The notes under the pieces are model-generated. The model did not search any database. It worked only from the letters and a program-made list of their open reading frames with translations, and had not been told where the DNA came from. The translations under genes and the position numbers were made by a program. This document shows, piece after piece, positions 1 to 64,000 of a stretch of DNA of 64,000 bases. Each line of letters begins with the position of its first letter. The first letter of the stretch is position 1. Location of the stretch: the NCBI GenBank assembly GCA_016872555.1, contig VGZO01000007.1, forward strand, positions 38,897 to 102,896. The letters run 5' to 3'. Origin of the DNA: Planctomycetota bacterium. GTDB taxonomy: Bacteria > Planctomycetota > Planctomycetia > Pirellulales > UBA1268.

Positions 1-984
1 CACTCCGGGAGCAGTTGGGGCCGGCGTCGATGGCAGCGTCGATGGGACAGGGCTGGATGGCGTCACCGGAACGGGGGGTTTGCCGGCATCACGGGTCGTT
101 CCCACCGGGGGGGAGGTGCCGGACAGCTCCGGGATGGGCCGCAGTGCCGGGGTCGGGGTCAGTGCCGCAGGCGCCGTCGGCTGCGGCATGAGCGCCCCTC
201 CCTGGGGGACGGCGAACGTTCCCGACTGCGGCACGATCTGCGGCTGGAACGTCGGCGGCGGGACCGCCGGCACCGTGGCGCCGGGAGACAACGCGGAGGG
301 AGTCAGCGCCGGCGCGGCGATGCTCGACTGTCCGGGAATGAGTTGATTGGGGATGTCCGCGCCGGCCGATCCCCAAGCTTGCGGCGAGGTCTGCAACGGC
401 GCCGCAAACGGACTCACGGCGGCGCCCGCCGGCCCTGGCACCACGGTCGACGAGGGCACGGTTCCCGGCACCGGCTGTGACACCATCGGTTGGGTCCCGA
501 TCGGTTGGCCCGTGCCCGGCTGGACTTGGACGTACTTCGTCGAATACACCGCCCGGTATTGGGTGACCGGAACGTTGACGGCCTGTTGGACGTATTGCGT
601 GACCTCCTGCATGCACTCCCGGGGGCATCCGGTGCAGGGATCGATCTCGGTCGACGGCTTGTAGGTGGTCACGGGAACGCACTGGTACTGCGTCCGGTAC
701 GTCGTCTCCGGCACGTAGCTGACCTGTTGGACCGGCACCATCATCGGCGGAGTGGGCGCGGGTACGGGCACCGGAGCGACCGCGTAAGGCTGGGGCGCCA
801 TCATCGCGGGAGCCGCGACCGGGGCGACCGGGGCGACCGCGTACGCGACCGGAGCCCGGCGGAAGCAACTCGCACACCCGGCGAACAAGTCGTTGAGGCA
901 GCACTGGGCGAGCGCGGTCGGGGCCTCTGTCGACCAGACCACGATCCCCACTGCCAGCGCACCAGCGAAACGTCGGGCGTTCAT
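1..984 (-). CDS. secreted Cys/Tyr/Pro-rich hypothetical protein, partial (3' end beyond window start)
   Basis: Absent from the ORF track because it has no stop in the window. I read the minus strand from ATG 984-982 (GAGGAG 6 nt upstream) and found no stop codon down to base 1 (328 codons). N-terminus MNARRFAGALAVGIVVWSTEAPTALAQ is signal-peptide-like. It is followed by CCLNDLFAGCASCF, Y-x-V-rich segments (TTYRTQYQCVPVTTYKP, VTQYRAVYSTKYVQVQ) and a P/A/T-rich tail. Codon position 3 is strongly G/C. Confidence 0.75.
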   Translation of the reverse strand, partial: MNARRFAGALAVGIVVWSTEAPTALAQCCLNDLFAGCASCFRRAPVAYAVAPVAPVAAPAMMAPQPYAVAPVPVPAPTPPMMVPVQQVSYVPETTYRTQYQCVPVTTYKPSTEIDPCTGCPRECMQEVTQYVQQAVNVPVTQYRAVYSTKYVQVQPGTGQPIGTQPMVSQPVPGTVPSSTVVPGPAGAAVSPFAAPLQTSPQAWGSAGADIPNQLIPGQSSIAAPALTPSALSPGATVPAVPPPTFQPQIVPQSGTFAVPQGGALMPQPTAPAALTPTPALRPIPELSGTSPPVGTTRDAGKPPVPVTPSSPVPSTLPSTPAPTAPGV

Positions 985-1324
985 CGAAGGCTCCTCGTGA
1001 GGCGACCCATGGACGGTGGTCCAGGATCACGCATCTCCAAGAGCCTAGGTTGGTTTCCCGGTCGATCGCGGCGAAAAGTGATTCGCTGGAAGCCCAGTTT
1101 CTTTTTTCACCACGGCACGACCCGCGCGACCGGCACGACCGGCACGACGTGCCCGACGGCACGTCCCGGAGCCGGTCATGGCGAGCCGTCTGATCCAGGG
1201 GCAAGCGCGGGTTTTCCGCGTCGAATCACGACCACACGGCCCACAGGTCTGCCCCGGAGGCGCGAGTCTGCGTGGCCATCCGCCGGAAATCCCGAGCGCC
1301 CGCACAGCGGATCGGCCGGGCCGC

Positions 1325-1612
1325 TCACGCCGGCGGCGGATCGCCGGGGGCAAGCGCCGCGGCACCGGCCTCGCGTGCGAATCCGATCCGCTCGAGCGAG
1401 CGGTAGACCTCTTCCAGCGTCTTCTCGCCGAAATTGGCGATCGACAGCAGGTCCGCACGCGTGCACTGCAACAGATCCTGGACCGTGAAGATGCCTCGCT
1501 CTTCGAGGCAGTTGGTCGTCCTCACCGACAGACCGATCTCCGCCGTGCTCATCTCCAATCGCTCCGCCATCGCGTTGGAACGAGTGAGATTCGTGAATGG
1601 AATGCGCGGCAT
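1325..1612 (-). CDS. stand-alone RNA polymerase alpha-subunit C-terminal-domain-like protein
   Basis: ORF 1325..1729; I prefer the internal ATG at 1612 (MPRIPF...). LEMSTAEIGLSVRTTNCLEERGIFTVQDLLQCTRADLLSIANFGEKTLEEVYRSL matches the helix-hairpin-helix alpha-CTD pattern (L.LSVR..NCL....I.TV.DL......LL...NFG.KSL.E). No alpha N-terminal domain is present. Confidence 0.8.
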   Translation of the reverse strand: MPRIPFTNLTRSNAMAERLEMSTAEIGLSVRTTNCLEERGIFTVQDLLQCTRADLLSIANFGEKTLEEVYRSLERIGFAREAGAAALAPGDPPPA

Positions 1613-1860
1613 GGGTTCCCTCCCGTGCGCCCGACAGCGTCGCCCGTGTATCCGGCGGTGGCAGCCACGAACCGTTTCGCCGTGTCGATCGGCTTCGATC
1701 AGCACTGCGTCACCGATCCATCCCGCCACGCCCCGGCCCGTATACTAAGTGATCGCGGTTCCCGCCGCCTACGCCCGTCGCCACACGAAACGACGCAAAC
1801 GCCCCGCCTCTCTGCGCTCTCCGAAGCGCCCCAGTTTCCCCAGACGCCCAGCCTCCGGAC

Positions 1861-4257
1861 ATGAACCCGCTGCCCGCCCCGTTGGATCGACTCCTCACGG
1901 GGCTCAACGAGTCCCAGCGGCAGGCGGTCACGCACGTCGCCGGACCGTTGCTGGTGCTCGCCGGCCCGGGGAGCGGAAAAACCCGTGTCGTCACCACGCG
2001 AATCGCGCACTTGATCCACAGTGGCGTGCCGCCGCAGAACATCGTCGCGCTGTCGTTCACAAACAAGGCCGCCGATGAGATGCGACGCCGCTTGACGGCT
2101 CTCGTCGGTCCGCAGCCCGTGGAGATGGGTACCTTCCATCGATTCGCCGCCCGGTTGCTGCGCCGTCACGCCCGCCTCGTCGGCCTGTCGGCCGATTTCT
2201 CGATCTTCGATCCCGACGATGCGGCGGCGGTTCTCAAAAAGGCGGCACGGGCGAGCGGCCTGACCCTCACCCACACGCCGATCGATCGCCTGGCCGGCAT
2301 CATCAGCCGCGCGAAGAACGACCTTCTCACCCCGGAGACCTTCTCACCCCGCTGGGGCCGCCCTGCGGAGGAAACGGCGCGCCGTCTCTGGCCGATCTAC
2401 CAACGCCTGTTGCTCGAGTCCGACGCCGTCGATTTCGACGACCTGCTGCTCCACCTCGCGACCATCCTCGGCGACCATCCTGAGCTCCGCGCCCGCCTCG
2501 ATGCCCGGCATCGCTGGATCCTCGTCGACGAGTACCAGGACACCAACGCGGTGCAGTACGCAATCGTCCGGGCGCTTTCGATCGACTACCCCAATCTCGC
2601 GGTCACGGGGGACCCCGACCAGGCGATCTACGGGTGGCGCGGAGCCAGTATCCGCAACATCCTCGAATTCGAGCGCGACTACCCGGCGGCGAAGATCGTC
2701 GCCCTCGAGGCGAACTACCGGAGCACGGCCAATATCCTCGCCACGGCCGATCGCCTCATCCACAACAACACCAAACGCAAGCCGAAGCGGTTGGCCACCG
2801 CCGCCGGCCCCGGCGCCCCGGTGCGGATCGTGATCGACGACGATGGCCGGCTGGAAGCGGAGCGGATCGCCCACGAGATTGCCGACAGTGTCGCCAACGG
2901 CCGACGATCCCCGGGGAACTTCGTCATCCTTTTCCGGACCAGCGCCCTGTCGCGGATGTTCGAGATCTCGCTCCGACGTCTCGGGGTTCCGTATCAACTC
3001 GTGCGCGGTGTCGAGTTCTTCAAGCGGCGCGAGATCCGCGATGTCCTCGCGTGGCTGCGGATGCTGCGCAATCCCCGTGACGAGGAGGCGGTGCTCCGGG
3101 CGCTGCAGGCGCCGCCACGGGGGCTCGGCAAGGTGACCCTCGATCGGATCCACACGTGGGCCGCGGAGCGACGCCTGACGCTACTCGAAGCGCTGCGCGA
3201 GGCCGATCGCATCGGCCTGTCGTCCCGACGCGCCGTGGCCGCCGCAGCGGCGTTCGTCGGGATCCACGACGCCCTCTCCGCCCCGGCACCGGGTGTCGCC
3301 GATCTGCTCGAGCGACTCCTGCAACAGTCCGGTCTACAAGAGTGGCTTGGGCAGGATGATGTCGGCGAAGATGAAGATCGCCTCGCGAACGTCGAGGAGC
3401 TCGTCACGGCCGCACGACAGTTCGACGCCGAATGGGCGCGCCCCGGGAATCCCGACGATGATCCGCTGTCGGCGTTTCTCGACTCGACCGTCCTCGTGTC
3501 CGACACCGATGCCTGGGATTCCAGTGGCGAGCGCGTCTCCCTGATGACGTTCCATGCCGCGAAGGGTCTCGAGTTCCCGGTCGTCTACATGGTAGCGCTC
3601 GAGGACGGGATCCTGCCCCATGAGCGGAGCATCGATCGGGACGACAGCCTCGAAGAGGAGCGCCGCTTGGCATTCGTCGGAATCACCCGGGCGAAGGAGG
3701 AGGTACACGCCAGTTGCGTCCGCGTCCGCGACTACCGCGGTGGCCGACGATTGGTCGTTCCCAGCATGTTCCTGGCGGAAATGGTCGGCACCGAGACGAG
3801 CGTCATGGCGGCCGATGGCACGCTGCTCCCCGGGTTCGGCGTACACCGCTCGGCCGACGATGATGACGCCCACCACGGCGCGATGGACCAGACGACATGG
3901 TCGGGGCGCGAAGCGCCGCCCCTGCGGCGTGACGACGGGCTGACGTTCCAGCCTGAAGATGCCACCGAAGACACGGCTCCGCTCGGGGGCGCGCCCCGGG
4001 CGGGAAACGGTTCATCGGTACGGCGTGGGGGTCTCGCCCTGCCGACCCCCCCACCCGCACCTCTGACGATCGGCCAGCAGGTTCACCATCCTGAACATGG
4101 TGTCGGCCGGGTCTGCACGATCAGCGGGGCTGGCCCACGGGCCGTGGCGACCGTCATGTTCGACGGTCAGTCCTCGCCGCGTGCGTTCATCATCGGCCAC
4201 GGCAGCATCGTGCCCGTCGACAGCTGCCGGACGGACACCCCGGACACGCCGCCTTGA
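1861..4257 (+). CDS. pcrA: ATP-dependent DNA helicase, UvrD/PcrA family
   Basis: 798 aa. Walker A is AGPGSGKTRV; also DEYQDTN, TGDPDQAIYGWRGA, SF1 motifs, and a C-terminal Tudor-like tail (HHPEHGVGRV...). Confidence 0.93.
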   Translation: MNPLPAPLDRLLTGLNESQRQAVTHVAGPLLVLAGPGSGKTRVVTTRIAHLIHSGVPPQNIVALSFTNKAADEMRRRLTALVGPQPVEMGTFHRFAARLLRRHARLVGLSADFSIFDPDDAAAVLKKAARASGLTLTHTPIDRLAGIISRAKNDLLTPETFSPRWGRPAEETARRLWPIYQRLLLESDAVDFDDLLLHLATILGDHPELRARLDARHRWILVDEYQDTNAVQYAIVRALSIDYPNLAVTGDPDQAIYGWRGASIRNILEFERDYPAAKIVALEANYRSTANILATADRLIHNNTKRKPKRLATAAGPGAPVRIVIDDDGRLEAERIAHEIADSVANGRRSPGNFVILFRTSALSRMFEISLRRLGVPYQLVRGVEFFKRREIRDVLAWLRMLRNPRDEEAVLRALQAPPRGLGKVTLDRIHTWAAERRLTLLEALREADRIGLSSRRAVAAAAAFVGIHDALSAPAPGVADLLERLLQQSGLQEWLGQDDVGEDEDRLANVEELVTAARQFDAEWARPGNPDDDPLSAFLDSTVLVSDTDAWDSSGERVSLMTFHAAKGLEFPVVYMVALEDGILPHERSIDRDDSLEEERRLAFVGITRAKEEVHASCVRVRDYRGGRRLVVPSMFLAEMVGTETSVMAADGTLLPGFGVHRSADDDDAHHGAMDQTTWSGREAPPLRRDDGLTFQPEDATEDTAPLGGAPRAGNGSSVRRGGLALPTPPPAPLTIGQQVHHPEHGVGRVCTISGAGPRAVATVMFDGQSSPRAFIIGHGSIVPVDSCRTDTPDTPP

Positions 4258-4282
4258 CCCCGAGTCCGCGGCGCCCCGGTCA

Positions 4283-5266
4283 TCACTCGGCCGAACCATG
4301 TTCCCGCCACCAGCGCACGGTGGCGGCGAGGCCCCGATCGAAATCCTGTTTCGGCCGCCAGCCAAGGAGCTCCTCTGCCCGGGAGATGTCGAGCGCACGC
4401 CGCGGTTGACCGTTCGGCTTCGTGGCATCCCAAACGATTCGCCCCGTATACCCGCACACGGCAGCGACTTTCGTCACCAGATCCCGGATCGAGATCTCCG
4501 TGCCACCCCCGAGATTGATGGGAATCGGTTCTTCGATGATCTCTGCCGCTGTGACGATCGCCTCGGCAGCATCATCTACGAAGAGAAACTCACGGGTCGC
4601 ATCGCCGGTGCCCCAGCAGACGATCTCATCGGCGCCGGCGACTCGCGCCTCCTCGCATTTACGGATCAGGGCCGGAATGACGTGGCTGGTCGAGGGATCG
4701 AAGTTGTCCCACGGTCCGTACAGATTCACCGGGACAACCACGGTCCCACGCATCCCGTACTGCCTACGGTAGCCGTCGAGCATGACGAAGATTGCTTTCT
4801 TCGCGATCCCGTAAGGAGCGTTCGTCTCCTCCGGATACCCGTCCCAAATCGTCTCCTCGCGAAATGGGATCGGGCAGTACTTCGGATAGGCACAGACGGT
4901 TCCGGTATGGACGAATTGCTCGACGTCATGACGGCGGGCATGCTCGACCAGATGCATGCCCATTGACATGTTGGCGAAGAAAAACCGCCCTGGCTCGGCC
5001 ATGTTCGCGCCGATTCCACCGACCTCGGCAGCCAGATGGATCACCACCTGGGGGCGTGCCGTCGCATACAGCCGCTCGACGTCGCTCTCGAGCGTCAGGT
5101 TGAACTCCCGACGGCGCGGCACGAACAGCCGGGTATCGCTGACACCTCGCTGTCGCAGGACGCGGCATACGGCCCGCCCGAGAAAACCGGCACCACCGGT
5201 GACGACGACACGTTTCTCGGCCAGATCGATCCGCGACACACTCAGCACTCCCCGCTCCGCCCCCAC
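4283..5266 (-). CDS. fcl: GDP-L-fucose synthase (GDP-4-keto-6-deoxymannose 3,5-epimerase/4-reductase)
   Basis: 327 aa. Rossmann motif VTGGAGFLG; LYGPWDNFDPSTSHVIPALIRK, WGTGDATREFLFVDD and KPNGQPRRALD are typical of Fcl/WcaG. Lies directly downstream of gmd. Confidence 0.88.
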   Translation of the reverse strand: MGAERGVLSVSRIDLAEKRVVVTGGAGFLGRAVCRVLRQRGVSDTRLFVPRRREFNLTLESDVERLYATARPQVVIHLAAEVGGIGANMAEPGRFFFANMSMGMHLVEHARRHDVEQFVHTGTVCAYPKYCPIPFREETIWDGYPEETNAPYGIAKKAIFVMLDGYRRQYGMRGTVVVPVNLYGPWDNFDPSTSHVIPALIRKCEEARVAGADEIVCWGTGDATREFLFVDDAAEAIVTAAEIIEEPIPINLGGGTEISIRDLVTKVAAVCGYTGRIVWDATKPNGQPRRALDISRAEELLGWRPKQDFDRGLAATVRWWREHGSAE

Positions 5267-5294
5267 CAGTACGACGCTCGTCGTCCGACACAGA

Positions 5295-6422
<1,128 letters not shown>

Positions 6423-6503
6423 TCACCCGATTTTCGCCGACGCACCACGATCGAGCCCAACGGGCCTCGACCACCGGGCTGGACCGACGATGGGCGAACC
6501 CAG

Positions 6504-7286
6504 TCACCCCCCGCCGCCAGCCGCTGTCGCGCCGCTCCCATGCGGAATGCCGGCATCCGCGGAGCGAACCACAGATCCGGTTGCCGTCGACTCGGCGGTT
6601 GAATCAGCGGGCTTCGTGTCAAGACGCTCCGCGACCGCACGGTCGAATGCAGGCAGCATCACCGACAGAAACTCCCGGCAGATTCCGCTCGACTGCGGCG
6701 CACTGACCGCGGTCTGATCGATGATCGCATACAGCTTGTACACCGCTGCCGTGCCGGCAAGTTCGATCCGCGCGATCTGCGGAGCAAGCCATTCGCCACG
6801 CACTCCATAGGTCCAATACACCCGGATGGTCTGGCCGGTCTTCCGAAACGTGCCCACGAACGCCTCCGCACGCCGGCCGTCTTCGAGGGTGATCGTCTCG
6901 CGGTGCTCCGTCTCCGCGATCTCGAACCCCGCGGCGGGGTAGCAGCGATCAGGGGTGTGCCCCGAGGCATCGTGGGGCGTTGCACAAATCACGAAGGCCG
7001 CGACTTTCGCGCCGGTGTCGTTGTTTTGATAGAGCCGCGAAACATGTCCGACGGCACCGGCGCGCTCCAGCTGCTCCTGACTCGACTCGACGTCGTCGAC
7101 ATACTTCCAAGGCCCAATCTCGGCGGGAAAGGCCTCCTCGAGGATCATCGCGCTGACCTTCAACTCACCGGCGATATCGCGATCCGACCAGCGCTCGGTC
7201 CAAACACCCTGGACCGCGGTGACGACGGCCACGAATGCGGCGGCGATGACCAACGGGATCACGGCTCTTGCCCGTTCGTTGAACAT
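6504..7286 (-). CDS. epsI: exosortase-associated EpsI family protein
   Basis: 260 aa with a single N-terminal TM (VIPLVIAAAFVAVVTAV). Conserved EpsI core HTPDRCYPAAGFE (H-x-P-x-x-C-x-x-x-x-G). Located in the exosortase operon. Confidence 0.8.
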   Translation of the reverse strand: MFNERARAVIPLVIAAAFVAVVTAVQGVWTERWSDRDIAGELKVSAMILEEAFPAEIGPWKYVDDVESSQEQLERAGAVGHVSRLYQNNDTGAKVAAFVICATPHDASGHTPDRCYPAAGFEIAETEHRETITLEDGRRAEAFVGTFRKTGQTIRVYWTYGVRGEWLAPQIARIELAGTAAVYKLYAIIDQTAVSAPQSSGICREFLSVMLPAFDRAVAERLDTKPADSTAESTATGSVVRSADAGIPHGSGATAAGGGG

Positions 7287-7343
7287 CTCCCGGTCTCCGG
7301 TAGGCGGGTGGTCGAGGTATCAGCCTTCGAACCGCGGTCGGTA

Positions 7344-9662
7344 TCAACGCAGAGCCTGGGTGTAGTTCCGCCTACTTTTCCCGAGGGCGACGCCGTGCAT
7401 GACGCAGCCGAGCACCGTGATCCCCACCGACCGGAGCCGACTGATCGAAGCGGTCAGATTCGGAACGCTCGTCACGTCGCGCATCACCGACACGACAGCG
7501 ACATCGGCCTGCTGACCGAGAAGCAGCGCGTCGGCCAATTCGATACACGGCCCTGAGTCGATGACCACGTGGTCGAAGGCATCGCGGTACTTACCAAGGA
7601 TCGTTTTCAGTTGCGGTCTGGACAAGGCGAGGATCGATTCCGTGTCACACCCGCCTGCCGTCACGGTGAACAGTCCGTCGATCTCGGTAGGCTGAATCAC
7701 CTCGTCGTTGCCGCACTCGCCCCGCAGGACCTCGGAGAGGCCGGTCCCGAGATCGATCTGGACGATCGAGTGGACCGAGGGATGCCGAAGGTCGCCATCG
7801 ATGAGCAACGTCCGCTTGCCCGACCGGGCGATGCTCGCCGCCAACTGGGCGGCAAGCGTGGTCTTCCCCTCGTGTTCACCGGAGCTCGTGACCAGGATCA
7901 TCTTGGCCGCATCCCGCCCCGCCTGCATCGTCAGGGTACGGATCGTGTCGATCGACTCCATGAAGCGGCCGACATCGGTCGGTGCACGCTTCGATCCGCG
8001 CCGACGCAAACGCGGCAGCGTGCCCAGCAGCCGCACACCGACGCGATTCGGGATCTCTTCGGGGTAGCTCAGTCGATCGCGAAGCAGCTCCGTGCCGATC
8101 GTGAGACCGACTCCGGTGGCGAATGCGAGCACGCCCGACAGTCCGGCGAGGACTGCACGGGAGACGTCGCTCGACGACTGCGGCACCGACGCCGGCTCGA
8201 GGAGGCGGACACGGGAGGGCATGTTGATGTCGACGCTCGACGCCTCGAGTTGCTTGCCCAAGAGACCGGTCACCTGCTCCAACTGGTCGATCTCACCCCG
8301 CCGCAGTTCCAGATCGGAGTTGGCGCGGCCGATCAGCAGCAGTTCCTCGGAGAGCTTCTGGTACTCGTTCCGGCTCTCCTCGAGAATCTTCTCGATCACC
8401 GCACGTCGGACCCTGAGCACGGCGGGGCTGACGGCGGCCTGACCCGGATTTCCGACGTTGCTCCGCAACTGCCTCGCGACCTGGGGCCGCAACTCGGCTC
8501 GCACTTCGTTGAGCTGCCGTACCGCCGATTGGTACTGATCCCGGAGCCGCCGGACCGATGGCTCGCTCAAACCACGGGCACTTCTCGCCATTTGCTCCGA
8601 GAGCGCCTGCCCGAGCGACCGGATCCGCTCCTTGACCTCTGCCACGGCGGGATCGCGATCGATGACGGCCTCGACCGCGTCGTCGCCCCTGTCTTCCGCG
8701 GAATCGTTCTCGGAGTCGAGCCCGTCGGCAATTGCCAACTCAGTGTCGATCCGCGATAGGTCATTCTCGGCATTCTCGACATCGGCCCGAATACCCGCCA
8801 ACTGATCCATCAAGAGGGCACGGTTGGTCGTGACTTCAGAACTCGAAAGGGAATTGGTCGTCCTGGCGATCTCGTAGAACTTCTCCTTGCGGCTGCGCAA
8901 CTCCGACTGACTCTCCTTGAATTTCTTCTCCAATTGATCCCGCTTCGCCAACCGGTCGGCGCGATCTTTGTTGACGATGTCGTCGAGGTAGCTCTCCGTG
9001 ACCGCGTTGAGGATCTTCGCCGTGTCCTCAGCGATCGGCCCTCGCAAGCGGAGGGTCACGACCTCCGACTCCTGAGGTGCCGACATGAGGATGTTCTTGG
9101 CCAGCCAGTCTGACGGATCGTCCTGCTCCTTGATCGTGGGCAGATCGGCAACACCGGGACGCCGCAGTGCGGAGTTCAAAACGAACGGGCTCTTGAGCAA
9201 CTGCATCTGGGTCTTGCGGTACTGATCCTGGACACCCGCGACCGGGCCCAGCATGCCCTGCTCCGAGCGCATCTGCAGCCAGACGACCGCTTCATAGCCC
9301 TTCGGCAGCAGGAACCATGTCGGCACCGCCACCAGCGGCGCCAGCAACGAGCCGATCAAGAGAGCCGGCAACCAACGTCGCCGGACCGCATGCAGCAACC
9401 GCCGGGCGTCGAACCCCGGCGGACCTTCGGCACTCGGGGGGACCGCGACCGTTTGGTAGTCGGGAAACGGCACGAGAGGCGTGTCGCCCCTGATCGTCAA
9501 ACCCCCGACCGACGGAGACGGGACAGCCCCAGCCGGAGTCGCTGCGAACCCGCCGTCGGCTTCGGACGCGGTCATGCCCGTCCACTCCTCTCGATGAAAC
9601 CCGCTGCCCCTCGAAACGATTCGAGCAGACGGCTCGACCAACCGCTCCCCGGCATCACCCAC
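7344..9662 (-). CDS. polysaccharide co-polymerase / tyrosine autokinase-like protein (GumC/Wzc/EpsG type)
   Basis: 772 aa with two TM segments flanking a long coiled-coil chain-length-determinant region. C-terminal P-loop ATPase has SSGEHEGKTT (Walker A), LLIDGDLRHP (A') and VVIDSGP (B). No Tyr-rich C-terminal tail is visible. Confidence 0.88.
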   Translation of the reverse strand: MGDAGERLVEPSARIVSRGSGFHREEWTGMTASEADGGFAATPAGAVPSPSVGGLTIRGDTPLVPFPDYQTVAVPPSAEGPPGFDARRLLHAVRRRWLPALLIGSLLAPLVAVPTWFLLPKGYEAVVWLQMRSEQGMLGPVAGVQDQYRKTQMQLLKSPFVLNSALRRPGVADLPTIKEQDDPSDWLAKNILMSAPQESEVVTLRLRGPIAEDTAKILNAVTESYLDDIVNKDRADRLAKRDQLEKKFKESQSELRSRKEKFYEIARTTNSLSSSEVTTNRALLMDQLAGIRADVENAENDLSRIDTELAIADGLDSENDSAEDRGDDAVEAVIDRDPAVAEVKERIRSLGQALSEQMARSARGLSEPSVRRLRDQYQSAVRQLNEVRAELRPQVARQLRSNVGNPGQAAVSPAVLRVRRAVIEKILEESRNEYQKLSEELLLIGRANSDLELRRGEIDQLEQVTGLLGKQLEASSVDINMPSRVRLLEPASVPQSSSDVSRAVLAGLSGVLAFATGVGLTIGTELLRDRLSYPEEIPNRVGVRLLGTLPRLRRRGSKRAPTDVGRFMESIDTIRTLTMQAGRDAAKMILVTSSGEHEGKTTLAAQLAASIARSGKRTLLIDGDLRHPSVHSIVQIDLGTGLSEVLRGECGNDEVIQPTEIDGLFTVTAGGCDTESILALSRPQLKTILGKYRDAFDHVVIDSGPCIELADALLLGQQADVAVVSVMRDVTSVPNLTASISRLRSVGITVLGCVMHGVALGKSRRNYTQALR

Positions 9663-9780
9663 GCCGGTTCACAAAGCGGGACACGATCACGGCAAACGCA
9701 GCGACAGCAGCGGAAAGTCGGATGGTTGCGGCCGATCTTTTCCGCGGAATCCCTCGACCGAACCTGACCTGAGTATACCG

Positions 9781-11100
9781 TCAGATTCCGGGCAGCAAGC
9801 CGTCTCGCCGCCCACGGACGACATCGTTGGAATCATGTTTTTTCGATGTCTTGGGGGCGACTTCCGGCGAGCCACCACCACCTCGACGGAGACGCTCCGC
9901 CGTCGTGCCGTAGGGGGCAAACGGCTTGGTCTCCGTCTCGACTGCAAGCCGTGCCGTTGGCTGCGAAACCGGAAGCAGCCCATCCGACGACACACGTCGA
10001 CCGGCGGTGGCCGCCGACGTCTGCAAGCCGATCGCAATCATTTCGGCCTCGTCCTCCACGACCATCAGTTTCGCGAGCAGATACTGCTCTCCGTACAGCA
10101 TCGCCAAGGCCATCGGCATCATGAACCAGCCGGCGAGGTCGTGAAAAACCATCTCGGCGATTTCTGACGTCGCGATCTGGTACAGCATCCCGGTGACGGT
10201 GATGCGGATGGAGTTGACGATCAATGCGATCGGGATCGCACTGGCGATGATAATCCCGTTCTCCCATGCCGGCCGGTCGCCGAGCATGACCAATGCCACC
10301 GACAACGCGATGAAGATCGTGAGCATTCGCAAGCCACTGCAGGCATCGACGACGCCAAGGTGCATCTCACCGATGACGATCTGGTTACCTTCCTGGAACG
10401 CCTCCAATCCGAACGTCTGCAGTGCGAACGTGCTCACCGTCGTCGCCAAGCCCTGCAACGGCCCGAGAAGGTAACGCGTTGCTTCGTCGGGCAACGGAAA
10501 CATGAAGATCAGGAACGCGATCGGCGCCCAGCCCCACCGCAAACCGCTCCAACCGCACGACAGCAGGAACGCCCCCGCGACGGCCGGCACGAAGGTGTAC
10601 ATGTCGATCGTGACGATGCGGAAGGAGGCAGCGCCGAGCCGAATGCCGAACGCCAACGCGAGCAGGGCCAAGCCCGCCAACCGCGCCGAATCGGTCACCG
10701 GCTCGAGCCGATCGCGCCACCACAGCAACATGCCGGCGGAGAACAGCGGCACGAGCCAGCCGTGCGAGTACTGGGCGTTGCTCCAACTGGCATGGGCGTT
10801 GAGCAAGCCGGGCCAGTAGGCGTAGATCATCAGGCCGACGAAGACCAGCATGGTCACCAGCGGACCGCGCTGGGCCGGTTCGCCAAGATCGCGGCGCAGA
10901 TTGCGGAGCCGACGCACCCAGCCTTCGAGCAGCCCTTCATCCTCGGCCTCAGGTCGGCCGACCACGCCGCCGGCCGATCCTTCCCGGGGCATCACGGCCA
11001 GCCCACCGGCGGAAGTCGGTGATTCGATCGAGGTGCGTTCTATGCCCTGACCAAAGGCATTGACCGTTCGATCCTTGGCTTTCGGCGTCAGCGGCAACAT
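9781..11100 (-). CDS. exosortase (EpsH/Xrt family transpeptidase)
   Basis: 439 aa, polytopic. Family motifs VVDACSGLRML (catalytic Cys), NSIRITVTG (Arg) and FHDLAGW (His). About 90-aa soluble extensions at both termini. Start uncertain (internal ATG at MPREGS...). Confidence 0.88.
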   Translation of the reverse strand: MLPLTPKAKDRTVNAFGQGIERTSIESPTSAGGLAVMPREGSAGGVVGRPEAEDEGLLEGWVRRLRNLRRDLGEPAQRGPLVTMLVFVGLMIYAYWPGLLNAHASWSNAQYSHGWLVPLFSAGMLLWWRDRLEPVTDSARLAGLALLALAFGIRLGAASFRIVTIDMYTFVPAVAGAFLLSCGWSGLRWGWAPIAFLIFMFPLPDEATRYLLGPLQGLATTVSTFALQTFGLEAFQEGNQIVIGEMHLGVVDACSGLRMLTIFIALSVALVMLGDRPAWENGIIIASAIPIALIVNSIRITVTGMLYQIATSEIAEMVFHDLAGWFMMPMALAMLYGEQYLLAKLMVVEDEAEMIAIGLQTSAATAGRRVSSDGLLPVSQPTARLAVETETKPFAPYGTTAERLRRGGGGSPEVAPKTSKKHDSNDVVRGRRDGLLPGI

Positions 11101-11365
11101 TGAGCAACCCGAGCGTGAAGACCCCTCTCGCCTGCCTGGCAGTCATCAGGGGGGCAGGACCGGGGATGCCGACGGGTCTGTCGGCGACTTGATCGCGGCC
11201 CTCGGCCCCTGTGCCAGACAAGCGCTTCCCTCACGCTCGCTGGCGAGATCGAAGTCTACACGGTCACGGAAGGGGGGGAAACGGTTTCGGTGAGTCCGCC
11301 CGGCGGCTGCCATCGGCTGGAGCGACACTGCCGGCGGCTGAACGCACCGCCGATCCGTACCGCTT

Positions 11366-12616
11366 TTGCCCGGGGTTTTGGTACGCTCCGCTACGAACGC
11401 GGCCTCGGGCCTACCCACCACCCCTGTCGATCCTGACGGTTGGAGTCACGAAAACGACATGAGTTCGTGGGACAGTGGTGCGGACCATTCCGGTCGCGAC
11501 GCGGCATCCTCGGCCGATGACGCCCTGCCAGACAACTCCTTCCAGGATCGGCCCTCGGCTGCGAACCGACGTCCACGCGCGTGGGCGTCGGTCGCCGGCA
11601 CGGTCGGACGGGTGGCAGGAACGCTGCTCCTGCTTGCCTTTGCCCTGCGAAATGTCGAGTGGAACACGCTGGCATCCGATCTCCGGACGGCCGACTGGCG
11701 CTGGTGGTTGGCGGGGTTGACGGCCGGCGTTCTCGTCCAGGTGGTCGCGGCGGTTCGCTGGGGTTCGCTGGCGCGGCCGATCGGCTTCCGACTCTCGACC
11801 GCGACATTCATCCGCCGGTTTTTCGAGGGGGCGTTTTTCAGCCTCTGCCTGCCCGGTTCGATCGGCGGCGACGTCGTCAAAGCATTCCGCCTGTCGGACA
11901 CTGTCGACGGCCGACTGCTGGCGGGCTGCACGATCCTCGCCGACCGGATCACCGGTCTCACGGCGCTTCTGGTTCTGGCTTTCACGGCGCTCGTCTCGCA
12001 GCACTACACGCTGCCGGTCACCGCGACGATCGCGGTCGGAACGGCCCTCTTGCTGCTGGCGATGACCGGCGCGTTCCTCGGCGTACGGATGATCGATCGG
12101 GTGATCGCCCGCCTTCCTGAGAACCACCGCGTGAAGCGGTTCCTCATCTATCTCCTCCCCTACCAGATGCGCCCCAGCCTGATTGTGCGGGCCCTTGCCT
12201 GGAGCATGGTGGTGCAGATGGGGGGCGCGTTCGCCGTCTCCCTCGTGGGTCGGTCGGCCGGGGTCGATCTGCCGCTGGCAGTATGGTTCGGATCGGTGCC
12301 CCTGGTCGCCGTGGCAATGGTCCTGCCGATCAGCATCAGTGGCGTCGGCGTCCGCGAAGGTGGTCTTGCGCTCCTGCTCAAACCCCACGGCGTCGCGCCG
12401 GAGCAGGCGGTCGCGATCGGTGTATTGTGGTTTCTGACGACGATCGTTTGCGGTCTCCTCGGAGGCGCGTCGTTTCTCGCTGAACGCCGACCGGCGACGA
12501 TCTCGCTCCCCCAAGGACTGCAGTCGACCGCCGCCCCCCCCGGGGTGAGCATCCGGCACTCGGGCGGGCCGGCACGACCCGGCCATGCCGCGGTCGGCCC
12601 GGGGAGCGATCGCTAG
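11366..12616 (+). CDS. flippase-like / lysylphosphatidylglycerol-synthase TM-region family membrane protein (UPF0104)
   Basis: 416-aa ORF, multi-TM. The pattern LRNVEWNTLASDLRTADWRWWLAG...LPGSIGGDVVKAFRL resembles the LPG_synthase_TM/UPF0104 family. Alternative ATG start at 11459. Divergent from the exosortase gene. Confidence 0.75.
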   Translation: MPGVLVRSATNAASGLPTTPVDPDGWSHENDMSSWDSGADHSGRDAASSADDALPDNSFQDRPSAANRRPRAWASVAGTVGRVAGTLLLLAFALRNVEWNTLASDLRTADWRWWLAGLTAGVLVQVVAAVRWGSLARPIGFRLSTATFIRRFFEGAFFSLCLPGSIGGDVVKAFRLSDTVDGRLLAGCTILADRITGLTALLVLAFTALVSQHYTLPVTATIAVGTALLLLAMTGAFLGVRMIDRVIARLPENHRVKRFLIYLLPYQMRPSLIVRALAWSMVVQMGGAFAVSLVGRSAGVDLPLAVWFGSVPLVAVAMVLPISISGVGVREGGLALLLKPHGVAPEQAVAIGVLWFLTTIVCGLLGGASFLAERRPATISLPQGLQSTAAPPGVSIRHSGGPARPGHAAVGPGSDR

Positions 12617-13191
12617 CCGACCGGCGGGCCCGACCGGCGGTGGCGGTCGAAGATGAGCAAACCGGCGATCGACTTGGCATCCTCGATCCGCCCGTCGAGG
12701 CACATCGCCACCGCCTCGTCGATGCTTACCTCGCGGGCCCGGATCTCCTCGCCGGGCTCGAGCTCCTGCGGACCGGCGACGAGACCCTCCGCCACGAAAA
12801 GGTGCATCCGTTCGCGGAGGATGCCTGGCGACATCCAAAACGCCCCCAGCGCCCTGATCGTCCCGGCGCGGTAGCCGGTCTCCTCGACGAGCTCGCGGGC
12901 CGCGGCCGCGGACGGGGGCTCGGGCCGATCGAGCGTTCCGGCGGGCAATTCGAGGAGCGTGGCCCCGACAGCGACGCGCGCCACCTCGACGAGGCACACG
13001 TTCCCGGACGGTGTCACGGGGATCACGACGACGCTCCCCGGATGGTCGACGACCTGGCGCTCGTGGAGCGTTCCGTCGGCGCAGTGCTGCACGACACGAA
13101 CGACGCGGAAGCGCCGGCCTTCGAAGAGAACCTCGGCAGGTCGGGAAGCCATCGTCGTGCGCTCCGGAAACGGGGGATCGCTCGGGGACAC
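12613..13191 (-). CDS. NUDIX hydrolase (ADP-ribose pyrophosphatase-like)
   Basis: 192 aa. Nudix box GTLDRPEPPSAAAARELVEETGY (G-x5-E-x7-REL-x-EE-x-G). NudF/NudK-like layout. Confidence 0.85.
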   Translation of the reverse strand: MSPSDPPFPERTTMASRPAEVLFEGRRFRVVRVVQHCADGTLHERQVVDHPGSVVVIPVTPSGNVCLVEVARVAVGATLLELPAGTLDRPEPPSAAAARELVEETGYRAGTIRALGAFWMSPGILRERMHLFVAEGLVAGPQELEPGEEIRAREVSIDEAVAMCLDGRIEDAKSIAGLLIFDRHRRSGPPVG

Positions 13192-13207
13192 CGCGGGCCT
13201 GACGGTA

Positions 13208-14182
13208 TCAAGGGAATTGGCCGCTCACGGGCGTGACCCGCTCGGCGCCGACCGCCAGCCGCTCCCGTGCCGCCAGTCCCTTCGTCGTCACCATCGCCAG
13301 CGCGATTCCCGAGCCACCGTCGGCCGACCAGGCGGCGCTCGTCACGCCACCGACCGGGTCGCGCGTCCCGTCGTCGTCGAAGGCGACCACCCCGGCACCG
13401 CCGGTCGGGAGGACGGTCGCACTGGCGAGCCTCACCAGGCGGCGGTTGACGTGGCCGAGTGCGTCGATCCTGGCGACCGTCTCCTGGCCGAGGTAGCACC
13501 CCTTCGTGAACGAGATCGCCTCCCTGTCGCGTCCCAATTCCTGGGGGAGTGCCCGCTCGGGGATGTCGTGGGGCAGCGGGTAGCCGTTCTCGATCCGCAC
13601 GGCGTCGACCGCCGCCGCAGCGGCGGTCACGAGGCCAGCCGCCGCACACGCGGCGTCGAAATCCGCTCCCGCCGCCCCGGGAACGAGCAGCAACCAACCT
13701 CCGGGCCAGACGCCGGCCGCGGAGATCGTCTTCAACGCGTTGAGGTCGACGCCCGGGACAGTCCGCACGTCCGCTGACCGGGTTGCGGCCAACCAAGCCG
13801 TCGCCTGCGGCCCGGCCAGGCCCCGAACCTCCCAGGTGGCGGAGACATCGGCCACCGTGAGCCGCTCGCGGATGTGGTATCGCTCGAGATGGACGGCGAG
13901 ATCGCTTTCCACTCCCGGCCACGCCACCAGCCAGACGTCGTCACCTTCGCGGAGCACGTGGACCAACGCCACGATCTGCCCACGCGCGTCGAGCAGCATC
14001 GCTTCGCTCGAAGCGCCGTGCGCCAACGCCGCCACGTGGGCGGTCGCGAACGCGTCGACGAACCGCATCGCATCGGGGCCGGCGACGTGGATCACGGCGC
14101 AGCCGGGAATCGCGAACCGTGCCACGCCACGGCGGAGCTCGGAATACCCCGGCGGGACGGGAGTGGGCGTGGCGTCGTCCAT
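13208..14182 (-). CDS. ygfZ: folate-binding YgfZ / GcvT-like aminomethyltransferase-family protein
   Basis: C-terminal 324 aa of ORF 13208..14701. Start set at ATG 14182 (MDDATP...) because the upstream 173 codons are Arg-rich junk. Signature FTKGCYLGQETVARIDALGHVNRRLV. Confidence 0.8.
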   Translation of the reverse strand: MDDATPTPVPPGYSELRRGVARFAIPGCAVIHVAGPDAMRFVDAFATAHVAALAHGASSEAMLLDARGQIVALVHVLREGDDVWLVAWPGVESDLAVHLERYHIRERLTVADVSATWEVRGLAGPQATAWLAATRSADVRTVPGVDLNALKTISAAGVWPGGWLLLVPGAAGADFDAACAAAGLVTAAAAAVDAVRIENGYPLPHDIPERALPQELGRDREAISFTKGCYLGQETVARIDALGHVNRRLVRLASATVLPTGGAGVVAFDDDGTRDPVGGVTSAAWSADGGSGIALAMVTTKGLAARERLAVGAERVTPVSGQFP

Positions 14183-14538
14183 GGAACCAGCGGGTGCGGC
14201 GGCCTGACGGGGATCGTCCGCGGAGGGTACCACTGTCGGCCGCGCGAAAAAAACGCCGCCTTCGACCGACCCTGGCGAACGCTCGGCCGGGATCCTGCGT
14301 ACAGCCTCTCGTTCGCACGACGCGGGATCGGAATTCCGGATCCCCGTCGCGTGAGGGCCGTGGTCGATCGGCAGGGAACGCTGTCGCGTCACCCTCCGTC
14401 GGCCCGGATCACGGCGTCGAGCGGCACCCGCGTGCGGAAGGTTTCCGCCGTGACTCCGTCGGTGTAGACGCGGTCGCACCGTGCGCCCGCGGCATCCCGG
14501 AGTGATGACGTTCCGAGTCCGGAAAGTGATGGTGGCCG

Positions 14539-15165
14539 ATGGCAACGGTGCGCTTCGAGGGTCAGTGCCACGACGGCTTCGACGAGGATGGCTGCTATCC
14601 CAACCCGTTCGCCGCGGATCACGGTGAGGAATCCGGCCACGACCTCCCGCCGCTCGGCGAGCGGCCGTCGCTGCGTCCACGGGTCGCGCGGCGCGTGCCA
14701 CGTCCGCAGTCCGGGCTGCACCGGATCGCCGAGGTGCGCGAACAACAAGGCGTCTCGCAGCGCAACGTCGCCCGCCGCTTGGGGCTGGAATTGGCCGTCG
14801 TCCGCCGCCAGGAACAGTCCGACTGCGATCTGCGGATCTCCGACCTGATGCTCTGGCAGCAGGTCCTCGATGTGCCGATCGCCGAACTGCTCGTCGAGGG
14901 GGAGGGGCAACTCTCCGGTCCCGTCCTGGCCCGTTCCCGAATGGTGAAGCTGATGAAGACGGCGGCTGCGATCCGCGAACAGTCCGGCAGTGGCGCGCTG
15001 GGCAAGTTGGCCGACATGCTCATCACGCAGATCCTGGAGATCATGCCGGAACTGGCCGACGTCACTCCCTGGCATTCCGTGGGACAGCGACGGACCCTGG
15101 CGGAGTTGGGTCGAACCGCCTGCCAGGTCGTGTCGGAGGACTCACTCCGCAGCGGCGGCTCGTGA
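14539..15165 (+). CDS. XRE-family helix-turn-helix transcriptional regulator
   Basis: HTH_3-like core LHRIAEVREQQGVSQRNVARRLGLELAVVRRQEQSDCDLRISDLMLWQQVLDVPIAELL. The true start is probably later (for example GTG 14695); the N-terminal part of the ORF looks non-coding. Confidence 0.65.
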   Translation: MATVRFEGQCHDGFDEDGCYPNPFAADHGEESGHDLPPLGERPSLRPRVARRVPRPQSGLHRIAEVREQQGVSQRNVARRLGLELAVVRRQEQSDCDLRISDLMLWQQVLDVPIAELLVEGEGQLSGPVLARSRMVKLMKTAAAIREQSGSGALGKLADMLITQILEIMPELADVTPWHSVGQRRTLAELGRTACQVVSEDSLRSGGS

Positions 15166-15365
15166 GCGGGGCGGCGGGCACGTCGCCGTCGCACACCGCG
15201 CTTGATTCGCGCCGTGCCGGCGGCCTACGATCCGTCGGTCGTCTGCCGATCCGTCGCTCCCCCGCGAGGTCCGTTCCGGTGTTTTCGCTGCTCGGCGTCC
15301 TGCTCATCGTGCTGGTGCTGTTCGTCGCCGTCGCCATGACGGCGAAACTCGTCCTCGGAAAGTGA
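15162..15365 (+). CDS. possible small membrane protein, translationally coupled to the HTH regulator
   Basis: GTG 15162 overlaps the regulator stop (GTGA). The C-terminal hydrophobic helix VPVFSLLGVLLIVLVLFVAVAMTAKLVLGK has near-uniform G/C at codon position 3. It conflicts with the 3' end of the convergent ORF 15225..15755. Confidence 0.35.
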   Translation: MSGAAGTSPSHTALDSRRAGGLRSVGRLPIRRSPARSVPVFSLLGVLLIVLVLFVAVAMTAKLVLGK

Positions 15366-15755
15366 TCCCGGGTGACGCTGCCGTCCGCGGTCGTCCTGGC
15401 CGTGCCGCGAGCCTGACGTCTGCCGCGTCGCTCCGACGAACAGCAGGGCCACCAGCGCCCCCAAGACCCCGGCGAACGTCACCCAGGCTCCGACTGCCAA
15501 CCCGAAATAGTCGCGGAGCCACACCCGTGATGGTGGCTCGACGCTCCGCGGCACCTTCCGTTGGACGGGGCCTTCGCGGCCCGTCTGTTTCGCCATCCCG
15601 CGGCGGAACTCGTCCCAATCCGCTTGGGCATCGGGGCGGGCGAGGGCCTCGAGCCATCCGTCCCGGGCCCACCACAGGCCCAGCGGAGGGCCGACAGTGG
15701 CGGCCAACCAGAGCGTCGCCAGTACGGTGATCTGAAGCCTGTTGCGCGAAAACAT
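15225..15755 (-). CDS. hypothetical two-TM membrane protein
   Basis: 176 aa. N-terminal TM (ITVLATLWLAATVGPPLGLWW), a soluble loop, and a second TM (FGLAVGAWVTFAGVLGALVALLFVG). The last ~60 codons are low complexity and overlap the + strand small ORF, so the 3' end is doubtful. Confidence 0.5.
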   Translation of the reverse strand: MFSRNRLQITVLATLWLAATVGPPLGLWWARDGWLEALARPDAQADWDEFRRGMAKQTGREGPVQRKVPRSVEPPSRVWLRDYFGLAVGAWVTFAGVLGALVALLFVGATRQTSGSRHGQDDRGRQRHPGSLSEDEFRRHGDGDEQHQHDEQDAEQRKHRNGPRGGATDRQTTDGS

Positions 15756-15933
15756 CGCCGCGGAGTTCCCGGAAAAGCATGGGGGCCCGACGGCGACCGC
15801 TCCGGCACCGTCCCCCCCATTCTGCCGCGTCGACCGGGCCGCTCAACCGGTCTGGCGAGGCGGCCGACGGTTCGCTACCGTCCCCGCCGATCCTCCCGTT
15901 CCCCGCCCCGCGTCCCTCGAAGGAGTCGTCAGC

Positions 15934-17022
15934 GTGGTCACCGACCCCTGCACGCTTCGCAGCCGCGTGACCGCGATCCTCGCGGCCGTGGCGTTCGCCG
16001 GCCTCCCGACGGCGGCACTCGCCCAGTCTGGCCAGTCCGGCTGGCTGCCCACCTCGTGGTTCACGCCGAGCCAAGTCGACCCCAAGGCGATGTTCCCGTT
16101 GGCGGAGCAGGACGGTCCCTGGCTCGTCCTCGCGACGACGTTCCGCGGCGAGGGTGCCCGCGACGACGCCCGGCGTCTGGTCCAGGAGCTGCGGCAGAAA
16201 CATGGCCTCAAGGCCTACACCCACGAGAAATCGTTCGACTACACGGGATCGCCGCAGGGTCTCGGCCTCAATCCCGACGGTTCGCCGAAGAAGATGCGCT
16301 ATGCCAACAGCGCGCAGGTCGTCGAGGTCGCCGTGCTCGTCGGCGACTTCGCGTCGTTCGACGATCCCCGCGGCCAGAAGGTCCTGGCCCGAGTCAAACA
16401 ACTCCATCCCGAGGCCCTCTCGGGCGAAGGAGGGCGGAGCCGGTCCTATTCCGAGTTCCGGCGGATGGTCGGCCTCGACCGGGGCACCGGCAAGGGGCCA
16501 CTGCATCTGGCGTTCGTGATCCCCAATCCGCTGCTGCCGGAGGACTTTTTCGCCCGCCAGCAGATCGACCGCTTCGTCCTCGACATGAACGCCGACGTCA
16601 CCCACAGCCTTCTCGACTGCCCGGGGGCGTACAGCATCCGGGTGGCGACCTTCACCGGTGCCGGAAGCTTCGACCAATCCACCGCCGAGGAAACCCCCGG
16701 CGCCAGCCGGCTGGTCGAGGCGGCCGAGCAGGCCCATCGGCTCACCGAGACGCTGCGCCGTGCCGGCTGGCCCGCCTGGGAGTTTCACGACCGCGAATCG
16801 AGCATCGTCTGCGTGGGATCGTTCGACGAGGTGCGGATCCGGCAACCCAACGGCGGCACGGCCCTCCATCCCGAGGCGGCGAGGATCGTCCGCGAACTCG
16901 GCCCCGACCCAGCGCGGCTGGCCGCCGGAGCCGTGATGCCGCGGACGATCGACGGGATCCTCCTCGACGTCGCCCCGAAACCGATCGGCGTGCCGCGCCG
17001 GCCGGCCCGCGCCAAGCTCTGA
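15934..17022 (+). CDS. secreted hypothetical protein with two SPOR-like segments (tentative)
   Basis: Start moved to GTG 15934 (AGGAG 8 nt upstream). Signal peptide ...RVTAILAAVAFAGLPTAALAQ. Two segments resemble the SPOR fold pattern: WLVLATTFRGEGARDDARRLVQELRQKHGLKAY, and YSIRVATFTGAG...AHRLTETLRRAGWPAWEFHDRESSIVCVGSFD. Confidence 0.7.
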   Translation: MVTDPCTLRSRVTAILAAVAFAGLPTAALAQSGQSGWLPTSWFTPSQVDPKAMFPLAEQDGPWLVLATTFRGEGARDDARRLVQELRQKHGLKAYTHEKSFDYTGSPQGLGLNPDGSPKKMRYANSAQVVEVAVLVGDFASFDDPRGQKVLARVKQLHPEALSGEGGRSRSYSEFRRMVGLDRGTGKGPLHLAFVIPNPLLPEDFFARQQIDRFVLDMNADVTHSLLDCPGAYSIRVATFTGAGSFDQSTAEETPGASRLVEAAEQAHRLTETLRRAGWPAWEFHDRESSIVCVGSFDEVRIRQPNGGTALHPEAARIVRELGPDPARLAAGAVMPRTIDGILLDVAPKPIGVPRRPARAKL

Positions 17023-17026
17023 TCCG

Positions 17027-17668
17027 ATGACGGCTCCGACCGGCCCCGTCCTCGTGCTCGGCACGACCAGCAGCGGGAAGCTGCGGGAGCTGCGCCGGAT
17101 CATCGAGCCTCTGAGGATCGTCTGCCGGGCCCTGGCCGACGTGCCCGGCGCGGTCGACGTCGATGAAACCGGCACGACGTTCGCCGCCAACGCCGCCCTC
17201 AAGGCCGCCGCCCAGGCCCGTGCCTGCCGGGCATGGGTCCTCGCCGAGGACAGCGGTCTGTGCGTCGCCGCCCTCGGCGGCGCCCCCGGGATCCGGTCCG
17301 CGCGATTCGCCGGCGAGCCACGCGACGACGCTGCCAACAATCGGCTTCTGCTCGAGCGCCTCGCCGACGCCACGGACCGCACCGCGCACTATGCATGCTA
17401 CGCAGCGTTGGCGAGCCCGGACGGAGCGATCGTGGCGACCTCCCACGGCGAGTGCCACGGCGTGATCACGGCAGCACCGGGCGGCACCGGAGGGTTCGGC
17501 TACGACCCGCTGTTCGTCGTCCCTGAGTACCACCGGACGTTCGGCACGCTGCCGGGAACGGTCAAGGACCTGATCAGTCACCGGGCGCGTGCGATCCGCG
17601 CGATCAGCGGCGACCTGCTCAGGCACCTGCGCCCCGCGGCGTCCTGCCTGCCGCCAACCGGGCGGTGA
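17027..17668 (+). CDS. rdgB: dITP/XTP pyrophosphatase (RdgB/HAM1)
   Basis: 213 aa. Motifs TSSGKLRE, VDETGTTFAANAALKA, EDSGLCVAALGGAPGIRSARF, GFGYDPLF and ISHRARA. Confidence 0.92.
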   Translation: MTAPTGPVLVLGTTSSGKLRELRRIIEPLRIVCRALADVPGAVDVDETGTTFAANAALKAAAQARACRAWVLAEDSGLCVAALGGAPGIRSARFAGEPRDDAANNRLLLERLADATDRTAHYACYAALASPDGAIVATSHGECHGVITAAPGGTGGFGYDPLFVVPEYHRTFGTLPGTVKDLISHRARAIRAISGDLLRHLRPAASCLPPTGR

Positions 17669-18782
17669 TCACGTCGATGACCGTCGGGGTGCCATCCATC
17701 CGCCCCCGATACCCCTGCGCCGCGGCCTCGAACGGCTCCAGTCCGGCGACGAATCCGCGGACCACCTCCGGGGAGACCGCCTCGAGGGGGCAGAACGAGC
17801 CGGCGGCCATGTCGGCGAGAAAATGGCTGTTGATCAGCTGCTCGGCGTGGGCGCGCTCCGGCAGGAGGAACATCGGCTTGCCGAAGTGGAGCGCCTCGCC
17901 GATCAGTTGGTTGCCGGCCGCCGAAATCAGGGCCCGGCATCCCGCCAGGTCGTCGATGAACCGGCGCTCGTCGATCTCGTGGAACGTGAGGTGCCCCCAC
18001 GACGGACGGGCGCCGAGCCCGTAGACGCGGATCGGGAGACCGGCTTCGTCGAGGGCGTCGAGCACCGAGTCCGGCGTGGTGCGGCGGAGATAGCTCACCA
18101 CATGGCCGCGATCCTCGGGCGCGACGGCGAGCAGTGCCGGGCGGAGGAGAGGCCCGACCTGGACGACGTGCTCCCACCCCGGCTTGAGCGCTGGACGAAA
18201 AAACGCCGAGACCACGGTGTCGTCGGCGTCGGTCGAGTACATCCAGACCGCATGGCTCATGAACCAGGCGTGCCACTGCAGGCCCCAGGGAAGGATCCCG
18301 AGGGAGTAGGCGAGGAGGAAGTGCTGGTGGTCCACGCTGACCAGCGGGATGCCCAGCCGCGCACAGGCCCGCGGCAGGGCCGGCTCGAAATCGGTCACCG
18401 CCAGATCGGCGCCGAACGACTGCAGTTCCGTCGCCAATCGTTCGACGAGTGGACCGAGGATCCGGGCCTGGTAGTCCAGTCCGACGGTGATCGACCGGGC
18501 GATGTCAAGACGCCCGTCCGTGTACTGGAAGACGATCCCGGGGATCTCGCTGACGGAGACGGGCCCGTCTCCCGGGAACCGCCTGGCGAGCATGTCGTGG
18601 GCATCGGCGGAGGTGTAGATCCGAATCGTGTGGCCCGACGGCAGGCGCTCGACGAGCGTCGCCACCCGCGTGGCGTGCCCCCGCCCCTCGCCGCACAGGC
18701 TGATCGCGATCCGCGCCACGCCAGTCGTCCCGGAAAAACGCGTCGCCGGGGTTTTCGCCCCCGCGCGACCGTGGTCCGTCAT
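17619..18782 (-). CDS. glycosyltransferase (MJ1255/UDP-glycosyltransferase-like, GT-B)
   Basis: RIAISLCGEGRGHATRVATLVERL is the typical N-terminus of this family; C-terminal AAGNQLIGEALHFGKPMFLLP is a nucleotide-sugar binding motif. Start is ATG 18782 or GTG 18719. The 3' end overlaps rdgB convergently by 50 nt. Confidence 0.8.
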   Translation of the reverse strand: MTDHGRAGAKTPATRFSGTTGVARIAISLCGEGRGHATRVATLVERLPSGHTIRIYTSADAHDMLARRFPGDGPVSVSEIPGIVFQYTDGRLDIARSITVGLDYQARILGPLVERLATELQSFGADLAVTDFEPALPRACARLGIPLVSVDHQHFLLAYSLGILPWGLQWHAWFMSHAVWMYSTDADDTVVSAFFRPALKPGWEHVVQVGPLLRPALLAVAPEDRGHVVSYLRRTTPDSVLDALDEAGLPIRVYGLGARPSWGHLTFHEIDERRFIDDLAGCRALISAAGNQLIGEALHFGKPMFLLPERAHAEQLINSHFLADMAAGSFCPLEAVSPEVVRGFVAGLEPFEAAAQGYRGRMDGTPTVIDVITARLAAGRTPRGAGA

Positions 18783-18946
18783 TGTGTACGCTGCGGAAAA
18801 AACCGTCGCGATGGCCCTGTTCCCGCGCGCGGGAGCCACCGCCATCCGGGGGCGGTCGGCCGCGGAGAAGCGGCGTGTCTGGAGTGACGGTGTCGGTTGC
18901 CGTAGACTACCGCGAAAACAGCCCCGTTTGCCCGACTACGGACGGC

Positions 18947-20044
18947 ATGATGCCAACACCCTCGTGGTCATGCCACCGGTCGATGTCGGCCGTCGGTCGT
19001 CGAGCGACCGCTGCCGCGGCACTGTCCGCGGCGTGGTTGGCGATCATCTGGTCGTTGGCGGCACCCGGCCTCGGACAGGGCGTCGAACCGGCCCCCGCGG
19101 TCGTGTTGACGATCGACGACGAGCCCGTCTCCGCCACGCAACTGAGCGCCGCCGTCAGGCGTGTGCCCGGGGCAAGGTCGCTCACCCCGAGCACCCCCCC
19201 GGAGCAGCGTTTGCTCGTCGAGGCCAGGGCGGTCGACAGCCTGGTCAACGAGCGTCTGCTCGCGGCAGCCGCACGACGGGAGGCGATCATCGTCACTCCC
19301 CAGGACATCGACGCCCGGATCGAACGGTTGGTCGCGTCGGCCAAGAAGGTCAGCCTCGAGGACTTCCTCCGCACCACCGGAGACGACGGCGACGACCTCC
19401 GCCATCGGGTGAACCTCGATCTGACCATCGAGAAGCTGCTCGAGCCACAGTTGGCCGAAGGAGCCCTGCGCGCCGAGTACAACGCCCGACGGCGCGAGTT
19501 CGACGGGTCACGGGTCCGGGTCAGCCACGTGGTGCTGCGGCCGGAGATAACGTTGGGAACGGGCGCCGTGGCCGACACGCTCTCACGGGCGGAGTCGATT
19601 CGCCGGGAGATCCTCCGTGGCGACGCGACGTTCGCCGACGCCGCGCGAAAGTACTCGTCGGGGCCGAGCCGTCATCGCGGTGGCGACATCGGCTTCATCG
19701 GCCGGCTCGATCCGATGACCGACGAGTTCTCCGCCGCAGCGTTCGCGTTGGCGAAGGGGGACGTCTCGAAACCGTTCACGACGCCGTTCGGTATCCATGT
19801 CGCGACGGTCACGGAGATCGAGCCGGGAAAGCTGTCTTTCGAGACGGTCCGCGGCCTCGTGCTCCGCCAGGTGAGCGTGACTGCGTTTCGGAATCTCGTC
19901 CAGGGACTGCGGTCGAAAGCACGGGTCGTGTATTCCCCCGGTATACCCCATTTTGCCGGCGGACGGCCGGGGGCCGAGGTGGTCGTGCTCGAGGCTGCCG
20001 ACGTCGTCGAACCCGGGGCAACGACGGAGCCGGTCCGGCCCTGA
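18947..20044 (+). CDS. peptidyl-prolyl cis-trans isomerase, SurA-like with parvulin (PpiC) domain
   Basis: Start set at ATG 18947 (MMPTPS...), followed by a signal/anchor AAALSAAWLAIIWSLAAPGLG. Parvulin core VSHVVLRP...SSGPSRHRGGDIGFIGRLDPMTDEFSAAAFALAKGDVSKPFTTPFGIHVATV. Confidence 0.85.
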   Translation: MMPTPSWSCHRSMSAVGRRATAAAALSAAWLAIIWSLAAPGLGQGVEPAPAVVLTIDDEPVSATQLSAAVRRVPGARSLTPSTPPEQRLLVEARAVDSLVNERLLAAAARREAIIVTPQDIDARIERLVASAKKVSLEDFLRTTGDDGDDLRHRVNLDLTIEKLLEPQLAEGALRAEYNARRREFDGSRVRVSHVVLRPEITLGTGAVADTLSRAESIRREILRGDATFADAARKYSSGPSRHRGGDIGFIGRLDPMTDEFSAAAFALAKGDVSKPFTTPFGIHVATVTEIEPGKLSFETVRGLVLRQVSVTAFRNLVQGLRSKARVVYSPGIPHFAGGRPGAEVVVLEAADVVEPGATTEPVRP

Positions 20045-20233
20045 CGCCTTCCGGCCGCGGCTCCATGAGAAGGCGCGGCGGACGATGGGCTGGCACGATC
20101 GCCGCTCGCCGCTGGGCGTGTCGATGTCGGTGAGATGCGATTGGCCCGAACCCGCCGGCGTGCTACGGTCTCGCCCCCGGTCGCGCCGCCGCTGGCGGCG
20201 AAGACGTAGGTCCTCCACCTCGGCGGTGACGAC

Positions 20234-21040
20234 GTGATGAAATGGCGCAGCTCCGTCCTGATCACCGCGCTGGTGGTGGTCCCGCTGGTCGCGACCTTCT
20301 CCCACCTCGTGCCGAGCGCCGTCAGGCGCGCCGCATCGGCGCGGTTGTGGCAGCCGGTACGGGAGGGGATCCTCGCGCTCCTCGATGACGACACCGACGT
20401 GGGGAGCGGTGTGCCCACGCCCGTCGCTACCGAACCCACCATGGAAGCCGAGCGACACAGCGAGAGCCTCGCCGCGGTAGCGCCGGTGCCCTTGCCCCCC
20501 GCCCCTCTCGACACGCCGGTGGCGGCCAGCGTCACCGACCCGCGGGGCACCGCGACACCGGCGGCGGTGGCAGCGGTGTCGTTCACCTCGTCCCCCGCTC
20601 CGGAGTCCGCCGTCGCCCTCACCACCGAGGCCCCGGCTCCACGGCCACCGGCTTCGCCGCAGGTGGTCGCCGACGCGCTGGTGGCATCGACCCGCGGCTC
20701 ATGGGCACCGCATCGTTCGGATACCCGGCCACCGGTCGCTCCGGACCTCCCCACCGGGTTCCCGGCGACCCGGGCGGCGGCCGAGAGGCACCTCGCCGAG
20801 CTCGGTGCGGTCGGATTCGACTTCACACCCGCCGACGCCGCCTGCCCGCGGCATCGTTGTTCCTGCCGGCTCCCCGCCGATCCCAGCGGCCAGTTGCAGC
20901 GCGTCTTCCAGGCGGCCGACGAAAACCCGGAAGTGGCGCTGGGGCAACTCCTCACCGAGGTGAAGTCATGGCAGCGGCGATCGCTCGCCACGGCACCCCC
21001 AACCGCGCCGGCGGCGCGCGGCGGAACCGTCCGCCGCTGA
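20234..21040 (+). CDS. hypothetical membrane-anchored Pro/Ala-rich protein
   Basis: 268 aa. N-terminal TM SSVLITALVVVPLVATF, then a P/A/T-rich linker and a C-terminal globular-looking segment (ERHLAELGAVGFDFTPADAACPRHRCSCRLP...). High GC3. No family recognised. Confidence 0.55.
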   Translation: MMKWRSSVLITALVVVPLVATFSHLVPSAVRRAASARLWQPVREGILALLDDDTDVGSGVPTPVATEPTMEAERHSESLAAVAPVPLPPAPLDTPVAASVTDPRGTATPAAVAAVSFTSSPAPESAVALTTEAPAPRPPASPQVVADALVASTRGSWAPHRSDTRPPVAPDLPTGFPATRAAAERHLAELGAVGFDFTPADAACPRHRCSCRLPADPSGQLQRVFQAADENPEVALGQLLTEVKSWQRRSLATAPPTAPAARGGTVRR

Positions 21041-21300
21041 ACAACGGCCCGTCGTGCGGCAGGGCCACAGTGCCGTTGCACCGTTTCGGCGCCCTGCCCA
21101 CGGGACCCACCATGAGGCTGCGACCGCCCTGCGGACTCGACCGCCGGCGCCCGCCGATCGTCGCCCCTCAGCGGCCGCGACTGCAGCCGCCGCATCTCGT
21201 CGAGCCACGGCGCCGCTGGCTCACGGCAAGGCGTCGCTCCGCAGACGGTGAGGGCAGCACCTCACCGGCTCCGCACGCGGCGGGCAGCCCCGCTCTCGGC

Positions 21301-21813
21301 ATGCATCCGCGGACACCCGACGTCGCCCGCCTCGAGGCGGCGTTGTTCGTCGCCCGGGAGCCGCTGACGCTACGCCGCCTCGCCAAGCTCGCCGGCCTCC
21401 CCGACGCCTCCCGGGCCAGGGTCCTCCTTCGCGAACTGCAGCACCTCCACGACGCCGAGGGAGTGGCGTTCCGCGTCGAGCGGATCGGAGGAGGATTTCA
21501 GCTCCTCACCCGGTCGCCGCTCGGCCCGTGGGTCCGCCGCCTCCTCGCCACCCCCCCGGAAACGCGCGTGTCGACCGCCGCATTGGAGACCCTGGCGATC
21601 ATCGCCTACCGTCAGCCGGTGACGAGAGCCGAAATCGAGGCGATCCGCGGGGTGGGGAGCGAAGAGATGCTCCGGCAGTTGCTCGACAGGGACCTCGTGG
21701 CGGTCGGAGGGCGGACCGACGACCTCGGTCGCCCGCACGTGTACCTCACCACCCGCCGCTTCCTCCAGTGCTTCGGCCTGGGCACCCTCGACGAACTGCC
21801 TCCGGTCCCCTGA
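21301..21813 (+). CDS. scpB: segregation and condensation protein B
   Basis: C-terminal 170 aa of ORF 20701..21813, starting at ATG 21301. LEAALFVAREPLTLRRLAKL..., ALETLAIIAYRQPVTRAEIEAIRGV and GRPHVYLTTRRFLQCFGL are ScpB winged-helix signatures. Confidence 0.88.
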   Translation: MHPRTPDVARLEAALFVAREPLTLRRLAKLAGLPDASRARVLLRELQHLHDAEGVAFRVERIGGGFQLLTRSPLGPWVRRLLATPPETRVSTAALETLAIIAYRQPVTRAEIEAIRGVGSEEMLRQLLDRDLVAVGGRTDDLGRPHVYLTTRRFLQCFGLGTLDELPPVP

Positions 21814-22382
21814 GCCCGAGCGGCCTGGAAACGGCGGCCTCCGGAGAAGCTCGCGGGTCGTTCCGCCGGGACTCGGCGGCCGTGCCTCTTGCCGTCAATG
21901 GACAAAGCCCTTCCTGGCCTTTGTCCACTTTGGCGACCGCGGGAAACGCCGAGGGTTTGCCGGATCGACGTCGGCCGCATCCGGCGGCCGATCACTGTGG
22001 CCACGGTCCGCCAGGGCCGTTTGCCGGTCCACTGCGGCGGTCGCATCGGGGAAAACGGCGGTGGATTCCGCCCTGCGACCACCGGGCCCGCAGCGGCCGG
22101 AGGCTGCTCCCGTCCCCGCCGGCGGCGGGAAACGAACCGCTGCCCCGACCGCTTGCACTCGATCCCGGCGGGCGACAAACTCTTCCGACCTTCCCCAAGC
22201 TCGGGCCGCGCGCTGCAGACCGTCGAAGCGCGAACGGTTTTTGGACGGAAGGTGAATGATCGTGTAGAGAATTGGTCGACAGACTGACCGATCGTCGTCC
22301 ACCGCTGGTTTCGTCGAGAGATCGTTGCCCACCCCGCCCGCGGCGCGCCGACCGTTGGGGGGAACCGCCGGAGGTCAATGCC

Positions 22383-22829
22383 GTGACGAGTGTCGAGAGC
22401 CTTCGTAGTCAACGCGACGCCAGTGCGGACGTCTTCAGCTGGGAGGAGCTGCCCGAGCTCCTCGCCGCCGAGGAGCTCTGCGAATGTGCTGGCGAAACTG
22501 CGCTCGAGGCCCTGTGTGCGGCCGAGGCTCGATTCGGCGCCGTGCCCTCCGCCATCCCGTTGGCGGCCAAGGATGACGACGATTTCGAGGATGAAGAGGA
22601 AGAGGATCTCGACGACGAGGAAGATGACGACGACGAGGACGAGGAGGACGAGGATCTCGACGACGACGAGTGGGAAGAAGTCGAAGACGAGGAGGAAGAG
22701 GACGAGGAAGAGGACGACGAAGAGGGTGACGAAGAGGACGAGGAGTGGGACGACGACGAGGACGACGATTGGGACGACGACGAGGAAGATGAGGACGAAG
22801 AGGAGGAAGAGGACGATGACGACGACTGA
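22383..22829 (+). CDS. hypothetical protein with extreme poly-acidic (D/E, Trp-punctuated) C-terminal tail
   Basis: Start set at GTG 22383 (GGAGG 8 nt upstream). About 60-aa N-terminal region (MTSVESLRSQRDASADVFSWEELPELLAAEELCECAGETALEALCAAEARFG...), then about 90 residues that are almost only D/E, with W at DEWEE, EEWDDD and DDWDDD. Confidence 0.7.
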   Translation: MTSVESLRSQRDASADVFSWEELPELLAAEELCECAGETALEALCAAEARFGAVPSAIPLAAKDDDDFEDEEEEDLDDEEDDDDEDEEDEDLDDDEWEEVEDEEEEDEEEDDEEGDEEDEEWDDDEDDDWDDDEEDEDEEEEEDDDDD

Positions 22830-22902
22830 TCGTTGATCGCATCCGTGGAGACTGCGTTCTCCTCTTCGTTGGTCTCGTTCGTGCAGTCGGCCGAGCTGCC
22901 CG

Positions 22903-24192
22903 TCAGCGTTGGGCGGTGATCCGGAACAGTCGACCGTCGCGCTCGACAGCAAGGTCGATGGTTCGTCCCGCCCCGCGCAGCCCGTTCAGGGCCGCCTGAT
23001 GACCGGCAGCTGGAACGCCGGCGATCTCCATGAGCCGGTCGTCGGGGCGAATCCCCCCCCTCTCCATCGGTGAGCCGCGGTTCACCGCGACGACCACCGG
23101 CACCCTCGGCTCCGCCGGATCGACGCGTGTGGCGATGCCCCAGGGCGGAAACACGCCGCGTGGAGCGGGGGGAAGCGTTGCCGCCGGCGGAACCGGCAAC
23201 GCCGGGCCACGCCGCGACGATTCGGTCCGGCATTGCCCGCGGAACTCGGGGGGACCGGCCGGCCCGTCGGCAACGTCGAGCACCATCTGCAGGGCGAGGC
23301 GGCTGACGCGTGCCAGCCCTTCGGCATCGACCAGGGGCGTATCGTCGTCGGGGCGGTGATACTGCTCATGCAGTCCGGTGTGGAGGAACAGCGACGGGAT
23401 CCCGGCGACGATGAACGGGTAGTGATCGGAATCGTCGACGAGGCCCCAGTCGAAGACCAACCGGAGACCGGTCGCGGTGTTGGCACGGACGAGGCGCTCG
23501 CGGAAGCCGGTTCCGCTACGGCTTCCGTACACCTCGACGCGGCCGTCGCGCAGCCTGCCGATCATGTCGAGGTTCAGCGAGAACACGGGACGCAACCCCG
23601 CCAACCGTGCCGGGCGGACGCGGAGGAAATGCGTCGACCCCAGCAACCCCTTCTCCTCGCCGTCCCACCAGGCGATGACGACCGAACGGCGCGGGCGACG
23701 TGGCGCTTCGGCGAGGGCCGCCGCGATCATGATCAGCCCGGCGGCCCCGGAGGCGTTGTCGTCGGCACCGTTGTGGATCGCCCCCACGCCGCCGTTGCTC
23801 GTCACCGCGCTGCCGTAGCCGACATGGTCGTAGTGGCCGCCGACGACGACCAGTTCGTCGGCCACGGCCGGATCGTCGCCGGGAAGAAGCGCGAGGACGT
23901 TGCGCATCGCACCGAAGCGCTGGAAGTGGGTGCCGGCATCCCCCGCCGGGACGAGACCGAGGGGGGTGATCGCATCGACGATATAGGCACCGGCCGCCTG
24001 CCCCCCCCGGGTTCCCGCTTCCCGCCCCTCGAAGGCATCGTCGGCCAGGGCGGTCACGTGCCGGGCGACATCGGGGCCGCGGATCGGAGCCGCCCCGGGT
24101 CCCTCGTCGGCACGGGTCGTTCCGACGAAAACGAGCATGCTCGCGGCGACAGCCGCTCGGCAGGCGACGAGGGCTGACCAGCGCGGCGTCAT
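22903..24192 (-). CDS. M28-family aminopeptidase with C-terminal PDZ domain
   Basis: Start set at ATG 24192 (MTPRWSALVACRAAVAASMLVFVG, signal). M28 motifs GGHYDHVGYG, NGADDNASGAAGLIMIA and WWDGEEKGLLGSTHF. C-terminal PDZ-like VVVAVNRGSPMERGGIRPDDRLMEIAG. Confidence 0.88.
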   Translation of the reverse strand: MTPRWSALVACRAAVAASMLVFVGTTRADEGPGAAPIRGPDVARHVTALADDAFEGREAGTRGGQAAGAYIVDAITPLGLVPAGDAGTHFQRFGAMRNVLALLPGDDPAVADELVVVGGHYDHVGYGSAVTSNGGVGAIHNGADDNASGAAGLIMIAAALAEAPRRPRRSVVIAWWDGEEKGLLGSTHFLRVRPARLAGLRPVFSLNLDMIGRLRDGRVEVYGSRSGTGFRERLVRANTATGLRLVFDWGLVDDSDHYPFIVAGIPSLFLHTGLHEQYHRPDDDTPLVDAEGLARVSRLALQMVLDVADGPAGPPEFRGQCRTESSRRGPALPVPPAATLPPAPRGVFPPWGIATRVDPAEPRVPVVVAVNRGSPMERGGIRPDDRLMEIAGVPAAGHQAALNGLRGAGRTIDLAVERDGRLFRITAQR

Positions 24193-24295
24193 GAAATGCC
24201 TCGGTGGATTTCCACCGTGCGCAGGGATGATGCGTCGTCCTTGCGGCACGGCCCCGGGCGGACCAGAATACGCGAGCGGTCTCCGGACCGCTGCC

Positions 24296-24385
24296 GGAGA
24301 GGTGGCAGAGCGGTCGAATGCGCGTCTTTGCTAAAGACGTGTCCGGTCAAAAGCTGGACCGCGGGTTCGAATCCCGCCCTCTCCG
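24296..24385 (+). tRNA. tRNA-Ser (anticodon GCU)
   Basis: Hand-folded. Acceptor GGAGAGG/CCTCTCC, 3-bp D stem, anticodon stem CGTCT/AGACG with loop TTGCTAA, long variable arm, T arm GCGGG-TTCGAAT-CCCGC, discriminator G. No encoded CCA. Confidence 0.93.
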
Positions 24386-25678
24386 TTGGTGACCGTGCGC
24401 ACCCGCACGCAACCGTCGCCGATCTACGTGGTCGGCGACAATGGCGCCAGCGCCGAAGGGGGAATATCGGGCGCGTTCAACGAGACCAGTTACTTCAACG
24501 GCGTGGAGGAGTCGGTCGAGTTCATGCTCGGGAAGATCGACCAGTGGGGCGGCCCGGAGTGCTTCAACCACTTCGCCGCCGGATGGGCGGTCGCGGGCAA
24601 CACGCCGTTCACCTGGACCAAGCAGGTCGCGAGCAACTTCGGCGGCACCCGCAACGGGATGGTCGTGCACTGGCCGAAGGGCTTCAAGGCCCGGGGGGAG
24701 GTTCGCAGCCAATTCCACCACATCATCGACATCGCGCCGACCGTCTATGAGGCGGCGGGTGTGCCGGCGCCCAAGGAAGTCAACGGTGTCGGGCAGCGGC
24801 CGATCGAGGGCGTCAGCATGGCCTATTCGTTCGACGCCCCGCGGGCCGCGGATCGCCGCACGACACAGTATTTCGAGATGGGCGGCAATCGGGCCGTGTA
24901 CCACGACGGCTGGCTGGCCGGCACCGTTCACAAGGCGCCGTGGGAGGCCGCTCCCCGCCGCCCGCTCGCCGAGGACGAGTGGGAGCTGTACCACGTCGCC
25001 GACGACTTCAGCATGAGCCGGAACCGCGCCGCCGAGAACCCGGCCAAGCTCGCGGAGCTCCAGGCGCTGTTCACGCGGGAAGCCATCGACCATCACGTGC
25101 TGCCCATCGACGACCGAACGATCGAACGGTTCGACCCGCGGATCGCCGGGCGCCCCGACCTGATGGGCGGCAGGCCCAGCCTCACCGTTTATCCGGGCAT
25201 GGTCTCGATGGCGGAAAACGCGTTTCTCAACGTCAAGAACGCGTCGGTCGATCTCACGGCGGAGGTCGACGTGCAGGGCAACAGCGACGGGGTCCTCCTC
25301 GCCCAGGGCGGCCGCTTCGGCGGCTGGGCATTCTGGGTCAAGGATGGCCGGCCGATGTACTCCTACAACTACCTCGGCCTGGAGGTGTTCCGGGTGGCGG
25401 GCACCGAGGCGATGGCCGCCGGCCGGCACCAGCTCGGAGTGAAGTTCGACTACGAGGGCGGCCAGAAGCGCGGGGCCGGGGGCACGGCGGCGGTCTTCAT
25501 CGACGGCAAGAAGGTCGGCGAAGGCCGGATCGGGAAGACGCACGCCAACGTCTTCTCGCTCGACGACACCGCCGACACGGGCATGGACACCGGCACTCCC
25601 GTCGACGTGGCCTACGGCGAGGGCAGCCGGAACGCCTTTTCCGGGAAGCTCGAGAAGGTCACCGTGCAGGTGCGGTAA
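24386..25678 (+). pseudogene. arylsulfatase, C-terminal fragment only (5'-truncated)
   Basis: The reading frame opens on the base after the tRNA 3' end (TTG) and begins mid-domain at IYVVGDNGASAEGG. It continues through GWAVAGNTPFTWTKQ, GGTRNGMVVHWP, HIIDIAPTVYEAAG and the long C-terminal beta-domain. The N-terminal catalytic core with the C/S-x-P-x-R motif is absent. Confidence 0.75.
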
Positions 25679-25728
25679 CCCGCGGATCGCCCGTGAGAGG
25701 CGAGGGTGGCCTCGCCCCGTGCCGTCGT

Positions 25729-26316
25729 TCAGCCATCGGGCGTGTCGAGCAGATCCTGGAGGCGGGCGGCCAGCTCGGTCGGATAGCGGGCCGGCCACGT
25801 GGTGTCCACCAGGCCGACGCTGATCATGTCGAGAACGTGAACCTGGTCCTTCCGGCGATACGACGTCAGTTTCATCCGCACGACCGCCTCCAGCGCGAGC
25901 ACGCGGTACGACCGGAACGACACCGACTCGGCCACGTCCGGCACAGCGGCGACGTACTCCGGCCGGACCTTCTCCCCCGCGAAGATCGCGCGCACGGCGT
26001 CGCGGGCTTTCGCATCGGGCCCGTCGAGGAACATCTCGATCCCGGCGGAACGCCGATGGACGAACCCTGCCTTCTCCAGCGCCGCGCGGGCCCGGTCGAG
26101 ATCCTCGCGCCGGAGCACGATGTCGACATCCTGCGTGAACCGCACGGCCGACTCGTCGACCTGCTCCACCCAGGCCATCACGGCGTTGCCGCCGATCACC
26201 GCGTAGGGCACCGCCGCGGCCTCGAGCGCCGCCGTGGACCGCAGCAGCCTGTCCCGGACCTTCTCCACGGCCCGCTCCATCCGCTCGAGCGCCAACAGCC
26301 CGTCGTAGTCGCTCAT
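25729..26316 (-). CDS. nucleotidyltransferase-fold protein (pol-beta superfamily, AbiEii/MNT-like), orphan
   Basis: Start set at ATG 26316 (MSDYDG...). The minimal NTase pattern is IGGNAVMAW...x...DVDIVL (G-G/S ... D-x-D). No partner gene was recognised. Confidence 0.65.
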   Translation of the reverse strand: MSDYDGLLALERMERAVEKVRDRLLRSTAALEAAAVPYAVIGGNAVMAWVEQVDESAVRFTQDVDIVLRREDLDRARAALEKAGFVHRRSAGIEMFLDGPDAKARDAVRAIFAGEKVRPEYVAAVPDVAESVSFRSYRVLALEAVVRMKLTSYRRKDQVHVLDMISVGLVDTTWPARYPTELAARLQDLLDTPDG

Positions 26317-26461
26317 CAAGCAGCCCCGCGCGATGAATGTCGGATCATACCACTTGGGCCGCGGGCCCCGCGGCGGTCGAGCGAGACGGGCAAGACGCGG
26401 GGCGGCAGGCATACGCCGACGTGTACGAAACCCGGGCGGCGGGGGAAAGCGGCTCCCACGG

Positions 26462-27946
26462 TCAGGCCAAGACCGGCGTGATCACGTGGCCGTGGACGTC
26501 AGTGAGCCGGCGCTCGATGCCGTTGTGGTAGTAGGTCAGGCGCGTGTGGTCGATGCCGATCAGGTGCAGGATCGTGGCGTGGAGGTCGGGGATCGTCGCC
26601 ACGTCGGTCACCGCCTTGTAGCCGAACTCGTCGGTCGCCCCGTGATGGTGGGCGCGGCGCACCCCGGCACCGGCCAGCCACACCGTGAACCCGGCCGGGT
26701 TGTGATCGCGGCCACTTGCCCCCTTCTGGAACGTCGGCATCCGTCCGAACTCGGTGACGAACACGACCAGCGTCTCGGCGAGCAAGCCACGCTGCTTGAG
26801 GTCCGAAAGCAGCCCGGCGAGTGGCTGGTCGAGGATCGGACCGTGGACGGCATATTGCTTGGCGAGCGTCTTGTGACCGTCCCAGTTGCCGACCCCCTCC
26901 CCCATCGCGTAGGCCCCGTTGAACAACTGCACGAAACGCACTCCCTGCTCGATCAGCCGGCGGGCGAGGATGCAGTTGCGGGCGAACCGGGCTTTGAGCG
27001 GATTGGCGGCGTCGCGGGCGCCGTACGAGTCGAGCGTCGCCACCGTCTCGCCCGACAGGTCGGCGATCCGCGGCGCGGACAACTGCATCTTCGCCGCCAA
27101 TTCGTAGGCGGCGATCCGGGCGGCGAGCTCGCCGTCGCCGGGATGGCGCCGCAGCTCGTCGTCGTTGAGCCGGGCGATGAGCTCGCGGCTCGCCCGGTCG
27201 GCCCCGGGTGAGATTCCCGCCGGCCGGGCGAGGTTGGGGATCGACCGGTCGGCGTTGAACGCGGTTCCCTGGAACACCGCCGGCAAGAACGCCGACTGCC
27301 ACTGGCGCGGCCCGACCTGCGGCCCGCCGCGCGGGTCTGGGATCGCCACGAACGCCGGCAGGTCGCTGCACTCGCTTCCCAGGGCGTAGCTCACCCAGGC
27401 GCCGGCGCTGGGAAAGCCGTCGAGCGTGAATCCGGTCGCCATCTGGTTCTCGGCCGGGCCGTGGGTGTTGCTCCGCGCGGTCATCGAATGGATGAAACAC
27501 ATCTCGTCGGCCAGCGCCCCCAGGCAGGGCAGCAGGTCGCTGGTCATCGTGCCGCTCTCGCCACGGGGACGGAATTCCCACAGCGGCTTGACCAGATTTC
27601 CCTGCTCCCCCTGGAACGTGACGAGCTTCTCGCCGCCGGGGGTCGGCAACGGCATGTCGTGGCACCTGACCAACTCCGGCTTGTGATCGAAGGTGTCGAC
27701 GTGCGACAGGGCCCCCGAGCAGAACACCAGCAGGACGCTGTTCGCCTTGGGGGGAAAGTGCGGTGGCCGTGGGGCGAACGGTGCCGCCGGATCGATCACC
27801 GGCCGGATCGGCGGCGCGGCGGTGAGCACGCGCTCACGGGCGAGCAGCGCCGCGAGGGCCACTCCGCCCAGCCCCGTCCCGCCCCACTGGAGGAAGCTAC
27901 GGCGATCGAGGAGATGGCGGCCGGCGGGGGACAGGGCGTGGCGCAT
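26462..27946 (-). CDS. DUF1501 domain protein (sulfatase-fold, Tat-signal)
   Basis: 494 aa. Twin-arginine leader [25 protein letters not shown]. Typical partner located directly downstream of a DUF1553 protein in Planctomycetes. Confidence 0.88.
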
Positions 27947-28040
27947 GGCGGGAGAGGGCGGCTAAAGCGACTGCCGTGCCGGGATGAGTTACTGCGAGCC
28001 GAGCGTGGAGCGCGGCCCTCTGGATCAGTCGCTGATTCTG

Positions 28041-30884
28041 TCAGCGGACGGTGATGAACTCGCTGGCGTTGTACAGACTGCGACACAACAGCGCCAGGCC
28101 GTGATCCCTCTCGAGCGCGGCTGCGGCCGTGGCTTCCGCCGGCGTCGGGGCCCGCCCGAGCGCCAACTGAAACGCGCGCTCGATCCGGCCACCTGGCTCG
28201 GCGCCCGCCTCACGCTCGACTCGGCTCGCGAACCGCTCGGCCTGGTCGAGAAGAAACGCGCCGTTGAGCATGTTGAGCGCCTGCAGCGGCGTCGTGCTCG
28301 CCGTCCGTCGTGGCTGCACCTGGCTGGCGTCGGGGCAGTCGAACGCACCGAAAAAGGTATCGATCTCCGCGCGCGGCTTGGATTGGTACACCATCCGGCG
28401 GAACTCGTCGGCGCCGAATGCCTCCTTCGTGACGTAGACCTTCACGTAGTTGCCGTTGGGCTCGAATAGGTCGAATCCCGGCCCGCCCATCCGGGTGTCG
28501 AGGCTGCCGCTGACGGCGAGGATCGCGTCGCGGATCGCCTCCGCCTCGAGGCGCCGAGGGGGATGGCGCCAGAGGAGCCTGTCGAGCGCGTCGACGGCCA
28601 GCGCGTCGGGGCGGGGATCGCTCGCCTGGCGGTAGGTGTGGCTGGTGACGATCAGCCGGTGGACGTGCTTGAGCCGCCACCCCGACGACACCAGCTCGCT
28701 CGCCAGCCAGTCGAGGAGCTCCGGATGGCTCGGGATGCCGCCGTTGACACCCAGGTCGCTGGGGGTGTCGACGATCCCGGTGCCGAAGTGGTGGTGCCAG
28801 AGGCGATTGACGATGACCCGCGCCGTGAGCGGATTGTCGGACGCGGTGATCCACTCGGCGAGGCGCTGGCGTCGTGCCTGCTCGGGCGCGTCGCTGGCGA
28901 GCTCCCACGAGCCGCCCAGCTCCGTCAGGCCACCGGGCAGCACCTCCTCGCGCGGCGCCATCGGGTCGCCGCGGAACAACCGGTGGGTGGGCCCGGGCTC
29001 GACGAACGTGCCGACGTAGCCGCGGGGCCCGGTGGACAGTTGCTCCAGTTCGGTCCGGCTCGCGGCGAGGCGGGCGGCGAGTGATTCTCCCTCGGAACGC
29101 TCGTCCGGTGGCAGGAGCGCGAACTCGGCCGACGGTGCGGCGGCCGGGCCGTGGGGCATGCGGCCGGCGTCGCTGGCGACCATCCGCCACGTCGCTCCAT
29201 CGTCGGACACCGCGATCTCGTAGCGGATCGCGAGGCGGTCGGAAAACCGGGGCTGCGCGCTGCGGTCGCGGCTCCACACCACGCGCTCGATCGGCACCGG
29301 CGCCGCCAGTTCGATCTGCACCCAGCCGCCGCCGGGCTCGGCGGAGATCCACGACCGTTCGTTGCCATAGCGCCCGTCGTTGACGTGGCCGAGCTTGTGG
29401 ATGTCGTACCCGGCGAGGGTGCTCGACGCCGTCGGCCGGCCGGCCCGGGCGACGTTGGTGCCGTCGGTCGCGAACACCTCCAACTCGTCGAGGCAGGGCT
29501 CGGAATTGCCCGTCGTAACGCGGACCGTGAACCGCACCCACCGCGCCATGACAGCGGGAAACAGCTCGACATTGTCCCGCGGGCCGACCGGCGGACGGAG
29601 GCCGGCGGCGCGCCCCGCCGCCGCCGCCGCGGCGCGGTACTCCGCCAGCCGTGCCGCCTGGGCGGCGACCTGCGGCTCGAGGGCCGCGATCCGCTGCTCC
29701 CGCTCGGCGTCGGCGGCCGCGTCGCGGAGCGGCCGCTCGCCATGCTGGACGCCGGCGAACACCGCTTTGATGCGGTGGTAGTCGACCTGCGAGACCGGGT
29801 CGTACTTGTGGTCGTGGCAGCGTGCGCATCCCACCGTCAAACCGAGGAACGCCGACGCCGTCGTTCCCACGATGTCGTGGAGCTCGTCGGCACGCTGCGT
29901 CGCGGTGAGCACCGGGTCGGGCGACTTCACCTGGTCCCACGGTCCGCCGACGAGAAACCCCGTCGCGGCGTCGGCTCCCCAGACGTCGCCGGCGATCTGC
30001 GCGCGGACGAACCGGTCGTACGGCATGTCGTCGTTGAGCGCGGCGATCACCCAGTCGCGGTAGGGCCACGCGTTGGGCCGGGCGGTATTGGTCTCGAACC
30101 CGTGGCTCTCGGCGAACCGGACGACGTCGAGCCAATGCCGCGCCCAGCGTTCACCGTGCCGGGGCGAGTCGAGCAACCTCTCGACCAGCGCGCGGTAGGC
30201 GGCATCGGCGCCTCCGTCGCTCCCGCACGCCGCGACGAAGGCCTCGATCTCCTCGGGCGATGGCGGCAGGCCGACGAGATCGAAAAACACCCGGCGGACG
30301 AGTGTCCGCGGGTCGGCTTCGGGCGAGGGCGTCAATCGCGCCGCAGCCAGCGGGACCGCCACGAAGGCGTCGATCGGATTGTCCGACGGGCCGGCGACCG
30401 ACGGCACCGCGGGGCGCACGACCGGCTGAATCGCCCAGTGCCCTCGCGCCCGCTCCAGCCGACGATCGCCGTCCAAGCGCGGCAGCAGTTCGGCGGGAAG
30501 CGTGCGCAGGTCGTCCGGCCACGGGGCACCGGCGGCGATCCACTCCTCGACCAGCCGCACCTCGTCGGCCGAAAGCGGCTCCCCGTCGGCCGGCATCAGT
30601 GCTTCCCGGTCGGTCGACGTGATCCGGCCAAAGAGCGCGCTTGTGGCCGGACTTCCCGGCACGATGCCGGGGTCCCCCGAATCGCCCCCCGCGATCGTGC
30701 GCTCGCGGACATCGACGCGGTACCCGCTTTCCGCCTTGGCTGGTCCGTGGCACGCGCCGCACCGCGCTGCCAGGAGTGGTGCCACCCGATCCCGAAATAG
30801 CGCCGCTCCGTCGGCGGCTGCCTGGCCCGCCGAAGTGGCCGCGAGCATGGCGGCGACGGCGACGACGGTGGCTCGATGCATCAC
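28041..30884 (-). CDS. PSCyt1 / DUF1549 (PSCyt2) / discoidin / DUF1553 (PSD1) multidomain protein
   Basis: 947 aa with a signal peptide. Heme-like CGACHG (planctomycete cytochrome c); NPIDAFV...LVRRVFFDLVGLPPSPEEIEAFV (DUF1549); an F5/8-type-C-like segment ARWVRFTVRVTTGNSEPCLDELEVF; and NRLWHHHFGTGIVDTPSDLG (DUF1553). Confidence 0.9.
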   Translation of the reverse strand: MMHRATVVAVAAMLAATSAGQAAADGAALFRDRVAPLLAARCGACHGPAKAESGYRVDVRERTIAGGDSGDPGIVPGSPATSALFGRITSTDREALMPADGEPLSADEVRLVEEWIAAGAPWPDDLRTLPAELLPRLDGDRRLERARGHWAIQPVVRPAVPSVAGPSDNPIDAFVAVPLAAARLTPSPEADPRTLVRRVFFDLVGLPPSPEEIEAFVAACGSDGGADAAYRALVERLLDSPRHGERWARHWLDVVRFAESHGFETNTARPNAWPYRDWVIAALNDDMPYDRFVRAQIAGDVWGADAATGFLVGGPWDQVKSPDPVLTATQRADELHDIVGTTASAFLGLTVGCARCHDHKYDPVSQVDYHRIKAVFAGVQHGERPLRDAAADAEREQRIAALEPQVAAQAARLAEYRAAAAAAGRAAGLRPPVGPRDNVELFPAVMARWVRFTVRVTTGNSEPCLDELEVFATDGTNVARAGRPTASSTLAGYDIHKLGHVNDGRYGNERSWISAEPGGGWVQIELAAPVPIERVVWSRDRSAQPRFSDRLAIRYEIAVSDDGATWRMVASDAGRMPHGPAAAPSAEFALLPPDERSEGESLAARLAASRTELEQLSTGPRGYVGTFVEPGPTHRLFRGDPMAPREEVLPGGLTELGGSWELASDAPEQARRQRLAEWITASDNPLTARVIVNRLWHHHFGTGIVDTPSDLGVNGGIPSHPELLDWLASELVSSGWRLKHVHRLIVTSHTYRQASDPRPDALAVDALDRLLWRHPPRRLEAEAIRDAILAVSGSLDTRMGGPGFDLFEPNGNYVKVYVTKEAFGADEFRRMVYQSKPRAEIDTFFGAFDCPDASQVQPRRTASTTPLQALNMLNGAFLLDQAERFASRVEREAGAEPGGRIERAFQLALGRAPTPAEATAAAALERDHGLALLCRSLYNASEFITVR

Positions 30885-31128
30885 GGAAACCCCGATCGGC
30901 CGGGCCGGCAGGCCGTGCCGACCGCCCGTTGCACGGGGCTGCCGCGCCCCGTGGACGGCACTCCATCATACCTCCGTCGCGGTCGCCACCCGACGCCGTC
31001 ACGAGCGCCCCATGGCCCCCGGGCCACGACCGCGGCCGTCTCCGCTGGCCGGCGGCGTGCATGGACAGCGTCTGGCGGATCGCCGAGAATCGCCGGCCCT
31101 GCCGCGTCCACCATCGCGAGAGCACCCC

Positions 31129-32562
31129 ATGACCACCTGGCCCGTCCACGGCCACATCGACGGCCCGATCGTGATGATCGGCTTCGGGTCGATCGGACGG
31201 GGCACGCTGCCGCTCATCGAACGGCATTTCACGTTCGACCGGTCGCGGCTGGTGGTCATCGACCCCGACGACCGCGATCGGGCGATCCTCGACCGCCACG
31301 GGGTGCGCTTCATCCATCAGGCCGTGACCCGCGACCGCTACCGGCATCTGCTCGAGCCGCTGCTCGGCGGTGGGGGCCAGGCGTTTTGCGTCAATCTGTC
31401 GGTCGACACCTCGTCGCTCGACATTCTCCGCCTCTGCCGTGAGCTCGGGGCCCTGTACATCGACACCGTCGTCGAACCCTGGCCCGGGTTCTACTTCGAC
31501 CGCTCGGCCGACCCCGAATCGCGCACCAACAACGCCCTCCGCGCCACCGTCCGCGCCGAGAAGGAGCGTTCCCCGGGGGGTCCGACCGCGGTGTCCTGCT
31601 GCGGAGCCAATCCGGGGATGGTGTCGTGGTTCGTCAAGCAGGCGCTGGTCGACCTCGCCGCCGAAGTCGGCCACCGTGCCGCGACGCCGGGGCCGGACGA
31701 CCGCGCCGCCTGGGCCCGGCTGATGCGCGACCTCGGCGTGAAGGGGATCCACATCGCCGAACGCGACACCCAGCGCTCGCGCCATCCCAAGCCGCCAGAC
31801 GTGTTCGTCAACACCTGGAGCGTCGAGGGCTTCCTCTCCGAGGGCATGCAGCCGGCCGAGCTCGGCTGGGGGACCCACGAGAAGTGGCTGCCCCCCGACG
31901 GCCGCCTCGAGACGATCGGCACCCGGGCCGGCGCCTACCTGCTTCGCCCCGGGGCCAACACGCGCGTGCGCACCTGGTGCCCGTCGCTCGGACCGCAGTA
32001 CGGGTTTCTCGTGACCCACAACGAGTCGCTGTCGATCGCCGACTTCTTCACGCTCCGCGACGGCGACCGCGTCGTGTACCGCCCCACCTGCCACTACGCC
32101 TACCATCCCGCCGATGCCGCCGTGCTCTCGCTCCACGAGCTGTTCGGCCGTGGCGGCAAGCGCCAGAGCGAAATCCACATCCTCGACGAGCACGAGATCG
32201 TCGACGGCATCGACGAGCTCGGCGTGCTGCTCTACGGCCATGCCAAGAACGCTTACTGGTACGGATCGCAGCTGTCGATCGACGAGACCCGCGATCTCGC
32301 CCCCTACCAAAACGCCACCGGCCTCCAGGTCACGTCGGCGGTGCTGGCGGGGATGGTGTGGGCGCTGGAGAACCCCCGCGCCGGGATCGTCGAGGCCGAC
32401 GAGATGGACTTCCGCCGCTGCCTCGACATCCAGCGACCCTACCTCGGTCCGGTCACCGGTCATTACACCGACTGGACCCCGCTGACCGACCGCCCGGGGC
32501 TGTTCCCCGAAGACATCGACCCGAGCGATCCGTGGCAGTTTCGCAACGTCCTCGTGCACTGA
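31129..32562 (+). CDS. hss: homospermidine synthase
   Basis: C-terminal 477 aa of ORF 30502..32562, starting at ATG 31129. MTTWPVHGHIDGPIVMIGFGSIGRGTLPLIERHFTFDRSRLVVIDP matches my recollection of bacterial Hss N-termini. Saccharopine-dehydrogenase-like throughout. Confidence 0.85.
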   Translation: MTTWPVHGHIDGPIVMIGFGSIGRGTLPLIERHFTFDRSRLVVIDPDDRDRAILDRHGVRFIHQAVTRDRYRHLLEPLLGGGGQAFCVNLSVDTSSLDILRLCRELGALYIDTVVEPWPGFYFDRSADPESRTNNALRATVRAEKERSPGGPTAVSCCGANPGMVSWFVKQALVDLAAEVGHRAATPGPDDRAAWARLMRDLGVKGIHIAERDTQRSRHPKPPDVFVNTWSVEGFLSEGMQPAELGWGTHEKWLPPDGRLETIGTRAGAYLLRPGANTRVRTWCPSLGPQYGFLVTHNESLSIADFFTLRDGDRVVYRPTCHYAYHPADAAVLSLHELFGRGGKRQSEIHILDEHEIVDGIDELGVLLYGHAKNAYWYGSQLSIDETRDLAPYQNATGLQVTSAVLAGMVWALENPRAGIVEADEMDFRRCLDIQRPYLGPVTGHYTDWTPLTDRPGLFPEDIDPSDPWQFRNVLVH

Positions 32563-32597
32563 CGCACCGGCGCCGGTGACCTCCCCTCCGGTGCGGC

Positions 32598-33548
32598 ATG
32601 GACGTGGCAGACCCCGAGCCGTCCCCCGGCCTGCTCCTCTTCCGGCGCGACTATCATGGCCCCTCCGGCGGGCATCTCAAGGTCTGGCACTACTACCTCC
32701 ACGCCCGGGAGTCGCGGCGGTTCACGCCGCGGTTGTTCGTCACGCCGGCAAGCCTCGTCGACGACGTCTGCCCGTGGCGCGGCGTCACGACGCTCGCCGA
32801 CTGGCGCCCCGGGGAGGCGGCGGCGTTGTTCGTCGCCGGGCTCGACTGGGAAGCGGTTCCCGACGATCCCGGCCGGCCGGTGATCAACCTCGTGCAGGGC
32901 GTGCGCCATGCCGACCCGGCCGATCCCCGCTACCGGTATCTGGCCCGCCCGGCGGTACGGATCTGCGTCAGTGCCGAGGTGGCCAGGGCGATCACCGCGA
33001 CGGGGATCGTCAACGGCCCCGCCCACGTGATTCCCGCGGCCCTCGATCCGGCAGATCTCCCGCCGCCGGCGACGGCGCGCGACATTCCGGTGCTCGTCGC
33101 CGGAGCCAAGCAACCGGCGCTGGCGCGCGACGTCGCGGCCCGGCTCCGCGACCGGGGGCTCGCGGTCACCTGCCTGACGACGGCGCTGCCGCGCCGGGCG
33201 TTTCTCGACCACCTCGCCCGGGCCGAAGTCGCGGTCCTCCTCCCGCTCGAGGCCGAGGGTTTCTTCCTCCCGGCACTCGAGGCGCTGGCGCTGGGGGCGC
33301 TGGTCGTCTGCCCCGATTGCATCGGTAACCGCGCCATCTGCCGCGACCGGGTGACGGCACTGGTACCGGCATTCGACGCCGGCGCGATCGCCGAGGCGGC
33401 GCGGGAGGCGCTCGCCCTCCCCGCCGCGACCCGCCGGGCGCTGCGGACGGCGGCGGCGTCCGTTGTGGCCCGCCACGGCCCCGACGAGGAGCGCCGGGCG
33501 TTTCTCGCGATCCTCGACTCCCTGCCGCCGACCGGAGGCCGACCGTGA
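32598..33548 (+). CDS. glycosyltransferase, GT-B fold (GT4-like)
   Basis: 316 aa. C-terminal EGFFLPALEALALGALVVCPDCIGNR resembles the E-x7-E region of retaining GT4 enzymes. The stop overlaps the next gene start (GTGA). Confidence 0.7.
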   Translation: MDVADPEPSPGLLLFRRDYHGPSGGHLKVWHYYLHARESRRFTPRLFVTPASLVDDVCPWRGVTTLADWRPGEAAALFVAGLDWEAVPDDPGRPVINLVQGVRHADPADPRYRYLARPAVRICVSAEVARAITATGIVNGPAHVIPAALDPADLPPPATARDIPVLVAGAKQPALARDVAARLRDRGLAVTCLTTALPRRAFLDHLARAEVAVLLPLEAEGFFLPALEALALGALVVCPDCIGNRAICRDRVTALVPAFDAGAIAEAAREALALPAATRRALRTAAASVVARHGPDEERRAFLAILDSLPPTGGRP

Positions 33549-35512
33549 CCGCCAGCCCCGCTCCCGCGGATCGCAACCCCGGCGCCGTCACGGCGGTGCC
33601 ACAGCGCCGGGCGCTGTACCGCGAGCTGTCACGTCTCTATCCCGATGCGGCCAGCGTGCTGGCGGAGATCGCCACGCTGCAGGCGACGCTCACGCTCCCC
33701 AAGTCGCCGGTCCACGTGATCAGCGACGTCCATGGCGAGCACAAGAAGCTCAAGCACGTCGTCAACAACGCCTCGGGCAGCCTGCGGGTTCTCGTCGAGC
33801 GGACGTTCGGCGACCGGCTCGATCCCGCCGAACGCGACCGGCTGCTGAGCCTGATCTACTATCCCCGCGAGACGGTCACGGCGCTCGAGCGCCAGCCCGG
33901 CGGCATGCCCTCCGGCCTCCTCCCGACGACGATCCTCCGCGGCTTCACGCTCCTCCGCTTCCTCGCGCGGGAGCGGACCCGCGAGGCGGTCGAGCGCGTC
34001 GTGCCGCCGCACGCCCGCGGGCTGTTCGCCGAGGTGCTCGCGGCGGCGTCTGCCGACCGGGGCGGGGAGCAGCACGAGGCGATCGTCGGCGAGTACGTGG
34101 CCCGGGGCGCGGGGCTGGAACTGTTACGGATGACGGCGCGGCTGATCCGCAATCTGCTCGTCGGCGAGCTGATCGTCGCTGGCGATCTCGGCGACCGCGG
34201 CCCACGGATCGACCGCGTCATCGACCTCCTCGAGCACCAGCCCCACGTGACGATCACCTGGGGCAACCACGACGCCTCGTGGATGGCAGCCTGCCTCGGC
34301 CACGAGGCGTCGATCGCCACGATCCTGCGGATCTCGCTGCGCTACCGGCGGCTGAGCCAGCTCGAGGAGGGCTACGGTATCACCCTCCAGCCGCTCGAGC
34401 GGTTGGTGCGCGTCTGCTACGGCGACGATCCCGCCGAGCGCTTCGCCTGCAAGGGGGAGGGCCTCCGCGATCCGCTCCTCATGGCCCGGATGCAGAAGGC
34501 CGCCGCGATCCTCCAGTTCAAGCTCGAGGGCCAGCTCGTCGGCCGCCATCCCGAGTGGGGACTCAGCCACCGCGCCCTGCTGACGGCGGTCGACCCGCAC
34601 CGCGGCACCGTGGCGCTCGACGGCCGCGACCAACCGCTCCTCGACACCCACTTTCCCACGGTCGACTGGGACGATCCCCAGCGCCTGTCGGCCGACGAGG
34701 CGGCGTGCGTCGCCCGGCTCCGGGAGTCGTTCCTCGCCAGCCCGACGTTGTGGCGGCAGATGCGCTTCGTCGCCGACCGCGGCCACGCCGTCCTCCGCCG
34801 CGACCAGGTGCTGATCTTCCACGGATGCGTCCCCGTCGACGACCGGGGGGAGTGGATCGGCCTGGTCGTCGACGGCGTGGAGCGCCGGGGCCGCGACCTG
34901 TTCGACGCACTCGAGCGCGTCGTCCACCGCGCCTTCCGCGGGGCGGCCGGCGACGACCTCGACACGCTGTGGTATCTGTGGGGCGGGCCGCTGTCGCCGT
35001 GGTTCGGCAAGGATCGGATGGCGACGTTCGAGTCGTTTTTCGTCGCCGATCCGGCGACGCACGTGGAGACGAAGAACCCCTACTTCCGCCTCATCAACGA
35101 GCGCTGGTTCTGCCGCAAGGTGCTCGCCGAGTTCGGCGTTTTTTCCCCGACCGCCCTGATCGTCAACGGCCACGTCCCGGTCAAGGTCGAGAAGGGAGAG
35201 TCGCCGCTCAAGGCGAGTGGCGACGCGGTGACGATCGACGGCGCCTTCTCCGAGGCCTACGGCGACCGCGGCTACACGCTGATCCTCGAGGCGACTCGGA
35301 CGGCCCTGGCGCTCCACCACCACTTCGAGTCGGTCGACGCGGCGATCGCGTCGGGCGCCGACATCGTGCCCACGATCACCGACCTGCGCGTCGAGGACGT
35401 GCCGCGCCGGATCGGCGACACCGAGGAGGGGGACGAGATCCGCGAGCGGATCGCCGTCCTCGGGGAGCTGATCGCCGCGTACCGCGCCCGGATCGTCGAC
35501 GAGCGCGAGTGA
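33545..35512 (+). CDS. fbp: fructose-1,6-bisphosphatase, class 3
   Basis: 655 aa. Metallophosphoesterase motifs VISDVHGEH, IAGDLGDRGP and TWGNHD; N-terminal LAEIATLQATLTLPK. Size and layout match FBPase III. Confidence 0.88.
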   Translation: MTASPAPADRNPGAVTAVPQRRALYRELSRLYPDAASVLAEIATLQATLTLPKSPVHVISDVHGEHKKLKHVVNNASGSLRVLVERTFGDRLDPAERDRLLSLIYYPRETVTALERQPGGMPSGLLPTTILRGFTLLRFLARERTREAVERVVPPHARGLFAEVLAAASADRGGEQHEAIVGEYVARGAGLELLRMTARLIRNLLVGELIVAGDLGDRGPRIDRVIDLLEHQPHVTITWGNHDASWMAACLGHEASIATILRISLRYRRLSQLEEGYGITLQPLERLVRVCYGDDPAERFACKGEGLRDPLLMARMQKAAAILQFKLEGQLVGRHPEWGLSHRALLTAVDPHRGTVALDGRDQPLLDTHFPTVDWDDPQRLSADEAACVARLRESFLASPTLWRQMRFVADRGHAVLRRDQVLIFHGCVPVDDRGEWIGLVVDGVERRGRDLFDALERVVHRAFRGAAGDDLDTLWYLWGGPLSPWFGKDRMATFESFFVADPATHVETKNPYFRLINERWFCRKVLAEFGVFSPTALIVNGHVPVKVEKGESPLKASGDAVTIDGAFSEAYGDRGYTLILEATRTALALHHHFESVDAAIASGADIVPTITDLRVEDVPRRIGDTEEGDEIRERIAVLGELIAAYRARIVDERE

Positions 35513-35631
35513 CCGCGCGCGGGCCGCCCTCAGCGGCCGTGACGGTCGCGGCGGGCGCGACAACAGTGATGCGATGCCCGGCCATGCGCCTGGTATGCTC
35601 GTGCGGTCGGACGCATCCCGGGAGTCACACG

Positions 35632-37179
35632 ATGTCCACCGCCGCCGGCTACATTACCGACGTCAGCTACGTGCCGGGGTTCTATCCCCACCTGGCGCCG
35701 GTCGTCCTCCGCTACGTCGCGGCGCTCAACCGCTTCACCCCGCCGCCGGCAACCGGCTTTCGCTACCTCGAACTGGGCTGCGGACTGGGGCGGACGCTGA
35801 CGACGCTGGCCGCCGCCGAACCGCGTGGTGAATTCGTCGGCGTCGACGTCAATCCGCAGCACACCGCCGTCGCCGAGCGCGACATCGCCGCCGGGGGGCT
35901 GACCAACGCCCGCGTGTTGACGGCCGACTTCGGCGCGCTGCCGGCCGCCCTCGGCAGCTTCTCGTTCATCACCCTCCACGGTGTCTACAGCTGGGTGTCA
36001 GACGATGTCCGCGCTCACATCCACGCGATCCTCGAGCGCCACCTGGCGCCGGGAGGGCTGGTGCTCGTCAGCTACAACGCCATGCCCGGCTGGGCCCACC
36101 TCCAGCCGATCCGTGGCATCCTCCGCCAGTATGCGGCGCTGCGCCAGGGGGACAGCCTCCAGCGGATCCGCGACGCGATCAACTATCTGGTGTTCATCCG
36201 CGACAAGCAGGCGCGCTATTTCGTCGATAACCCGCGAGCCGCTGCCTATGTCGACTCGATCCGCACCCTCGACGCCCGGTATCTCGCCCACGAGTACCTC
36301 AACGACCACTGGACGAGTTTCTATTTCGCCGACGTCGCGGGGATGATGCGGCGTTCGGGGCTCGACTACGTCGGTAGCCTGCCGGTCCACACCAATTTCT
36401 GGGACCTGTGCGTGCTGCCGGAGTTCCAGGAATTGTTCCGCACCTCGTCCGACCGGCTCGTCGCCGAGGCCCACAAGGACTTCTGTGCCAACACCGCCTT
36501 CCGGTTCGACGTCTACGGCCGACGCCCGGCCCCGCTTCCCACCGTCGAGGACCGTCTCGCTGCCGCCGACGACCTGTGCTACGGCCTCGCCAAGTCCGAC
36601 GTCACGCTTCCCCACGTCGGCAACCTCGGGATCGTCACCTCGACCACACAAGGGCCGCTGTACGACTCGCTGGTCGCCTTCCTCCGTAGCGGAAGCCGGC
36701 GGCTGTCGGAGATTGTCGCTGCCGATCCGTTCGTGACCATCGACCGGGCGACCGTCGCCCGGGCCGTCGATGTCGGCGTGGCGACGGGGTTGCTGGAGGT
36801 GACCAACCATCCCCTCCCCTCAACGGTCACCGTGCCGGACGGGGGTCTCCGTGTCGTCCACCCGTTCAACCGCACGATGCTCGCCTCGGATATCCTCTCG
36901 GGTCGACCCGTGGCGTTGGCCAGCGAGCGTACCGGGAGCGGCACCGTGCTCGGGGATCTCGACGCGGCGATCATCCACGAACTGGTCTCTGCGGACCGCG
37001 CCGGGGTCGCTGAGCGCGTCGACACCAGGCTCACGGCGGTCGGTCGCGGTATCGAGCGCGACAAACAGCCGGTGACCGATGCTGCCGAGCGGCGGGCGAT
37101 CCTCGCCGACGCGGTGACGGCCGTCGAGGAGCGCGTCGTGCCGCTGCTGGTGCGCGGCGGCATCCTTGCGGCGCGGTAG
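35632..37179 (+). CDS. class I SAM-dependent methyltransferase with C-terminal methyltransferase-regulatory-like domain
   Basis: C-terminal 515 aa of the 1238-aa ORF 33463..37179. Start ATG 35632 (GGGAG 7 nt upstream). Motif I is YLELGCGLGRT; then VGVDVNPQH and ITLHGVYSWV. Confidence 0.8.
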   Translation: MSTAAGYITDVSYVPGFYPHLAPVVLRYVAALNRFTPPPATGFRYLELGCGLGRTLTTLAAAEPRGEFVGVDVNPQHTAVAERDIAAGGLTNARVLTADFGALPAALGSFSFITLHGVYSWVSDDVRAHIHAILERHLAPGGLVLVSYNAMPGWAHLQPIRGILRQYAALRQGDSLQRIRDAINYLVFIRDKQARYFVDNPRAAAYVDSIRTLDARYLAHEYLNDHWTSFYFADVAGMMRRSGLDYVGSLPVHTNFWDLCVLPEFQELFRTSSDRLVAEAHKDFCANTAFRFDVYGRRPAPLPTVEDRLAAADDLCYGLAKSDVTLPHVGNLGIVTSTTQGPLYDSLVAFLRSGSRRLSEIVAADPFVTIDRATVARAVDVGVATGLLEVTNHPLPSTVTVPDGGLRVVHPFNRTMLASDILSGRPVALASERTGSGTVLGDLDAAIIHELVSADRAGVAERVDTRLTAVGRGIERDKQPVTDAAERRAILADAVTAVEERVVPLLVRGGILAAR

Positions 37180-37223
37180 GCCCGCTGCTCCGGCTCCGTC
37201 CATGTCCGTCGGGGAAACCCTTC

Positions 37224-38351
37224 ATGCACGCTACTCCTGATCCCGCGCGATCCTGTTTCGACCTCATGCCGCTGTCGCGTCGGGCACTGGGGCGGGCGCT
37301 CGTCCCGACGGCACTTGCGGGTCTGGCCGGGGTTGCCCGTGCGGCGGTGGAGCGCCGCGGAATCCCGCTGGGGTTCGACAACTTCGCCGTCCGCGGCCTG
37401 GGATGGAACGCCCGCAAGCTGGTCGACCACGCCGAAGCGCTCCGCTGCGACGCGCTGTTCATCACCGATTTCGGCCCGCTCGAGGGACGCTTCGACGACG
37501 GCTCGCTCGGCGACCTGCGCACCTACGCTGCCGACCGGGGCGTCTCGCTGGAATTGGGAAGCTGGAGCATCTGCCCGACGTCGACCACGTTCAAGGCCGA
37601 CTGGGGAAGCGCCGAGGAGCACTTGGCGCTCGGGATCCGGATGGCCCGGGCGCTCGGTTCGCCCGCCTTCCGCGTGATCCTCGGCAACGGCGCCGACCGG
37701 CTCACCCCTGGCGGCATCGAGGCCCGGATCGCCGACACGGTCGCGGTGCTCCGCTCGCAGCGCTCACGGGCGATCGATGCCGGCGTGCGGATCGCCGTCG
37801 AGAACCATGCCGGCGACATGCAGTCGCGCGAGCTGAAGGCACTCGTCGAGGAAGCCGGACCGGATTTCGTCGGCGTCAACTTCGACTCCGGCAACGCCTG
37901 CTGGACGCTCGAAGACCCCGTGCGCGCCCTGGAGACCCTCGCTCCCCACGTGGTGACGACGAGCCTGCGCGACACGATGCTCTGGACCGACGACGACGGA
38001 GTCGTCGCCCAGTGGACCGCGATGGGGGAGGGGTGCGTCGACCTGCCGGCATTCTTCGACCTGTTCGCGACCGCCTGCCGCGGGGTGCGCGTGCAGATCG
38101 AGACGATCTCCGGGTTTCCCCGCCGGCTGCCGCTCTACACGGCAGACTTCTGGCGGGCCTACCCCGCGGCGCGGGCCGCCGACCTGGCGGCGTTCCTCGC
38201 GCTGGCCCGCCGCGGCCGGCCGCTCGAACCGTTCAAGCCGCCCGAGGGGGAGGCCCGGCGGCCGGCTGAGCAGGACTACCAGCTCGCCGAGCTCGCCCGG
38301 AGCATCGCCCACTGCCGCGACGTGCTCGGCCTGGGGGTCCGGACGGCGTGA
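37224..38351 (+). CDS. sugar phosphate isomerase/epimerase (xylose-isomerase-like TIM barrel), Tat-signal
   Basis: 375 aa. Leader LSRRALGRALVPTALAGLAGVARA. RIAVENHAGD and GVNFDSGN are typical of the AP-endo-2/xylose isomerase-like TIM family. Confidence 0.8.
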   Translation: MHATPDPARSCFDLMPLSRRALGRALVPTALAGLAGVARAAVERRGIPLGFDNFAVRGLGWNARKLVDHAEALRCDALFITDFGPLEGRFDDGSLGDLRTYAADRGVSLELGSWSICPTSTTFKADWGSAEEHLALGIRMARALGSPAFRVILGNGADRLTPGGIEARIADTVAVLRSQRSRAIDAGVRIAVENHAGDMQSRELKALVEEAGPDFVGVNFDSGNACWTLEDPVRALETLAPHVVTTSLRDTMLWTDDDGVVAQWTAMGEGCVDLPAFFDLFATACRGVRVQIETISGFPRRLPLYTADFWRAYPAARAADLAAFLALARRGRPLEPFKPPEGEARRPAEQDYQLAELARSIAHCRDVLGLGVRTA

Positions 38352-39160
38352 GCGCGCGACTTCGGTGTTTCGTGGTTGCGCTGCTCCTGCTCGCACTCCT
38401 GCCGCGCGCCGGGGGCGACGAACCGCTGCGGATCGCCCTGGCAGACGAGACGGAGTGGGGAGGGGCGGTGCCCGAGGACGTCCGCCGCGTCCTCGGCTCC
38501 GCGGCGCGGGCCCTGCTCGATCATGTCCCCGAGTCCGGCCTGCCCCCGCTCGAGGTCCGCGCCAGCGGCGGACCGATCGTCCTCCACGAGCGTGGCGACG
38601 GGGGCCTGGTGCGGATCCGTCTCAACACCGGCGGCAACCTCTGGTCGCAGTACGCCTACCAGTTTGCCCACGAACTGTGCCACGTCGTCTGCCGCTACGA
38701 CCGCGACCCGACGGGCAACCAGTGGTTCGAGGAGTCGCTGTGCGAGCTGGCGAGCCTGTTCGTCCTCAGGCGCATGGCCGAGCGCTGGGCCACCGAGCCC
38801 CCCTATCCCAACTGGCGCGACTACGCCCCGCACCTCGCCGCCTACGCCACCGCCCGGATCGACGGAGCACGGCTCCCCGAGGGAACGACGCTGGCCGACT
38901 GGTACCGTGCCAACCGCTCCGCGCTCGCCACCGTGGCGACCGACCGCCAGCGCAACACCGTCGTCGCCGCGGCCCTGCTGCCGCTGTTCGAGGCGGAGCC
39001 GGCCCACTGGGCGGCCGTGCCGTACCTCAACGAGGCGATGCCCACCGCCCCGCAGCCGTTCCGCGAATACCTCGCCGACTGGCGGCGCCGGGTTCCCCCG
39101 GAGCGGCGCGCGACGGTGGCGGCGATCGCGGCCGCGTTCGGGCAGACTGTCCCGGAGTGA
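38348..39160 (+). CDS. secreted hypothetical protein with HExxH motif (possible zinc metallopeptidase)
   Basis: 270 aa. GTGA overlap with the upstream gene. Signal peptide RLRCFVVALLLLALLPRAGG. YQFAHELCHVV (H-E-x-x-H) is followed by NQWFEESLCE, a possible third ligand (Glu). Confidence 0.6.
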   Translation: MSARLRCFVVALLLLALLPRAGGDEPLRIALADETEWGGAVPEDVRRVLGSAARALLDHVPESGLPPLEVRASGGPIVLHERGDGGLVRIRLNTGGNLWSQYAYQFAHELCHVVCRYDRDPTGNQWFEESLCELASLFVLRRMAERWATEPPYPNWRDYAPHLAAYATARIDGARLPEGTTLADWYRANRSALATVATDRQRNTVVAAALLPLFEAEPAHWAAVPYLNEAMPTAPQPFREYLADWRRRVPPERRATVAAIAAAFGQTVPE

Positions 39161-39169
39161 GCGCCTGCC

Positions 39170-39222
39170 ACTCCCCTACTCCCCTACTCCCCTACTCCCC
39201 TCCTCCCCTACTCCCCTACTCC
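39170..39222. repeat. tandem octamer repeat (ACTCCCCT) x6.5, C4 tracts on + strand and G4 tracts on - strand
   Basis: Direct reading gives a-ctcccct-a-ctcccct-a-ctcccct-a-ctcccct-c-ctcccct-a-ctcccct-a-ctcc, ending 1 nt before the nnrE ATG (39224) and starting 10 nt after the upstream stop. Confidence 0.95.
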
Positions 39223-39223
39223 A

Positions 39224-39907
39224 ATGACAACGCTCACGCGCCAGCAGGTGCGCGATTTCGACCGCCGCGCGATCGAGGACTACGGCGTGAGCGGAATCGT
39301 GCTCATGGAAAACGCCGGCCGTGCCGCCGCGGCAGTCGCGCACGACGAGTTCGGGGCCGGACCGGTGGCGGTCGTCTGCGGGCCGGGCAACAACGGGGGC
39401 GACGGCATGGTGATCGCCCGGCACCTCGAGAATCTCGGCCACGAGGTCCGCGTGCTGTCGGCGGCCCCGGCCGACCGCTTCACCGGTGCAGCCGCCGACA
39501 ACCTCGCGATCGTGCAACGCTGCGGCATTCCGCTCCACTTCCTCCCCGACGGCACGCCCGAGGCATGGCGGCTGGCGCTGGAGGGGGCGGTGTGGATCGT
39601 CGACGCGCTGCTCGGCACCGGTGCCGAGGGCTCCCCGCGCGGCGCGATCGCCACCGCGATCGAGGCGATCAACTCCGCCAGCCGGCGGGCGAGCACGGCG
39701 GTGTTCGCGGTCGACGTCCCCTCCGGCCTCGACGCCGACACCGGTACTCCCGCCGGCGCGTGCGTCGAGGCCCACGCCACGGGCACGTTCGTCGCCGCCA
39801 AGCCGGGCCTCGTGCTCCCCGAGGCCGAGCGCTTTACCGGCATGCTCCACGTGCTCGACATCGGCGCGCCGTTGGCACTGCGGCGCCAGTTCGGCCTCGT
39901 CGGCTGA
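39224..39907 (+). CDS. nnrE: NAD(P)H-hydrate epimerase (YjeF N-terminal domain)
   Basis: 227 aa. Motifs LMENAGRAAA, VVCGPGNNGGDGMVIARHL, VDALLGTG and DVPSGLDADTG. Confidence 0.88.
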   Translation: MTTLTRQQVRDFDRRAIEDYGVSGIVLMENAGRAAAAVAHDEFGAGPVAVVCGPGNNGGDGMVIARHLENLGHEVRVLSAAPADRFTGAAADNLAIVQRCGIPLHFLPDGTPEAWRLALEGAVWIVDALLGTGAEGSPRGAIATAIEAINSASRRASTAVFAVDVPSGLDADTGTPAGACVEAHATGTFVAAKPGLVLPEAERFTGMLHVLDIGAPLALRRQFGLVG

Positions 39908-39923
39908 CTGCCCGGCGGGAGGA

Positions 39924-42032
39924 TCAGCGGAGCTCGCCGTCGAGAAACGTCCAGCCGAGCGCGTCCATGAACGCCTTCTGACGATTGTCGGCGGCGCCGC
40001 CGTGGCCCCCTTCGATGTTCTCGTACGACAGCACCTTCTTGCCGTACTCCTCGAGCCGCGCCGCCATCTTCCGGGCGTGGCCGGGGTGAACGCGGTCGTC
40101 GCGGGTGCTGGTGGTGATGAGGATCGGCGGATAGTCCTTCGCCGGATCGAGGTTGTGGTATGGGGAGAAGCCCTTGATGAACTCCCACTCCGTCGGGTCG
40201 TCGGGGTTGCCGTACTCCCCCATCCAGCTCGCCCCCGCCAGGAGCGTGTGGTAGCGGCGCATGTCGAGGAGCGGCACCTGGCAGACGATCGCCCCCCACA
40301 GGTCGGGCCGGCGGGTGAGCATGTTGCCCATCAACAGCCCGCCGTTGCTGCCCCCCTTGATCCCGAGGTGCCGCGGGCTGGTCACCTTGCGGCGCACGAG
40401 GTCCTCGGCGACCGCGATGAAATCCTCGTAGGCCCGCGGCCGGTTGGCCTTGAGGGCCGCCTGGTGCCAGACGGGGCCGAATTCACCGCCGCCGCGGATG
40501 TTGGCGATCACCGACACGTTGCCCCGTTCGAGCCACGCCGCACCGGTCACGGGATCGTAGCCGGGGACGAGCGGGATCTCGAAGCCGCCGTAGCCATAGA
40601 GCAGCGTCGGCGTCGAGCCGTCGGGGGGAAGGTTCGCCCGGCCGATCTGGAAATAGGGCACCTTCGTGCCGTCGGCGCTGGTCGCCTCGTGCTGCTCGAC
40701 GACGAGACCGGTCGCGTCGAAGAACGCCGGGGCGCTCTTGAGCTTTTCGACCGCTCCCGCCCGCGGTGCACCGGTCGCGGGAAGACTTCCCAGCGCCAGT
40801 GTCGACGGGGCCAGCGGGCTGGCGGTGACGAGGAAGAAGTCGTCCCCCTCGAGATCGTCGACGGCCGAGACGCTCGCCGTGCCGACGTCGGGCACGCCGG
40901 CAAGCGGCTCACGGAGCCAGCGGCCATCCTGCCAGGAGAGGGCCTCGATCCGGTTGCGGACGTTGTCGAGCGTGGTCACGAGGAGGTGGTGGCGCGTCGG
41001 CGCCACCGCCACCAGCGACGTCCGCGGCCCCGGCCGGAAGAGGACGTGGAACTCGCGGGCGCCGGCCATGAAGCGCTCGTGGTCGATCGCCAGCAGCGCC
41101 CCCGCTGGATGGGTGGTGCCCGCCACCTCCCAGTCCTTGCGCAGCTCGAGGAGGAGCCACTCACGGTGGAGCGTGGCGTTGGCGTCGTCGGGCTTGGGCA
41201 CCTTGACGACCTTGCCGTCTCGCACCTGGTACAGCTCGTTGGTCCAGAACGTCATCTGCCGGACGATGAACTCGCGTTCGAATCCCGGCGTCCGGTCGGT
41301 GAAGGCGCTGGCCGCCATGTCGTCGGCCGCGGCCTCGAACACCGTCGTCGCCGTCGCCAGCGGCGTGCCCCGCTTCCAGACGCGCACCGTGCGCGGATAC
41401 CCGGACGACGTCATCGAGCCGGGTCCGAAATCGGTGCCGACCAGGAGCGTGTCGGCGTCGCGCCAGGCGACACGGCTCTTGGCCTCAGGCAGGGCGAAGC
41501 CACCGGTGACGAACTGGCAACTCTCGAGATCGAACTCGCGGATCACCTCGGCGTCGGCACCGCCGCGCGACAACGCCACCAGGCAGCGGCGGTCGTCGGG
41601 CTCGAGAACCGTGGCCCCGTGCCAGACCCAGTTCTCCTTCTCGGCGGCCGCCAGGGCATCGACGTCGATGACCGTCTCCCAGCCCGGCTCCGCCGTGCGG
41701 TAGTCGGCGAGCGTCGTCCGGCGCCACAGCCCCTTCGGGTTCTTGCCGTCGCGCCACAGGTTGTAGAACTGCGCGCCGATCTTGCCGACCATCGGGATCC
41801 GCGCCTTGGAGTCGAGGATCGAGAGGACGCGCCCCTCGAGTGCGCGGAACTCCTCCCGATCGGTCAGCGCCGCCTTGACCGTGGCGTTCCGCTGCCTGAC
41901 CCACTCCAGCTGTTTCTCACCCGTGACGTCCTCGAGCCACTGGTGCGGATCGGCAGGTTCTTCAGCGCGCGCGGCGACGTTCATGACGAGGAGGAGCAGG
42001 GTGAGGTGGGTGACGAGAAGCGGGCGGATCAT
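39924..42032 (-). CDS. prolyl oligopeptidase family serine peptidase (S9A)
   Basis: Start set at ATG 42032 (MIRPLLVTHLTLLLLVMNVAARA, signal). Beta-propeller plus alpha/beta hydrolase domain with GIKGGSNGGLLMG (G-x-S-x-G-G) and RDDRVHPGHARK. Confidence 0.88.
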   Translation of the reverse strand: MIRPLLVTHLTLLLLVMNVAARAEEPADPHQWLEDVTGEKQLEWVRQRNATVKAALTDREEFRALEGRVLSILDSKARIPMVGKIGAQFYNLWRDGKNPKGLWRRTTLADYRTAEPGWETVIDVDALAAAEKENWVWHGATVLEPDDRRCLVALSRGGADAEVIREFDLESCQFVTGGFALPEAKSRVAWRDADTLLVGTDFGPGSMTSSGYPRTVRVWKRGTPLATATTVFEAAADDMAASAFTDRTPGFEREFIVRQMTFWTNELYQVRDGKVVKVPKPDDANATLHREWLLLELRKDWEVAGTTHPAGALLAIDHERFMAGAREFHVLFRPGPRTSLVAVAPTRHHLLVTTLDNVRNRIEALSWQDGRWLREPLAGVPDVGTASVSAVDDLEGDDFFLVTASPLAPSTLALGSLPATGAPRAGAVEKLKSAPAFFDATGLVVEQHEATSADGTKVPYFQIGRANLPPDGSTPTLLYGYGGFEIPLVPGYDPVTGAAWLERGNVSVIANIRGGGEFGPVWHQAALKANRPRAYEDFIAVAEDLVRRKVTSPRHLGIKGGSNGGLLMGNMLTRRPDLWGAIVCQVPLLDMRRYHTLLAGASWMGEYGNPDDPTEWEFIKGFSPYHNLDPAKDYPPILITTSTRDDRVHPGHARKMAARLEEYGKKVLSYENIEGGHGGAADNRQKAFMDALGWTFLDGELR

Positions 42033-42117
42033 GGCACGGGTCCACGGGGATGGGAAATGACGCCGCGGGGGGCCCGGCGGAGGGTTCAACGTCGCCGGCG
42101 CGGAGGGCTCTCGCCCC

Positions 42118-43401
42118 TCACGATCGTACCTGCCCGCTGCCAGTGACGACGTACTTCGAGGTGGTCAATTCACGCGTACCGCACGGCCCGCGGGCGTGGA
42201 GCTTGTCGGTCGAGATCCCGATCTCGGCCCCCAGGCCGAGCTCGCCGCCGTCGTTGAACCGGGTGCTGGCATTGACCATCACCACGGCGGTGTCGACGCC
42301 GGCGGCGAAGCGCTCGGCCGCGGCTGGATCGGCGGTCACGATCGCGTCGGTGTGGCGCGAGCCGAACCGGTTGACGTGGGCGATCGCGTCGTCGAGCGAC
42401 TCGACGACGACGGCGGAGATCTTGGGCCCGTGATACTCACGGGCGTAATCGGCCGCGGTCGCCGGCACCGCCGCCGGCACCAGCCGGCAGACCGTCTCGT
42501 CGCCGGCGATCTCGACGCCGTGTGCGGCCAGCGCCGCGGCCGCGCCGGGGAGGAAACGGTCGGCCACGGCGCGGTGGACGACGAGGGACTCGGCGGCGTT
42601 GCAGACCCCCATCCGCTGGCACTTGGCGTTGACCACGATCGCGAGAGCCATCGCGAGATCGGCGGCGGAGTCGACGTAGACGTGGCAATTACCGGTAAAG
42701 TGCTTGAGCACCGGCATCCGCGCCTCGGTGGCGACCCGACGGACGAGCTCCTCGCCCCCGCGCGGAATCACGACGTCGATGCAGTCGCTCATCCCCAACA
42801 AGCAGCCGATGGCCGCCCGGTCCGGCGTTTCGACCAGCTGCACCGCCGCGAGCGGGACGCCCGTGTCGTCGAGGGCCCCGTGGATGCACTCCACGAGCCG
42901 CCGGCTCGACCGGGCCGCGTCGGTGCCGCCGCGGAGGATGATCGCATTGGCGCTGCCGAGGGCGACGGCGGCGGCGTCGGCGGTGACGTTGGGGCGCGAT
43001 TCATAGATGAACAGCACCACCCCCAGCGGCACCCGGACCTTGCGGACCACCAGGCCGTTGGGCCGCGTCCGCTCCTCGATCACCTCCCCGACCGGATCGG
43101 GCTGATCGGCCACCGCCTCCAGCCCGGCAGCGAGCGCCTCGACGCGGGCGCCGTCGAGCCGGAGGCGATCGAGGTTCGCCGCCCCGACCCCGGCCGCGCG
43201 GCCGGCCTCCATGTCGAGCGCGTTGGCGGCGAGGATCCCGGCGACGTCGGCGCGGATCCGCACTGCAGCCGCGCGGATCGCCGCGGCCCGCCGATGGCCG
43301 GGAACGGCCGCTAGTTCCTGCGCCGCCCGTCGGGCTCGCTCCGCGATCTGCCGGCAGTGGAGCTCCAACTCCTCCGGAGCGGGGCACGCGGTCGTGGTCA
43401 C
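42118..43401 (-). CDS. proA: glutamate-5-semialdehyde dehydrogenase (gamma-glutamyl phosphate reductase)
   Basis: 427 aa. Motifs IYESRPNVT, ILRGG, CNAAESLVVH, HTDAIVT and ASTRFNDGGELGLGAEIGIST. Confidence 0.93.
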   Translation of the reverse strand: MTTTACPAPEELELHCRQIAERARRAAQELAAVPGHRRAAAIRAAAVRIRADVAGILAANALDMEAGRAAGVGAANLDRLRLDGARVEALAAGLEAVADQPDPVGEVIEERTRPNGLVVRKVRVPLGVVLFIYESRPNVTADAAAVALGSANAIILRGGTDAARSSRRLVECIHGALDDTGVPLAAVQLVETPDRAAIGCLLGMSDCIDVVIPRGGEELVRRVATEARMPVLKHFTGNCHVYVDSAADLAMALAIVVNAKCQRMGVCNAAESLVVHRAVADRFLPGAAAALAAHGVEIAGDETVCRLVPAAVPATAADYAREYHGPKISAVVVESLDDAIAHVNRFGSRHTDAIVTADPAAAERFAAGVDTAVVMVNASTRFNDGGELGLGAEIGISTDKLHARGPCGTRELTTSKYVVTGSGQVRS

Positions 43402-43464
43402 GGGGGGATCTCCGACGCTCCAACCGACGCGGCCGTGATCGAGCCGCGGAATCGTACCATGCCG

Positions 43465-44355
43465 TCACCGGGCCGCCGCGAACGCCTCGAGTGCCGCCCT
43501 CACCAGCCCCACGGCGTGGACGCGCACCACCTGGACCCCGGCGGCGGCGAGATGGCAGGCGATCCCCGCCGTGGCCCCGTCGCGGAGCGCCTCGTCGGCC
43601 TTCCGCCCGAGGGCCTCCTCGACCAGTTTGCCGAGAAACCCCTTCCGCGAATGACCGACGAGGATCGGCTGCCCGATGTCGAGGAACCGGCCGGCGTGCC
43701 GGACGAGCGCGACGTTGTGCGCATGGGTCTTGCCGAAGCCGATCCCCGGGTCGAGGCAGATCCGTTCCCGGTCGATCCCCACCGTCAGCAGCGCCGTGCG
43801 GCGCGCGACGAGCCAGGCATGGATCTCGGCGACGACGTCGTCGTAGCGCGGGAGGATCTGCATCGTCTGCGGAGTCCCCTGCATGTGCATCGCGCAGACG
43901 CCGGCCCCGGTCTCGACCGCCAGCGGCAGCATCCCCGGATCGCCCTCCAGGCCGGTGACGTCGTTGATGATCTCGGCGCCGAGGTCGAGGGCGCGGCGGG
44001 CCACGGCGGCCTTGGAGGTGTCGATCGACACCGGCACGCCGGCCTCGCGCACCAGCCGGTCGACGACCGTGGCGGTGCGCCGCAGCTCCTCGGCGGCGTC
44101 CACCGGTGCCGAAAACGGCCGCGTGCTCTCCCCGCCGACATCGAGGATGTCGGCGCCCTCGGCGACCAGCCGCAGGCCGTGGTCGACGGCCGCGCCCGCG
44201 TCGGCATGCCGCCCACCGTCGGAGAAGCTGTCGGGGGTGACGTTGACGATCCCCATCACCAACGGGCGGCGCAGCGGCCCGTCGGTCCCCGGCAGGGGCA
44301 AGGCCAGCGTGCGCAAGCGCCAACGGGTGGGGAGTGGGGTGGCCATCGAGGCCAA
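43465..44355 (-). CDS. folP: dihydropteroate synthase
   Basis: 296 aa. Motifs MGIVNVTPDSFSDGG, DILDVGGESTRP, INDVTG and DPGIGFGKT. Confidence 0.93.
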   Translation of the reverse strand: MASMATPLPTRWRLRTLALPLPGTDGPLRRPLVMGIVNVTPDSFSDGGRHADAGAAVDHGLRLVAEGADILDVGGESTRPFSAPVDAAEELRRTATVVDRLVREAGVPVSIDTSKAAVARRALDLGAEIINDVTGLEGDPGMLPLAVETGAGVCAMHMQGTPQTMQILPRYDDVVAEIHAWLVARRTALLTVGIDRERICLDPGIGFGKTHAHNVALVRHAGRFLDIGQPILVGHSRKGFLGKLVEEALGRKADEALRDGATAGIACHLAAAGVQVVRVHAVGLVRAALEAFAAAR

Positions 44356-44392
44356 TGTACCGCCGTCACGGGGCGGAGGCGGCCTCGCCTGA

Positions 44393-44953
44393 TCACCACG
44401 GCTCTTCCATGAGCCCGACGATCTGCTGTGCCATCTTCACGATCCCCTCCTGCTGCGTGCTGGCCACCGAGCGGCCGAACTCGGGGACGAGCATCGCCGA
44501 CTGGCCGACGTCGACGCTCGCCGCGGGCAGCGGCACGGCGCCGGTGGCGAGCACGGCACCGCCGCGGTCGGCCCACGTGACGAGCACCTGGAGATTCATC
44601 TCCACTTGCCGCGACTGGTCGGTCGGGCTCTCGACCACCATCCGTTTGGTGTCGGCGACGATCCGCGCCGTCAGCACGCTGTCGGCCTCGGCGGTGCCGA
44701 CGACCTTGAACGGCGTCCGCTTCTCGATCTCCTTGCACACCGCCTCGGTGAGGCGCTCGCCGAGATCCAGTCCCGGTGTCATCCGGAACGATTCCGACTG
44801 GATCAGCGGCACGAAGACGGTGCGGACGTTGGGGGCGTAGAGCGTGGCGTTGCCGAAGCGGTAGCTGGCGCAGCCCGAGACGAGCAGGGCGGCGGCGATC
44901 AGGGCCAATGGCCACCGGCCCGTCGTGGCGATCGTGCCGCGCGCCTGATCCAT
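44393..44953 (-). CDS. LptE-like lipoprotein (tentative)
   Basis: 186 aa. Lipobox LLVSGC. RTVFVPLIQSESFRMTPGLDLGERLTEAVCKEI... resembles LptE family architecture. Confidence 0.6.
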   Translation of the reverse strand: MDQARGTIATTGRWPLALIAAALLVSGCASYRFGNATLYAPNVRTVFVPLIQSESFRMTPGLDLGERLTEAVCKEIEKRTPFKVVGTAEADSVLTARIVADTKRMVVESPTDQSRQVEMNLQVLVTWADRGGAVLATGAVPLPAASVDVGQSAMLVPEFGRSVASTQQEGIVKMAQQIVGLMEEPW

Positions 44954-44996
44954 GACGACACCCCTCGACGGCCGTACTCGGCCCGGAACCGGTCGC

Positions 44997-46268
44997 TCAG
45001 CGGACGATTCCCGCGTCGGTATCGTTCTCGCGGGCGATCACCGTGTCGGCTTCGGCCATGGCGTCGAGCTCCGCTTCCTTGAGCGAGTCGGGGTTGAGGA
45101 CCGCCGTCAGCATCGGGAACGGGTTGTCCGAGACGTCGGCGAGCCCCTCGATCTCGCCGAGCCGGTCGCGGGCCTTCTGGGCGAGGAGCGTCTGCGGACG
45201 GTCACGGGCCAGCAGCGCGTAGTAGATCCGCGCCGAGGTGTAGTGCTTTCCCTTGGCGTAGAACTCGGCGCGCTCCCAGTGCCGGAGCGCCTGCTGCGCG
45301 GCGATCTCCGCACGCGTGGTGACCAGCCGGTCCTGGTCCTCGTTCGTCAACTGGTCGGGGAACTGGACCAGCGTCTGGTCGGCGAGGAACTCCGCTTCGT
45401 CGAGCACGCCCCCTTCGTAGCCGGCCCCCTGGTAGGCGCGGAGCTTCGCCTGGATACCGAGCAGATGGGCCTCGAGGAGAAAGTCGCTGTCCGGGTATTC
45501 GGTGCGGAGCAGCCCGTAGAAGTAGTCGGCGTCGATCCACTGACGGTCGAGGAAGTGGGCGTTGGCCGCCGCCATGATGCTGTCGTCGGCGAGGATTCCG
45601 CGCGGATCGTTGAGACGGACATGCTCGAACGCCTTGAGGGCGCGCCCCTTGGTGTCGAACAGCGGCCGGCTGCGATCGGCGAGATTGGGGACCAGCAGCG
45701 GGAGGTGGTCTTTGCGGTCGACGGCGATCCAGTATTGGCCGATCACGAATTGCCGCTGGGCGACGCGGTCGAGGTAGCGCGAGTTGGCGTACTTCTTCAC
45801 CAGTTCGTCGTAACCGTCCTCGGCCTTGGGGTAGCGGTCGGTGAAGAACCAGCACTCGGCGAGCTGCCAGAGGGCGTCCTCCTCGACGGCCGAATCGGGC
45901 CAGCGGTCGACCGCCACCTTGTATTTGGCGATCGCCTCGTCGTAGCGGCGCTCGCGGTACAGGGCGTCACCCTCGGCCAGCGCCGCGCGGGCGACCGCCT
46001 CGTTCGGCCCGCGGCCGACGAGTTTCTTCCATCGCTTCTTGATGTTCTCCCCCTTGAAGTAGTCCCAACCCGTCCCGGTGTCGGCACTGGGGCGCTCTGA
46101 GGAGATCACGCCGGCATCGTCGGCCGCGAGCTCGCCGGCGGGCTTCGACCACGGCCAGCGCGGCTTCTCCAGCCCGGCGCAGCCGCCGGCAAGCAGGGCC
46201 GCCACCACGAGCGGCGGCACCGCGCGCACCACGGTGGCCAGCGGATCTCGGCGGGGGGAGGACGTCAT
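44997..46268 (-). CDS. BamD-like TPR lipoprotein
   Basis: C-terminal 423 aa of ORF 44997..46991, starting at ATG 46268 (MTSSPRR...). Lipobox LLAGGC. TPR-like repeats include GDALYRERRYDEAIAKYKVAVDRWPDSAVEEDALWQLAECWFFTDRYPKAEDGYDELVKKY. Confidence 0.75.
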   Translation of the reverse strand: MTSSPRRDPLATVVRAVPPLVVAALLAGGCAGLEKPRWPWSKPAGELAADDAGVISSERPSADTGTGWDYFKGENIKKRWKKLVGRGPNEAVARAALAEGDALYRERRYDEAIAKYKVAVDRWPDSAVEEDALWQLAECWFFTDRYPKAEDGYDELVKKYANSRYLDRVAQRQFVIGQYWIAVDRKDHLPLLVPNLADRSRPLFDTKGRALKAFEHVRLNDPRGILADDSIMAAANAHFLDRQWIDADYFYGLLRTEYPDSDFLLEAHLLGIQAKLRAYQGAGYEGGVLDEAEFLADQTLVQFPDQLTNEDQDRLVTTRAEIAAQQALRHWERAEFYAKGKHYTSARIYYALLARDRPQTLLAQKARDRLGEIEGLADVSDNPFPMLTAVLNPDSLKEAELDAMAEADTVIARENDTDAGIVR

Positions 46269-46390
46269 GGTCGCGGCTTCAGGGACGGGTGACCGGGCAG
46301 GCCGTGGACGACGCGTCCCGCGGCGAAACGGCGGCGGATCGCGCCTCGGCAACGGGGCGATATCGACGGCCCGCGCGGGTGGGAAATCGG

Positions 46391-47158
46391 TCAGCGACGC
46401 CGGGGTCCGGGCCGCTGTGGCGACGCGGATGCGGAGCGGAGCCGGCGGCCGAGCAGATGGGACAGGTAGGCATCGACGACGGCACGGGCCTCGCCGAGCC
46501 GGTCGGCATCGACGGTGAGGATCGTCCGTGGCGGCGTGGCGGCCAGCCGCCGGAGCAGCGCCAGCGCACCGTCGGACACCGAGACCACCAGTCGTTTGCC
46601 GCGTCGGCAGGAGGGGCACAGAGTCCCGCCGTCGAGCATCCCGAAGGAGGCGCGTCCCGTGCCGACCGGCGCCAGGCAGGCGGCGCAGCGCTCCAGCGCC
46701 GGCCCGTGACCGGTGAGGTGGAGGATCGCCAGGGCGGCGCGGATCCGCTCCTCGTCGACCCGGTCGTCGGATCCACGATGACCGGAGAGGGAGTGGACGC
46801 TGGCGACGACGGCATCGAAGAGCTCCGGCTGCGGATCGGCGTCGGCGGTGAGCGCGTCGGTCAGTTCGGTCAGGCCGACCGTCGCCTGATAGGCCGCCAG
46901 GCTGCCGGCGATCCGGAACCGCTCGAGGAGGCAGGCCTCGGTGAGCAGATCCAGACCGCCTGACGCACGGCGCAGGACGATTACCTCGCACGTGGAAAAC
47001 AGGTCAAGGGCGCCGTCGAACGGCCCCTTCGGACGCCACGCCCCCTTCGCCAGAGCCCGCAGCTTGCCGATCTCGCGCGTGAAGAGCGTGACCACGCTGC
47101 TCGTCTCGCCGAACGGCGTGGCACCGAGTACCAGCGCGAGCGTCTTCTCCGCGGCCAT
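46391..47158 (-). CDS. recO: DNA repair protein RecO
   Basis: 255 aa. N-terminal OB fold ALVLGATPFGETSSVVTLFTREIGKLRALAKGA. A Cys cluster CAACLAP...GGTLCPSC forms the zinc finger. Confidence 0.9.
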   Translation of the reverse strand: MAAEKTLALVLGATPFGETSSVVTLFTREIGKLRALAKGAWRPKGPFDGALDLFSTCEVIVLRRASGGLDLLTEACLLERFRIAGSLAAYQATVGLTELTDALTADADPQPELFDAVVASVHSLSGHRGSDDRVDEERIRAALAILHLTGHGPALERCAACLAPVGTGRASFGMLDGGTLCPSCRRGKRLVVSVSDGALALLRRLAATPPRTILTVDADRLGEARAVVDAYLSHLLGRRLRSASASPQRPGPRRR

Positions 47159-47167
47159 CGTCGCGTC

Positions 47168-48421
47168 TCAGGGGCTCGTCACCCGTACCCGCTCCACGCG
47201 CCGGCCCGAGGTGGCGAGGACCTCGAACGACGCGTTGTGGGCCTCGATCCGCTCCCCCACCTGCGGCACCCGGCCGCAGCGATGGAATACCAGCCCGCCG
47301 ACGGTCTCGTACCCGTCGGTCTCCGGCAGGTCGAGCCCTGTCCGTGCGTTGAGCTCACCGACGGGAAGGTGGCCGTCGACCTCCCAGGAACCGTCGGCGA
47401 GCCGGTGAAGCCCGTCGGCGAGGACCTCGTCATGTTCGTCGGTGATCTCGCCGACGATCTCCTCCAACGCGTCCTCGATCGTCACCAGCCCCGCCACGCC
47501 GCCGAACTCGTCGGTCACGATCGCGATGTGGGTGTGGGTCCGCTGCAGCTCACGGAGCAGCTTCTGGACCGACATCGTCTCGGGGACGAAGAACGGTGGC
47601 CGCAGCACCTCGCGCACCGACGACGGCGGCGGCACGCCGTCGAGCCGCCGGGTGAGGGCGACGAGCAATTCCCGCGCGTGGAGGATCCCGATCACGCCGT
47701 CGGGCGATCCTTCCCACACCGGCAGGCGCGAGTGGCCGCTCTCCGCGGCGAGGCGAACGACGTCGTCCCACGGCATGTCGACGGACAGGCTCACCATCGC
47801 CGTCCGCTTGGTCATGATCCGTCCGACCCGTGCCTCGGCGAGGTCCATGATCCCCTCGATCATGTCGCGCGCGGTGTCCTCGAGCAGACCGTCGCGGTGG
47901 GCCTCGTCGACGACCGCGCGGAGCTCGGCGTCGCCCGTCGCCGGCGCGACCGGTCCGGCCCCCCCCGCGGCGGCGAGCCGCCGGCCGAGCGACCCCAGCC
48001 AGCCGACGACCGGCGCCGCCAGCGCCAACAGCGGCCGCCAGATCGCGAACCCACCGACGAGGATCGCCGCCCCGCACCAGGCCGAGGCGACCACCGGCAG
48101 GGCGACCAGGGCCAGCCACGCCAGACCGATCCAGCCGACCGCTCCGGCCACCGCGGCGGTCGGCCCGGCGGCCGCCAGCGTCCGACCGGCGAGCAGCGTC
48201 GCCACCAATGCCGCGATCACCATCGCCGACGACGCGAGGAACGCGAGGGTGTCGCAGTCGGTGAGGATCCGCGCCACGTCGTCGGGTCGGCCCCGCGACC
48301 GGCAGGCCTCGGCGACACGATGGCGCTGCGGCCCGCGCGCGGCGCGGGCGAGTGTCGCCGCCGCTCCGGCGAGGGCGAGGACCATCACCGCCGATTCGAT
48401 GCGGATGGCGGCGGGGTTCAT
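47168..48421 (-). CDS. hemolysin-family / CNNM (DUF21-CBS-CorC_HlyC) transporter-associated protein
   Basis: 417 aa. N-terminal TM region, CBS pair (RIMTKRTAMVSL..., HIAIVTDEFGGVAGLVTIEDALEEIVGEI) and a CorC_HlyC C-terminal domain. 4-nt overlap with ybeY. Confidence 0.88.
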   Translation of the reverse strand: MNPAAIRIESAVMVLALAGAAATLARAARGPQRHRVAEACRSRGRPDDVARILTDCDTLAFLASSAMVIAALVATLLAGRTLAAAGPTAAVAGAVGWIGLAWLALVALPVVASAWCGAAILVGGFAIWRPLLALAAPVVGWLGSLGRRLAAAGGAGPVAPATGDAELRAVVDEAHRDGLLEDTARDMIEGIMDLAEARVGRIMTKRTAMVSLSVDMPWDDVVRLAAESGHSRLPVWEGSPDGVIGILHARELLVALTRRLDGVPPPSSVREVLRPPFFVPETMSVQKLLRELQRTHTHIAIVTDEFGGVAGLVTIEDALEEIVGEITDEHDEVLADGLHRLADGSWEVDGHLPVGELNARTGLDLPETDGYETVGGLVFHRCGRVPQVGERIEAHNASFEVLATSGRRVERVRVTSP

Positions 48422-48906
48422 GGGCGGCGCGAGCGACGGGGTGGGGCAGGGAGATCGAGCGCGGCGAACACCGCACGCTCGCGGGCCCGCATCGCCCGGC
48501 GGTGGGCGACGGCATGGTCATCGTAGCCGGTGAGGTGGAGCAGACCGTGGATCATGTAGTACGCCAGCTCGTGCCGGGCCGACCAGCCGTAGCGGGCCGC
48601 CTCGCGCAGCGCCGTCTCCGTGCTGCAGGCGATGTCGCCGCACAGCCGGTCGCCGTCGCCGAGATCGAAGGTGATCACGTCGGTCGGGGTCGGATCACCG
48701 AGCCAGCGGTCGTGGAGGGCGGCGATGCCGGCGTCGTCGACGAAGACCAGCGTGATCGTCGCCCGCTTTACTCCCTCCTCGGCCAGCGCCCGGCGGCACA
48801 CGCGGGTCAGCCAGGCGCGGGGCACGGACCAGACCCGCTGCCGATCGACGACCTCGACGACGTGCCTTCTCGGCGACGGCCGTGATCCGGCTTGCGCAGC
48901 GGCCAT
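48418..48906 (-). CDS. ybeY: rRNA maturation endoribonuclease YbeY
   Basis: 162 aa. Zinc motif HGLLHLTGYDDH, plus TDVITF. Confidence 0.92.
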   Translation of the reverse strand: MAAAQAGSRPSPRRHVVEVVDRQRVWSVPRAWLTRVCRRALAEEGVKRATITLVFVDDAGIAALHDRWLGDPTPTDVITFDLGDGDRLCGDIACSTETALREAARYGWSARHELAYYMIHGLLHLTGYDDHAVAHRRAMRARERAVFAALDLPAPPRRSRRP

Positions 48907-48907
48907 G

Positions 48908-51271
48908 TCAGGCTGACCGCTGGCCGGGATACTTCACGCGGCCATGGTAGACCGCGGTCAGGCTCTTGGTGAGGCTGTCCTCGATCCGTGCCAACTCCTC
49001 GAGCGTCAGCCCGCAGTCCTCGAACTGCCCGTCGAGCAGCCGCTTCATCGCCAGGTCGTGCACCAGCCCCTGGATCCGCGCCGGCGTCGGATCGGCCAGG
49101 GCCCGGCTGGCGCTCTCGGTGGCGTCGGCGAGCATCAGCACCGCTGACTCGCGCGTGCTCGGCTTCGGCCCCGGATAACGGTACATCTGCTCGTCGACCT
49201 CGGTCCCGTTGGGGTCGACCTGCGAGCGTTCGGTGGCACGACGGAAGAAGTACTCGACCAACGTCGTGCCATGGTGCTCGGTGATCAGATCGACGATCGG
49301 CTGCGGGAGGTGGTACTGCCGGGCCAGCTCGGCCCCCTCCTTGACGTGGGCGACGATCACCAAGGTGCTCATCGCCGGGGCGAGGGTTTCGTGGAGGCTC
49401 GGCTGCTGCCCCTGGTTCTCGACGAAGTAGGCCGGTTTGAGCATCTTGCCGACATCGTGGAAATAGGCCCCGACACGGACCAGCAGCCCGCGGGCACCGA
49501 TCGCCTCGGCCGCGGCCTCACCGATGCTGGCGACGTTGATCGAGTGGTTGTAGGTGCCCGGGGCACGACGGACCAGTTCCTGGAGGAGCGGATGGGCGAT
49601 GTCGCCGACCTCGAGGAGACTCAAGTCGGTGAGGACGCCGAATGCCCGCTCGATGAACGGCAGCAGACCGGTCATCAGGAACCCCGACAACGCGACCCAG
49701 CCGGCGGTCCGGGCGGCGTCGGTGAGGATCAGGTAGTCCTTGTCGAGCGGGCGCGACTCGAGGAGTTGCGACCCGATCTGGGTGAAGAAGGCGACGGCAG
49801 CGGCGAACAAGCCGACGTAGATCAGGCGGCTGCGGCTGCGGAGCCTGCCGGTCCAGAACACCACCGCCGCCGCGGTCGACACCAGCGTCACGAAACTCGA
49901 CATCCCCGCGCCGAGCACGACGACCACGACCAGCGCTACTTCGGCGGCCAAGAGCAGCGCCAGGTCCTCCTCGTAGGCGATCGCCACCGTCAGGGCGAAC
50001 ACCACCAGCGGCACCGTTTCCGCGCGCCAGCCGTCGGCGGCGGCGCACAGGCAGACGAGGACCGTCACCGTCGACAGGCCGAGGAGCGTGGCGACGTGGC
50101 CGAGATCGTCGAGGATGTCGTGGTGGCGGAGGTGGATGTAGAACCCCGCCAGCGTCAGCACCGCCACCAACAGCCCGAACGTCGCCACCAGTCGGCTCAA
50201 GCGCTGCGGGACCGTCTGCTCCTCGTTGAACGCCCGCTCCTCGAGCTCCAGCAACTCGAACTGCTCCGGCGACAGCGGCGCTCCGGGCGGGGCCAGCAGG
50301 TCACCGGCGGCGTAGCGCTCGAACTGCTGCGGGGTCTCGTCGCTCGCCTTCTTCTTGGCCTTGGCGGTCCCTTCGAGGTCCACCTCGAGCGAACCGGCAA
50401 GCCGCTGCTCGAGCCAGCCGACGAGGCGCGACGTGACAGGGCCCTCCCCGAACTCCTCGGTGAACCGGCCGGCAAGACGCAGCTTGGCCTCGACCAACTG
50501 GACGTCGAAGACCTGCACCCGGGAGATGTCGGCGGGGTTCCCGAGGGGATAGACGTCGATCTCGGTCTGGCTCCCCTCGTTGATGTCGTGCTGGAGTTTC
50601 TCGAGCACGCCCGTTCCGAGAATCTCCGCGAACGCCCGGTCGATCGCCCGGTCGACCTCCGTCTGCTTCTCCTTCGAGGCCACCCGGCCGCGGAACCTCT
50701 GATACTCCTGCTCCGCCGCGAGCACCGCCTCGTCGATCGGCACGGCGACGTCGCGCGACGGTTGGTCATCGGCGGGGGAGGTCGGTTGCTCCACTCCGGG
50801 GGCAGCGGGAGGAGGAAGTCGCTCGAAGGCGTCGGCGGCCTCGGGGGCGAACTCGAGCCACACCGCGCGGGGCACGGCCGCGAGCGTCTCGGCAGGGGCC
50901 AGTTCGGCGAGGCGGTTCTTCAATCCGTCCCGCAATCGCATCAGCTTCGCCTTGTCCTGCGTGTAGACGACGCGGACCTGCGCCTCGGCCCGCTTGCGGG
51001 CTTCCCGGGTGCGTTCCGCATCCGGTTTCTTGAACGGCACCCTGGCCGCCACACCGCGCGGCGCCACGGCGCCGACGTGCCACGGGAATGGCTCCATCCA
51101 GCCCCTCACCAGCAGCGCCATCACCAGCGCTGCACCCAGGCAGAGCCCGAGGCGGACCACCACCTCGGCGCGCGAAGCGCGCTCGAAAAGGGTTGACCAG
51201 AACCCCTGGGGGCCTTCGATGGCCTGGCCGCGGCGGATCCGGCGACGGTAGGACGAGGGGGCGACGGGCAT
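48908..51271 (-). CDS. 7TM-HD (HDIG) membrane phosphohydrolase, PgpH-like
   Basis: Start moved to ATG 51271, 11 nt after the phoH stop; ORF 48908..51397 would overlap phoH by about 115 nt. Extracellular region, 7 TM helices, and an HD domain HSINVA...YFHDVGK...HHG. Confidence 0.88.
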   Translation of the reverse strand: MPVAPSSYRRRIRRGQAIEGPQGFWSTLFERASRAEVVVRLGLCLGAALVMALLVRGWMEPFPWHVGAVAPRGVAARVPFKKPDAERTREARKRAEAQVRVVYTQDKAKLMRLRDGLKNRLAELAPAETLAAVPRAVWLEFAPEAADAFERLPPPAAPGVEQPTSPADDQPSRDVAVPIDEAVLAAEQEYQRFRGRVASKEKQTEVDRAIDRAFAEILGTGVLEKLQHDINEGSQTEIDVYPLGNPADISRVQVFDVQLVEAKLRLAGRFTEEFGEGPVTSRLVGWLEQRLAGSLEVDLEGTAKAKKKASDETPQQFERYAAGDLLAPPGAPLSPEQFELLELEERAFNEEQTVPQRLSRLVATFGLLVAVLTLAGFYIHLRHHDILDDLGHVATLLGLSTVTVLVCLCAAADGWRAETVPLVVFALTVAIAYEEDLALLLAAEVALVVVVVLGAGMSSFVTLVSTAAAVVFWTGRLRSRSRLIYVGLFAAAVAFFTQIGSQLLESRPLDKDYLILTDAARTAGWVALSGFLMTGLLPFIERAFGVLTDLSLLEVGDIAHPLLQELVRRAPGTYNHSINVASIGEAAAEAIGARGLLVRVGAYFHDVGKMLKPAYFVENQGQQPSLHETLAPAMSTLVIVAHVKEGAELARQYHLPQPIVDLITEHHGTTLVEYFFRRATERSQVDPNGTEVDEQMYRYPGPKPSTRESAVLMLADATESASRALADPTPARIQGLVHDLAMKRLLDGQFEDCGLTLEELARIEDSLTKSLTAVYHGRVKYPGQRSA

Positions 51272-51281
51272 GGGGGAAGAA

Positions 51282-52265
51282 TCACGGCCGGGAGGGCCGC
51301 CGCTGCTCCTGATGACCTGCGTCGTCGTAGGCGGCGACGATCCGCTGCACGAGCGGGTGGCGGACGATGTCCTCTCCGGCGAGCCGCACCTGCGCACACC
51401 CCGGCACCCCCTCCAGCCGCCGCATCGCGTCGACCAGTCCGCTGGTCCGGTTGGCGGGAAGGTCGACCTGCGTCGTGTCGCCGGAGATCACCATCTTCGA
51501 CCCGTTGCCGAGCCGGGTGAGGAACATCTTCATCTGCGAAACGGTGGTGTTCTGGGCCTCGTCGAGGATGATGAAGGCGTGGTTGAGCGTCCGCCCGCGC
51601 ATGTACGCCAGCGGGATCATCTCCACCACCTCCTGCTCGGAGAGGCGTTTGAGCTGCTCGAAGTCGATCATCTCGCGGAGGGCGTCGAGCAGCGGGCGCA
51701 GGTAGGGGTTGATCTTCGCCTGGAGATCCCCCGGCAGGTACCCGAGGCTCTCGCCGGCCTCGACCGCCGGACGCACCAGCACGATCTTCCGTACCTGCTC
51801 GCTGCGCAGCATCGACACCGCAAGAGCCACGGCAAGAAACGTCTTGCCGCTCCCCGCCGGTCCGGCGCAGAGGACCACGTCGTTGTTGCGGATCGCGCGG
51901 ACGTAGGCCGCCTGCCCGGGGGAACGCGGGACGACCGCCCGTCCGGGCCGCTGGACCTCGATCGGCTCGACCGGCTCGGCGGCGGATTGTCCGGTGGCGA
52001 TCGACAGCAGCTGGGCGACGTCCTCGAGGGCCACCGACCCCTGCTCCCGGGCGATCCGGTCGAGCTCTTCGAACACCGCCGTGGCGCGGAGCACGGCCGG
52101 CTCGTCCCCTTCGATGTGGATCGAGTCGTCACGGGCCGAAACGCCGACGCCGAGGGCCGAGCGGATGCGGCGGAGATGCTGATCCCGCGGCCCGAAAATG
52201 GCCAGGATCCGCTTGGAGTCGACGACCGCGATGCTCGTGCGCGACATGTGAGCCCGCGGCGGCAT
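51282..52265 (-). CDS. phoH: PhoH-family ATPase
   Basis: 327 aa. Walker A is CAGPAGSGKT; also ILDEAQN and GDTTQVDLP. Confidence 0.92.
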   Translation of the reverse strand: MPPRAHMSRTSIAVVDSKRILAIFGPRDQHLRRIRSALGVGVSARDDSIHIEGDEPAVLRATAVFEELDRIAREQGSVALEDVAQLLSIATGQSAAEPVEPIEVQRPGRAVVPRSPGQAAYVRAIRNNDVVLCAGPAGSGKTFLAVALAVSMLRSEQVRKIVLVRPAVEAGESLGYLPGDLQAKINPYLRPLLDALREMIDFEQLKRLSEQEVVEMIPLAYMRGRTLNHAFIILDEAQNTTVSQMKMFLTRLGNGSKMVISGDTTQVDLPANRTSGLVDAMRRLEGVPGCAQVRLAGEDIVRHPLVQRIVAAYDDAGHQEQRRPSRP

Positions 52266-52401
52266 GCCACCGACGGTCTCGGATAGAGGGGATTTCGCAC
52301 GAGTATACCCGGCGGCGTCCGGGCACCCGCGGGTGGTGTCCGGGAACCAGGCCGTTGCCTTCGTGGCACCTCGGCAAACCCTGACGCGGCAGCATGTTGC
52401 G

Positions 52402-53370
52402 TCATGCCACCCCGGGCCCGATCCAGTCCGCCGCCCGCCACAACACCCAGGCCACCGGTGCGGCGACCAGCAGCGAGTCGACCAGGTCGAGAACGCCCCC
52501 CAGCGGCCCCAATGACCGACCCGAGTCCTTCGTGCCCGCCTCGCGTTTGAGCAGTGATTCGCCCAGGTCGCCGAGGATCCCCGCCGTCCCCACGGCGAGA
52601 CCGTACACCGGCCAGCCTCCCCAGGGATGGGGCGCCGACGGCGCCGCGAGCAGCATCCAGGCGATCGCCACCGACGCCGCCACCGACGCCCATGCCCCCT
52701 CCCAGGTCTTTCCGGGGCTCAGCGCGGGCGCCATCCGCCGCCGACCGAGCGACGATCCGACCGCATACGCCGCAACGTCTCCCCCTTTCACGACCGCGAC
52801 GAGGCTCGCCAGCGGCACGATCGAGCGTGCCCCGCCGGGGATGCCGCCGTCGTCGACACGCAGCGCCACCAGGCACGCCACCGGCAGCGCCACCCAGGCG
52901 AGGATCAGCCCCGTCGCCGCCAACCGTCGCGTTCCGCCGCCATCGGCCGAGGGAAAGCGGATGATTTCGACGACCAGCGCCACGACGAACGCCAGCGCCG
53001 CCGCGCCCCCCGCCCAGCCGATCGCCGCCAGCGCCGGTGCGATGCCGGCCGTCGGTAGCGCACGAACCACTCCCGCGCCACAGGCCGCCGCGACCACCAC
53101 GGCGCTGCATCCGCCGACGGCCAGCGGCCGTGGCACCGGCGCCATCGTGCGGTCGGTAAGACGGCGCATCTCGTCGGCGCCCCCCGCCGCCACGGCCAGT
53201 GCCACCGGCAGCAGCCACGTCGCCGCCGGCGCGCCCGACAGGCCAGTGGCATCGGCCCAGAGAAGGAAGGCGAATGCCGCCGCCAACGCGACGGCGAACG
53301 CCACCCGCTCGGCGATCTTCCGCGCGGGCCGTGGGGTCCGAGCCCCACCTTCGTCGACCGCCGCGTTCAC
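52402..53370 (-). CDS. cdsA: phosphatidate cytidylyltransferase
   Basis: 322 aa, polytopic. Signature SLLKREAGTKDSGRSLGPLGGVLDLVDSLL (S-x-x-K-R-x-x-x-x-K-D ... G-G-x-x-D-R/L-x-D). Confidence 0.9.
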   Translation of the reverse strand: MNAAVDEGGARTPRPARKIAERVAFAVALAAAFAFLLWADATGLSGAPAATWLLPVALAVAAGGADEMRRLTDRTMAPVPRPLAVGGCSAVVVAAACGAGVVRALPTAGIAPALAAIGWAGGAAALAFVVALVVEIIRFPSADGGGTRRLAATGLILAWVALPVACLVALRVDDGGIPGGARSIVPLASLVAVVKGGDVAAYAVGSSLGRRRMAPALSPGKTWEGAWASVAASVAIAWMLLAAPSAPHPWGGWPVYGLAVGTAGILGDLGESLLKREAGTKDSGRSLGPLGGVLDLVDSLLVAAPVAWVLWRAADWIGPGVA

Positions 53371-54134
53371 GATGGGGCGAGCCCCCCGAACTTGCGTTCA
53401 CGCCCGGCGAACGCGCGGATCGCGGCGTCGAGGTGGCCGGTGTCGAAGTCGGGCCACATCGCATCGGTGGTCCACAGCTCGGCGTAGCTGACCTGCCAGA
53501 GGAGGAAGTTGCTCAGCCGCTGCTCGCCGGCGGTGCGGATCAGCAGGTCAGGGTCGGGCATTCCCGCGGTCGACAGCCGGGCGGCGAACGACGCCTCGTC
53601 GATCGTCGCCGGGTCGAGGCTGCCGTCGCGCGCCGCCTCCGCCAACGATCGGGCCGCATCGACGATCTCGTCACGACCGCCGTAGTTGACCGCCAGGCAG
53701 AGACGCATGCCGGTGTTGCCGGCGCACGTCGCGACCGTCCGGTCGAGGGCCGCCAGGGTGGCCGCCGGCAATCCCTCGCGGCGGCCGATCGTGGTCACCC
53801 GGATCCCTTCACGCATCAGCAGGGCGCGTTCCTCGACCATGTACTGCTCGAGGAGATGCATGAGGAACGTGATCTCGAGCGCCGGCCGCCGCCAGTTCTC
53901 GCGGGACAGGCAGTAGAGGGTGAGCTGCTCGAGGCCCAGGCGGGCGGCGTGTTCGGTGATCCGCCGCACGCTGGCGACCCCGCGGCGGTGCCCCTCGATC
54001 CGCGGCAGGCCCCGTTGCCGCGCCCAGCGGCCGTTGCCGTCCATTATTATGGCGACATGCCGCGGCGTGACTCCGGCCGCCGCGGCCGCCGGTGCAGGGG
54101 TCACGCCCGCACCGGTGCCGGCTGTCGAGGCCAT
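53367..54134 (-). CDS. uppS: isoprenyl transferase (undecaprenyl-diphosphate synthase)
   Basis: C-terminal part of ORF 53367..55313. Motifs HVAIIMDGNGRWA, LTLYCLSRENWRRP and IRTAGEQRLSNFLLWQ. ATG 54134 overlaps purA by 34 nt; an alternative GTG at 54104 forms a GTGA junction with the purA stop. Confidence 0.9.
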   Translation of the reverse strand: MASTAGTGAGVTPAPAAAAAGVTPRHVAIIMDGNGRWARQRGLPRIEGHRRGVASVRRITEHAARLGLEQLTLYCLSRENWRRPALEITFLMHLLEQYMVEERALLMREGIRVTTIGRREGLPAATLAALDRTVATCAGNTGMRLCLAVNYGGRDEIVDAARSLAEAARDGSLDPATIDEASFAARLSTAGMPDPDLLIRTAGEQRLSNFLLWQVSYAELWTTDAMWPDFDTGHLDAAIRAFAGRERKFGGLAPS

Positions 54135-55459
54135 GGCAATCCGCCCCCTTCCGCCGGACCACGTGCGCCGCCGTCGCCATCGCGGAAAACCGTCTGTGCC
54201 CGGTCGGGACCGACCGAGACGATCCGCACCGGTCGACCGAGCAGCGCGGCGATCCGCTCGACGTAGCGTTGGGCCGCCCCGGGGAGCCCGACCTGTTCGC
54301 GGATCACCGACAGGTCCTCGTGCCAGCCGGGGAGCGTCTCGTAGACCGGGCGGGCGCGACGGAGATCGTCGACGTGGCTGGGAAAATCGGTCGTCCGCCG
54401 GCCGTCGATCTCGTAGGCGGTGCAGATCGAGAGTTGGTCGAGCCCCCCGAGGACGTCGAGGAGCATCACGGCCAGCTCGTCGACGCCGGACAGCCGGGTG
54501 GCGTAGCGGGCGGCGACGGCGTCGAACCATCCGCAGCGGCGTGGCCGGCGCGTGACGGTGCCGTATTCGTTGCCGCGCTCGCGGAGATGGATGCCGATCG
54601 CATTGTCCTGCTCGGTCGGCAGCGGCCCGCCACCGACCCGGGTCGAGTAGGCCTTGACGACGCCGATGGAGCGGTCGATCCACCGCGCCGGCACACCCGA
54701 TCCGGGACCGACTCCCAGCCCCGAGGAGTTGCTGCTGGTGACGAACGGGTAGGTTCCGTGGTCGACGTCGAGGAGCGTTCCCTGGGCCCCTTCGAACAGC
54801 ACCCGCCTCCCGGCCTCGACCGCGTCGAGCAGGTAGGCAGTCGTGTCGCGGACGTGCGGCTCGAGGCGCGTGGCCATGCGGCGCGTGTCGGCGAGGATCG
54901 CATCGGCATCGAGCGTCGCGGCGGCCGGCCCAGCCACGGCGAGGAAGCGCTGCTTGAGGGCGACGACGTGCCGCAGCGTGGCGGGGAAATCGTCGCGGTA
55001 CAGATCGCCGATCCGGATCGCCATCGCCCGCCCCACCTTGTCGCGGTAGCAGGGGCCGATGCCCCGGCCGGTGGTGCCGATCGGCTCGCCACCCGACAGA
55101 CTGCCGTCGAGGAGGCGGTCCTCGGCGACGTGCCACGGGAAGACGACGTGCGCCCGGTCGGAGAGCAGCAGTTTCGAGCCGACCGCGACACCACGCCCCT
55201 CGAGCATGTCGATCTCGCGGAGCACCGCCGCCGGGTCGAGCACGACCCCGCCGGTGACCACGCAGGTGACCCCGTCGCGGAGGATCCCGCTGGGGATCAA
55301 CGACAGCTTCCACGTCTCACCGCCGGAGACGACGGTATGGCCGGCGTTGGCGCCCCCCTGGTAGCGGACGACGATGTCGTGGTGCTCGGTGAGGATGTCG
55401 ACGAGCTTGCCCTTCGCCTCGTCACCCCATTGCAGACCGATGACGCAGGTGCCGGGCAC
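54101..55459 (-). CDS. purA: adenylosuccinate synthase
   Basis: 452 aa. Motifs GLQWGDEAKGKLVD, GANAGHT, GTTGRGIGP and VGGGP. Confidence 0.95.
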   Translation of the reverse strand: MPGTCVIGLQWGDEAKGKLVDILTEHHDIVVRYQGGANAGHTVVSGGETWKLSLIPSGILRDGVTCVVTGGVVLDPAAVLREIDMLEGRGVAVGSKLLLSDRAHVVFPWHVAEDRLLDGSLSGGEPIGTTGRGIGPCYRDKVGRAMAIRIGDLYRDDFPATLRHVVALKQRFLAVAGPAAATLDADAILADTRRMATRLEPHVRDTTAYLLDAVEAGRRVLFEGAQGTLLDVDHGTYPFVTSSNSSGLGVGPGSGVPARWIDRSIGVVKAYSTRVGGGPLPTEQDNAIGIHLRERGNEYGTVTRRPRRCGWFDAVAARYATRLSGVDELAVMLLDVLGGLDQLSICTAYEIDGRRTTDFPSHVDDLRRARPVYETLPGWHEDLSVIREQVGLPGAAQRYVERIAALLGRPVRIVSVGPDRAQTVFRDGDGGARGPAEGGGLPWPRQPAPVRA

Positions 55460-55679
55460 GACAGGAAAACCTCGCCGAATAATCCGAGCGGGCAGCGCGG
55501 GCTGCCATGAAGAGCTTTCCCCGCGATTCTAGCACACGCCACCGTGCCGGCCGCCGCGCCGGCGGGTGTGCTCCAGACCGCGGGGTACGGAAGCAGGGGA
55601 ACCTCCGCCACAGTCCCCGGAAGGCCCCGCCGCCACCCGGTCCGGGCGGGTGGTATCGTCTGGCGGGAGGCCACTGCCG

Positions 55680-56762
55680 ATGAAACCCGCGCCCGGTACG
55701 ATCCATCATGTCGCTGCCGCGGGTGCCGGGCAGACGCTGGCCGCGTTCCTGCGCGGAGCCGAGCAGGCGAGCTGGTCGCAGGTCCAGCGGCTGATCCGCA
55801 CGCGCCGCGTGCAGATCCACGGCAATGTCTGCACCGATGCCGGCCGCCGGCTGCGCGACGGCGACGTCGTCAAGATCCTCCCCACCTCGGCGCCGGCGCC
55901 ACCGCGCGCCGACCAGCTGCGGATCGTCCACCTCGACGCGGCGGTGGTCGTGGTCGACAAGCCGTCGGGGATCACCACGGTGCGCCACGCCGAGGAGCGG
56001 TCGTGGCCGGCCCGGCGCCGGCAGGTCCAACCGACGCTCGACGAGCTCCTCCCGGCGGCGATCGCCGCCCACGGCGGACGGCGGCGCGGCGGCGGGCGGC
56101 TGGTGCCGGTGCGCGCCGTCCACCGCATCGACCGGGAAACCAGCGGGCTGGTGGTGTTCGCGCGGACGGTGCCGGCGGAACGGATCCTCGCCGAACAGTT
56201 CCGCGCCCACACCACGCGGCGCCGCTACCTCGCGTTGTGCGTCGGCCGGGTCGGCGCCGGCACGATCGTCTCGACGCTGGTTCGCGACCGCGGCGACGGC
56301 AGGCGCGGGTCGTCCGACGAGGGCGAGGGGAAACGGGCGGTGACCCACGTCCACCCCGTCGAGCACTTCGGCGACGACGCCACGCTCGTCGAATGCGTCC
56401 TCGAGACGGGGCGGACGCACCAGATCCGCATCCATCTCGCCGAGAGCGGCCATCCGCTGTGCGGCGAGCGCGTCTACTCGGCGCCCCGGGGGAGCGGCGG
56501 AGTCGATCGCTCCGGGGCGCGGCGGGTGATGCTCCACGCGGCCCGGTTGGGGTTTGTCCATCCCGAGTCGGGCGCCGACCTCGATTTCGAGTCGCCGCTG
56601 CCCGCCGACATCCGTGCGGTCATCGCCCGGCTGCGCGGCTCCGCCGGCCCGCGGCCATCGGCACCACGCCCCGATGCCGGCCTCACTCGGCCGCGACCAC
56701 CTCGCCCCCCGAGCGGGTCGCGACGGCCTGCCAAACGGCGGCCTCGACCCCGTCGGCCATGA
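55680..56762 (+). CDS. RluA-family 23S rRNA pseudouridine synthase (RluD-like, with S4 domain)
   Basis: Start set at ATG 55680 (GGGAGG upstream). S4-like [18 protein letters not shown]. Catalytic [16 protein letters not shown]; also GRTHQIRIH. The basic C-terminal tail overlaps the convergent DUF1559 gene by 80 nt. Confidence 0.85.
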
Positions 56763-57693
56763 ACCGGCTCGAGCCGTCGGCCCACAGGACGTTGACCCCG
56801 CCGGGATGGCGGCTTCGCGCCCCCCGCCAGCCGTAGCCGGCGTACATCAGGCGGGGATCGGCCGTCGCCATGTTGACGCCGAGGCAGTCGATCTCGGGAT
56901 CGTTGGGAAGGCGGCGGTGGTTGTAGAGGCAGGTCCGGTACTCGCCGTTGGCCCAGGAGAATCCGCGCAGGTCGGTGAAGTTCCAGTAGAAGGCGGACCG
57001 GCACCCGGCATCTGACAGGGGAAACGCGAACGTGAACGCATAGCCGTTCGCCGCGGTGATCGAGCCGCGGTTGGTGGTCGCGACCGGACCGTCGCCGAGG
57101 TTGCTCTCCGCGAACGCCACCGTCTTGGAAAGTCCGTCGGTCACGTCGCGCGGCTTCGTCTGGGAATTCACGAAGAACATCCCGTCGGTGTCGAACGGCG
57201 TGCCCCCGCCGACCCCGGTCCCGGTGCAGGCGGCATAGTTCGTCGGCCCGAACAGCGGCGACACCGGGCCATTGCGATCCGACGGGCAGAGAAACAGCGG
57301 GATCGTGAGGGCGACGATCGGCTTGTTCTGCGGGGCGATATCGGCCGGCGTCAGGCCGATGTACAGCGGCACGGAGAGGTCGAGGCTGCGGAGCAGCGAT
57401 TCCTGCTCGTAATACGGTGCGAGGTGGGCGAGCACCGACCAGCGGAAGAACTGGTGCGGCCAATTGGGCTTCGCCGCCCAGGCGCGGGCCTCGGCCCCCA
57501 CCGGATACCGTCCCCTCGCTCCCTCGTGATTGGCCGCGGCGATGCCGATCTGGCGCAGGTTGTTGACACACTGCGTCCGCCGGGCGGCCTCGCGGGCTGC
57601 CTGCACGGCCGGCAGGAGCAGCGCCACGAGGCCGCCGACGATGGCGACGACGACGAGCAGTTCGACGAGCGTGAATCCGCGCCGGGCGATCAT
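56683..57693 (-). CDS. DUF1559 protein with prepilin-type N-terminal cleavage/methylation domain
   Basis: 336 aa. [50 protein letters not shown] is the canonical planctomycete pseudopilin-like N-terminus. C-terminal [16 protein letters not shown]. The start overlaps the upstream stop (ATGA). Confidence 0.92.
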
Positions 57694-58796
57694 GGTCGGC
57701 GGAGTCTACTCCCCGCCCTGCGCCGTCGCCACGCACACCAGGCGGCCAATCCCGCGCCCGTCACCGCCAGCGTGACGCTCCCCGGCTCCGGGACGGCGAC
57801 GATGCCGCCGATCTGCCCCAAGCCGCTGGAAAACGTCGGACCGGCCGAGCCGTCGGCAAAGAACGAGTAGATCGCCCCGTCCCCGGCCGGGCTCCCCACC
57901 AGCAACCGATCGCCCTGCATCATCGTCATCACCCCGGCGCCGAACGGAGCACCAGTGGAGGCGAACGAAGTGGTGTTCAACGTGGCGAGGTCCGTTTTCA
58001 GCACGTTGCCATTCATGATGCTGGCGGTGTAGAGGGAACTACCGCTGATCACCAGGCCTGTCGGGCCGAGGAGACCGCTGGCGCCGTTGGCGATCACCTC
58101 GCCCACGTACGCTCCGGTGGCGTCGAACTTCTTGACCGGCCCGGTCGCGGCGAACGTTTGGAAACTGTAGGTCTGGTCGGCGACGTACAGACTGCCGTCG
58201 GGGCCGATTGCCAACCCGGGGCTGCTCGCGAGATTGCCGCCGACGGTGTAGTCGGAGACGGTGTAATTGAACGACGATCCGCTTTGGCCCACGCTCACCT
58301 TCACCACCGGACCGGTGTTTTGGTAGAGGGGATTTCGGCCGACGAGCAGGTCATTTCCCTTGAGGACGATGCTGGCGGGAAACACCCCGGCCGCAGCCAG
58401 CGAAACCACCTCCGGCGACAGTGTCCCCGTGGTCACGTCGAACCGGCGGAGCTGCGGGCCGACGGTCGTGGAGTTACCTGATTCGCCGATATACAGCGCG
58501 CCGTCGGGGCCGAGCGCGAGCGCCGCCGGGCTGAAGAGCGTTCCGTCGGGCAGGAGCGTGGTCAACGTTCCGGCGGGGTTCGCCGAGTCGTATCGCGACA
58601 GGCTGCCATTTGTCAGGCTCGCCACATACACCGTGTCGGCGACCGCGAGGCCGGCGAGGGCGACCACGGCCAAGCCTGCCACCAGCAACCCCATGCGCGG
58701 CAACCGGCGGATGCCGCCCGCTCCCGATCGCCCCTCACCACCACCGCGCCGACCTCGCCGGTCGGTCCCCACCGAACGCACTCCCGAACGCTTCAT
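57690..58796 (-). CDS. PEP-CTERM-anchored NHL/beta-propeller repeat protein
   Basis: 368 aa. GGGAGAG lies upstream of ATG 58796. Signal/anchor [19 protein letters not shown]. Repeated GPDG(A/S)LY(I/V)... propeller blades. The C-terminus [28 protein letters not shown] is a PEP motif plus TM plus Arg cluster. Confidence 0.85.
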
Positions 58797-58846
58797 CGAG
58801 CTCTCCCGTTTTCAACGCGGCTCCCGGGGGCTGCGCACGCAGCCTT

Positions 58847-58872
58847 CCGGTACCTCGACGGCGAGGTACCGG
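58847..58872. other. perfect 11-bp-stem hairpin/palindrome (CCGGTACCTCG-ACGG-CGAGGTACCGG), with a second GC hairpin at 58829-58844
   Basis: Read directly. Both lie 35-75 nt upstream of the PEP-CTERM gene start and downstream of tRNA-Gln on the same strand. No U-tract follows. Confidence 0.5.
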
Positions 58873-59325
58873 GTCGTCGTGACCCGTTCGACCGCATGAC
58901 AGTCCTCACGGCGACACCACGGCGCCGTCAACCAACGCCCAGACAGTCCGTGGACCGAGCCCTCGCGGGACTCGTTCCACGGCGTCTTCGCGCGGACTCC
59001 GGGCGCGGCGGACAGGCGGCGTCCGGAGCAAAGACGCTCCGGGGGGCAAATCGCGGGCCAAACGGAACGTCCGCCGGGGCCGGTGCGCGCCTGCCGGAGC
59101 GAACCGCTGCCAGACGGCAGTGTTTCAACTGAAAACCAGCGGCGCCCGGCCGTCGGTCATCGCGTTGCTTTCGCGATGGCAAGAAAGGCGAACTGTCGAC
59201 GTGGGGCAATTTGCCCCACGGTTCCGCGTGCCTTGGAGCCGACAGCACCGTGATGGGCCGCCGTGGATGGTGCGAATCGTCCCACGCAGTCGCCGCAGCG
59301 AGCGGGAACCGGCTCGATTGGACAG

Positions 59326-59396
59326 TTGCCCGGCTAGGATTCGAACCTAGACAAAGGGAACCAAAATCCCTTGTGCTACCGTTACACTACCGGGCA
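59326..59396 (-). tRNA. tRNA-Gln (anticodon UUG)
   Basis: Hand-folded on the minus strand. Acceptor TGCCCGG/CCGGGCA, D arm GTGT-AACGGTA-GCAC, anticodon stem AGGGA/TCCCT with loop TTTTGGT, T arm CTAGG-TTCGAAT-CCTAG, discriminator A. Confidence 0.9.
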
Positions 59397-59475
59397 GTCG
59401 TCGTCTCGACGCATGATACCCGCAGGCGGGGCAGCCGGACCGGGCGGCGAACGGTTTGGCCACGCGAGCCGTCGC

Positions 59476-60270
59476 TCATCGTGGTGACGACTCGCCGCCT
59501 GACCCCGTCCGCAGCTCTCCGGGCGTTGATCCGTCGCCGGCTGCGGTCGTCGCGGGCGCGTCGCTGGGACCGCCGGCGGCAGCGGTCTCCCCCGGCTTCA
59601 CCAGCCGGTTGGTGACCGCGAACGAGAGTTGCTCCAACTCGATCGCCAGATCGACGGAAACGACCTGGACCTGCGGTGGCAGGGCGAGCGTCACCGGGGC
59701 GAAGTTGACGACCCCTTCGACCCCCGCGGCGACGAGCCGGTCGGCGACCTGCTGGGCCTGGTCGGCAGGCACGACGATCATCCCCAGGCGGATGCCGTGC
59801 TCGCGGACGATCCGCGGCAACTCCGCGAGCGGGAGGATCGGCAAGCCCTGGATGACCTGCCCGACCTTGGCCGGGTCGGCGTCGAACACCGCCTGGATGG
59901 AGAAGTTCTGCCGGCCGAAGCCGCGGTAGCCGAGCAGGGCCTGCCCGAGGTTGCCGGCGCCGACCATCACCACCGGCCAGAAATGGTTGGTGCCGAGGAT
60001 GTCGCGCATCGCCCGGATCAACTCGTCGCAGCGGTAGCCGACACCCGGGTAGCCGAACTGCCCGAAGAAACCGAGGTCCTTCCGCACCTGGGCGTCACTG
60101 AACCCCAGGAGCGTGCCGAGTTGCCCCGACGAAATCGTCTGCTGACCGGCAGCCTGGAGCCGCTGGAGCTCGCGGAGGTACAGGCTCAACCGGCTGACCA
60201 CCACCTTCGGCACCGAGACGTCCGAAGGGGGCTCGCCGGCTGGGGGTCGCGTGTCGCTCATGTCGGCCAT
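59476..60270 (-). CDS. rex: redox-sensing transcriptional repressor Rex
   Basis: 264 aa. Winged helix RLSLYLRELQRL...ISSGQLG..., Rossmann VVMVGAGNLGQALLGY, and a low-complexity C-terminal tail. Confidence 0.9.
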   Translation of the reverse strand: MADMSDTRPPAGEPPSDVSVPKVVVSRLSLYLRELQRLQAAGQQTISSGQLGTLLGFSDAQVRKDLGFFGQFGYPGVGYRCDELIRAMRDILGTNHFWPVVMVGAGNLGQALLGYRGFGRQNFSIQAVFDADPAKVGQVIQGLPILPLAELPRIVREHGIRLGMIVVPADQAQQVADRLVAAGVEGVVNFAPVTLALPPQVQVVSVDLAIELEQLSFAVTNRLVKPGETAAAGGPSDAPATTAAGDGSTPGELRTGSGGESSPR

Positions 60271-60545
60271 GCGGTGCGCGTGTCATCCCCCCGAATCGGC
60301 ACGACTCTACCGACCCGCCCCCGTCACCCGCAACGAACGCGGGTCCGGGATGTCAATCTGTGCCGAATGTCCGGCCACTGGTGCCCTGGAAAAACGGTGC
60401 TGGCTGCGTGTTTTGGTCAATCTGCGTGGTTTTTGTGGCCGATGGTTTCCTAGGCGTGCCGGCGGACCGCGCCGGCCCCACTCCCCATCGTTTCCACCCG
60501 AACCACTCTTTGCTCAGGAGCACCTCCTCGCCAGAGGAAGCAGCC

Positions 60546-63134
60546 ATGAAGACCACGTGGACAGCCTGTCTGCTGCTTGTCGCCGGGATCGGATGGGCGG
60601 CCGCCGCCCGCGCCGATCTCGCCGACATGCCGGCCGACGGTGCCGGGACCGCGGCGCTTTCCGCCGCCGATCCCTGCATCGAGGGCGAACCGACGCCCGC
60701 CGACGACCCCGTCATCGACGCCCCGTGCAGCCCGACGCGGCTGGTCCGGGACGTGGTGTTCGAGAACCGTGACTTCACCTGCTGGAAGACCGTCTCCGAG
60801 CGGCAGGTGGAGCAGCGCGAAATCGACTGCATCCGCTTTGAGAGGGAAACGTCCTTCAAGGAACAGGAATACACGGTCTGCACGCCGGTGTGGGAGTCGC
60901 GCACCCGGACGGTGAACTACACCCTCACCAAGCCGGTGTGGGAGACGATCACCAAGGAGATCCCCTACACCGTCTGCACGCCGGTGTGGGAGACGCGGCA
61001 GCGCGAAATCCGCACCACGGTCTGCAAGCCGGTGTGGGAGACGCTCACCAAGGAGATCCCCTACACCGTCTGCAAGCCGGTCTACGAGACGCGCCAGCAG
61101 ACCTACACCGTCTGCAAGCCGGTGTGGGAGACGCTCACCAAGGAGATCCCCTACACCGTCTGCAAGCCGGTCTACGAGACGATGAGCCGCGAGATCCCCT
61201 ACACGGTCTGCAAGCCCGTCTACGAGACCCGCCAGCAGGTCTACACGGTCAACAAGCCCGTTTACGAGACCATGTCCCGTGAGATCCCGTACACGGTCAA
61301 CAAGCCCGTCTACGAGACCCGCCAGCAGGTCTACACCGTCAACAAGCCGGTCCACGAGACCATGTCCCGCGAAGTCCCCTACACGGTCAACAAGCCCGTC
61401 TACGAGACCCGCCAGCAGGTCTACACGGTCAACAAGCCGGTCTACGAGACCATGTCCCGCGAGGTCCCTTACACGGTCTGCCGGCCGGTGTACGAGACCC
61501 GTGAGCAGGTCTACACGGTCAGCAAGCCGGTCTACGAGACGATGACCCGCGAGATCCCCTACACGGTCTGCCGGCCGGTGTACGAGACCCGTGAGCAGAC
61601 CTACACCGTCTGCAGGCCGGTCCAGGAGACCCGCACCAAGGAGATCCCCTACACCGTCTGCAAGCCGGTGTACGAGACCCGCGAGCAGACCTACACCGTC
61701 TGCAAGCCGGTCCAGGAGACCCGCACCAAGGAGATCCCCTACACCGTCTGCAAGCCGGTGTGGGAGACCCGTGAGCGCGACGTCTGCAAGACGATCTGCA
61801 AGCCGGTCCACTACACCAAGACCGTGCAGGTCCACTGCGGCCGCTGGGAGACCGAGGTCTGCGAGATCCCCGGACCGGTGATCACCCGCTGCATCCGCGA
61901 GCCGGGCTGCTGGGTGTGGGACGAATGCCAGTGCAAGTGCGTCTACCAGCCCGGCGAGGTGCGCCGCGTCGAGGAGCAGTGCCCGCCTCGCCAGGTCACC
62001 AAGAAGCGGTGGGTGACCGAGATCCGCGAGAAAGAAGTGCAGTGCGTCCGCCACGAGCGTGAGACCGTCGTCGAGAAGCGCTGCGAGAAGGTCTGCCGGA
62101 TGGTCCCCGTGCAGCGGATCAAGACCTGCACCTACACGGTCTGCCGGATGGTGCCGGAGCAGCGCTGCCGCACCTACCAGGTCTGCCGGATGGTCCCCGA
62201 GCAGCGCGTCCGCACCTGCACCTACACCGTCTGCCGGATGGTGCCGGAGCAGCGCTGCCGCACCTACCAGGTCTGCCGGATGGTGCCCGAGCAGCGGGTC
62301 AAGACCTGCGCCTACCAGGTCTGCCGGATGGTGCCCGAGCAACGCGTCCGCACCTACCAGGTGTGCCGCATGGTCCCCGAGCAGCGCGTCCGGACCTGCA
62401 CCTACCAGGTCTGCCGGATGGTGCCCGAGCAGCGCGTCCGCACCTACCAGGTGTGCCGCATGGTCCCCGAGCAGCGTGTCCGGACCTGCACCTACCAGGT
62501 CTGCCGGATGGTGCCCGAGCAGCGCGTCCGCACCTACCAGGTGTGCCGCATGGTCCCCGAGCAGCATGTCCGGACCTGCACCTACCAGGTCTGCCGCATG
62601 GTGCCCGAGCAGCGCGTCCGCACCTACCAGGTGTGCCGCATGGTCCCTGAGCAGCATGTCCGGACCTGCACCTACCAGGTCTGCCGCATGGTGCCCGAGC
62701 AGCGCGTCAAGACCTGCTGCTACAAGGTCTGCCGGATGGTGCCCGAGCAGCGTGTGCGCACCTACCAGGTGTGCCGCATGGTCCCCGAGCAGCGCGTCAA
62801 GACCTGCTGCTACAAGGTCTGCCGGCTGGTCCCCGAGGAGCAGGTCCGGACCTGCACCTACAAGGTCTGCCGGATCGAGAAGGAGCAGCGCGTCAAGACG
62901 TGCACCCAGCGGGTCTGCCGGATGGTCACCGAGCAGTGCTCGAAGGAAGTGCCCTACAAGGTGTGCACGATGGTCCGCGAAACCCGCACCCGCCAGGTGC
63001 CGGTGACGACGGTCCGGCCTGTGCACGAGACGAAGACCATCGACGTGGTGCGGATGGTGCCCAAGCGGGTGCCGTACACCGTGACGCAGCGCGTCCCGAT
63101 GACGGTCTACCGCGAGGAACCCGTCTGCCAGTGA
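60546..63134 (+). CDS. secreted Cys-rich YTV-type tandem-repeat protein (two repeat modules)
   Basis: Start set at ATG 60546 within ORF 60360..63134. Signal peptide MKTTWTACLLLVAGIGWAAAARA. About 20 units of YTV[CN][KR]PV[YWHQ]ET..., a Cys-rich linker, then about 20 units of Y[QTK]VCRMVPEQRV[RK]T(C[TCA]). Followed by a strong terminator. Confidence 0.88.
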   Translation: MKTTWTACLLLVAGIGWAAAARADLADMPADGAGTAALSAADPCIEGEPTPADDPVIDAPCSPTRLVRDVVFENRDFTCWKTVSERQVEQREIDCIRFERETSFKEQEYTVCTPVWESRTRTVNYTLTKPVWETITKEIPYTVCTPVWETRQREIRTTVCKPVWETLTKEIPYTVCKPVYETRQQTYTVCKPVWETLTKEIPYTVCKPVYETMSREIPYTVCKPVYETRQQVYTVNKPVYETMSREIPYTVNKPVYETRQQVYTVNKPVHETMSREVPYTVNKPVYETRQQVYTVNKPVYETMSREVPYTVCRPVYETREQVYTVSKPVYETMTREIPYTVCRPVYETREQTYTVCRPVQETRTKEIPYTVCKPVYETREQTYTVCKPVQETRTKEIPYTVCKPVWETRERDVCKTICKPVHYTKTVQVHCGRWETEVCEIPGPVITRCIREPGCWVWDECQCKCVYQPGEVRRVEEQCPPRQVTKKRWVTEIREKEVQCVRHERETVVEKRCEKVCRMVPVQRIKTCTYTVCRMVPEQRCRTYQVCRMVPEQRVRTCTYTVCRMVPEQRCRTYQVCRMVPEQRVKTCAYQVCRMVPEQRVRTYQVCRMVPEQRVRTCTYQVCRMVPEQRVRTYQVCRMVPEQRVRTCTYQVCRMVPEQRVRTYQVCRMVPEQHVRTCTYQVCRMVPEQRVRTYQVCRMVPEQHVRTCTYQVCRMVPEQRVKTCCYKVCRMVPEQRVRTYQVCRMVPEQRVKTCCYKVCRLVPEEQVRTCTYKVCRIEKEQRVKTCTQRVCRMVTEQCSKEVPYKVCTMVRETRTRQVPVTTVRPVHETKTIDVVRMVPKRVPYTVTQRVPMTVYREEPVCQ
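60870..61830 (+). repeat. coding tandem repeat module A (42/48-nt units, 90-bp super-period)
   Basis: For example, 61201-61290, 61291-61380 and 61381-61470 align base-for-base with few substitutions. Confidence 0.9.
62091..62940 (+). repeat. coding tandem repeat module B (42/48-nt units, 90-bp super-period; 8 phased copies at 62131-62850)
   Basis: Copies start at 62131, 62221, 62311, 62401, 62491, 62581, 62671 and 62761. In a 40-nt-shifted register, 62351-62440 versus 62441-62530 differ at 1 position by my reading. Confidence 0.92.
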
Positions 63135-63213
63135 CCCTTCGATGCTGACGCCCCTGCCCCCGGCATGCGCCTGCGGGCCGGCCGGTGGGGACGGGCGGGA
63201 CGATTGGGAGTGG

Positions 63214-63252
63214 AGCGGCCCGGTCCGGCAGGACCGGGCCGCTTCTTTTTTG
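63214..63252 (+). terminator. Rho-independent terminator of the YTV-repeat gene
   Basis: 13-bp perfect GC-rich stem AGCGGCCCGGTCC-GGCA-GGACCGGGCCGCT, followed by TCTTTTTTG, 80 nt after the stop codon. Confidence 0.9.
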
Positions 63253-63263
63253 CCTCAGCCCGT

Positions 63264-64000
63264 TCACTGCCGTGGAGGCGCGGGTGCGGCGCTTCCGGCA
63301 CCGGCGGCCTGCTGGCCCGGGATGACCGGCGCGACGCCGTTGGCCTCACGGGCCGCCGGCCGGGCGATCGACTCCGTGTCGCCACCGGCCTCGCGGGCCG
63401 CCGGCGACGTCGCCTGCTTGCGCATCACGTTCACCGGCGCCGCGCCACGGGCGATCTCGGCGATCGGTTTGAACGTCATCACGCCGTTCTCGAACACCAG
63501 CCCGTAGAGCTCCTGGCCGCCGGTGTGGCAGTCGAATCCCTCGGGGCCACCGCAGCCCGACGTCGGGCAGGTGGCGAACGGCATGAAGCCGACGTAGCGG
63601 AACCCGTACAGCTGCTTGCCGCAGGGCCCCTCGCCGAGGACCGCCTCGTAGAAGCCGAGGGGCACGTTGGTGGCGTTGACGACGAAACCCTCTCCGCCCG
63701 CAGCCATCCGCGCGCCCGCCGCGCCCGCAGGGAGACTGCTGATCAGCGACCCCAGCGCCGTCAGGTTCTCGTCGGTCTGGCTGTCGAGTTGGACGTCGAG
63801 ACCGGTCAGGTTCCACCCTTGGTCGAGCGAGATCGACGTGTTGTTGATGCCGAAGCCGCTCCGGGCGTGGATCGCGTATTCCTCGCTGAAATCAGGGAGG
63901 TAGACCAGATCGATCGCCACCTGGGTTGTCGAGGCTTCACCGGTCACCGTGTTCACGAACGGCGCGAGCTTGAGGTACGGCTTGGGCCGGTAGTAGCGGA
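63264..64000 (-). CDS. hypothetical protein, partial (5' end beyond window end)
   Basis: The track lists 63264..63956, but the frame stays open to base 64000 (...RYYRPKPYLKLAPFVNTVTGEAST...). Contains a Cys cluster (FATCPTSGCGGPEGFDCH) and an Ala/Gly/Pro-rich C-terminal tail. No family recognised. Confidence 0.6.
   Translation of the reverse strand, partial: RYYRPKPYLKLAPFVNTVTGEASTTQVAIDLVYLPDFSEEYAIHARSGFGINNTSISLDQGWNLTGLDVQLDSQTDENLTALGSLISSLPAGAAGARMAAGGEGFVVNATNVPLGFYEAVLGEGPCGKQLYGFRYVGFMPFATCPTSGCGGPEGFDCHTGGQELYGLVFENGVMTFKPIAEIARGAAPVNVMRKQATSPAAREAGGDTESIARPAAREANGVAPVIPGQQAAGAGSAAPAPPRQ

Follow-up and report, generated by a model that had tools for sequence, protein, structure and literature searches.

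In type IV pili, the minor-pilin/PilY1 (PilC) tip complex brings together a pilin-like protein and a Sec-exported beta-propeller protein encoded with it. In the pilin island of Pseudomonas aeruginosa, pilA and an accessory gene lie beside a tRNA gene, and the co-encoded genes are replaced together as allelic cassettes. To our knowledge, neither the fate of PEP-CTERM proteins after exosortase action nor their attachment partner has been settled, and we know of no type II secretion system that works with one pseudopilin per cargo. More than 65% of PEP-CTERM genes form single-gene operons, and a sigma-54 site has been suggested for PEP-CTERM genes (Haft et al. 2006, PMC1569441). DUF1559 proteins, whose function is not known, constitute the largest paralogue family of planctomycetes, a swarm of 40-100 fast-diverging members; Planctopirus limnophila has 68, including two essential ones, and Tuwongella immobilis has 91 (PMC10632474, PMC8567305). 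Genes with signal peptides are commonly flanked by DUF1559 genes (PMC8567305). The essential-gene supplement for P. limnophila lists DUF1559 genes and contains no match for PEP-CTERM or exosortase. A propeller/DUF1559 pairing was not found described in the literature on DUF1559 and PEP-CTERM proteins.

Here, we have analysed such a pair in a 64-kb stretch of planctomycete DNA (the window). Its features are collected in Table 1. Both ORFs were confirmed on the minus strand, as a preliminary description of the window had reported, and the TGA stop of the 368-aa ORF shares the sequence ATGA (57693-57690) with the ATG of the 336-aa ORF. With moderate confidence, we regard the two genes as a conserved operon encoding proteins that cooperate at the cell envelope. 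Since the start/stop overlap is conserved in about 100 related planctomycete sequences and close relatives swap the genes as a block, a joint function of both proteins at the cell surface is probable.

Table 1. Features of the propeller/DUF1559 locus and of the exosortase region in the window
Feature	Position	Strand	Basis or remark
Propeller (PROP) gene, PEP-CTERM NHL-type beta-propeller, 368 aa	57690..58796	-	ORF, family alignment A1, AF2
Putative N-terminal export signal, residues 1-53	58638..58796	-	Read from the sequence by eye
Six-bladed propeller body, residues 54-334	57795..58637	-	AF2 strands 54-336
PEP-CTERM-type tail, residues 335-368	57693..57794	-	VPEP, hydrophobic helix, RRRR, 8 further residues to stop
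ATGA start/stop overlap	57690..57693	-	...CGACCATGATCGCC...; conserved in relatives
DUF1559/H-X9-DG prepilin-type (pseudopilin-like) gene, 336 aa	56683..57693	-	ORF, family models
Prepilin leader MIARRG/FTLVE and hydrophobic N-terminal helix, residues 1-30	57604..57693	-	TIGR02532, N_methyl
H-X9-DG motif, H296...D306 G307	56773..56808	-	TIGR04294, 40.2 bits at residues 292-312
Two GC-rich hairpins, 5' leader	58829..58872	-	32 nt upstream of start codon; 11-bp and 6-bp stems
tRNA-Gln(UUG)	59325..59396	-	Directly upstream of pair, same strand
Exosortase, EpsH family	9781..11100	-	PF09721, 196 bits; TIGR02602, 140 bits (cut-off 105.55)
EpsI-like protein	6504-7286	-	Beside exosortase; PF11984, 53.6 bits
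Chain-length-determinant/tyrosine-kinase protein	7344-9662	-	Beside exosortase; TIGR01007, 115 bits

The downstream product is a member of the DUF1559 family (PF07596, 163.7 bits against a cut-off of 23.3; H-X9-DG model TIGR04294, 40.2 against 19), and it also exceeds the cut-offs of two prepilin models (TIGR02532, 27.7 against 16.3; N_methyl, 23.4 against 21.2). It shows the features of a class III signal, namely a short basic leader, Gly at -1, a hydrophobic residue at +1, Glu at +5 and a helix, and GFTLVELL is the sole prepilin start retrieved by a six-frame pattern scan of the 64 kb. Among 85 distinct orthologues, 67 carry G and 18 carry A at -1, most have F (39), V (34) or L (10) at +1, and all have Glu at +5. 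Alignment A2 of the orthologues has a mean column identity of 73%, with four Cys residues, H296 and D306 invariant and no invariant lysine; the H-X9-DG ending reads DG in 81 orthologues and DS, DA or DT in 18. The partner of the propeller is one specific orthologue, which is 64-93% identical across loci, compared to 30-47% for co-resident paralogues. When solved structures were searched with the DUF1559 sequence, the N-terminal pilin helix was the only match, and AF2 with 27 orthologues returned a low-confidence model (pLDDT 37, pTM 0.26).

The upstream product begins with an Arg/Gly-rich extension (residues 1-34), which is followed by a hydrophobic core of 17 letters and AVA/D. ADTVY marks the start of the putative mature part in all aligned propeller homologues, and in the AF2 model residues 1-33 have low pLDDT and residues 35-50 form a helix; a Sec-type N-terminal signal is predicted on this basis. 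A Shine-Dalgarno-like GGGAGAG (58801..58807, minus strand) lies 4 nt 5' of the ATG at 58796; GGAGA is conserved in each of the six leader sequences, in favour of the long ORF start for the window's sublineage. AF2 models the protein as a six-bladed propeller with a mean pLDDT of 82 and values above 90 over most of residues 54-334. It is of NHL type (PF01436, 23.7 bits against a cut-off of 20; 23 of 25 relatives match), and NHL repeats were the only match when solved structures were searched by sequence. Foldseek recovered generic six-bladed YWTD/Kelch/NHL folds (E about 1e-10), with query-normalised TM-scores of mostly 0.50-0.59 for the top matches. An identity as an SMP-30/gluconolactonase enzyme was considered and is not supported: the window protein has no PF08450 match at E<=1, just 6 of the 25 relatives match that model weakly, and binding-type propellers head the list of structural matches, in which lactonases come further down. 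At least 341 close propeller homologues were found, 35 clusters at 50% identity reach E<=1e-30, and some long proteins of surface type with several domains contain the propeller module as well.

The preliminary description had suggested that the pairing might be fixed among relatives, and a gene-pair search showed that this holds more strongly than expected. In 100 distinct propeller-DUF1559 junctions from genome and metagenome contigs, ATGA was found in 82 and TGATG in 8, the rest lying within 20 nt, which amounts to an overlap of 4 nt or 1 nt in 90 junctions; the 4-nt form was kept across 45-93% protein divergence. About 43 of 59 genome loci have a DUF1559 orthologue immediately 3' of the propeller gene and in the same orientation. 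In the reverse search from DUF1559, 72 of 80 metagenome contigs showed an adjoining propeller gene, and 7 of the remaining 8 ended too soon upstream for a decision. These counts do not represent independent events, since a single syntenic lineage of uncultured freshwater planctomycetes contributes most of the loci. The two genes leave no space between them for a promoter or terminator, and the search returned neither. The block YTV protein - rex - tRNA-Gln - pair - rluD - purA - uppS is common to most loci. The pair survives in three genomic contexts, being retained in different surroundings in loci L006, L035 and L055 and in reversed gene order in L038, L042 and L078-L081.

Of 24 syntenic genome loci that were scanned, 23 have the tRNA-Gln gene 5' of the propeller gene, and both genes of the pair would be transcribed from one leader downstream of this tRNA gene. 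The two leader hairpins noted previously are present exactly where they had been placed, and their conservation is confined to the window's own sublineage, where two haplotypes (the window and L147; L002, L148, L149 and L150) keep the stems through compensatory changes; no equivalent was found at a fixed position in distant loci, and the z-score of the whole region is only -1.6. An Rfam search over 56000-60500 returned tRNA-Gln only. No sigma-70-like promoter was found, the window contains no match to a Rex operator despite the upstream rex gene, and three terminator-like sites, against 1.5 expected by chance, all fall inside coding sequence. A candidate sigma-54 site, TGGCCCGCGATTTGC (59045-59060), is conserved in L002 and was rejected as a general feature: of 120 upstream regions, only 8 contain any such motif, and across the window it is as frequent as expected by chance.

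Comparison of closely related loci revealed the most informative property of the pair, which the preliminary description had missed: the two genes beside tRNA-Gln form a hot spot of diversity, a hypervariable cassette exchanged by recombination. Between L009 and L049, the flanks are 81-100% identical at the nucleotide level and both pair genes 49-77%, with sharp edges. Synonymous divergence in this comparison is 1.45 for the propeller gene and 1.25 for DUF1559 against 0.23-0.36 for the flanks, and therefore the two genes have been replaced together. The window and L002 differ at synonymous sites by 0.95 in the propeller gene, 0.25 in DUF1559 and 0.07-0.12 in the flanks. Among locus pairs with an rluD protein distance below 0.05, propeller distances reach 0.56 and DUF1559 distances 0.31. 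Such joint replacement with very divergent alleles would be expected of a surface structure that is subject to diversifying selection, such as an adhesin or a target of phages or grazers. Across 31 loci, the distances of the two proteins are correlated (r = 0.76), and a partial Mantel test controlling for rluD and rex gave r = 0.60 (p = 0.0002), compared to 0.045 for the propeller against rluD in the same test; the correlation could reflect joint transfer alone without any interaction. The co-varying segment of the DUF1559 protein comprises residues ~133-233.

The most likely reading is that of a cognate, co-expressed surface pair in which a pilin-like carrier bears a propeller head. The position of the DUF1559 start within the propeller stop codon implies translation by termination-reinitiation, through which both products would arise in similar quantity and in the same place. 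The C-terminal PEP-CTERM helix would anchor the propeller in the cytoplasmic membrane, its Arg cluster facing the inside, and the class III (prepilin) signal would place the N-terminal helix of the DUF1559 protein in the same membrane and its globular body in the periplasm, where the periplasmic domains of the two proteins may form a cognate complex. Prepilin peptidase would then free the pilin-like protein for a type-II-secretion or type-IV-pilus-like fibre, and exosortase would remove the propeller anchor, so that the propeller might be displayed at the surface as a ligand-binding head on a pilin-like subunit, similar to the minor-pilin/PilY1 tip complex. The predicted export signals on both proteins, the four invariant Cys residues of the DUF1559 family and the occurrence of the propeller in surface-type proteins point to an extracytoplasmic location. 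A functional link between exosortase and prepilin-peptidase sorting may exist at this locus, as had been proposed earlier. The window ORFs scanned (those outside ~14.5-30.9 kb) include neither a prepilin peptidase nor any machinery for pili or secretion.

An unfavoured but distinctly possible alternative is that the two proteins are co-expressed from a shared promoter and act independently at the surface, their joint replacement resulting from adjacency in a recombination hot spot beside the tRNA gene. Each gene does occur alone in some lineages, the propeller in Verrucomicrobiota, Kiritimatiellia and Phycisphaerales loci and the DUF1559 orthologue in the L127/L128/L136 clade. Replacement may also be partial: between the window and L147, only the propeller body differs (~57860-58655, 59-73% nucleotide identity), with the leader and tail 94-100% identical and the L147 contig ending 225 nt into DUF1559, and the much lower divergence of DUF1559 than of the propeller in the comparison with L002 is of the same kind. 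In addition, no propeller-DUF1559 fusion was present among the five longest propeller-containing representatives, which are fused to other surface repeats, and joint transfer can by itself yield correlated distances. However, the 4-nt overlap is kept in 82 of 100 junctions over the protein divergence given above, adjacency has been retained in all three contexts including reversed gene order, and the partner is one specific, well-conserved orthologue out of tens of paralogues per genome (PMC10632474).

It is unlikely that the DUF1559 protein is instead a secretion adaptor, that is, a pseudopilin in a type-II-secretion-like piston which pushes the propeller as cargo across the outer membrane, after which the propeller would be released or attached to exopolysaccharide and not be fibre-borne. 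The DUF1559 N-terminus does resemble those of GspG and type IV pilins, Sec and PEP-CTERM signals predict a destination beyond the inner membrane (Haft 2006, PMC1569441), and the frequent flanking of signal-peptide genes by DUF1559 genes (PMC8567305) would fit such a role. However, secretion machinery is lacking among the window ORFs scanned, one pseudopilin per cargo would be unlike the known type II systems, and an identity as GspG was rejected, as TIGR01710 scores 32.9 bits against a cut-off of 88.85 and covers the N-terminal 82 positions only.

The nature of the propeller tail bears on a further, improbable alternative, according to which the tail is a membrane anchor only and not an exosortase substrate, leaving two periplasmic proteins tethered to the inner membrane. 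The propeller C-terminus has a PEP motif, a transmembrane helix (residues 338-361 in the AF2 model) and a basic cluster, and strict and relaxed pattern scans of all six frames of the 64 kb each retrieved this tail alone, as the preliminary description had it. The expectation that the tail would match the curated PEP-CTERM models was borne out for the family as a whole, whereas the window's own C-terminus falls marginally below both cut-offs (TIGR02595, 11.9 against 16 bits; PF07589, 20.2 against 20.7), and in the variants L038 and L042 VPEP is replaced by VPEIDP; both observations would suit a simple anchor. However, VPEP is invariant in the 25-sequence propeller alignment (A1), 22 of the 25 relatives match PF07589 at E<=0.01 (best E = 6.5e-07) and 18 match TIGR02595 at E<=1, several relatives are named PEP-CTERM proteins by NCBI, and the genome also encodes exosortase, an EpsI-like protein and EPS functions. 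The exosortase reported earlier was confirmed by family models and lies ~46.6 kb from the pair, a distance (given before as 47 kb) that is meaningless in itself. It fits none of the named subtypes, the best being an XrtD-like assignment (183 bits against a cut-off of 400), and is presumed to be the processing enzyme for the propeller tail. Taken as a whole, the earlier interpretation is supported in its central element, the conserved pairing, and not fully supported with regard to the score of the window tail against the model cut-offs, the link between the two sorting systems and the leader hairpins.

A chance or inherited adjacency without functional meaning, for which one could cite the 68-91 DUF1559 copies per genome in cultured species (PMC10632474, PMC8567305) and the synteny of one lineage, with about 30 loci sharing the whole housekeeping neighbourhood, is hardly credible and already largely refuted, as the pair persists where the neighbourhood differs, its start/stop overlap is conserved, the partial Mantel test is significant, and the most variable and hence actively exchanged segment nevertheless stays together.

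In an extension of the reading of a cognate carrier and head, which we regard as rather doubtful, DUF1559 proteins in general might be pilin-like carriers, each presenting its cognate Sec-exported partner on a pilus-like fibre, with this pair as a conserved and tractable prototype; in the boldest version, exosortase would cleave the propeller at PEP and join it covalently to its co-translated pilin-like partner or to the fibre, as a Gram-positive pilus sortase does. Our data gave no positive support for a covalent link between propeller and DUF1559, and alignment A2 offers no invariant lysine. If true, covalent joining would merge the exosortase and prepilin-peptidase pathways in a single route of surface display, and the huge planctomycete DUF1559 expansions would amount to a repertoire of carrier-head modules open to exchange. 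A DUF1559 orthologue present in single copy, with a fixed, coupled and co-varying partner, provides a concrete handle on both DUF1559 function and the fate of PEP-CTERM proteins, and raises the questions of whether the two proteins bind each other, where they are finally located and whether exosortase processing depends on the pilin-like partner. In addition, cassette-like replacement between near-identical genomes marks the pair as a strain-level surface determinant of abundant uncultured freshwater planctomycetes, relevant to phage, grazer or attachment specificity.

Compared to the PEP-CTERM/exosortase system (PMC1569441), the pair shares the C-terminal PEP motif followed by a hydrophobic helix and basic residues, an extended non-coding stretch of 528 nt between the propeller gene and the tRNA, a predicted N-terminal signal, and the presence of exosortase, EpsI-like, chain-length/tyrosine-kinase and sugar-nucleotide genes in the same genome. 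It differs in that the propeller gene is translationally coupled to a pilin-like gene, unlike typical PEP-CTERM genes, that the window tail lies marginally under both models, that the exosortase has no named subtype, and that no proteobacterial-type sigma-54 site is generally conserved upstream. With the Planctomycetota DUF1559/SBP_bac_10/H-X9-DG proteins (PF07596, TIGR04294), the downstream product shares the full architecture above all cut-offs, i.e., prepilin leader, hydrophobic helix, DUF1559 body and C-terminal H-X9-DG; unlike the paralogue swarm, it is part of one well-conserved orthologue group whose partner and genomic position are fixed. Its N-terminal ~80 residues align with GspG, the major pseudopilin of type II secretion (TIGR01710 residues 1-82; PDB 5wda), whereas its 250-residue body has no counterpart there.

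With respect to PilY1 and the minor pilins, no sequence homology was detected; the propeller of the pair is six-bladed, of NHL type and equipped with a PEP-CTERM anchor, and the locus has one pilin-like gene instead of a set, with no pilus machinery genes among the window ORFs scanned. In its overall organization, however, the combination of a pilin-like protein with a propeller predicted to be exported, the joint replacement as a cassette and the neighbouring tRNA gene may be likened to the PilY1 tip complex and the P. aeruginosa pilin island.

Both open reading frames of the preliminary description are present on the minus strand, as is the ATGA common to the stop codon of the propeller gene and the start codon of the DUF1559 gene, and its observation as a whole was confirmed. 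The downstream product is a full-length DUF1559/H-X9-DG prepilin-type protein, scoring above cut-off against PF07596 (163.7 bits), TIGR04294 (40.2), TIGR02532 (27.7) and N_methyl (23.4). The upstream product matches NHL repeat models, and its AlphaFold2 model (mean pLDDT 82) comprises six blades over residues 54-336 and a C-terminal helix (338-361); this model matches six-bladed propellers of generic type (YWTD, Kelch and NHL), and none of the matches points to a specific enzyme. At its 3′ end the DUF1559 gene overlaps the convergent pseudouridine synthase ORF by 80 nt (56683-56762), within a low-complexity Pro/Arg-rich C-terminal extension of the latter; no such overlap exists at another locus (L064).

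Positions of the features discussed, in window coordinates
Feature	Position	Strand	Remark
Exosortase/EPS region	4000-12000		GC 0.64-0.65 vs about 0.70
Exosortase	9781-11100		
Pseudouridine synthase ORF	55566-56762	plus	
DUF1559 ORF	56683-57693	minus	336 aa; co-directional with propeller ORF
ATGA overlap, GACCATGATCGCC	57693-57690	minus	propeller TGA stop and DUF1559 ATG
Propeller ORF	57690-58796	minus	368 aa
Propeller N-terminal extension	58695-58796	minus	34 residues, Arg/Gly-rich; probably translated
Leader hairpins	58829-58872		two stems
Sigma-54-like site, TGGCCCGCGATTTGC	59045-59060	minus	
tRNA-Gln(UUG)	59325-59396	minus	
YTV-repeat protein	60360-63134	plus	924 aa, cysteine-rich, 25 YTV repeats; PF07639 679 bits

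The pairing, whose conservation had been proposed in the preliminary description, is conserved, and so is the start/stop overlap. With one genome scanned per species, 59 loci were found to encode a propeller relative, all in metagenome-assembled genomes, and about 43 of these have, directly downstream and co-directional, a gene for a DUF1559 protein 64-93% identical to that of the window. Further DUF1559 copies within those loci are merely 30-47% identical to it, which means that the partner is a specific orthologue. A reverse search, in which metagenome contigs were queried with the DUF1559 orthologue alignment, returned 80 loci, 72 of which have an adjacent propeller gene on the same strand (67 upstream, 5 downstream); seven have an upstream region too short to judge and one lacks the propeller. 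Among 100 distinct propeller-then-DUF1559 junctions (duplicates removed), the overlap is ATGA in 82 and TGATG in 8, counts that may be slightly inflated by a start-codon rule favouring an overlapping ATG where present; the others show a 13-nt overlap (2/100) or a gap of 3-20 nt (8/100).

The entire gene neighbourhood (YTV-repeat protein, rex, tRNA-Gln, the pair, convergent rluD, purA, uppS and cdsA) is common to approximately 30 loci, so that much of the sample represents one lineage of uncultured planctomycetes; MAG REEB424 comes nearest, with 97-98% identity to the window in its flanking proteins. Selection on the pair itself is argued for by altered contexts, reversed gene order, correlated distances and joint replacement. 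Three loci (L006, L035, L055) have the pair in a different neighbourhood, with the genes overlapping or 3 nt apart, and others (L038, L042, L078-L081) have the reversed order with a spacer of ~400 nt, together with a variant tail (VPEIDP) and H-X9-DS. Protein distances of propeller and DUF1559 are correlated (r = 0.76) more strongly than those of either with the flanks, and a partial Mantel test with rluD and rex controlled gave r 0.60 (p = 0.0002) for the two, versus 0.045 for propeller and rluD; the two genes share an evolutionary history. The YTV-repeat protein belongs to a planctomycete cell-wall protein type and keeps its synteny with rex and the pair at about 28 loci. The tRNA-Gln gene adjoins the pair upstream at almost every syntenic locus, including those with extra DNA between rex and the tRNA.

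Unexpectedly, the pair behaves as a hypervariable cassette: nothing else in the region varies as much, and both genes are exchanged as one unit, by joint allelic replacement. Between the window and locus L147, the leader, signal peptide, PEP-CTERM tail and DUF1559 start are 94-100% identical in nucleotides, whereas the propeller body (about 58655-57860) is just 59-73% identical. Against locus L002, identity is mostly 95-99% on the rluD/purA side and 56-74% in the propeller, and it dips to 81-87% in mid-DUF1559; dS is 0.95 for the propeller, 0.25 for DUF1559 and 0.07-0.12 for the flanks. Between loci L009 and L049 (L009:5001-6800), flanks 81-100% identical enclose two genes that fall to 49-77%, with sharp edges where the propeller begins and about 130 nt upstream of the DUF1559 stop, and the corresponding dS values are 1.45, 1.25 and 0.23-0.36. 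Synonymous divergence of the propeller body, and in some comparisons of the whole pair, between near-identical genomes is 4-8 times that of the flanks. The dN/dS ratio is 0.2-0.3 in the propeller and 0.12-0.15 in DUF1559. Across all loci, pairs of loci whose rluD proteins differ by <5% can differ by as much as 56% in propeller sequence and 31% in that of DUF1559. This dS pattern shows that old alleles were imported, rather than that constraint was just relaxed, and the excess in divergence indicates allelic replacement by recombination at a site adjoining the tRNA gene.

The partnership is strongly preferred, not obligatory, since propeller-only and DUF1559-only loci exist. In Chthoniobacterales, other Verrucomicrobiota, Kiritimatiellia and Phycisphaerales, propeller homologues retain the PEP-CTERM tail and have no prepilin-type neighbour at their loci, and distance clustering places unpaired homologues within the paired diversity. 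On a 1.1-Mb contig of an Akkermansiaceae MAG (L028, 4827-5988), 1162 bp are 90.7% identical to the Pirellulales locus L006, the similarity stopping about 30 nt into the DUF1559 gene, which looks like a propeller gene transferred across phyla with a truncated DUF1559 remnant, or else reflects a binning or assembly artefact. One small clade (L127:461-1477, L128, L136:1848-2864) has the DUF1559 orthologue (with H-X9-DS) and rluD/purA synteny without the propeller, in whose place a 214-aa membrane protein is encoded upstream. In the strict sense the propeller family is compact, with 35 clusters at 50% identity (E<=1e-30); its module also occurs within long multi-domain surface-type proteins, with no fusion to DUF1559 among five long representatives inspected. 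Beyond rluD, a second, distant DUF1559 paralogue was observed (L022:4797-6219, also L034, L036, L040, L047 and L053), and after it comes a gene for a small protein whose N-terminus is signal-peptide-like, in agreement with the published observation that signal-peptide genes often flank those for DUF1559 (PMC10632474, PMC8567305).

By motif and alignment, both proteins carry sorting signals. In six-frame pattern scans of the 64 kb, strict and relaxed, the propeller tail is the sole PEP-CTERM-like one, as the preliminary description had it, and GFTLVELL is the sole prepilin-type start. The sole weakness of the observation is the score of the window's tail, which falls slightly below both curated cut-offs (11.9 vs 16 for TIGR02595, 20.2 vs 20.7 for PF07589), whereas 22 of 25 family members match PF07589 at E<=0.01; VPEP is invariant in the 25-sequence alignment, several members are named PEP-CTERM proteins by NCBI, and the predicted signal is clear for the family as a whole. 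Ahead of the propeller's signal-peptide core (a hydrophobic stretch, then AVA↓D) lies an N-terminal extension confined to the window's sublineage, which is probably translated because GGGAGAG occurs four bases before the start at 58796 and a GGAG-containing motif is kept in six leaders of this sublineage. The DUF1559 N-terminus is MIARRG↓FTLVE, and among 85 distinct orthologues, position +5 is always E, -1 is G (67) or A (18), and +1 is F (39), V (34) or L (10). The replacement of canonical Gly by Ala at -1, and of Phe by Val or Leu at +1 in more than half, raises the question of whether prepilin peptidase cleaves every orthologue. Four cysteines are invariant in the DUF1559 orthologue alignment, which is consistent with an extracytoplasmic location. 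Given these signals, both proteins would reside in the cytoplasmic membrane and extend their globular parts into the periplasm, the propeller being tethered by its C-terminus and DUF1559 by its N-terminus. The exosortase matches no named Xrt subtype (best XrtD-like, 183 bits vs a cut-off of 400); its neighbours are an EpsI-like gene, a chain-length/tyrosine-kinase gene and GDP-fucose genes, and the region also contains a GDP-mannose dehydratase, a GDP-fucose synthase-like gene and a flippase-like gene.

Folding confirmed the two leader hairpins of the preliminary description, which occur in two haplotypes with both stems preserved through compensatory changes; the whole leader region folds only 1.6 sd better than shuffles. 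At distant loci hairpins lie elsewhere, frequently just behind the tRNA or about 95 nt ahead of the start, and many loci have a strong hairpin directly 3′ of tRNA-Gln. Besides tRNA-Gln, no Rfam family was detected, nor was a sigma-70-like promoter or a Rex box. Sigma-54-like sites occur at chance-level frequency, none being generally conserved upstream of the pair (any such motif in 8/120 loci); the window's site forms an island of perfect conservation with L002 in an otherwise diverged intergenic region.

The best-supported reading is that the two genes, co-transcribed and translationally coupled, are maintained as cognate alleles and encode envelope proteins with a joint function. Both kinds of envelope protein are known; what is new is their conserved association, whose function is putative. 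Among planctomycete paralogue families of unknown function, DUF1559 is the largest, and its members are membrane-associated (PMC10632474, PMC8567305), and PEP-CTERM genes are mostly monocistronic (PMC1569441); the literature backs this background only, and our search of it found no published report of the pairing. The interpretation given in the preliminary description is partly supported: the conserved pairing stands, and the link between two sorting systems, through exosortase and prepilin peptidase processing, is one that we infer. The most likely mechanism would be a periplasmic complex, in which the pilin-like DUF1559 protein may act as a carrier and the propeller as its exposed ligand-binding head, with prepilin peptidase and exosortase each freeing one membrane tether, and with putative display at the surface. 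Such a carrier and head would resemble the minor-pilin/PilY1 tip complexes, and the pair may likewise be compared with the pilin island of Pseudomonas, which is allelic and adjoins a tRNA gene.

Follow-up and report, generated by a model that had tools for sequence, protein, structure and literature searches.

Results

A YTV-family gene lies between divergent rex and a convergent gene

The window analysed here is a stretch of 64,000 nucleotides from a Planctomycetota contig (VGZO01000007.1), and the features of interest lie towards its right-hand end (Table 1). The open frame spans 60360-63134 on the forward strand, and the ATG at 60546 yields a protein of 862 aa. In an alignment this start codon coincides with an ATG at 19 orthologous loci and is preceded by a conserved GAGG Shine-Dalgarno-like box. 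An exact-sequence look-up of the protein matched no record; the nearest relative, a protein of the metagenome-assembled genome (MAG) REEB424, is 98% identical. Membership in the YTV family, which the first-pass annotation had proposed, was established by HMM search: Pfam YTV (PF07639) matches with 661.9 bits against a gathering cut-off of 21 bits (E = 2.1e-204) over 26 stretches. The Pfam and NCBIfam scan of the protein detected YTV alone, with no adhesin, sorting, anchoring or pore-forming domain (beta-pore-forming toxin, MACPF or aerolysin type). The gene thereby adds a further member to an established family. Of 78 related loci, nearly all come from genomes with the names Pirellulales, Planctomycetaceae, Planctomycetia or Lacipirellulaceae, and the protein matches with a source name are from Gemmata, Blastopirellula and Planctomycetales. 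A few related MAGs carry the names Kuenenia, Cyanobium, Chitinophaga or Granulosicoccus, apparently through mistakes of binning or labelling; aside from these oddly named MAGs, the YTV repeat family occurs only within the class Planctomycetia.

Table 1. Coordinates of the features at the YTV locus, in window positions
Feature	Position	Strand	Basis or remark
rex, redox-sensing repressor gene, divergent neighbour	59476..60270	-	Pfam Put_DNA-bind_N and CoA_binding
rex-YTV intergenic region	60271..60545		several conserved blocks across 19 loci; candidate divergent promoter and 5' UTR
Small hairpin UCCUC-GCCA-GAGGA	60525..60538	+	has in its stem the Shine-Dalgarno-like GAGG, 8-9 nt ahead of the ATG
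Coding sequence, 862-aa YTV protein	60546..63134	+	stop codon included; Pfam YTV match, conserved start
Putative signal peptide, aa 1-23 (MKTTWTACLLLVAGIGWAAAARA, then D)	60546..60614	+	read from the sequence; AlphaFold2 helix 6-20
Acidic Asp/Pro/Ala-rich N-terminal segment, aa 24-61	60615..60728	+	net charge -9; pLDDT <50 almost throughout
Proposed hairpin, arm 1: aa 62-441 (380 aa)	60729..61868	+	head strand, module 1, degenerate units
Cys-rich compact tip, aa 442-481 (PGPVITRCIREPGCWVWDECQCKCVYQPGEVRRVEEQCPP)	61869..61988	+	6 Cys; four short strands in the AlphaFold2 model
Proposed hairpin, arm 2: aa 482-862 (381 aa)	61989..63131	+	degenerate units, module 2, tail strand
Intrinsic-terminator-like hairpin and T6 run	63212..63251	+	15 pairs (12 G-C), hairpin 63212-63245

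The upstream neighbour had been read as rex, and its domains agree. By tblastn, rex and the YTV gene are neighbours at about 60 orthologous loci; rex was not found beside the homologs P0015, P0050 (Gemmata) or P0005, so the adjacency is not general to YTV genes. With rex divergent upstream, a convergent gene downstream and a terminator hairpin between, the gene is monocistronic by geometry, as had been claimed. The "textbook terminator" of the first-pass annotation holds as a terminator-like hairpin followed by TTTTTT, 78 nt 3' of the stop codon and ahead of the convergent ORF at 63264-63956. The claim that the gene has its own promoter region stands in part: gene geometry argues for it, but a scan of the rex-YTV intergenic region found no sigma-70 consensus, so that a promoter may be placed there from the geometry only. 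No canonical Rex operator (TTGTGAA-N4-TTCACAA-like) occurs in the window at up to three mismatches, though the planctomycete operator may diverge from this form. An Rfam scan of 59300-63400 returned tRNA-Gln only and no family in the intergenic region. In the alignment of 17-19 loci, a CAGGAG box is conserved at 60515-60520 (forward strand), and the small hairpin ahead of the start codon has four pairs, one of them compensatory (UA to CG in two sequences). A putative ECF-like pattern, GGAAAAAC-N20-GTCAA, is also seen in a conserved intergenic block.

Residues 1-23 have an n/h/c layout and an A-x-A site (A-R-A before D) of the Sec type. As far as the sequence can be read, the protein is probably exported by the Sec route, in keeping with the secretion proposed earlier, and it combines a high Cys content with a candidate N-terminal export signal, as YTV cell-wall proteins do. 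The head after the signal peptide (aa 24-108) has exactly the 85 residues estimated before, and its acidic segment is probably disordered.

The two repeat modules are mirror images in unit length

The first-pass description of a repeat protein is confirmed as a whole, including its two modules of about 20 units with 14/16 alternation. Module 1 (aa 109-414, nt 60870-61787) contains 20 units of the form Y-T-V-[C/N/S/T]-[K/R/T]-P-V-[Y/W/H/Q]-E-T, with spacings of 16, 16, 16, 16, 14, 16, 16, 14, 16, 14, 16, 14, 16, 14, 16, 14, 16, 14 and 16. Module 2 (aa 514-819, nt 62085-63002) contains 20 units of the form Y-[Q/T/K]-V-C-R-M-V-P-E-Q-R-V-[R/K]-T(-C-T), again spaced by 14 or 16. Tandem Repeats Finder gives a 90-nt period with about nine copies per module and 85% and 90% matches. 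What had been taken for a 95-aa linker is instead a compact tip of 40 aa between degenerate units that continue both arms, and its EPGxW...QCPP motifs are kept in homologs. The order of head, module 1, EPGCW...QCPP centre, module 2 and VPYTVT tail, a layout derived here from the homologs rather than from a published definition, is common to 39 anchor-parsed homologs including the window protein. A search of a representative library with the tip region gave 63 matches, most of them fragments; the few complete distant relatives among them retain the proline phase described below, and the anchor patterns transferred imperfectly.

By a hand count, reading the spacings of module 2 in reverse reproduces the series of module 1 with no mismatch in 19, and the forward reading disagrees at 8 of 19 positions. 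The start of each module 1 unit and that of its mirrored module 2 partner total 913 throughout. The first-pass annotation had seen the irregular 16-mers of module 1 and missed the same irregularities, reversed, in module 2. A collapsed or expanded assembly would break exact mirror images, and the repeat array is therefore not an assembly artefact. Origin of the mirror by inverted duplication of DNA was also rejected: no long inverted repeat links the two modules, and translation of the antisense frame gives a GLVDRLADGV repeat that bears no relation to them. The mirrored unit lengths suggest that the chain folds back into one very long two-stranded ribbon.

Repeat number varies across related genomes, in most homologs with the arms matched in length. 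The difference in length between arm 2 and arm 1 is -9 in 24 of the 39 homologs that the anchors could parse, over eight arm sizes from 163 to 373 aa, and the two arm lengths correlate over all 39 (Pearson r = 0.90). Measured by the same anchors, the arms are 373/364 aa in the window protein versus 201/192 aa in cultured Lacipirellulaceae orthologs. The 14/16 series is specific to lineages, as in L061 (646446446) versus L077 (644644646) and in L001 versus L002, with further distinct series in L034 (66664666466646666), L017 and L007, and each lineage-specific series recurs reversed in module 2 of the same protein, that is, with compensatory changes. In the remaining 15 of 39 homologs the arms are unequal, differing by multiples of 30 aa or by combinations of 14 and 16; all 15 are metagenome-assembled contigs, and the inequality may reflect collapsed repeats or may be real polymorphism.

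Prolines keep a single phase and cysteines are concentrated in arm 2

The prolines of arm 1 occupy even positions in 31 of 32 cases, and all 24 prolines of arm 2 occupy odd positions. All 24 length-matched homologs keep one proline parity per arm, and the parities of the two arms are concordant under antiparallel pairing. A single two-residue phase held over 380 residues fits a continuous strand better than a series of hairpins with turns.

The protein contains 67 Cys (7.8%), 66 after removal of the signal peptide, and 39 of them lie in arm 2, 20 more than in arm 1. The net charge is +44 for the mature protein and +47 for arm 2. A conserved intramolecular ladder of Cys at unit position 4 is not supported, since arm 1 is nearly free of Cys in several relatives, some of which have 0-5 Cys in arm 1 versus 40-44 in arm 2. 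Seven units of module 1 in the window protein have Asn, Ser or Thr opposite a retained Cys. The register that would bring 13 position-4 Cys of module 1 to face position-4 Cys of module 2 is four residues away from the AlphaFold2 register, in which none of the 24 matched proteins places Cys opposite Cys. It would have i+j = 919, with 112-807, 144-775, 160-759, 176-743, 190-729, 206-713, 222-697, 312-607, 342-577, 356-563, 372-547, 386-533 and 402-517 as candidate Cys pairs.

AlphaFold2 models very long strands that meet at a compact tip

The AlphaFold2 model of the window protein has a mean pLDDT of 54, with low confidence over most of the chain. Block-mean values rise to about 80-93 over aa 331-530, with a dip at about 361-390, and to 89-93 in the tip, where strands are modelled at 445-451, 455-459, 464-468 and 472-478. 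On either side of the tip, strands 384-441 and 482-539 are of equal length and would pair at i+j = 923. In the model of P0005, a homolog of 602 aa, strand 52-108 is set against 383-439 and strand 177-225 against 266-314; both pairs have i+j = 491, which would pair the head with the tail. The pairing was deduced from DSSP segment boundaries of the models, and a monomer prediction for a protein that pairs chain to chain would likewise fold back on itself. In each model the arms also slip midway by a single repeat step, which amounts to 30 aa for the window protein and 16 aa for P0005. The all-beta, Cys-rich structure that had been proposed is supported.

Foldseek against the PDB returned nothing but beta-hairpins of great length, from the phi29 tail, lysenin, anthrax PA, aerolysin and MACPF pores, with TM-scores of 0.13 or below. 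A PDB sequence match to "HeliScrew4" (9zem, E = 3e-4) was set aside; it relates the PEQ periodicity to a helical-looking repeat protein with an alignment accuracy of 0.31.

Discussion

The YTV family can no longer be described as lacking an assigned function, as the first-pass annotation had it. In three Planctomycetia, SDS-boiled preparations of the cell wall contain YTV proteins as their major proteins (PMC5287468, PMC8567305, PMC12673574), and a YTV protein belongs to the essential gene set of Planctopirus limnophila (PMC10632474). By analogy with these distant homologs, and from their proteomics, we infer a wall role for the 862-aa protein. We propose, with a probability of about 0.6, that it is a Sec-exported structural envelope protein of the YTV family that forms one giant antiparallel beta-hairpin, each arm having about 380 residues. 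Beyond the signal peptide and the acidic segment, the chain would fold as a single giant two-stranded antiparallel beta-ribbon, in which arm 1 runs out to the 40-residue Cys-rich tip and arm 2 returns alongside, so that unit k of module 1 would face unit 21-k of module 2, with the head likewise facing the tail. The unit lengths, always even (14 or 16), would keep the side-chain and hydrogen-bond phase constant along the strand, with Thr, Pro, Cys, Gln and Met on one face of the ribbon, Val, Tyr, Ile and charged residues on the other, and the single-phase prolines presumably at outward-pointing NH positions. If straight, such a ribbon would measure about 0.12 um, and it would lengthen in evolution by matched 30-residue steps in both arms. 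The 66 Cys of the mature protein, in surplus on arm 2, would probably cross-link ribbons to each other, and perhaps also staple the arms; this cross-linking could produce the SDS-resistant proteinaceous wall layer where YTV proteins occur.

The mirrored series, the equal arms and the proline phase would be explained equally well if module 1 of one molecule paired with module 2 of a neighbour, in domain-swapped dimers or open-ended polymers, and the wall were a network formed by strand exchange plus disulfides. The insolubility of wall preparations in boiling SDS (PMC5287468) suits such an interlocked polymer, and an AlphaFold2 monomer run cannot tell intrachain from interchain pairing. Nevertheless, the arms are joined by a compact, conserved and confidently modelled tip that is most simply a hairpin turn, and the head-tail pairing of P0005 is modelled inside one chain; we regard interchain pairing as unlikely and infer that the arms pair within the molecule, with a tentative exact register and a tentative disulfide connectivity. 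The first-pass picture, in which each 14/16 unit is a disulfide-stapled beta-hairpin or a beta-solenoid coil in a stacked fibre of two independent modules, appears very improbable. It draws on the short, regular, Pro- and Cys-rich repeats, on a 30-residue super-repeat that is plausible as a solenoid coil, and on consecutive Cys-to-Asn replacements reminiscent of Asn ladders. It leaves unexplained why the module 2 length series is reversed and why the arms stay equal over eight sizes, and a stack of unit hairpins is further disfavoured by the strict proline phase over 380 residues and by modelled strands 45-58 residues long, both of which point to a continuous strand.

A different function would be that of a surface adhesin or fibre, or of a polycationic protein that binds anionic polymers. 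YTV proteins would then turn up in wall preparations through their insolubility rather than their function. The strongly positive charge of the mature protein and of arm 2 and a varying repeat number, which is typical of surface proteins, are compatible with this reading, and wall localisation is argued by analogy from distant homologs. We consider it quite unlikely, since YTV proteins are top-scoring in wall preparations of three genera (PMC8567305, PMC5287468), one is essential in P. limnophila (PMC10632474), and the domain scan disclosed nothing of the adhesin, sorting or anchoring type. The protein shares with the YTV wall proteins of R. baltica, G. obscuriglobus (GobsU_38067/28375/21360) and T. 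immobilis the Pfam family, a signal peptide and richness in Cys, Pro, Thr and Val, and with YTV homologs the N-terminal repeats, the PGP...EPGCW...QCPP centre, the C-terminal repeats and the VPYTVTRCV tail. It differs in having about twice as many units (20 + 20) as the cultured Lacipirellulaceae orthologs, and, unlike known YTV wall proteins, it has no AGYCG motif after the signal peptide.

The anthrax PA pore (3j9c), lysenin (5ec5), aerolysin and phi29 gp9 (6qz9) each have two antiparallel strands, many tens of residues long, that meet in a tight tip, but have no sequence kinship with the window protein and resemble it in hairpin geometry alone. Their hairpins comprise 30-100 residues and are stabilised by lateral barrel assembly, whereas the arms of the window protein are repeat-built and of about 380 residues, and its regularly spaced prolines should disfavour lateral sheet growth. 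In the adenovirus fibre shaft (a 15-residue triple beta-spiral) and the T4 gp5/gp12 beta-helices, beta-repeats of about 15 residues set rod length by their number. These viral fibres are parallel trimers with one repeat block, and lack a mirrored block, a Cys-rich tip and the 14/16 parity rule. Within the PVC superphylum, chlamydial OmcA and OmcB form a disulfide-cross-linked protein layer that is the proposed source of envelope rigidity. The likeness to the window protein would be a functional analogy and not homology, as Pfam finds YTV alone and the repeats and predicted fold differ.

The fold principle, a hairpin built by mirrored repeats, appears unreported. The mirror architecture is absent from the YTV literature examined; the bipartite layout may already have been described, in Mahajan et al. 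2020 (GBE) or in Hieu et al. 2008. Hieu 2008, Sagulenko 2017 and Mahajan 2020 are reportedly studies of YTV cell-wall proteins.

The composition and cohesion of the proteinaceous wall of Planctomycetia have been under debate since the 1980s. The main components identified in it are YTV proteins, yet we know of no structural model for them. The mirror rule combines arms of equal length, a 14/16 series that is reversed in the second module and one phase for the prolines. It provides a concrete and testable model of a wall protein, and in practice a MAG in which the arms are unequal can be flagged for collapse of the repeats in assembly. YTV wall proteins might, at somewhat less than even odds, constitute an undescribed fibrous class: length-calibrated, repeat-built two-stranded ribbons of more than 100 nm, each a single folded chain whose arms co-vary in 30-residue steps, welded by the excess Cys of arm 2 into a covalent protein sacculus behind the SDS resistance of the wall and, in this clade, perhaps tied in expression to redox state via the conserved divergent rex. 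If the model is true, there would be a defined set of candidate disulfides, deletions in a single arm would be harmful and paired deletions tolerated, and rod length would scale with repeat number, from about 65 nm in cultured Lacipirellulaceae to about 125 nm in this freshwater clade.

Identification of the gene product as a YTV family protein

The open reading frame of 862 codons, its 85-aa head, the two modules of 20 units each and the Cys-dense centre between them are as the first-pass annotation had described them in detail. Membership of the YTV family was borne out by a Pfam YTV (PF07639) match of 661.9 bits (E = 2e-204), and an NCBIfam search with the protein returned nothing meaningful beyond that family. 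Module 1 units follow YTV[C/N/S]KPVxET with 16/14 spacing, module 2 units follow YQVCRMVPEQRVRT(CT) with 14/16 spacing, and Tandem Repeats Finder reports a period of 90 nt in both blocks. The protein is rich in V (15.9%), T (12.7%), R (11.5%), E (9.8%), P (7.9%) and C (7.8%) and strongly basic, with a net charge of +44 overall and +47 for arm 2. Read by eye, the N-terminus MKTTWTACLLLVAGIGWAAAARA/D is a putative Sec-type signal peptide, modelled by AlphaFold2 as a helix at 6-20, in line with the export that had been proposed.

Starting at an in-frame GTG at 60360 would lengthen the protein by 62 residues. Sequence comparison indicates that the ATG at 60546 is the true start, because its position is shared by 19 orthologous loci and preceded by a conserved GAGG box, and because conservation further upstream is at the nucleotide rather than the protein level. 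The long shadow open reading frames within the gene are by-products of its GC-rich repeat. Six public "proteins" (P0008, P0009, P0010, P0027, P0129, P0161) are frameshifted chimeras of YTV repeats and alternative frames, a sign of errors in the sequencing or assembly of such genes.

YTV was earlier said to lack an assigned function, which is outdated. In SDS-boiled cell walls the major proteins are cysteine-rich YTV proteins, as shown for Tuwongella immobilis (PMC8567305), for Gemmata obscuriglobus (PMC5287468) and, according to Hieu 2008 as cited in PMC8567305, for Rhodopirellula baltica. One YTV protein is encoded by an essential gene of Planctopirus limnophila, and its cysteines are the suggested means by which it controls wall rigidity (PMC10632474). 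A repeat-modelling survey lists YTV without a structural match (PMC8078820), and a PDB sequence search with our protein found no meaningful relative. The exact protein was absent from the public protein collection by exact-sequence look-up, the best public matches being only 36-58% identical; the gene adds an unusually long new member to the known family.

Features of the YTV locus and of its nearest relative
Feature	Position	Strand	Remarks
368-aa ORF	57690-58796	-	weak NHL-repeat matches; sub-threshold C-terminal PEP-CTERM match
rex	59476-60270	-	Pfam
Conserved block GACTCTACC	about 60310		nearly invariant, 19 loci
Conserved block CTGGAAAAAC	about 60386-60395		nearly invariant, 19 loci
Conserved block GTCAA..TGCG...TTTGTGGCCGATG	about 60418-60445		nearly invariant, 19 loci
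Conserved block TTTCGTT	about 60490		nearly invariant, 19 loci
Conserved CAGGAG box, then hairpin UCCUC-N4-GAGGA	within 60515-60545
YTV protein ORF	60546-63134	+	862 codons
Shadow ORFs inside the YTV gene, including an 858-aa ORF	60450-63026	-	858-aa ORF; + strand frames too
Strong terminator-like hairpin	63212-63245		between YTV gene and convergent ORF
230-aa ORF	63264-63956	-	convergent; no Pfam match
YTV homolog L011 (MAG REEB424)	6524-8929		JAGWVR010000014.1

The unit spacings of the two modules are mirrored

The spacings of module 1 (16,16,16,16,14,16,16,14,16,14,16,14,16,14,16,14,16,14,16) are those of module 2 (16,14,16,14,16,14,16,14,16,14,16,14,16,16,14,16,16,16,16) reversed: by hand count the reversed comparison gives 0/19 mismatches and the forward comparison 8/19. 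Paired unit starts sum to 913 throughout (109+804, 157+756, 233+680, etc.), and counting outwards from the tip gives 380 residues for arm 1 (aa 62-441) and 381 for arm 2 (aa 482-862). The mirror is a property of the protein level; no long inverted repeat in the DNA links the two modules, and the antisense frame of the gene encodes an unrelated repeat.

Arms were measured in homologs with all four conserved anchors (head xCYKTV, EPGxW, QCPP and tail VPYTVTRCV). Arm 2 minus arm 1 was an identical -9 in 24 of the 39 proteins parsed, at eight arm sizes (163, 185, 195, 201, 313, 317, 341 and 373 aa). All parsable isolate genomes (Aeoliella SH292, Bythopirellula Pla144, Adhaeretor HG15A2) obey this equal-arm rule, as do all megabase-scale MAG contigs (5.2 and 5.7 Mb), where parsable. 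An independent parse recovered lineage-specific 14/16 series, each reversed in module 2 of its own protein. Examples (6 = 16, 4 = 14) are 646446446 in locus L061 vs 644644646 in L077, ...6664646646... in L001 vs ...6664664646... in L002, and 66664666466646666 in L034, with L017 and L007 as further cases. Such series, which differ between lineages and are mirrored within each protein, are compensatory changes.

The other 15 proteins show differences that are multiples of 30 aa or 14/16 combinations, with one to three "64" pairs extra or missing in the perfectly alternating zone; all derive from metagenome-assembled contigs, most evidently short-read. In the alternating zone of our gene the module 2 repeats are 94-99% identical in DNA. 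Assembly collapse is the simplest explanation of the deviant arms, real polymorphism a possible one. In many MAGs the contig stops inside the YTV gene, which is no surprise where a repeat interrupts short-read assembly. Unequal arms could flag the assembly quality of YTV genes in MAGs.

Distribution of related loci

A genome scan recovered 78 related loci. The nearest is in MAG REEB424 (L011): outside a 60-aa gap its YTV protein is 98% identical to ours, with 15 substitutions over 802 aligned residues, and its Rex is likewise 98% identical. The gap removes residues 615-674 of our protein, exactly two super-repeats of the alternating zone, at a place where the DNA repeats are 97-99% identical, and probably reflects assembly collapse. 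Lake MAGs labelled Pirellulales or Planctomycetaceae come next as a large clade with 60-87% identity in the best segment, followed by cultured Lacipirellulaceae (Bythopirellula, Aeoliella, Adhaeretor) at about 50%. Nine Pirellulales-type loci (L012, L028, L040, L045, L052, L063, L027, L049, L071) come from MAGs titled Candidatus Kuenenia, Cyanobium, Granulosicoccus or Chitinophaga, likely mislabels or binning contamination. In one subfamily (P0003, P0005, P0006, P0007, P0110, P0111, P0125) a C-terminal helical domain follows the hairpin tail, whereas our protein lacks it; the P0005 domain (aa 489-601) is modelled confidently (pLDDT 84-98), and precomputed Pfam annotation marks TPR-type family PF14559 in P0003.

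Strand phase, structure prediction and cysteine pairing

All unit lengths are even, so the prolines of each arm share one parity with a single exception: 31/32 prolines of arm 1 are at even positions and 24/24 of arm 2 at odd positions. Opposite parities combined with antiparallel pairing (i+j odd) place all prolines in one class of cross-strand pair, and all 24 homologs with the -9 difference show one parity per arm, with both arms in agreement. Proline in a β-sheet is tolerated only where its NH points away from the partner strand, and cross-strand disulfides favour the same non-hydrogen-bonded pairs. Even unit lengths account for the alternation between 14 and 16 residues in place of a constant 15. 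One face carries Thr, Pro, position-4 Cys, Gln, Met and Trp, and the other Val, Tyr, Ile, Lys, Arg, Glu and the module 2 position-15 Cys.

AlphaFold2 (full protein, 96 homologs) gave a low mean pLDDT of 54, with ten-residue block means of about 80-93 over aa 331-530 and a dip at about 361-390. Long continuous strands are modelled in this region (E330-374, E384-441, E482-539, E579-623) around a compact four-strand tip at 445-478; E384-441 and E482-539 are of equal length with i+j = 923. For P0005 (602 aa, mean pLDDT 69), E52-108 vs E383-439 and E177-225 vs E266-314 both give i+j = 491, with a low-confidence one-unit slip between the strand pairs and a separate helical C-terminal domain after them; segment boundaries in this model suggest that head pairs with tail. 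Foldseek against the PDB returned only weak matches (TM at most 0.13), all long β-hairpins (phi29 tail, lysenin, anthrax PA, aerolysin, MACPF pores), which supports the hairpin geometry.

A register of i+j = 919 puts each of the 13 position-4 Cys of module 1 opposite a position-4 Cys of module 2. The AlphaFold2 register is 4 residues off, and across the 24 matched proteins it never places Cys opposite Cys. A conserved intramolecular Cys ladder is not supported, because some relatives have next to no Cys in arm 1 (0 vs 40 in arm 2 in L054 and L057; 4 vs 42 in L062) and because Asn, Ser or Thr lies opposite a retained Cys in seven module 1 units of our protein. Of the 66 Cys in the mature protein, arm 1 carries 19 and arm 2 carries 39, and the arm 2 surplus may be best explained by inter-ribbon links, which would fit an SDS-resistant wall.

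The rex neighbour and the intergenic region

About 60 orthologous loci, ranging over the lake clade and cultured Lacipirellulaceae, have rex divergently next to the YTV gene, an arrangement absent from YTV genes further removed (Gemmata, Pirellulaceae-type). An operator search found no canonical Rex box in the window; a redox link between rex and the Cys-rich wall protein is a possibility. Several blocks of the 275-nt intergenic region (60271-60545) are strongly conserved across 19 loci, with no Rfam family match and no sigma-70 consensus; they may represent an unusual (ECF-like?) promoter or a structured 5' UTR. The UCCUC-N4-GAGGA hairpin sequesters a Shine-Dalgarno-like GAGG 8-9 nt before the ATG, and in two lineages one of its base pairs is CG instead of UA, a compensatory change. 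By geometry the gene is monocistronic, as first annotated, because rex is divergent and a terminator-like hairpin precedes the convergent downstream ORF. Only the two closest loci retain that ORF (L011, 97%; L010, 76%), and the 368-aa ORF is kept upstream of rex in about 20.

Proposed fold and evolution of the wall ribbon

The β-structure and the role for cysteines in the originally suggested stapled hairpin stack stand; its topology does not, since the mirrored series favours one hairpin as long as the chain. A unit-hairpin or solenoid arrangement shares those β and Cys elements, leaves the mirror unexplained and is very improbable. The main rival keeps the same pairing of module 1 with module 2 and places it between chains by domain swapping; the sequence data fit it equally and do not separate it from intrachain pairing, and we regard it as unlikely, though a more serious contender than the solenoid.

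In the single-hairpin reading that we prefer, the protein would be exported via Sec and fold into one ribbon about 380 residues long, roughly 0.12-0.13 μm if straight at 0.33-0.34 nm per residue, with a Thr/Pro/Cys face and a Val/Tyr/charged face. Disulfides would cross-link the ribbon into a wall layer. Length would evolve as both arms gain or lose 30-aa super-repeats together, each worth about 10 nm, with unmatched intermediates removed by selection. As far as accessible papers show, this mirror-hairpin principle is unreported for YTV proteins, and it is directly testable.

Follow-up and report, generated by a model that had tools for sequence, protein, structure and literature searches.

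A 90-bp coding repeat array in a planctomycete YTV-family gene: concerted evolution and mirror symmetry with a second array

The window, i.e., the whole 64-kb stretch of DNA that was analyzed, contains an ORF (60360-63134, plus strand) that holds a 90-bp tandem array in frame. The ATG at 60546 is its likely start, with a Shine-Dalgarno-like motif, AGAGGAAG, immediately 5′ of it. The features of the locus are as follows, with half-units of 16 aa designated L and those of 14 aa designated s.

60546..63134, plus strand: coding sequence for an 862-aa, Cys-rich YTV-family protein, predicted to be secreted (from the ORF list and Pfam; stop codon at 63132-63134)
60546..60614, plus strand: predicted signal peptide, read from the translation by eye: MKTTWTACLLLVAGIGWAAAARA, cleaved ahead of DL
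60870..61787, plus strand: array A, 20 half-units with the core YTVCKPV[YW]ET, 13 of 16 aa and 7 of 14 aa, 918 nt
61104..61199, plus strand: "LL" break in array A, two 16-aa units in a row, mirrored by the break in array B
61242..61469, plus strand: array A block of five half-units that carry Asn in place of the repeat Cys (YTVNKPV[YH]ET)
61788..62090, plus strand: non-repeated, Cys-rich linker, ..HCGRWETEVCEIPGPVITRCIREPGCWVWDECQCKCVYQPG..QCPP.., conserved in homologues
62091..63008, plus strand: array B, 20 half-units with the core (Y.)VCRMVPEQ, 13 of 16 aa and 7 of 14 aa, 918 nt
62319..62678, plus strand: homogenized core of array B, four 90-bp (14+16 codon) units in which 5 nt positions vary in total
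62631..62726, plus strand: phase break in array B, two consecutive 48-nt units (from the half-unit table)
63009..63131, plus strand: C-terminal tail, ..VPYTVTQRVPMTVYREEPVCQ, conserved in orthologues
63212..63251, plus strand: intrinsic-terminator-like hairpin of 15 pairs (12 G-C), followed by TTTTTT

The 90-bp array forms the 3′ repeat module in a monocistronic gene for a predicted-secreted, Cys-rich YTV protein of a freshwater member of Pirellulales (Planctomycetia). The protein matches the Pfam YTV model (PF07639) over 26 stretches with 661.9 bits (cutoff 21; E = 2.1e-204), and the same domain is present in 77 of 80 protein hits. A search against NCBIfam returned just one spurious sub-threshold match, and look-ups for exact copies of the protein, begun at either start codon, gave no result. 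The protein contains 67 Cys (7.8% of its residues). On inspection, MKTTWTACLLLVAGIGWAAAARA/DL resembles a Sec signal with an AxA site, the N-termini of the orthologues are alike, and AF2 places a helix at residues 4-16. An antisense ORF of 858 aa (60450-63026, minus strand) was considered and dismissed as a shadow of the G+C-rich repeat.

YTV proteins are described as Cys-rich wall proteins from Rhodopirellula baltica, Gemmata obscuriglobus, and Tuwongella immobilis; the family is reported to be restricted to Planctomycetia and to make up a major part of the SDS-resistant proteinaceous wall (PMC8567305, PMC5287468, PMC12673574, PMC10632474). The primary reports cited there are Hieu 2008, Sagulenko 2017, and Mahajan 2020. 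The essential genes listed for Planctopirus limnophila also include one for a YTV protein (PMC10632474). The present gene is a further member of this known family, with a strong HMM match, a high Cys content, a likely signal peptide, and relatives labeled as planctomycetes except for a few odd MAG labels. The succession of repeat array, Cys-rich linker (PGP..C.C.C..QCPP), and second array is likewise found in database homologues, one of them from Gemmata. The protein differs from most members in its length, 862 aa versus about 480-680, and in having 40 YTV-type half-units (core Y.VC[KR].V.E). By analogy with homologues in other genera, it may be located in the wall. In the YTV articles consulted, no mention of the 14/16-aa alternation, of concerted evolution at the DNA level, or of array mirroring was found, nor any description of a YTV protein structure.

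The comparison set comprises 78 related loci, nearly all from MAGs and almost all labeled Pirellulales, Planctomycetaceae, Lacipirellulaceae, and similar; the labels Kuenenia, Cyanobium, Chitinophaga, and Granulosicoccus look like binning or labeling errors. A divergent rex-like neighbor gene is kept at 60 of the 78 loci, which supports orthology. A pattern search of the 64-kb window for the Rex operator TGTGA-N6-TCACA gave no match. A DUF1559/N_methyl neighbor, of the typical planctomycete kind, is also present. The close relatives are all short-read MAGs, whose copy numbers may be collapsed.

The 90-bp periodicity of array B is far beyond chance. TRF reports a repeat at 62089-62875 with a period of 90, 8.7 copies, 90% matches, 2% indels, and a score of 1025, which upholds the preliminary description of an in-frame coding tandem array. 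Each 90-bp unit pairs a short YTV half-unit of 14 aa with a long one of 16 aa, and the array as a whole follows the length pattern LsLsLsLsLsLsLLsLLLLL. Of the eight phased, near-identical copies originally counted, six are in phase, and the last two lie 6 bp out of register. The shift occurs where two 48-nt half-units adjoin (62631, 62679), such that units 62671 and 62761 show 37-46 mismatches when compared in the 90-bp phase; their gapped identity to a central copy is 82% and 75-80%, respectively. Near-identity holds for the four units at 62311, 62401, 62491, and 62581, which are only 1-5 nt apart per 90 in a gapless comparison, in line with the original description, and does not extend to the units at 62131 and 62221, which are 7 nt from each other and 9-16 nt from the central four. 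In the homogenized core, the variable positions are three synonymous sites and codon 23, which reads CGC, CGT, CAT, and CAT along the array.

The two halves of each unit had been described as consistently spelled with different codons. This is the case in the four central pairs and in the 62727/62769 pair, where the 16-codon half reads GTG TGC CGC ATG GTC CCC and the 14-codon half reads GTC TGC CGG ATG GTG CCC; it does not apply to the first five half-units (62091-62318), all of which read GTC TGC CGG. The 16-codon spelling GTG..CGC..GTC CCC is common to at least seven species. The unit at 62679 is chimeric, joining a 14-type head (GTC TGC CGC ATG GTG CCC) to a KTCCYK tail. The same chimera is present in two related loci, L011 and L010, indicating that it is old.

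Array A shows the same 90-bp period and is more diverged, as initially noted, with 85% matches by TRF and units 4-25 nt apart per 90. Its length pattern is LLLLsLLsLsLsLsLsLsLL. Its organization is identical in L011, which also has the block of Cys-to-Asn half-units; the block is found in L010 as well.

Arrays A and B have the same length (306 aa each), and the length pattern of B mirrors that of A exactly, in that reverse(A)[1:] = B[:19]. Such exact mirrors are found in 12 of 28 distinct pattern classes, including the idiosyncratic ones of L001, L007, L017, L034 ((LLLs)n), L061, and L077. This test covers 28 classes, with the distant database homologues set aside because their repeats are too diverged for the unit parser. 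When the pairings were permuted, the mean number of exact mirrors was 1.75 and the maximum was 8, so that none of 10,000 permutations, which ignore phylogeny, reached the observed number; for the freshwater clade alone, 8 of 10,000 permutations, again ignoring phylogeny, reached the observed mirror score. The lengths of the N- and C-terminal halves correlate across relatives with a rho of 0.85. The A and B counts differ by one to three pairs in 10 of 19 close relatives, which reflects either assembly collapse or a real tolerance of mismatch; L011, with 6 against 4, shows such a mismatch.

Comparison with related loci reveals the unit in which the array changes. The nearest relative, L011, is 97-98% identical to the window gene at the nucleotide level and is shorter by exactly 180 bp, i.e., by two central pairs. 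Among the orthologues, the lengths of the C-terminal half are spaced roughly 30 aa apart (421, 450, 389, 361, 331, and 299), and the 14/16 alternation is retained among the freshwater-clade relatives. These observations support the earlier proposal that the array changes length by whole 30-codon (14+16 aa) pairs, and the pair is the evolutionary unit of the array.

The central units are nearly identical in DNA, synonymous sites included, and this likeness is a property of each genome. Within one genome, central units are 1-5 nt apart in the window gene, 2-4 nt in L002, 2 nt in L001, and 4-11 nt in L008. Between genomes, unit-by-unit distance matrices place them 8-17 nt apart, without a positional diagonal. 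Edge units, on the other hand, keep positional orthology, with a diagonal of 1-2 nt between L002 and L038 and of 2 nt between the window gene and L011. Lineage-specific variants have also spread over several units of the same gene: in both L006 and L010, AAG (Lys) occurs in s-units, and L010 has AGG/GAA in its L-units as well. Strong purifying selection, together with a G+C-rich codon bias that limits synonymous choice, could in principle produce similar copies with no homogenization; the peptide unit VCRMVPEQRVRT(CT)YQ hardly varies from species to species, and the third codon positions of the genome are very G+C-rich. This explanation is decidedly unlikely, as units for one and the same peptide are 8-17 nt apart per 90 when species are compared and 1-5 nt apart within a genome, the variants shared by several units of one genome are both synonymous and non-synonymous, and the two half-unit types spell the same peptide differently within one genome. 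Concerted evolution, which the preliminary description had offered as one reading, is borne out by the contrast between central units 1-7 nt apart within a genome and 8-17 nt apart between genomes. Homologous exchange between copies in the 90-bp register, by gene conversion or unequal sister-strand exchange, would keep the central units alike, and edge units would escape this exchange and so keep their positional orthology between species.

The other reading initially put forward was recent unit-wise amplification, in which a single 90-bp pair was duplicated several times lately and the array is becoming length-polymorphic. The four central copies just 1-5 nt apart, the gradient of variants along the array (CGC to CGT to CAT to CAT), and the array of L011, two units shorter, are all in keeping with it. 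However, the unit pattern and number of array B are common to at least five other species, including those of L002, L005, L008, and L038, whose proteins are 73-78% identical at the amino acid level. L006 likewise has the CGT/CAT variants seen in the central units, and a terminal His unit is found, like the chimeric unit, in L010 and L011. The identical pattern in other species and the chimeric, His, and central variants shared with L011, L010, and L006 indicate that the array is old. In addition, array B equals array A in length and mirrors it, which is not expected of unconstrained expansion. A recent burst is thus unlikely, and concerted evolution of an old array B is inferred in its place; the near-identity of the copies reflects this process and does not date the array. 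The length polymorphism predicted along with amplification is doubtful in its free form because copy number appears constrained.

The locus is nevertheless a hazard for short-read assembly, as had been anticipated. Contig ends cut the gene at 38 of the 78 related loci, and 35 of the 39 cut ends fall within array A or B; in five MAGs, the gene is split over two contigs. A metagenome scan with a lineage-specific 28-mer just 5′ of array B recovered one contig from a different species (81% identity), which stops about 230 nt into array B. YTV genes thus break or collapse in short-read assemblies, making MAG copy numbers unreliable. These breakages lend some weight to the notion that the assembler collapsed or expanded the copy number or sequence of the array in the window itself. 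Such an artifact is very improbable here, given that the central copies each have a distinct combination of variants, in an ordered series, the reading frame is unbroken, and array B has exactly the length and mirror pattern of array A, a pattern that recurs in five other species.

Bacterial surface proteins whose in-frame tandem repeats evolve in concert offer a comparison at the DNA level. The streptococcal alpha C/Rib and staphylococcal wall-anchored repeat proteins have near-identical internal DNA repeats with diverged edges, change length in whole-unit steps, and frequently break in assemblies, as array B does. Their copy number varies freely between strains and is tied to immune escape, whereas the modal copy number of array B is conserved and apparently tied to array A. 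A role as a contingency locus, in which changes in repeat number would diversify a surface protein so that it evades phages or predators, or would act as an on/off switch, is suggested by the tandem repeats in a surface or envelope protein and by the one to seven short-long pairs next to the linker, a number that differs between species. This role is nonetheless highly improbable: the units of 42, 48, or 90 nt are multiples of three within the coding sequence, making frame switching impossible, the peptide is highly conserved rather than diversified, and the modal copy number is both conserved and matched to array A. Promoter-like sites overlapping the repeats were looked for, and none were found.

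A structural basis for the matched arrays is suggested by AF2 modeling. The full-length model has a mean pLDDT of 51, with high confidence only around the linker, where residues of about 400-520 reach a pLDDT above 90 and form two strands of 49-53 residues around a small β domain. In a sub-construct (mean pLDDT 76.9), strands 81-133 and 174-226, of 53 residues each and with a pLDDT above 90, flank this tip domain; the outer strands mirror each other, with a 16-residue register jump in a low-confidence stretch. The Cys-rich linker is thus a predicted hairpin-tip domain on whose two sides AF2 pairs the long strands, and the strand symmetry of the model suggests that arrays A and B may contact each other. 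Because every unit has an even number of residues, the same strand face is kept from end to end. Counts of opposed Cys residues do not discriminate, as the mirror register i+j=919 gives 13 pairs and a parallel control gives 12.

A PDB sequence search found no solved relative, its sole match being a designed repeat protein. A PDB fold search with the AF2 model returned only the pore stems of lysenin, aerolysin, and anthrax protective antigen, as well as the phi29 tail knob, with which the model shares long antiparallel two-stranded ribbons. Homology to these proteins was rejected on the basis of TM-scores of at most 0.13 and identities of 3-14%, and the likeness is one of geometric analogy only.

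Taken together, the locus is likely best explained as a gene for a predicted YTV wall protein whose 90-bp array undergoes concerted evolution and whose unit number in array B is matched to that in array A. That array B mirrors array A, that the two co-vary across lineages, and that AF2 pairs the strands all hint at an A:B hairpin. On this model, the protein is probably one long, two-stranded antiparallel β-ribbon, with A lying against B and the linker serving as the tip; array B would then have to match array A, holding the unit number constant, and the Cys residues, with their regular spacing, could enter into disulfide cross-links. The wider proposal that YTV wall proteins are single giant β-hairpins, in which array A extends as far as the tip and array B returns antiparallel to it, is more tentative, albeit quite possible.

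By itself, the array is nothing unusual, being an in-frame tandem repeat within a planctomycete protein family that is already known. The mirror symmetry, the co-variation of the arrays, and the AF2 hairpin together yield a concrete, testable model of how YTV proteins are built, one that accounts for why repeat number would be constrained. If the model is correct, the copy numbers of both DNA arrays must co-evolve, one pattern mirroring the other, and the length of the 90-bp array would be held fixed even though recombination homogenizes its sequence. The mirror rule could then reveal collapsed assemblies of YTV genes. The protein itself would be a ribbon of about 300 residue pairs with a length on the order of 100 nm (estimated at ~3.3 Å per residue), in which a Cys every 14 or 16 residues may form a disulfide ladder or intermolecular cross-links.

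The repeats lie in a single forward-strand reading frame whose 862-aa product matches the Pfam family PF07639 (YTV) in 26 stretches (E=2e-204). The product contains 67 cysteines (7.8%), and a sequence search of the PDB returned no solved relative. Published reports describe YTV proteins as cysteine-rich and recovered in wall preparations from R. baltica, G. obscuriglobus, and T. immobilis (PMC8567305, PMC5287468, PMC12673574, PMC10632474). One YTV protein is included in the essential-gene list of P. limnophila (PMC10632474), and the family is reported as limited to the class Planctomycetia. The features of the locus are as follows, with the two repeat modules designated array A (5′) and array B (3′).

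59325-59396, reverse strand: tRNA-Gln (anticodon TTG), between the 3′ end of the rex-like gene, which it closely follows, and the NHL/PEP-CTERM gene
59476-60270, reverse strand: rex-like redox-sensing repressor gene (Put_DNA-bind_N and CoA_binding domains), divergent and upstream of the YTV gene
60360-63134, forward strand: open reading frame holding the repeats
60546, forward strand: likely ATG start, with AGAGGAAG just upstream, opening a predicted typical signal sequence, MKTTWTACLLLVAGIGWAAAARA
60965-61771: array A, period 90, 8.9 copies, 85% matches (Tandem Repeats Finder)
62089-62875: array B, period 90, 8.7 copies, 90% matches, score 1025 (Tandem Repeats Finder)
63212-63251: hairpin resembling an intrinsic terminator, 3′ of the YTV gene

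Besides the rex-like gene and tRNA-Gln, the neighbors are an NHL/PEP-CTERM protein and a DUF1559/N-methyl protein, the last of a kind typical of planctomycetes. The canonical Rex box TGTGA-N6-TCACA has no match anywhere in the window. An 858-aa antisense frame covering both arrays (60450-63026, reverse strand) is repetitive, lacks support from any family, and seems to be a shadow of the G+C-rich repeat. The only other tandem repeat in the window scoring above 120 is a low-complexity, GAC/GAG-rich, Asp/Glu-coding region at 22572-22826.

Array B is built from 20 alternating half-units, short (s, 14 codons) or long (L, 16 codons), such that an sL pair spans 90 bp. The preliminary description had counted eight phased, near-identical 90-bp copies between 62131 and 62850. 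The array is real, but in gapless comparison only the units at 62311, 62401, 62491, and 62581 are mutually 1-5 nt apart, those at 62131 and 62221 lie 9-16 nt from these four central copies, and those at 62671 and 62761 are off phase with 37-46 mismatches. The latter arise because two 16-codon units are adjacent (62631 and 62679), which produces a 6-bp offset; when gaps are permitted, the last two copies match a central copy at 75-82% identity. The four central copies vary at only five nucleotide positions, three of which are synonymous sites and two of which fall in codon 23 (CGC, CGT, CAT, CAT along the array). The contrasting half-unit spellings, GTG TGC CGC ATG GTC CCC versus GTC TGC CGG ATG GTG CCC, had been described as consistent; they are present in the four central pairs and the 62727/62769 pair but missing from the first five half-units. 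In array A, asparagine replaces the repeat cysteine in five successive half-units (61242-61469, YTVNKPV[YH]ET) and serine does so in one further unit. The asparagine block, common to the window and two relatives (L011 and L010), indicates that a cysteine-less variant unit has spread within the array and, therefore, that cysteine is not needed in every unit.

Homologues in protein databases are all distant (≤58% identity) and share a common layout of array A (YTVxKPVxET), a Cys-rich linker (..PGPV..EPGCWxWDxCxCxCVY..QCPP..), array B (VC[RK]MVPE..), and a PYTVT.. tail. A genome scan with one genome per species yielded 78 loci (L001-L078), mostly from freshwater-lake MAGs labelled Pirellulales or Planctomycetaceae. 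The rex-like neighbor is retained in 60 of the 78, from freshwater Pirellulales to Bythopirellula, Aeoliella, and Adhaeretor, and these are therefore positional orthologues. Several records carry odd labels: Kuenenia (L012, L028, L040, L045, L052, L063), Cyanobium (L027), Chitinophaga (L071), and Granulosicoccus (L049). They keep the rex neighbor wherever the upstream flank is present, and anammox, cyanobacterial, Bacteroidota, and gammaproteobacterial labels on a Planctomycetia-restricted gene probably reflect mis-binning or mislabelling.

The closest relative, L011 (MAG REEB424), has flanks with 91-96% nucleotide identity to the window and is 97.4-98.2% identical over comparable gene parts. 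Its array A matches unit for unit, while its array B is short by exactly two central 90-bp units. Complete orthologues likewise differ in the length of their C-terminal halves (421, 450, 389, 361, 331, and 299 aa) by steps of about 30 aa, bearing out the earlier proposal that the 30-codon pair is the amplifying unit. In unit-by-unit distance matrices, central units are 1-5 (window), 2-4 (L002), 2 (L001), and 4-11 (L008) nt per 90 apart within genomes versus 8-17 between genomes, where a positional diagonal is absent; first and last units retain positional orthology, with diagonals of 1-2 nt (L002/L038) and 2 nt (window/L011). Lineage-specific variants fill several units per genome; for example, short units carry AAG (Lys) in L006 and L010, and long units carry AGG/GAA in L010. 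This pattern is the textbook signature of concerted evolution, as had been suggested, with exchange in a 90-bp register.

The array itself had been taken for a recent unit-wise amplification. Relatives, however, conserve both the alternation of 14 and 16 codons and the LL break toward the 3′ end; the pattern LsLsLsLsLsLsLLsL.. is identical in the window, L002, L005, L008, and L038; the chimeric unit at 62679 and its preceding His-bearing unit recur in L011 and L010 (the His unit also in L006); and the 16-codon spelling is common to at least seven species. These features mark the array as old and homogenised rather than newly amplified. Overall, the preliminary description is partly confirmed in its observation and partly supported in its interpretation.

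Its warning of short-read assembly errors is well founded for the relatives. The gene runs off the contig end in 38 of 78 loci, and 35 of 39 open ends (by inspection) fall inside an array, the arrays making up 71% of the coding sequence. Gene halves are split over two contigs in five MAGs (L041/L043, L035/L069, L018/L073, L039/L067, L030/L055), and a JGI metagenome contig stops about 230 nt into array B. Frameshifts or in-frame stops occur inside the repeats of the database homologue P0008, which goes repeatedly into the +1 frame ('..LLHGLQAGLRDQDQ..'), and of L040 (seven stops), L063 (five), and L045; in these, sequence errors look more likely than true pseudogenes. The window's array bears no sign of artefact, as every central copy has its own variant set and the length obeys the mirror rule relating arrays A and B.

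Both arrays comprise 918 nt (306 aa; 13 long and 7 short units). From N to C terminus, array A reads LLLLsLLsLsLsLsLsLsLL and array B LsLsLsLsLsLsLLsLLLLL; array A reversed, with a one-unit shift, equals array B across 19 units. The phase break in array B is therefore matched by a mirrored counterpart in array A (61104-61199). The relation co-varies among lineages with differing patterns: both arrays have an extra sL past the break in L001, shorter distal ends in L007, and four sL in L017, and Lacipirellulaceae-type loci pair sLsLssLsL with sLssLsLsL and ssLssLsL with sLssLssL. In L034 (JBGSSS010000173, 52% identity), both arrays are (LLLs)n, a 62-aa super-repeat instead of the 30-aa sL; thus, the higher-order period can change, but jointly in A and B. 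The permutation tests take no account of phylogeny. Exact mirrors make up 12 of the 28 different pattern classes, against a mean of 1.75 and a maximum of 8 under permutation (0/10,000 reach the observed value), and the match score averages 0.80, compared with 0.66 in the non-reversed control and 0.50±0.04 after permutation of the pairs. The freshwater clade alone scores 0.774 versus 0.683±0.028 (8/10,000 permutations reach it). Counts in A and B are unequal by 1-3 pairs in 10 of 19 close relatives, which may reflect either MAG collapse or real variation. A protein-level mirror of unit lengths cannot come from DNA inversion or duplication and points to a structural constraint.

The AlphaFold2 model of the full protein is poor overall (mean pLDDT 51) but exceeds 90 for residues ~400-520, where the linker forms a small β domain between two 49-residue strands (393-441 and 482-530). 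A sub-construct (residues 309-621; mean pLDDT 76.9) places the tip between two 53-residue strands, with outer strands mirrored in length (14/14, 8/8, 35/33) and a 16-residue register jump in a low-confidence stretch. We infer that the two arrays would zip into a single antiparallel two-stranded ribbon, whatever the exact register; since all unit lengths are even, the strand faces would stay in phase. Opposed cysteines across the whole arrays number 13 at i+j=919 versus 12 in the parallel control, such that the mirror does no better than the control, and PDB fold matches to the model are long-hairpin pore stems only, with negligible TM-scores.

The gene product is a further member of the known YTV family, and its in-frame array undergoes ordinary concerted evolution. 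Only the mirror relation between the arrays and the proposed hairpin, both of which we infer, go beyond the ordinary.
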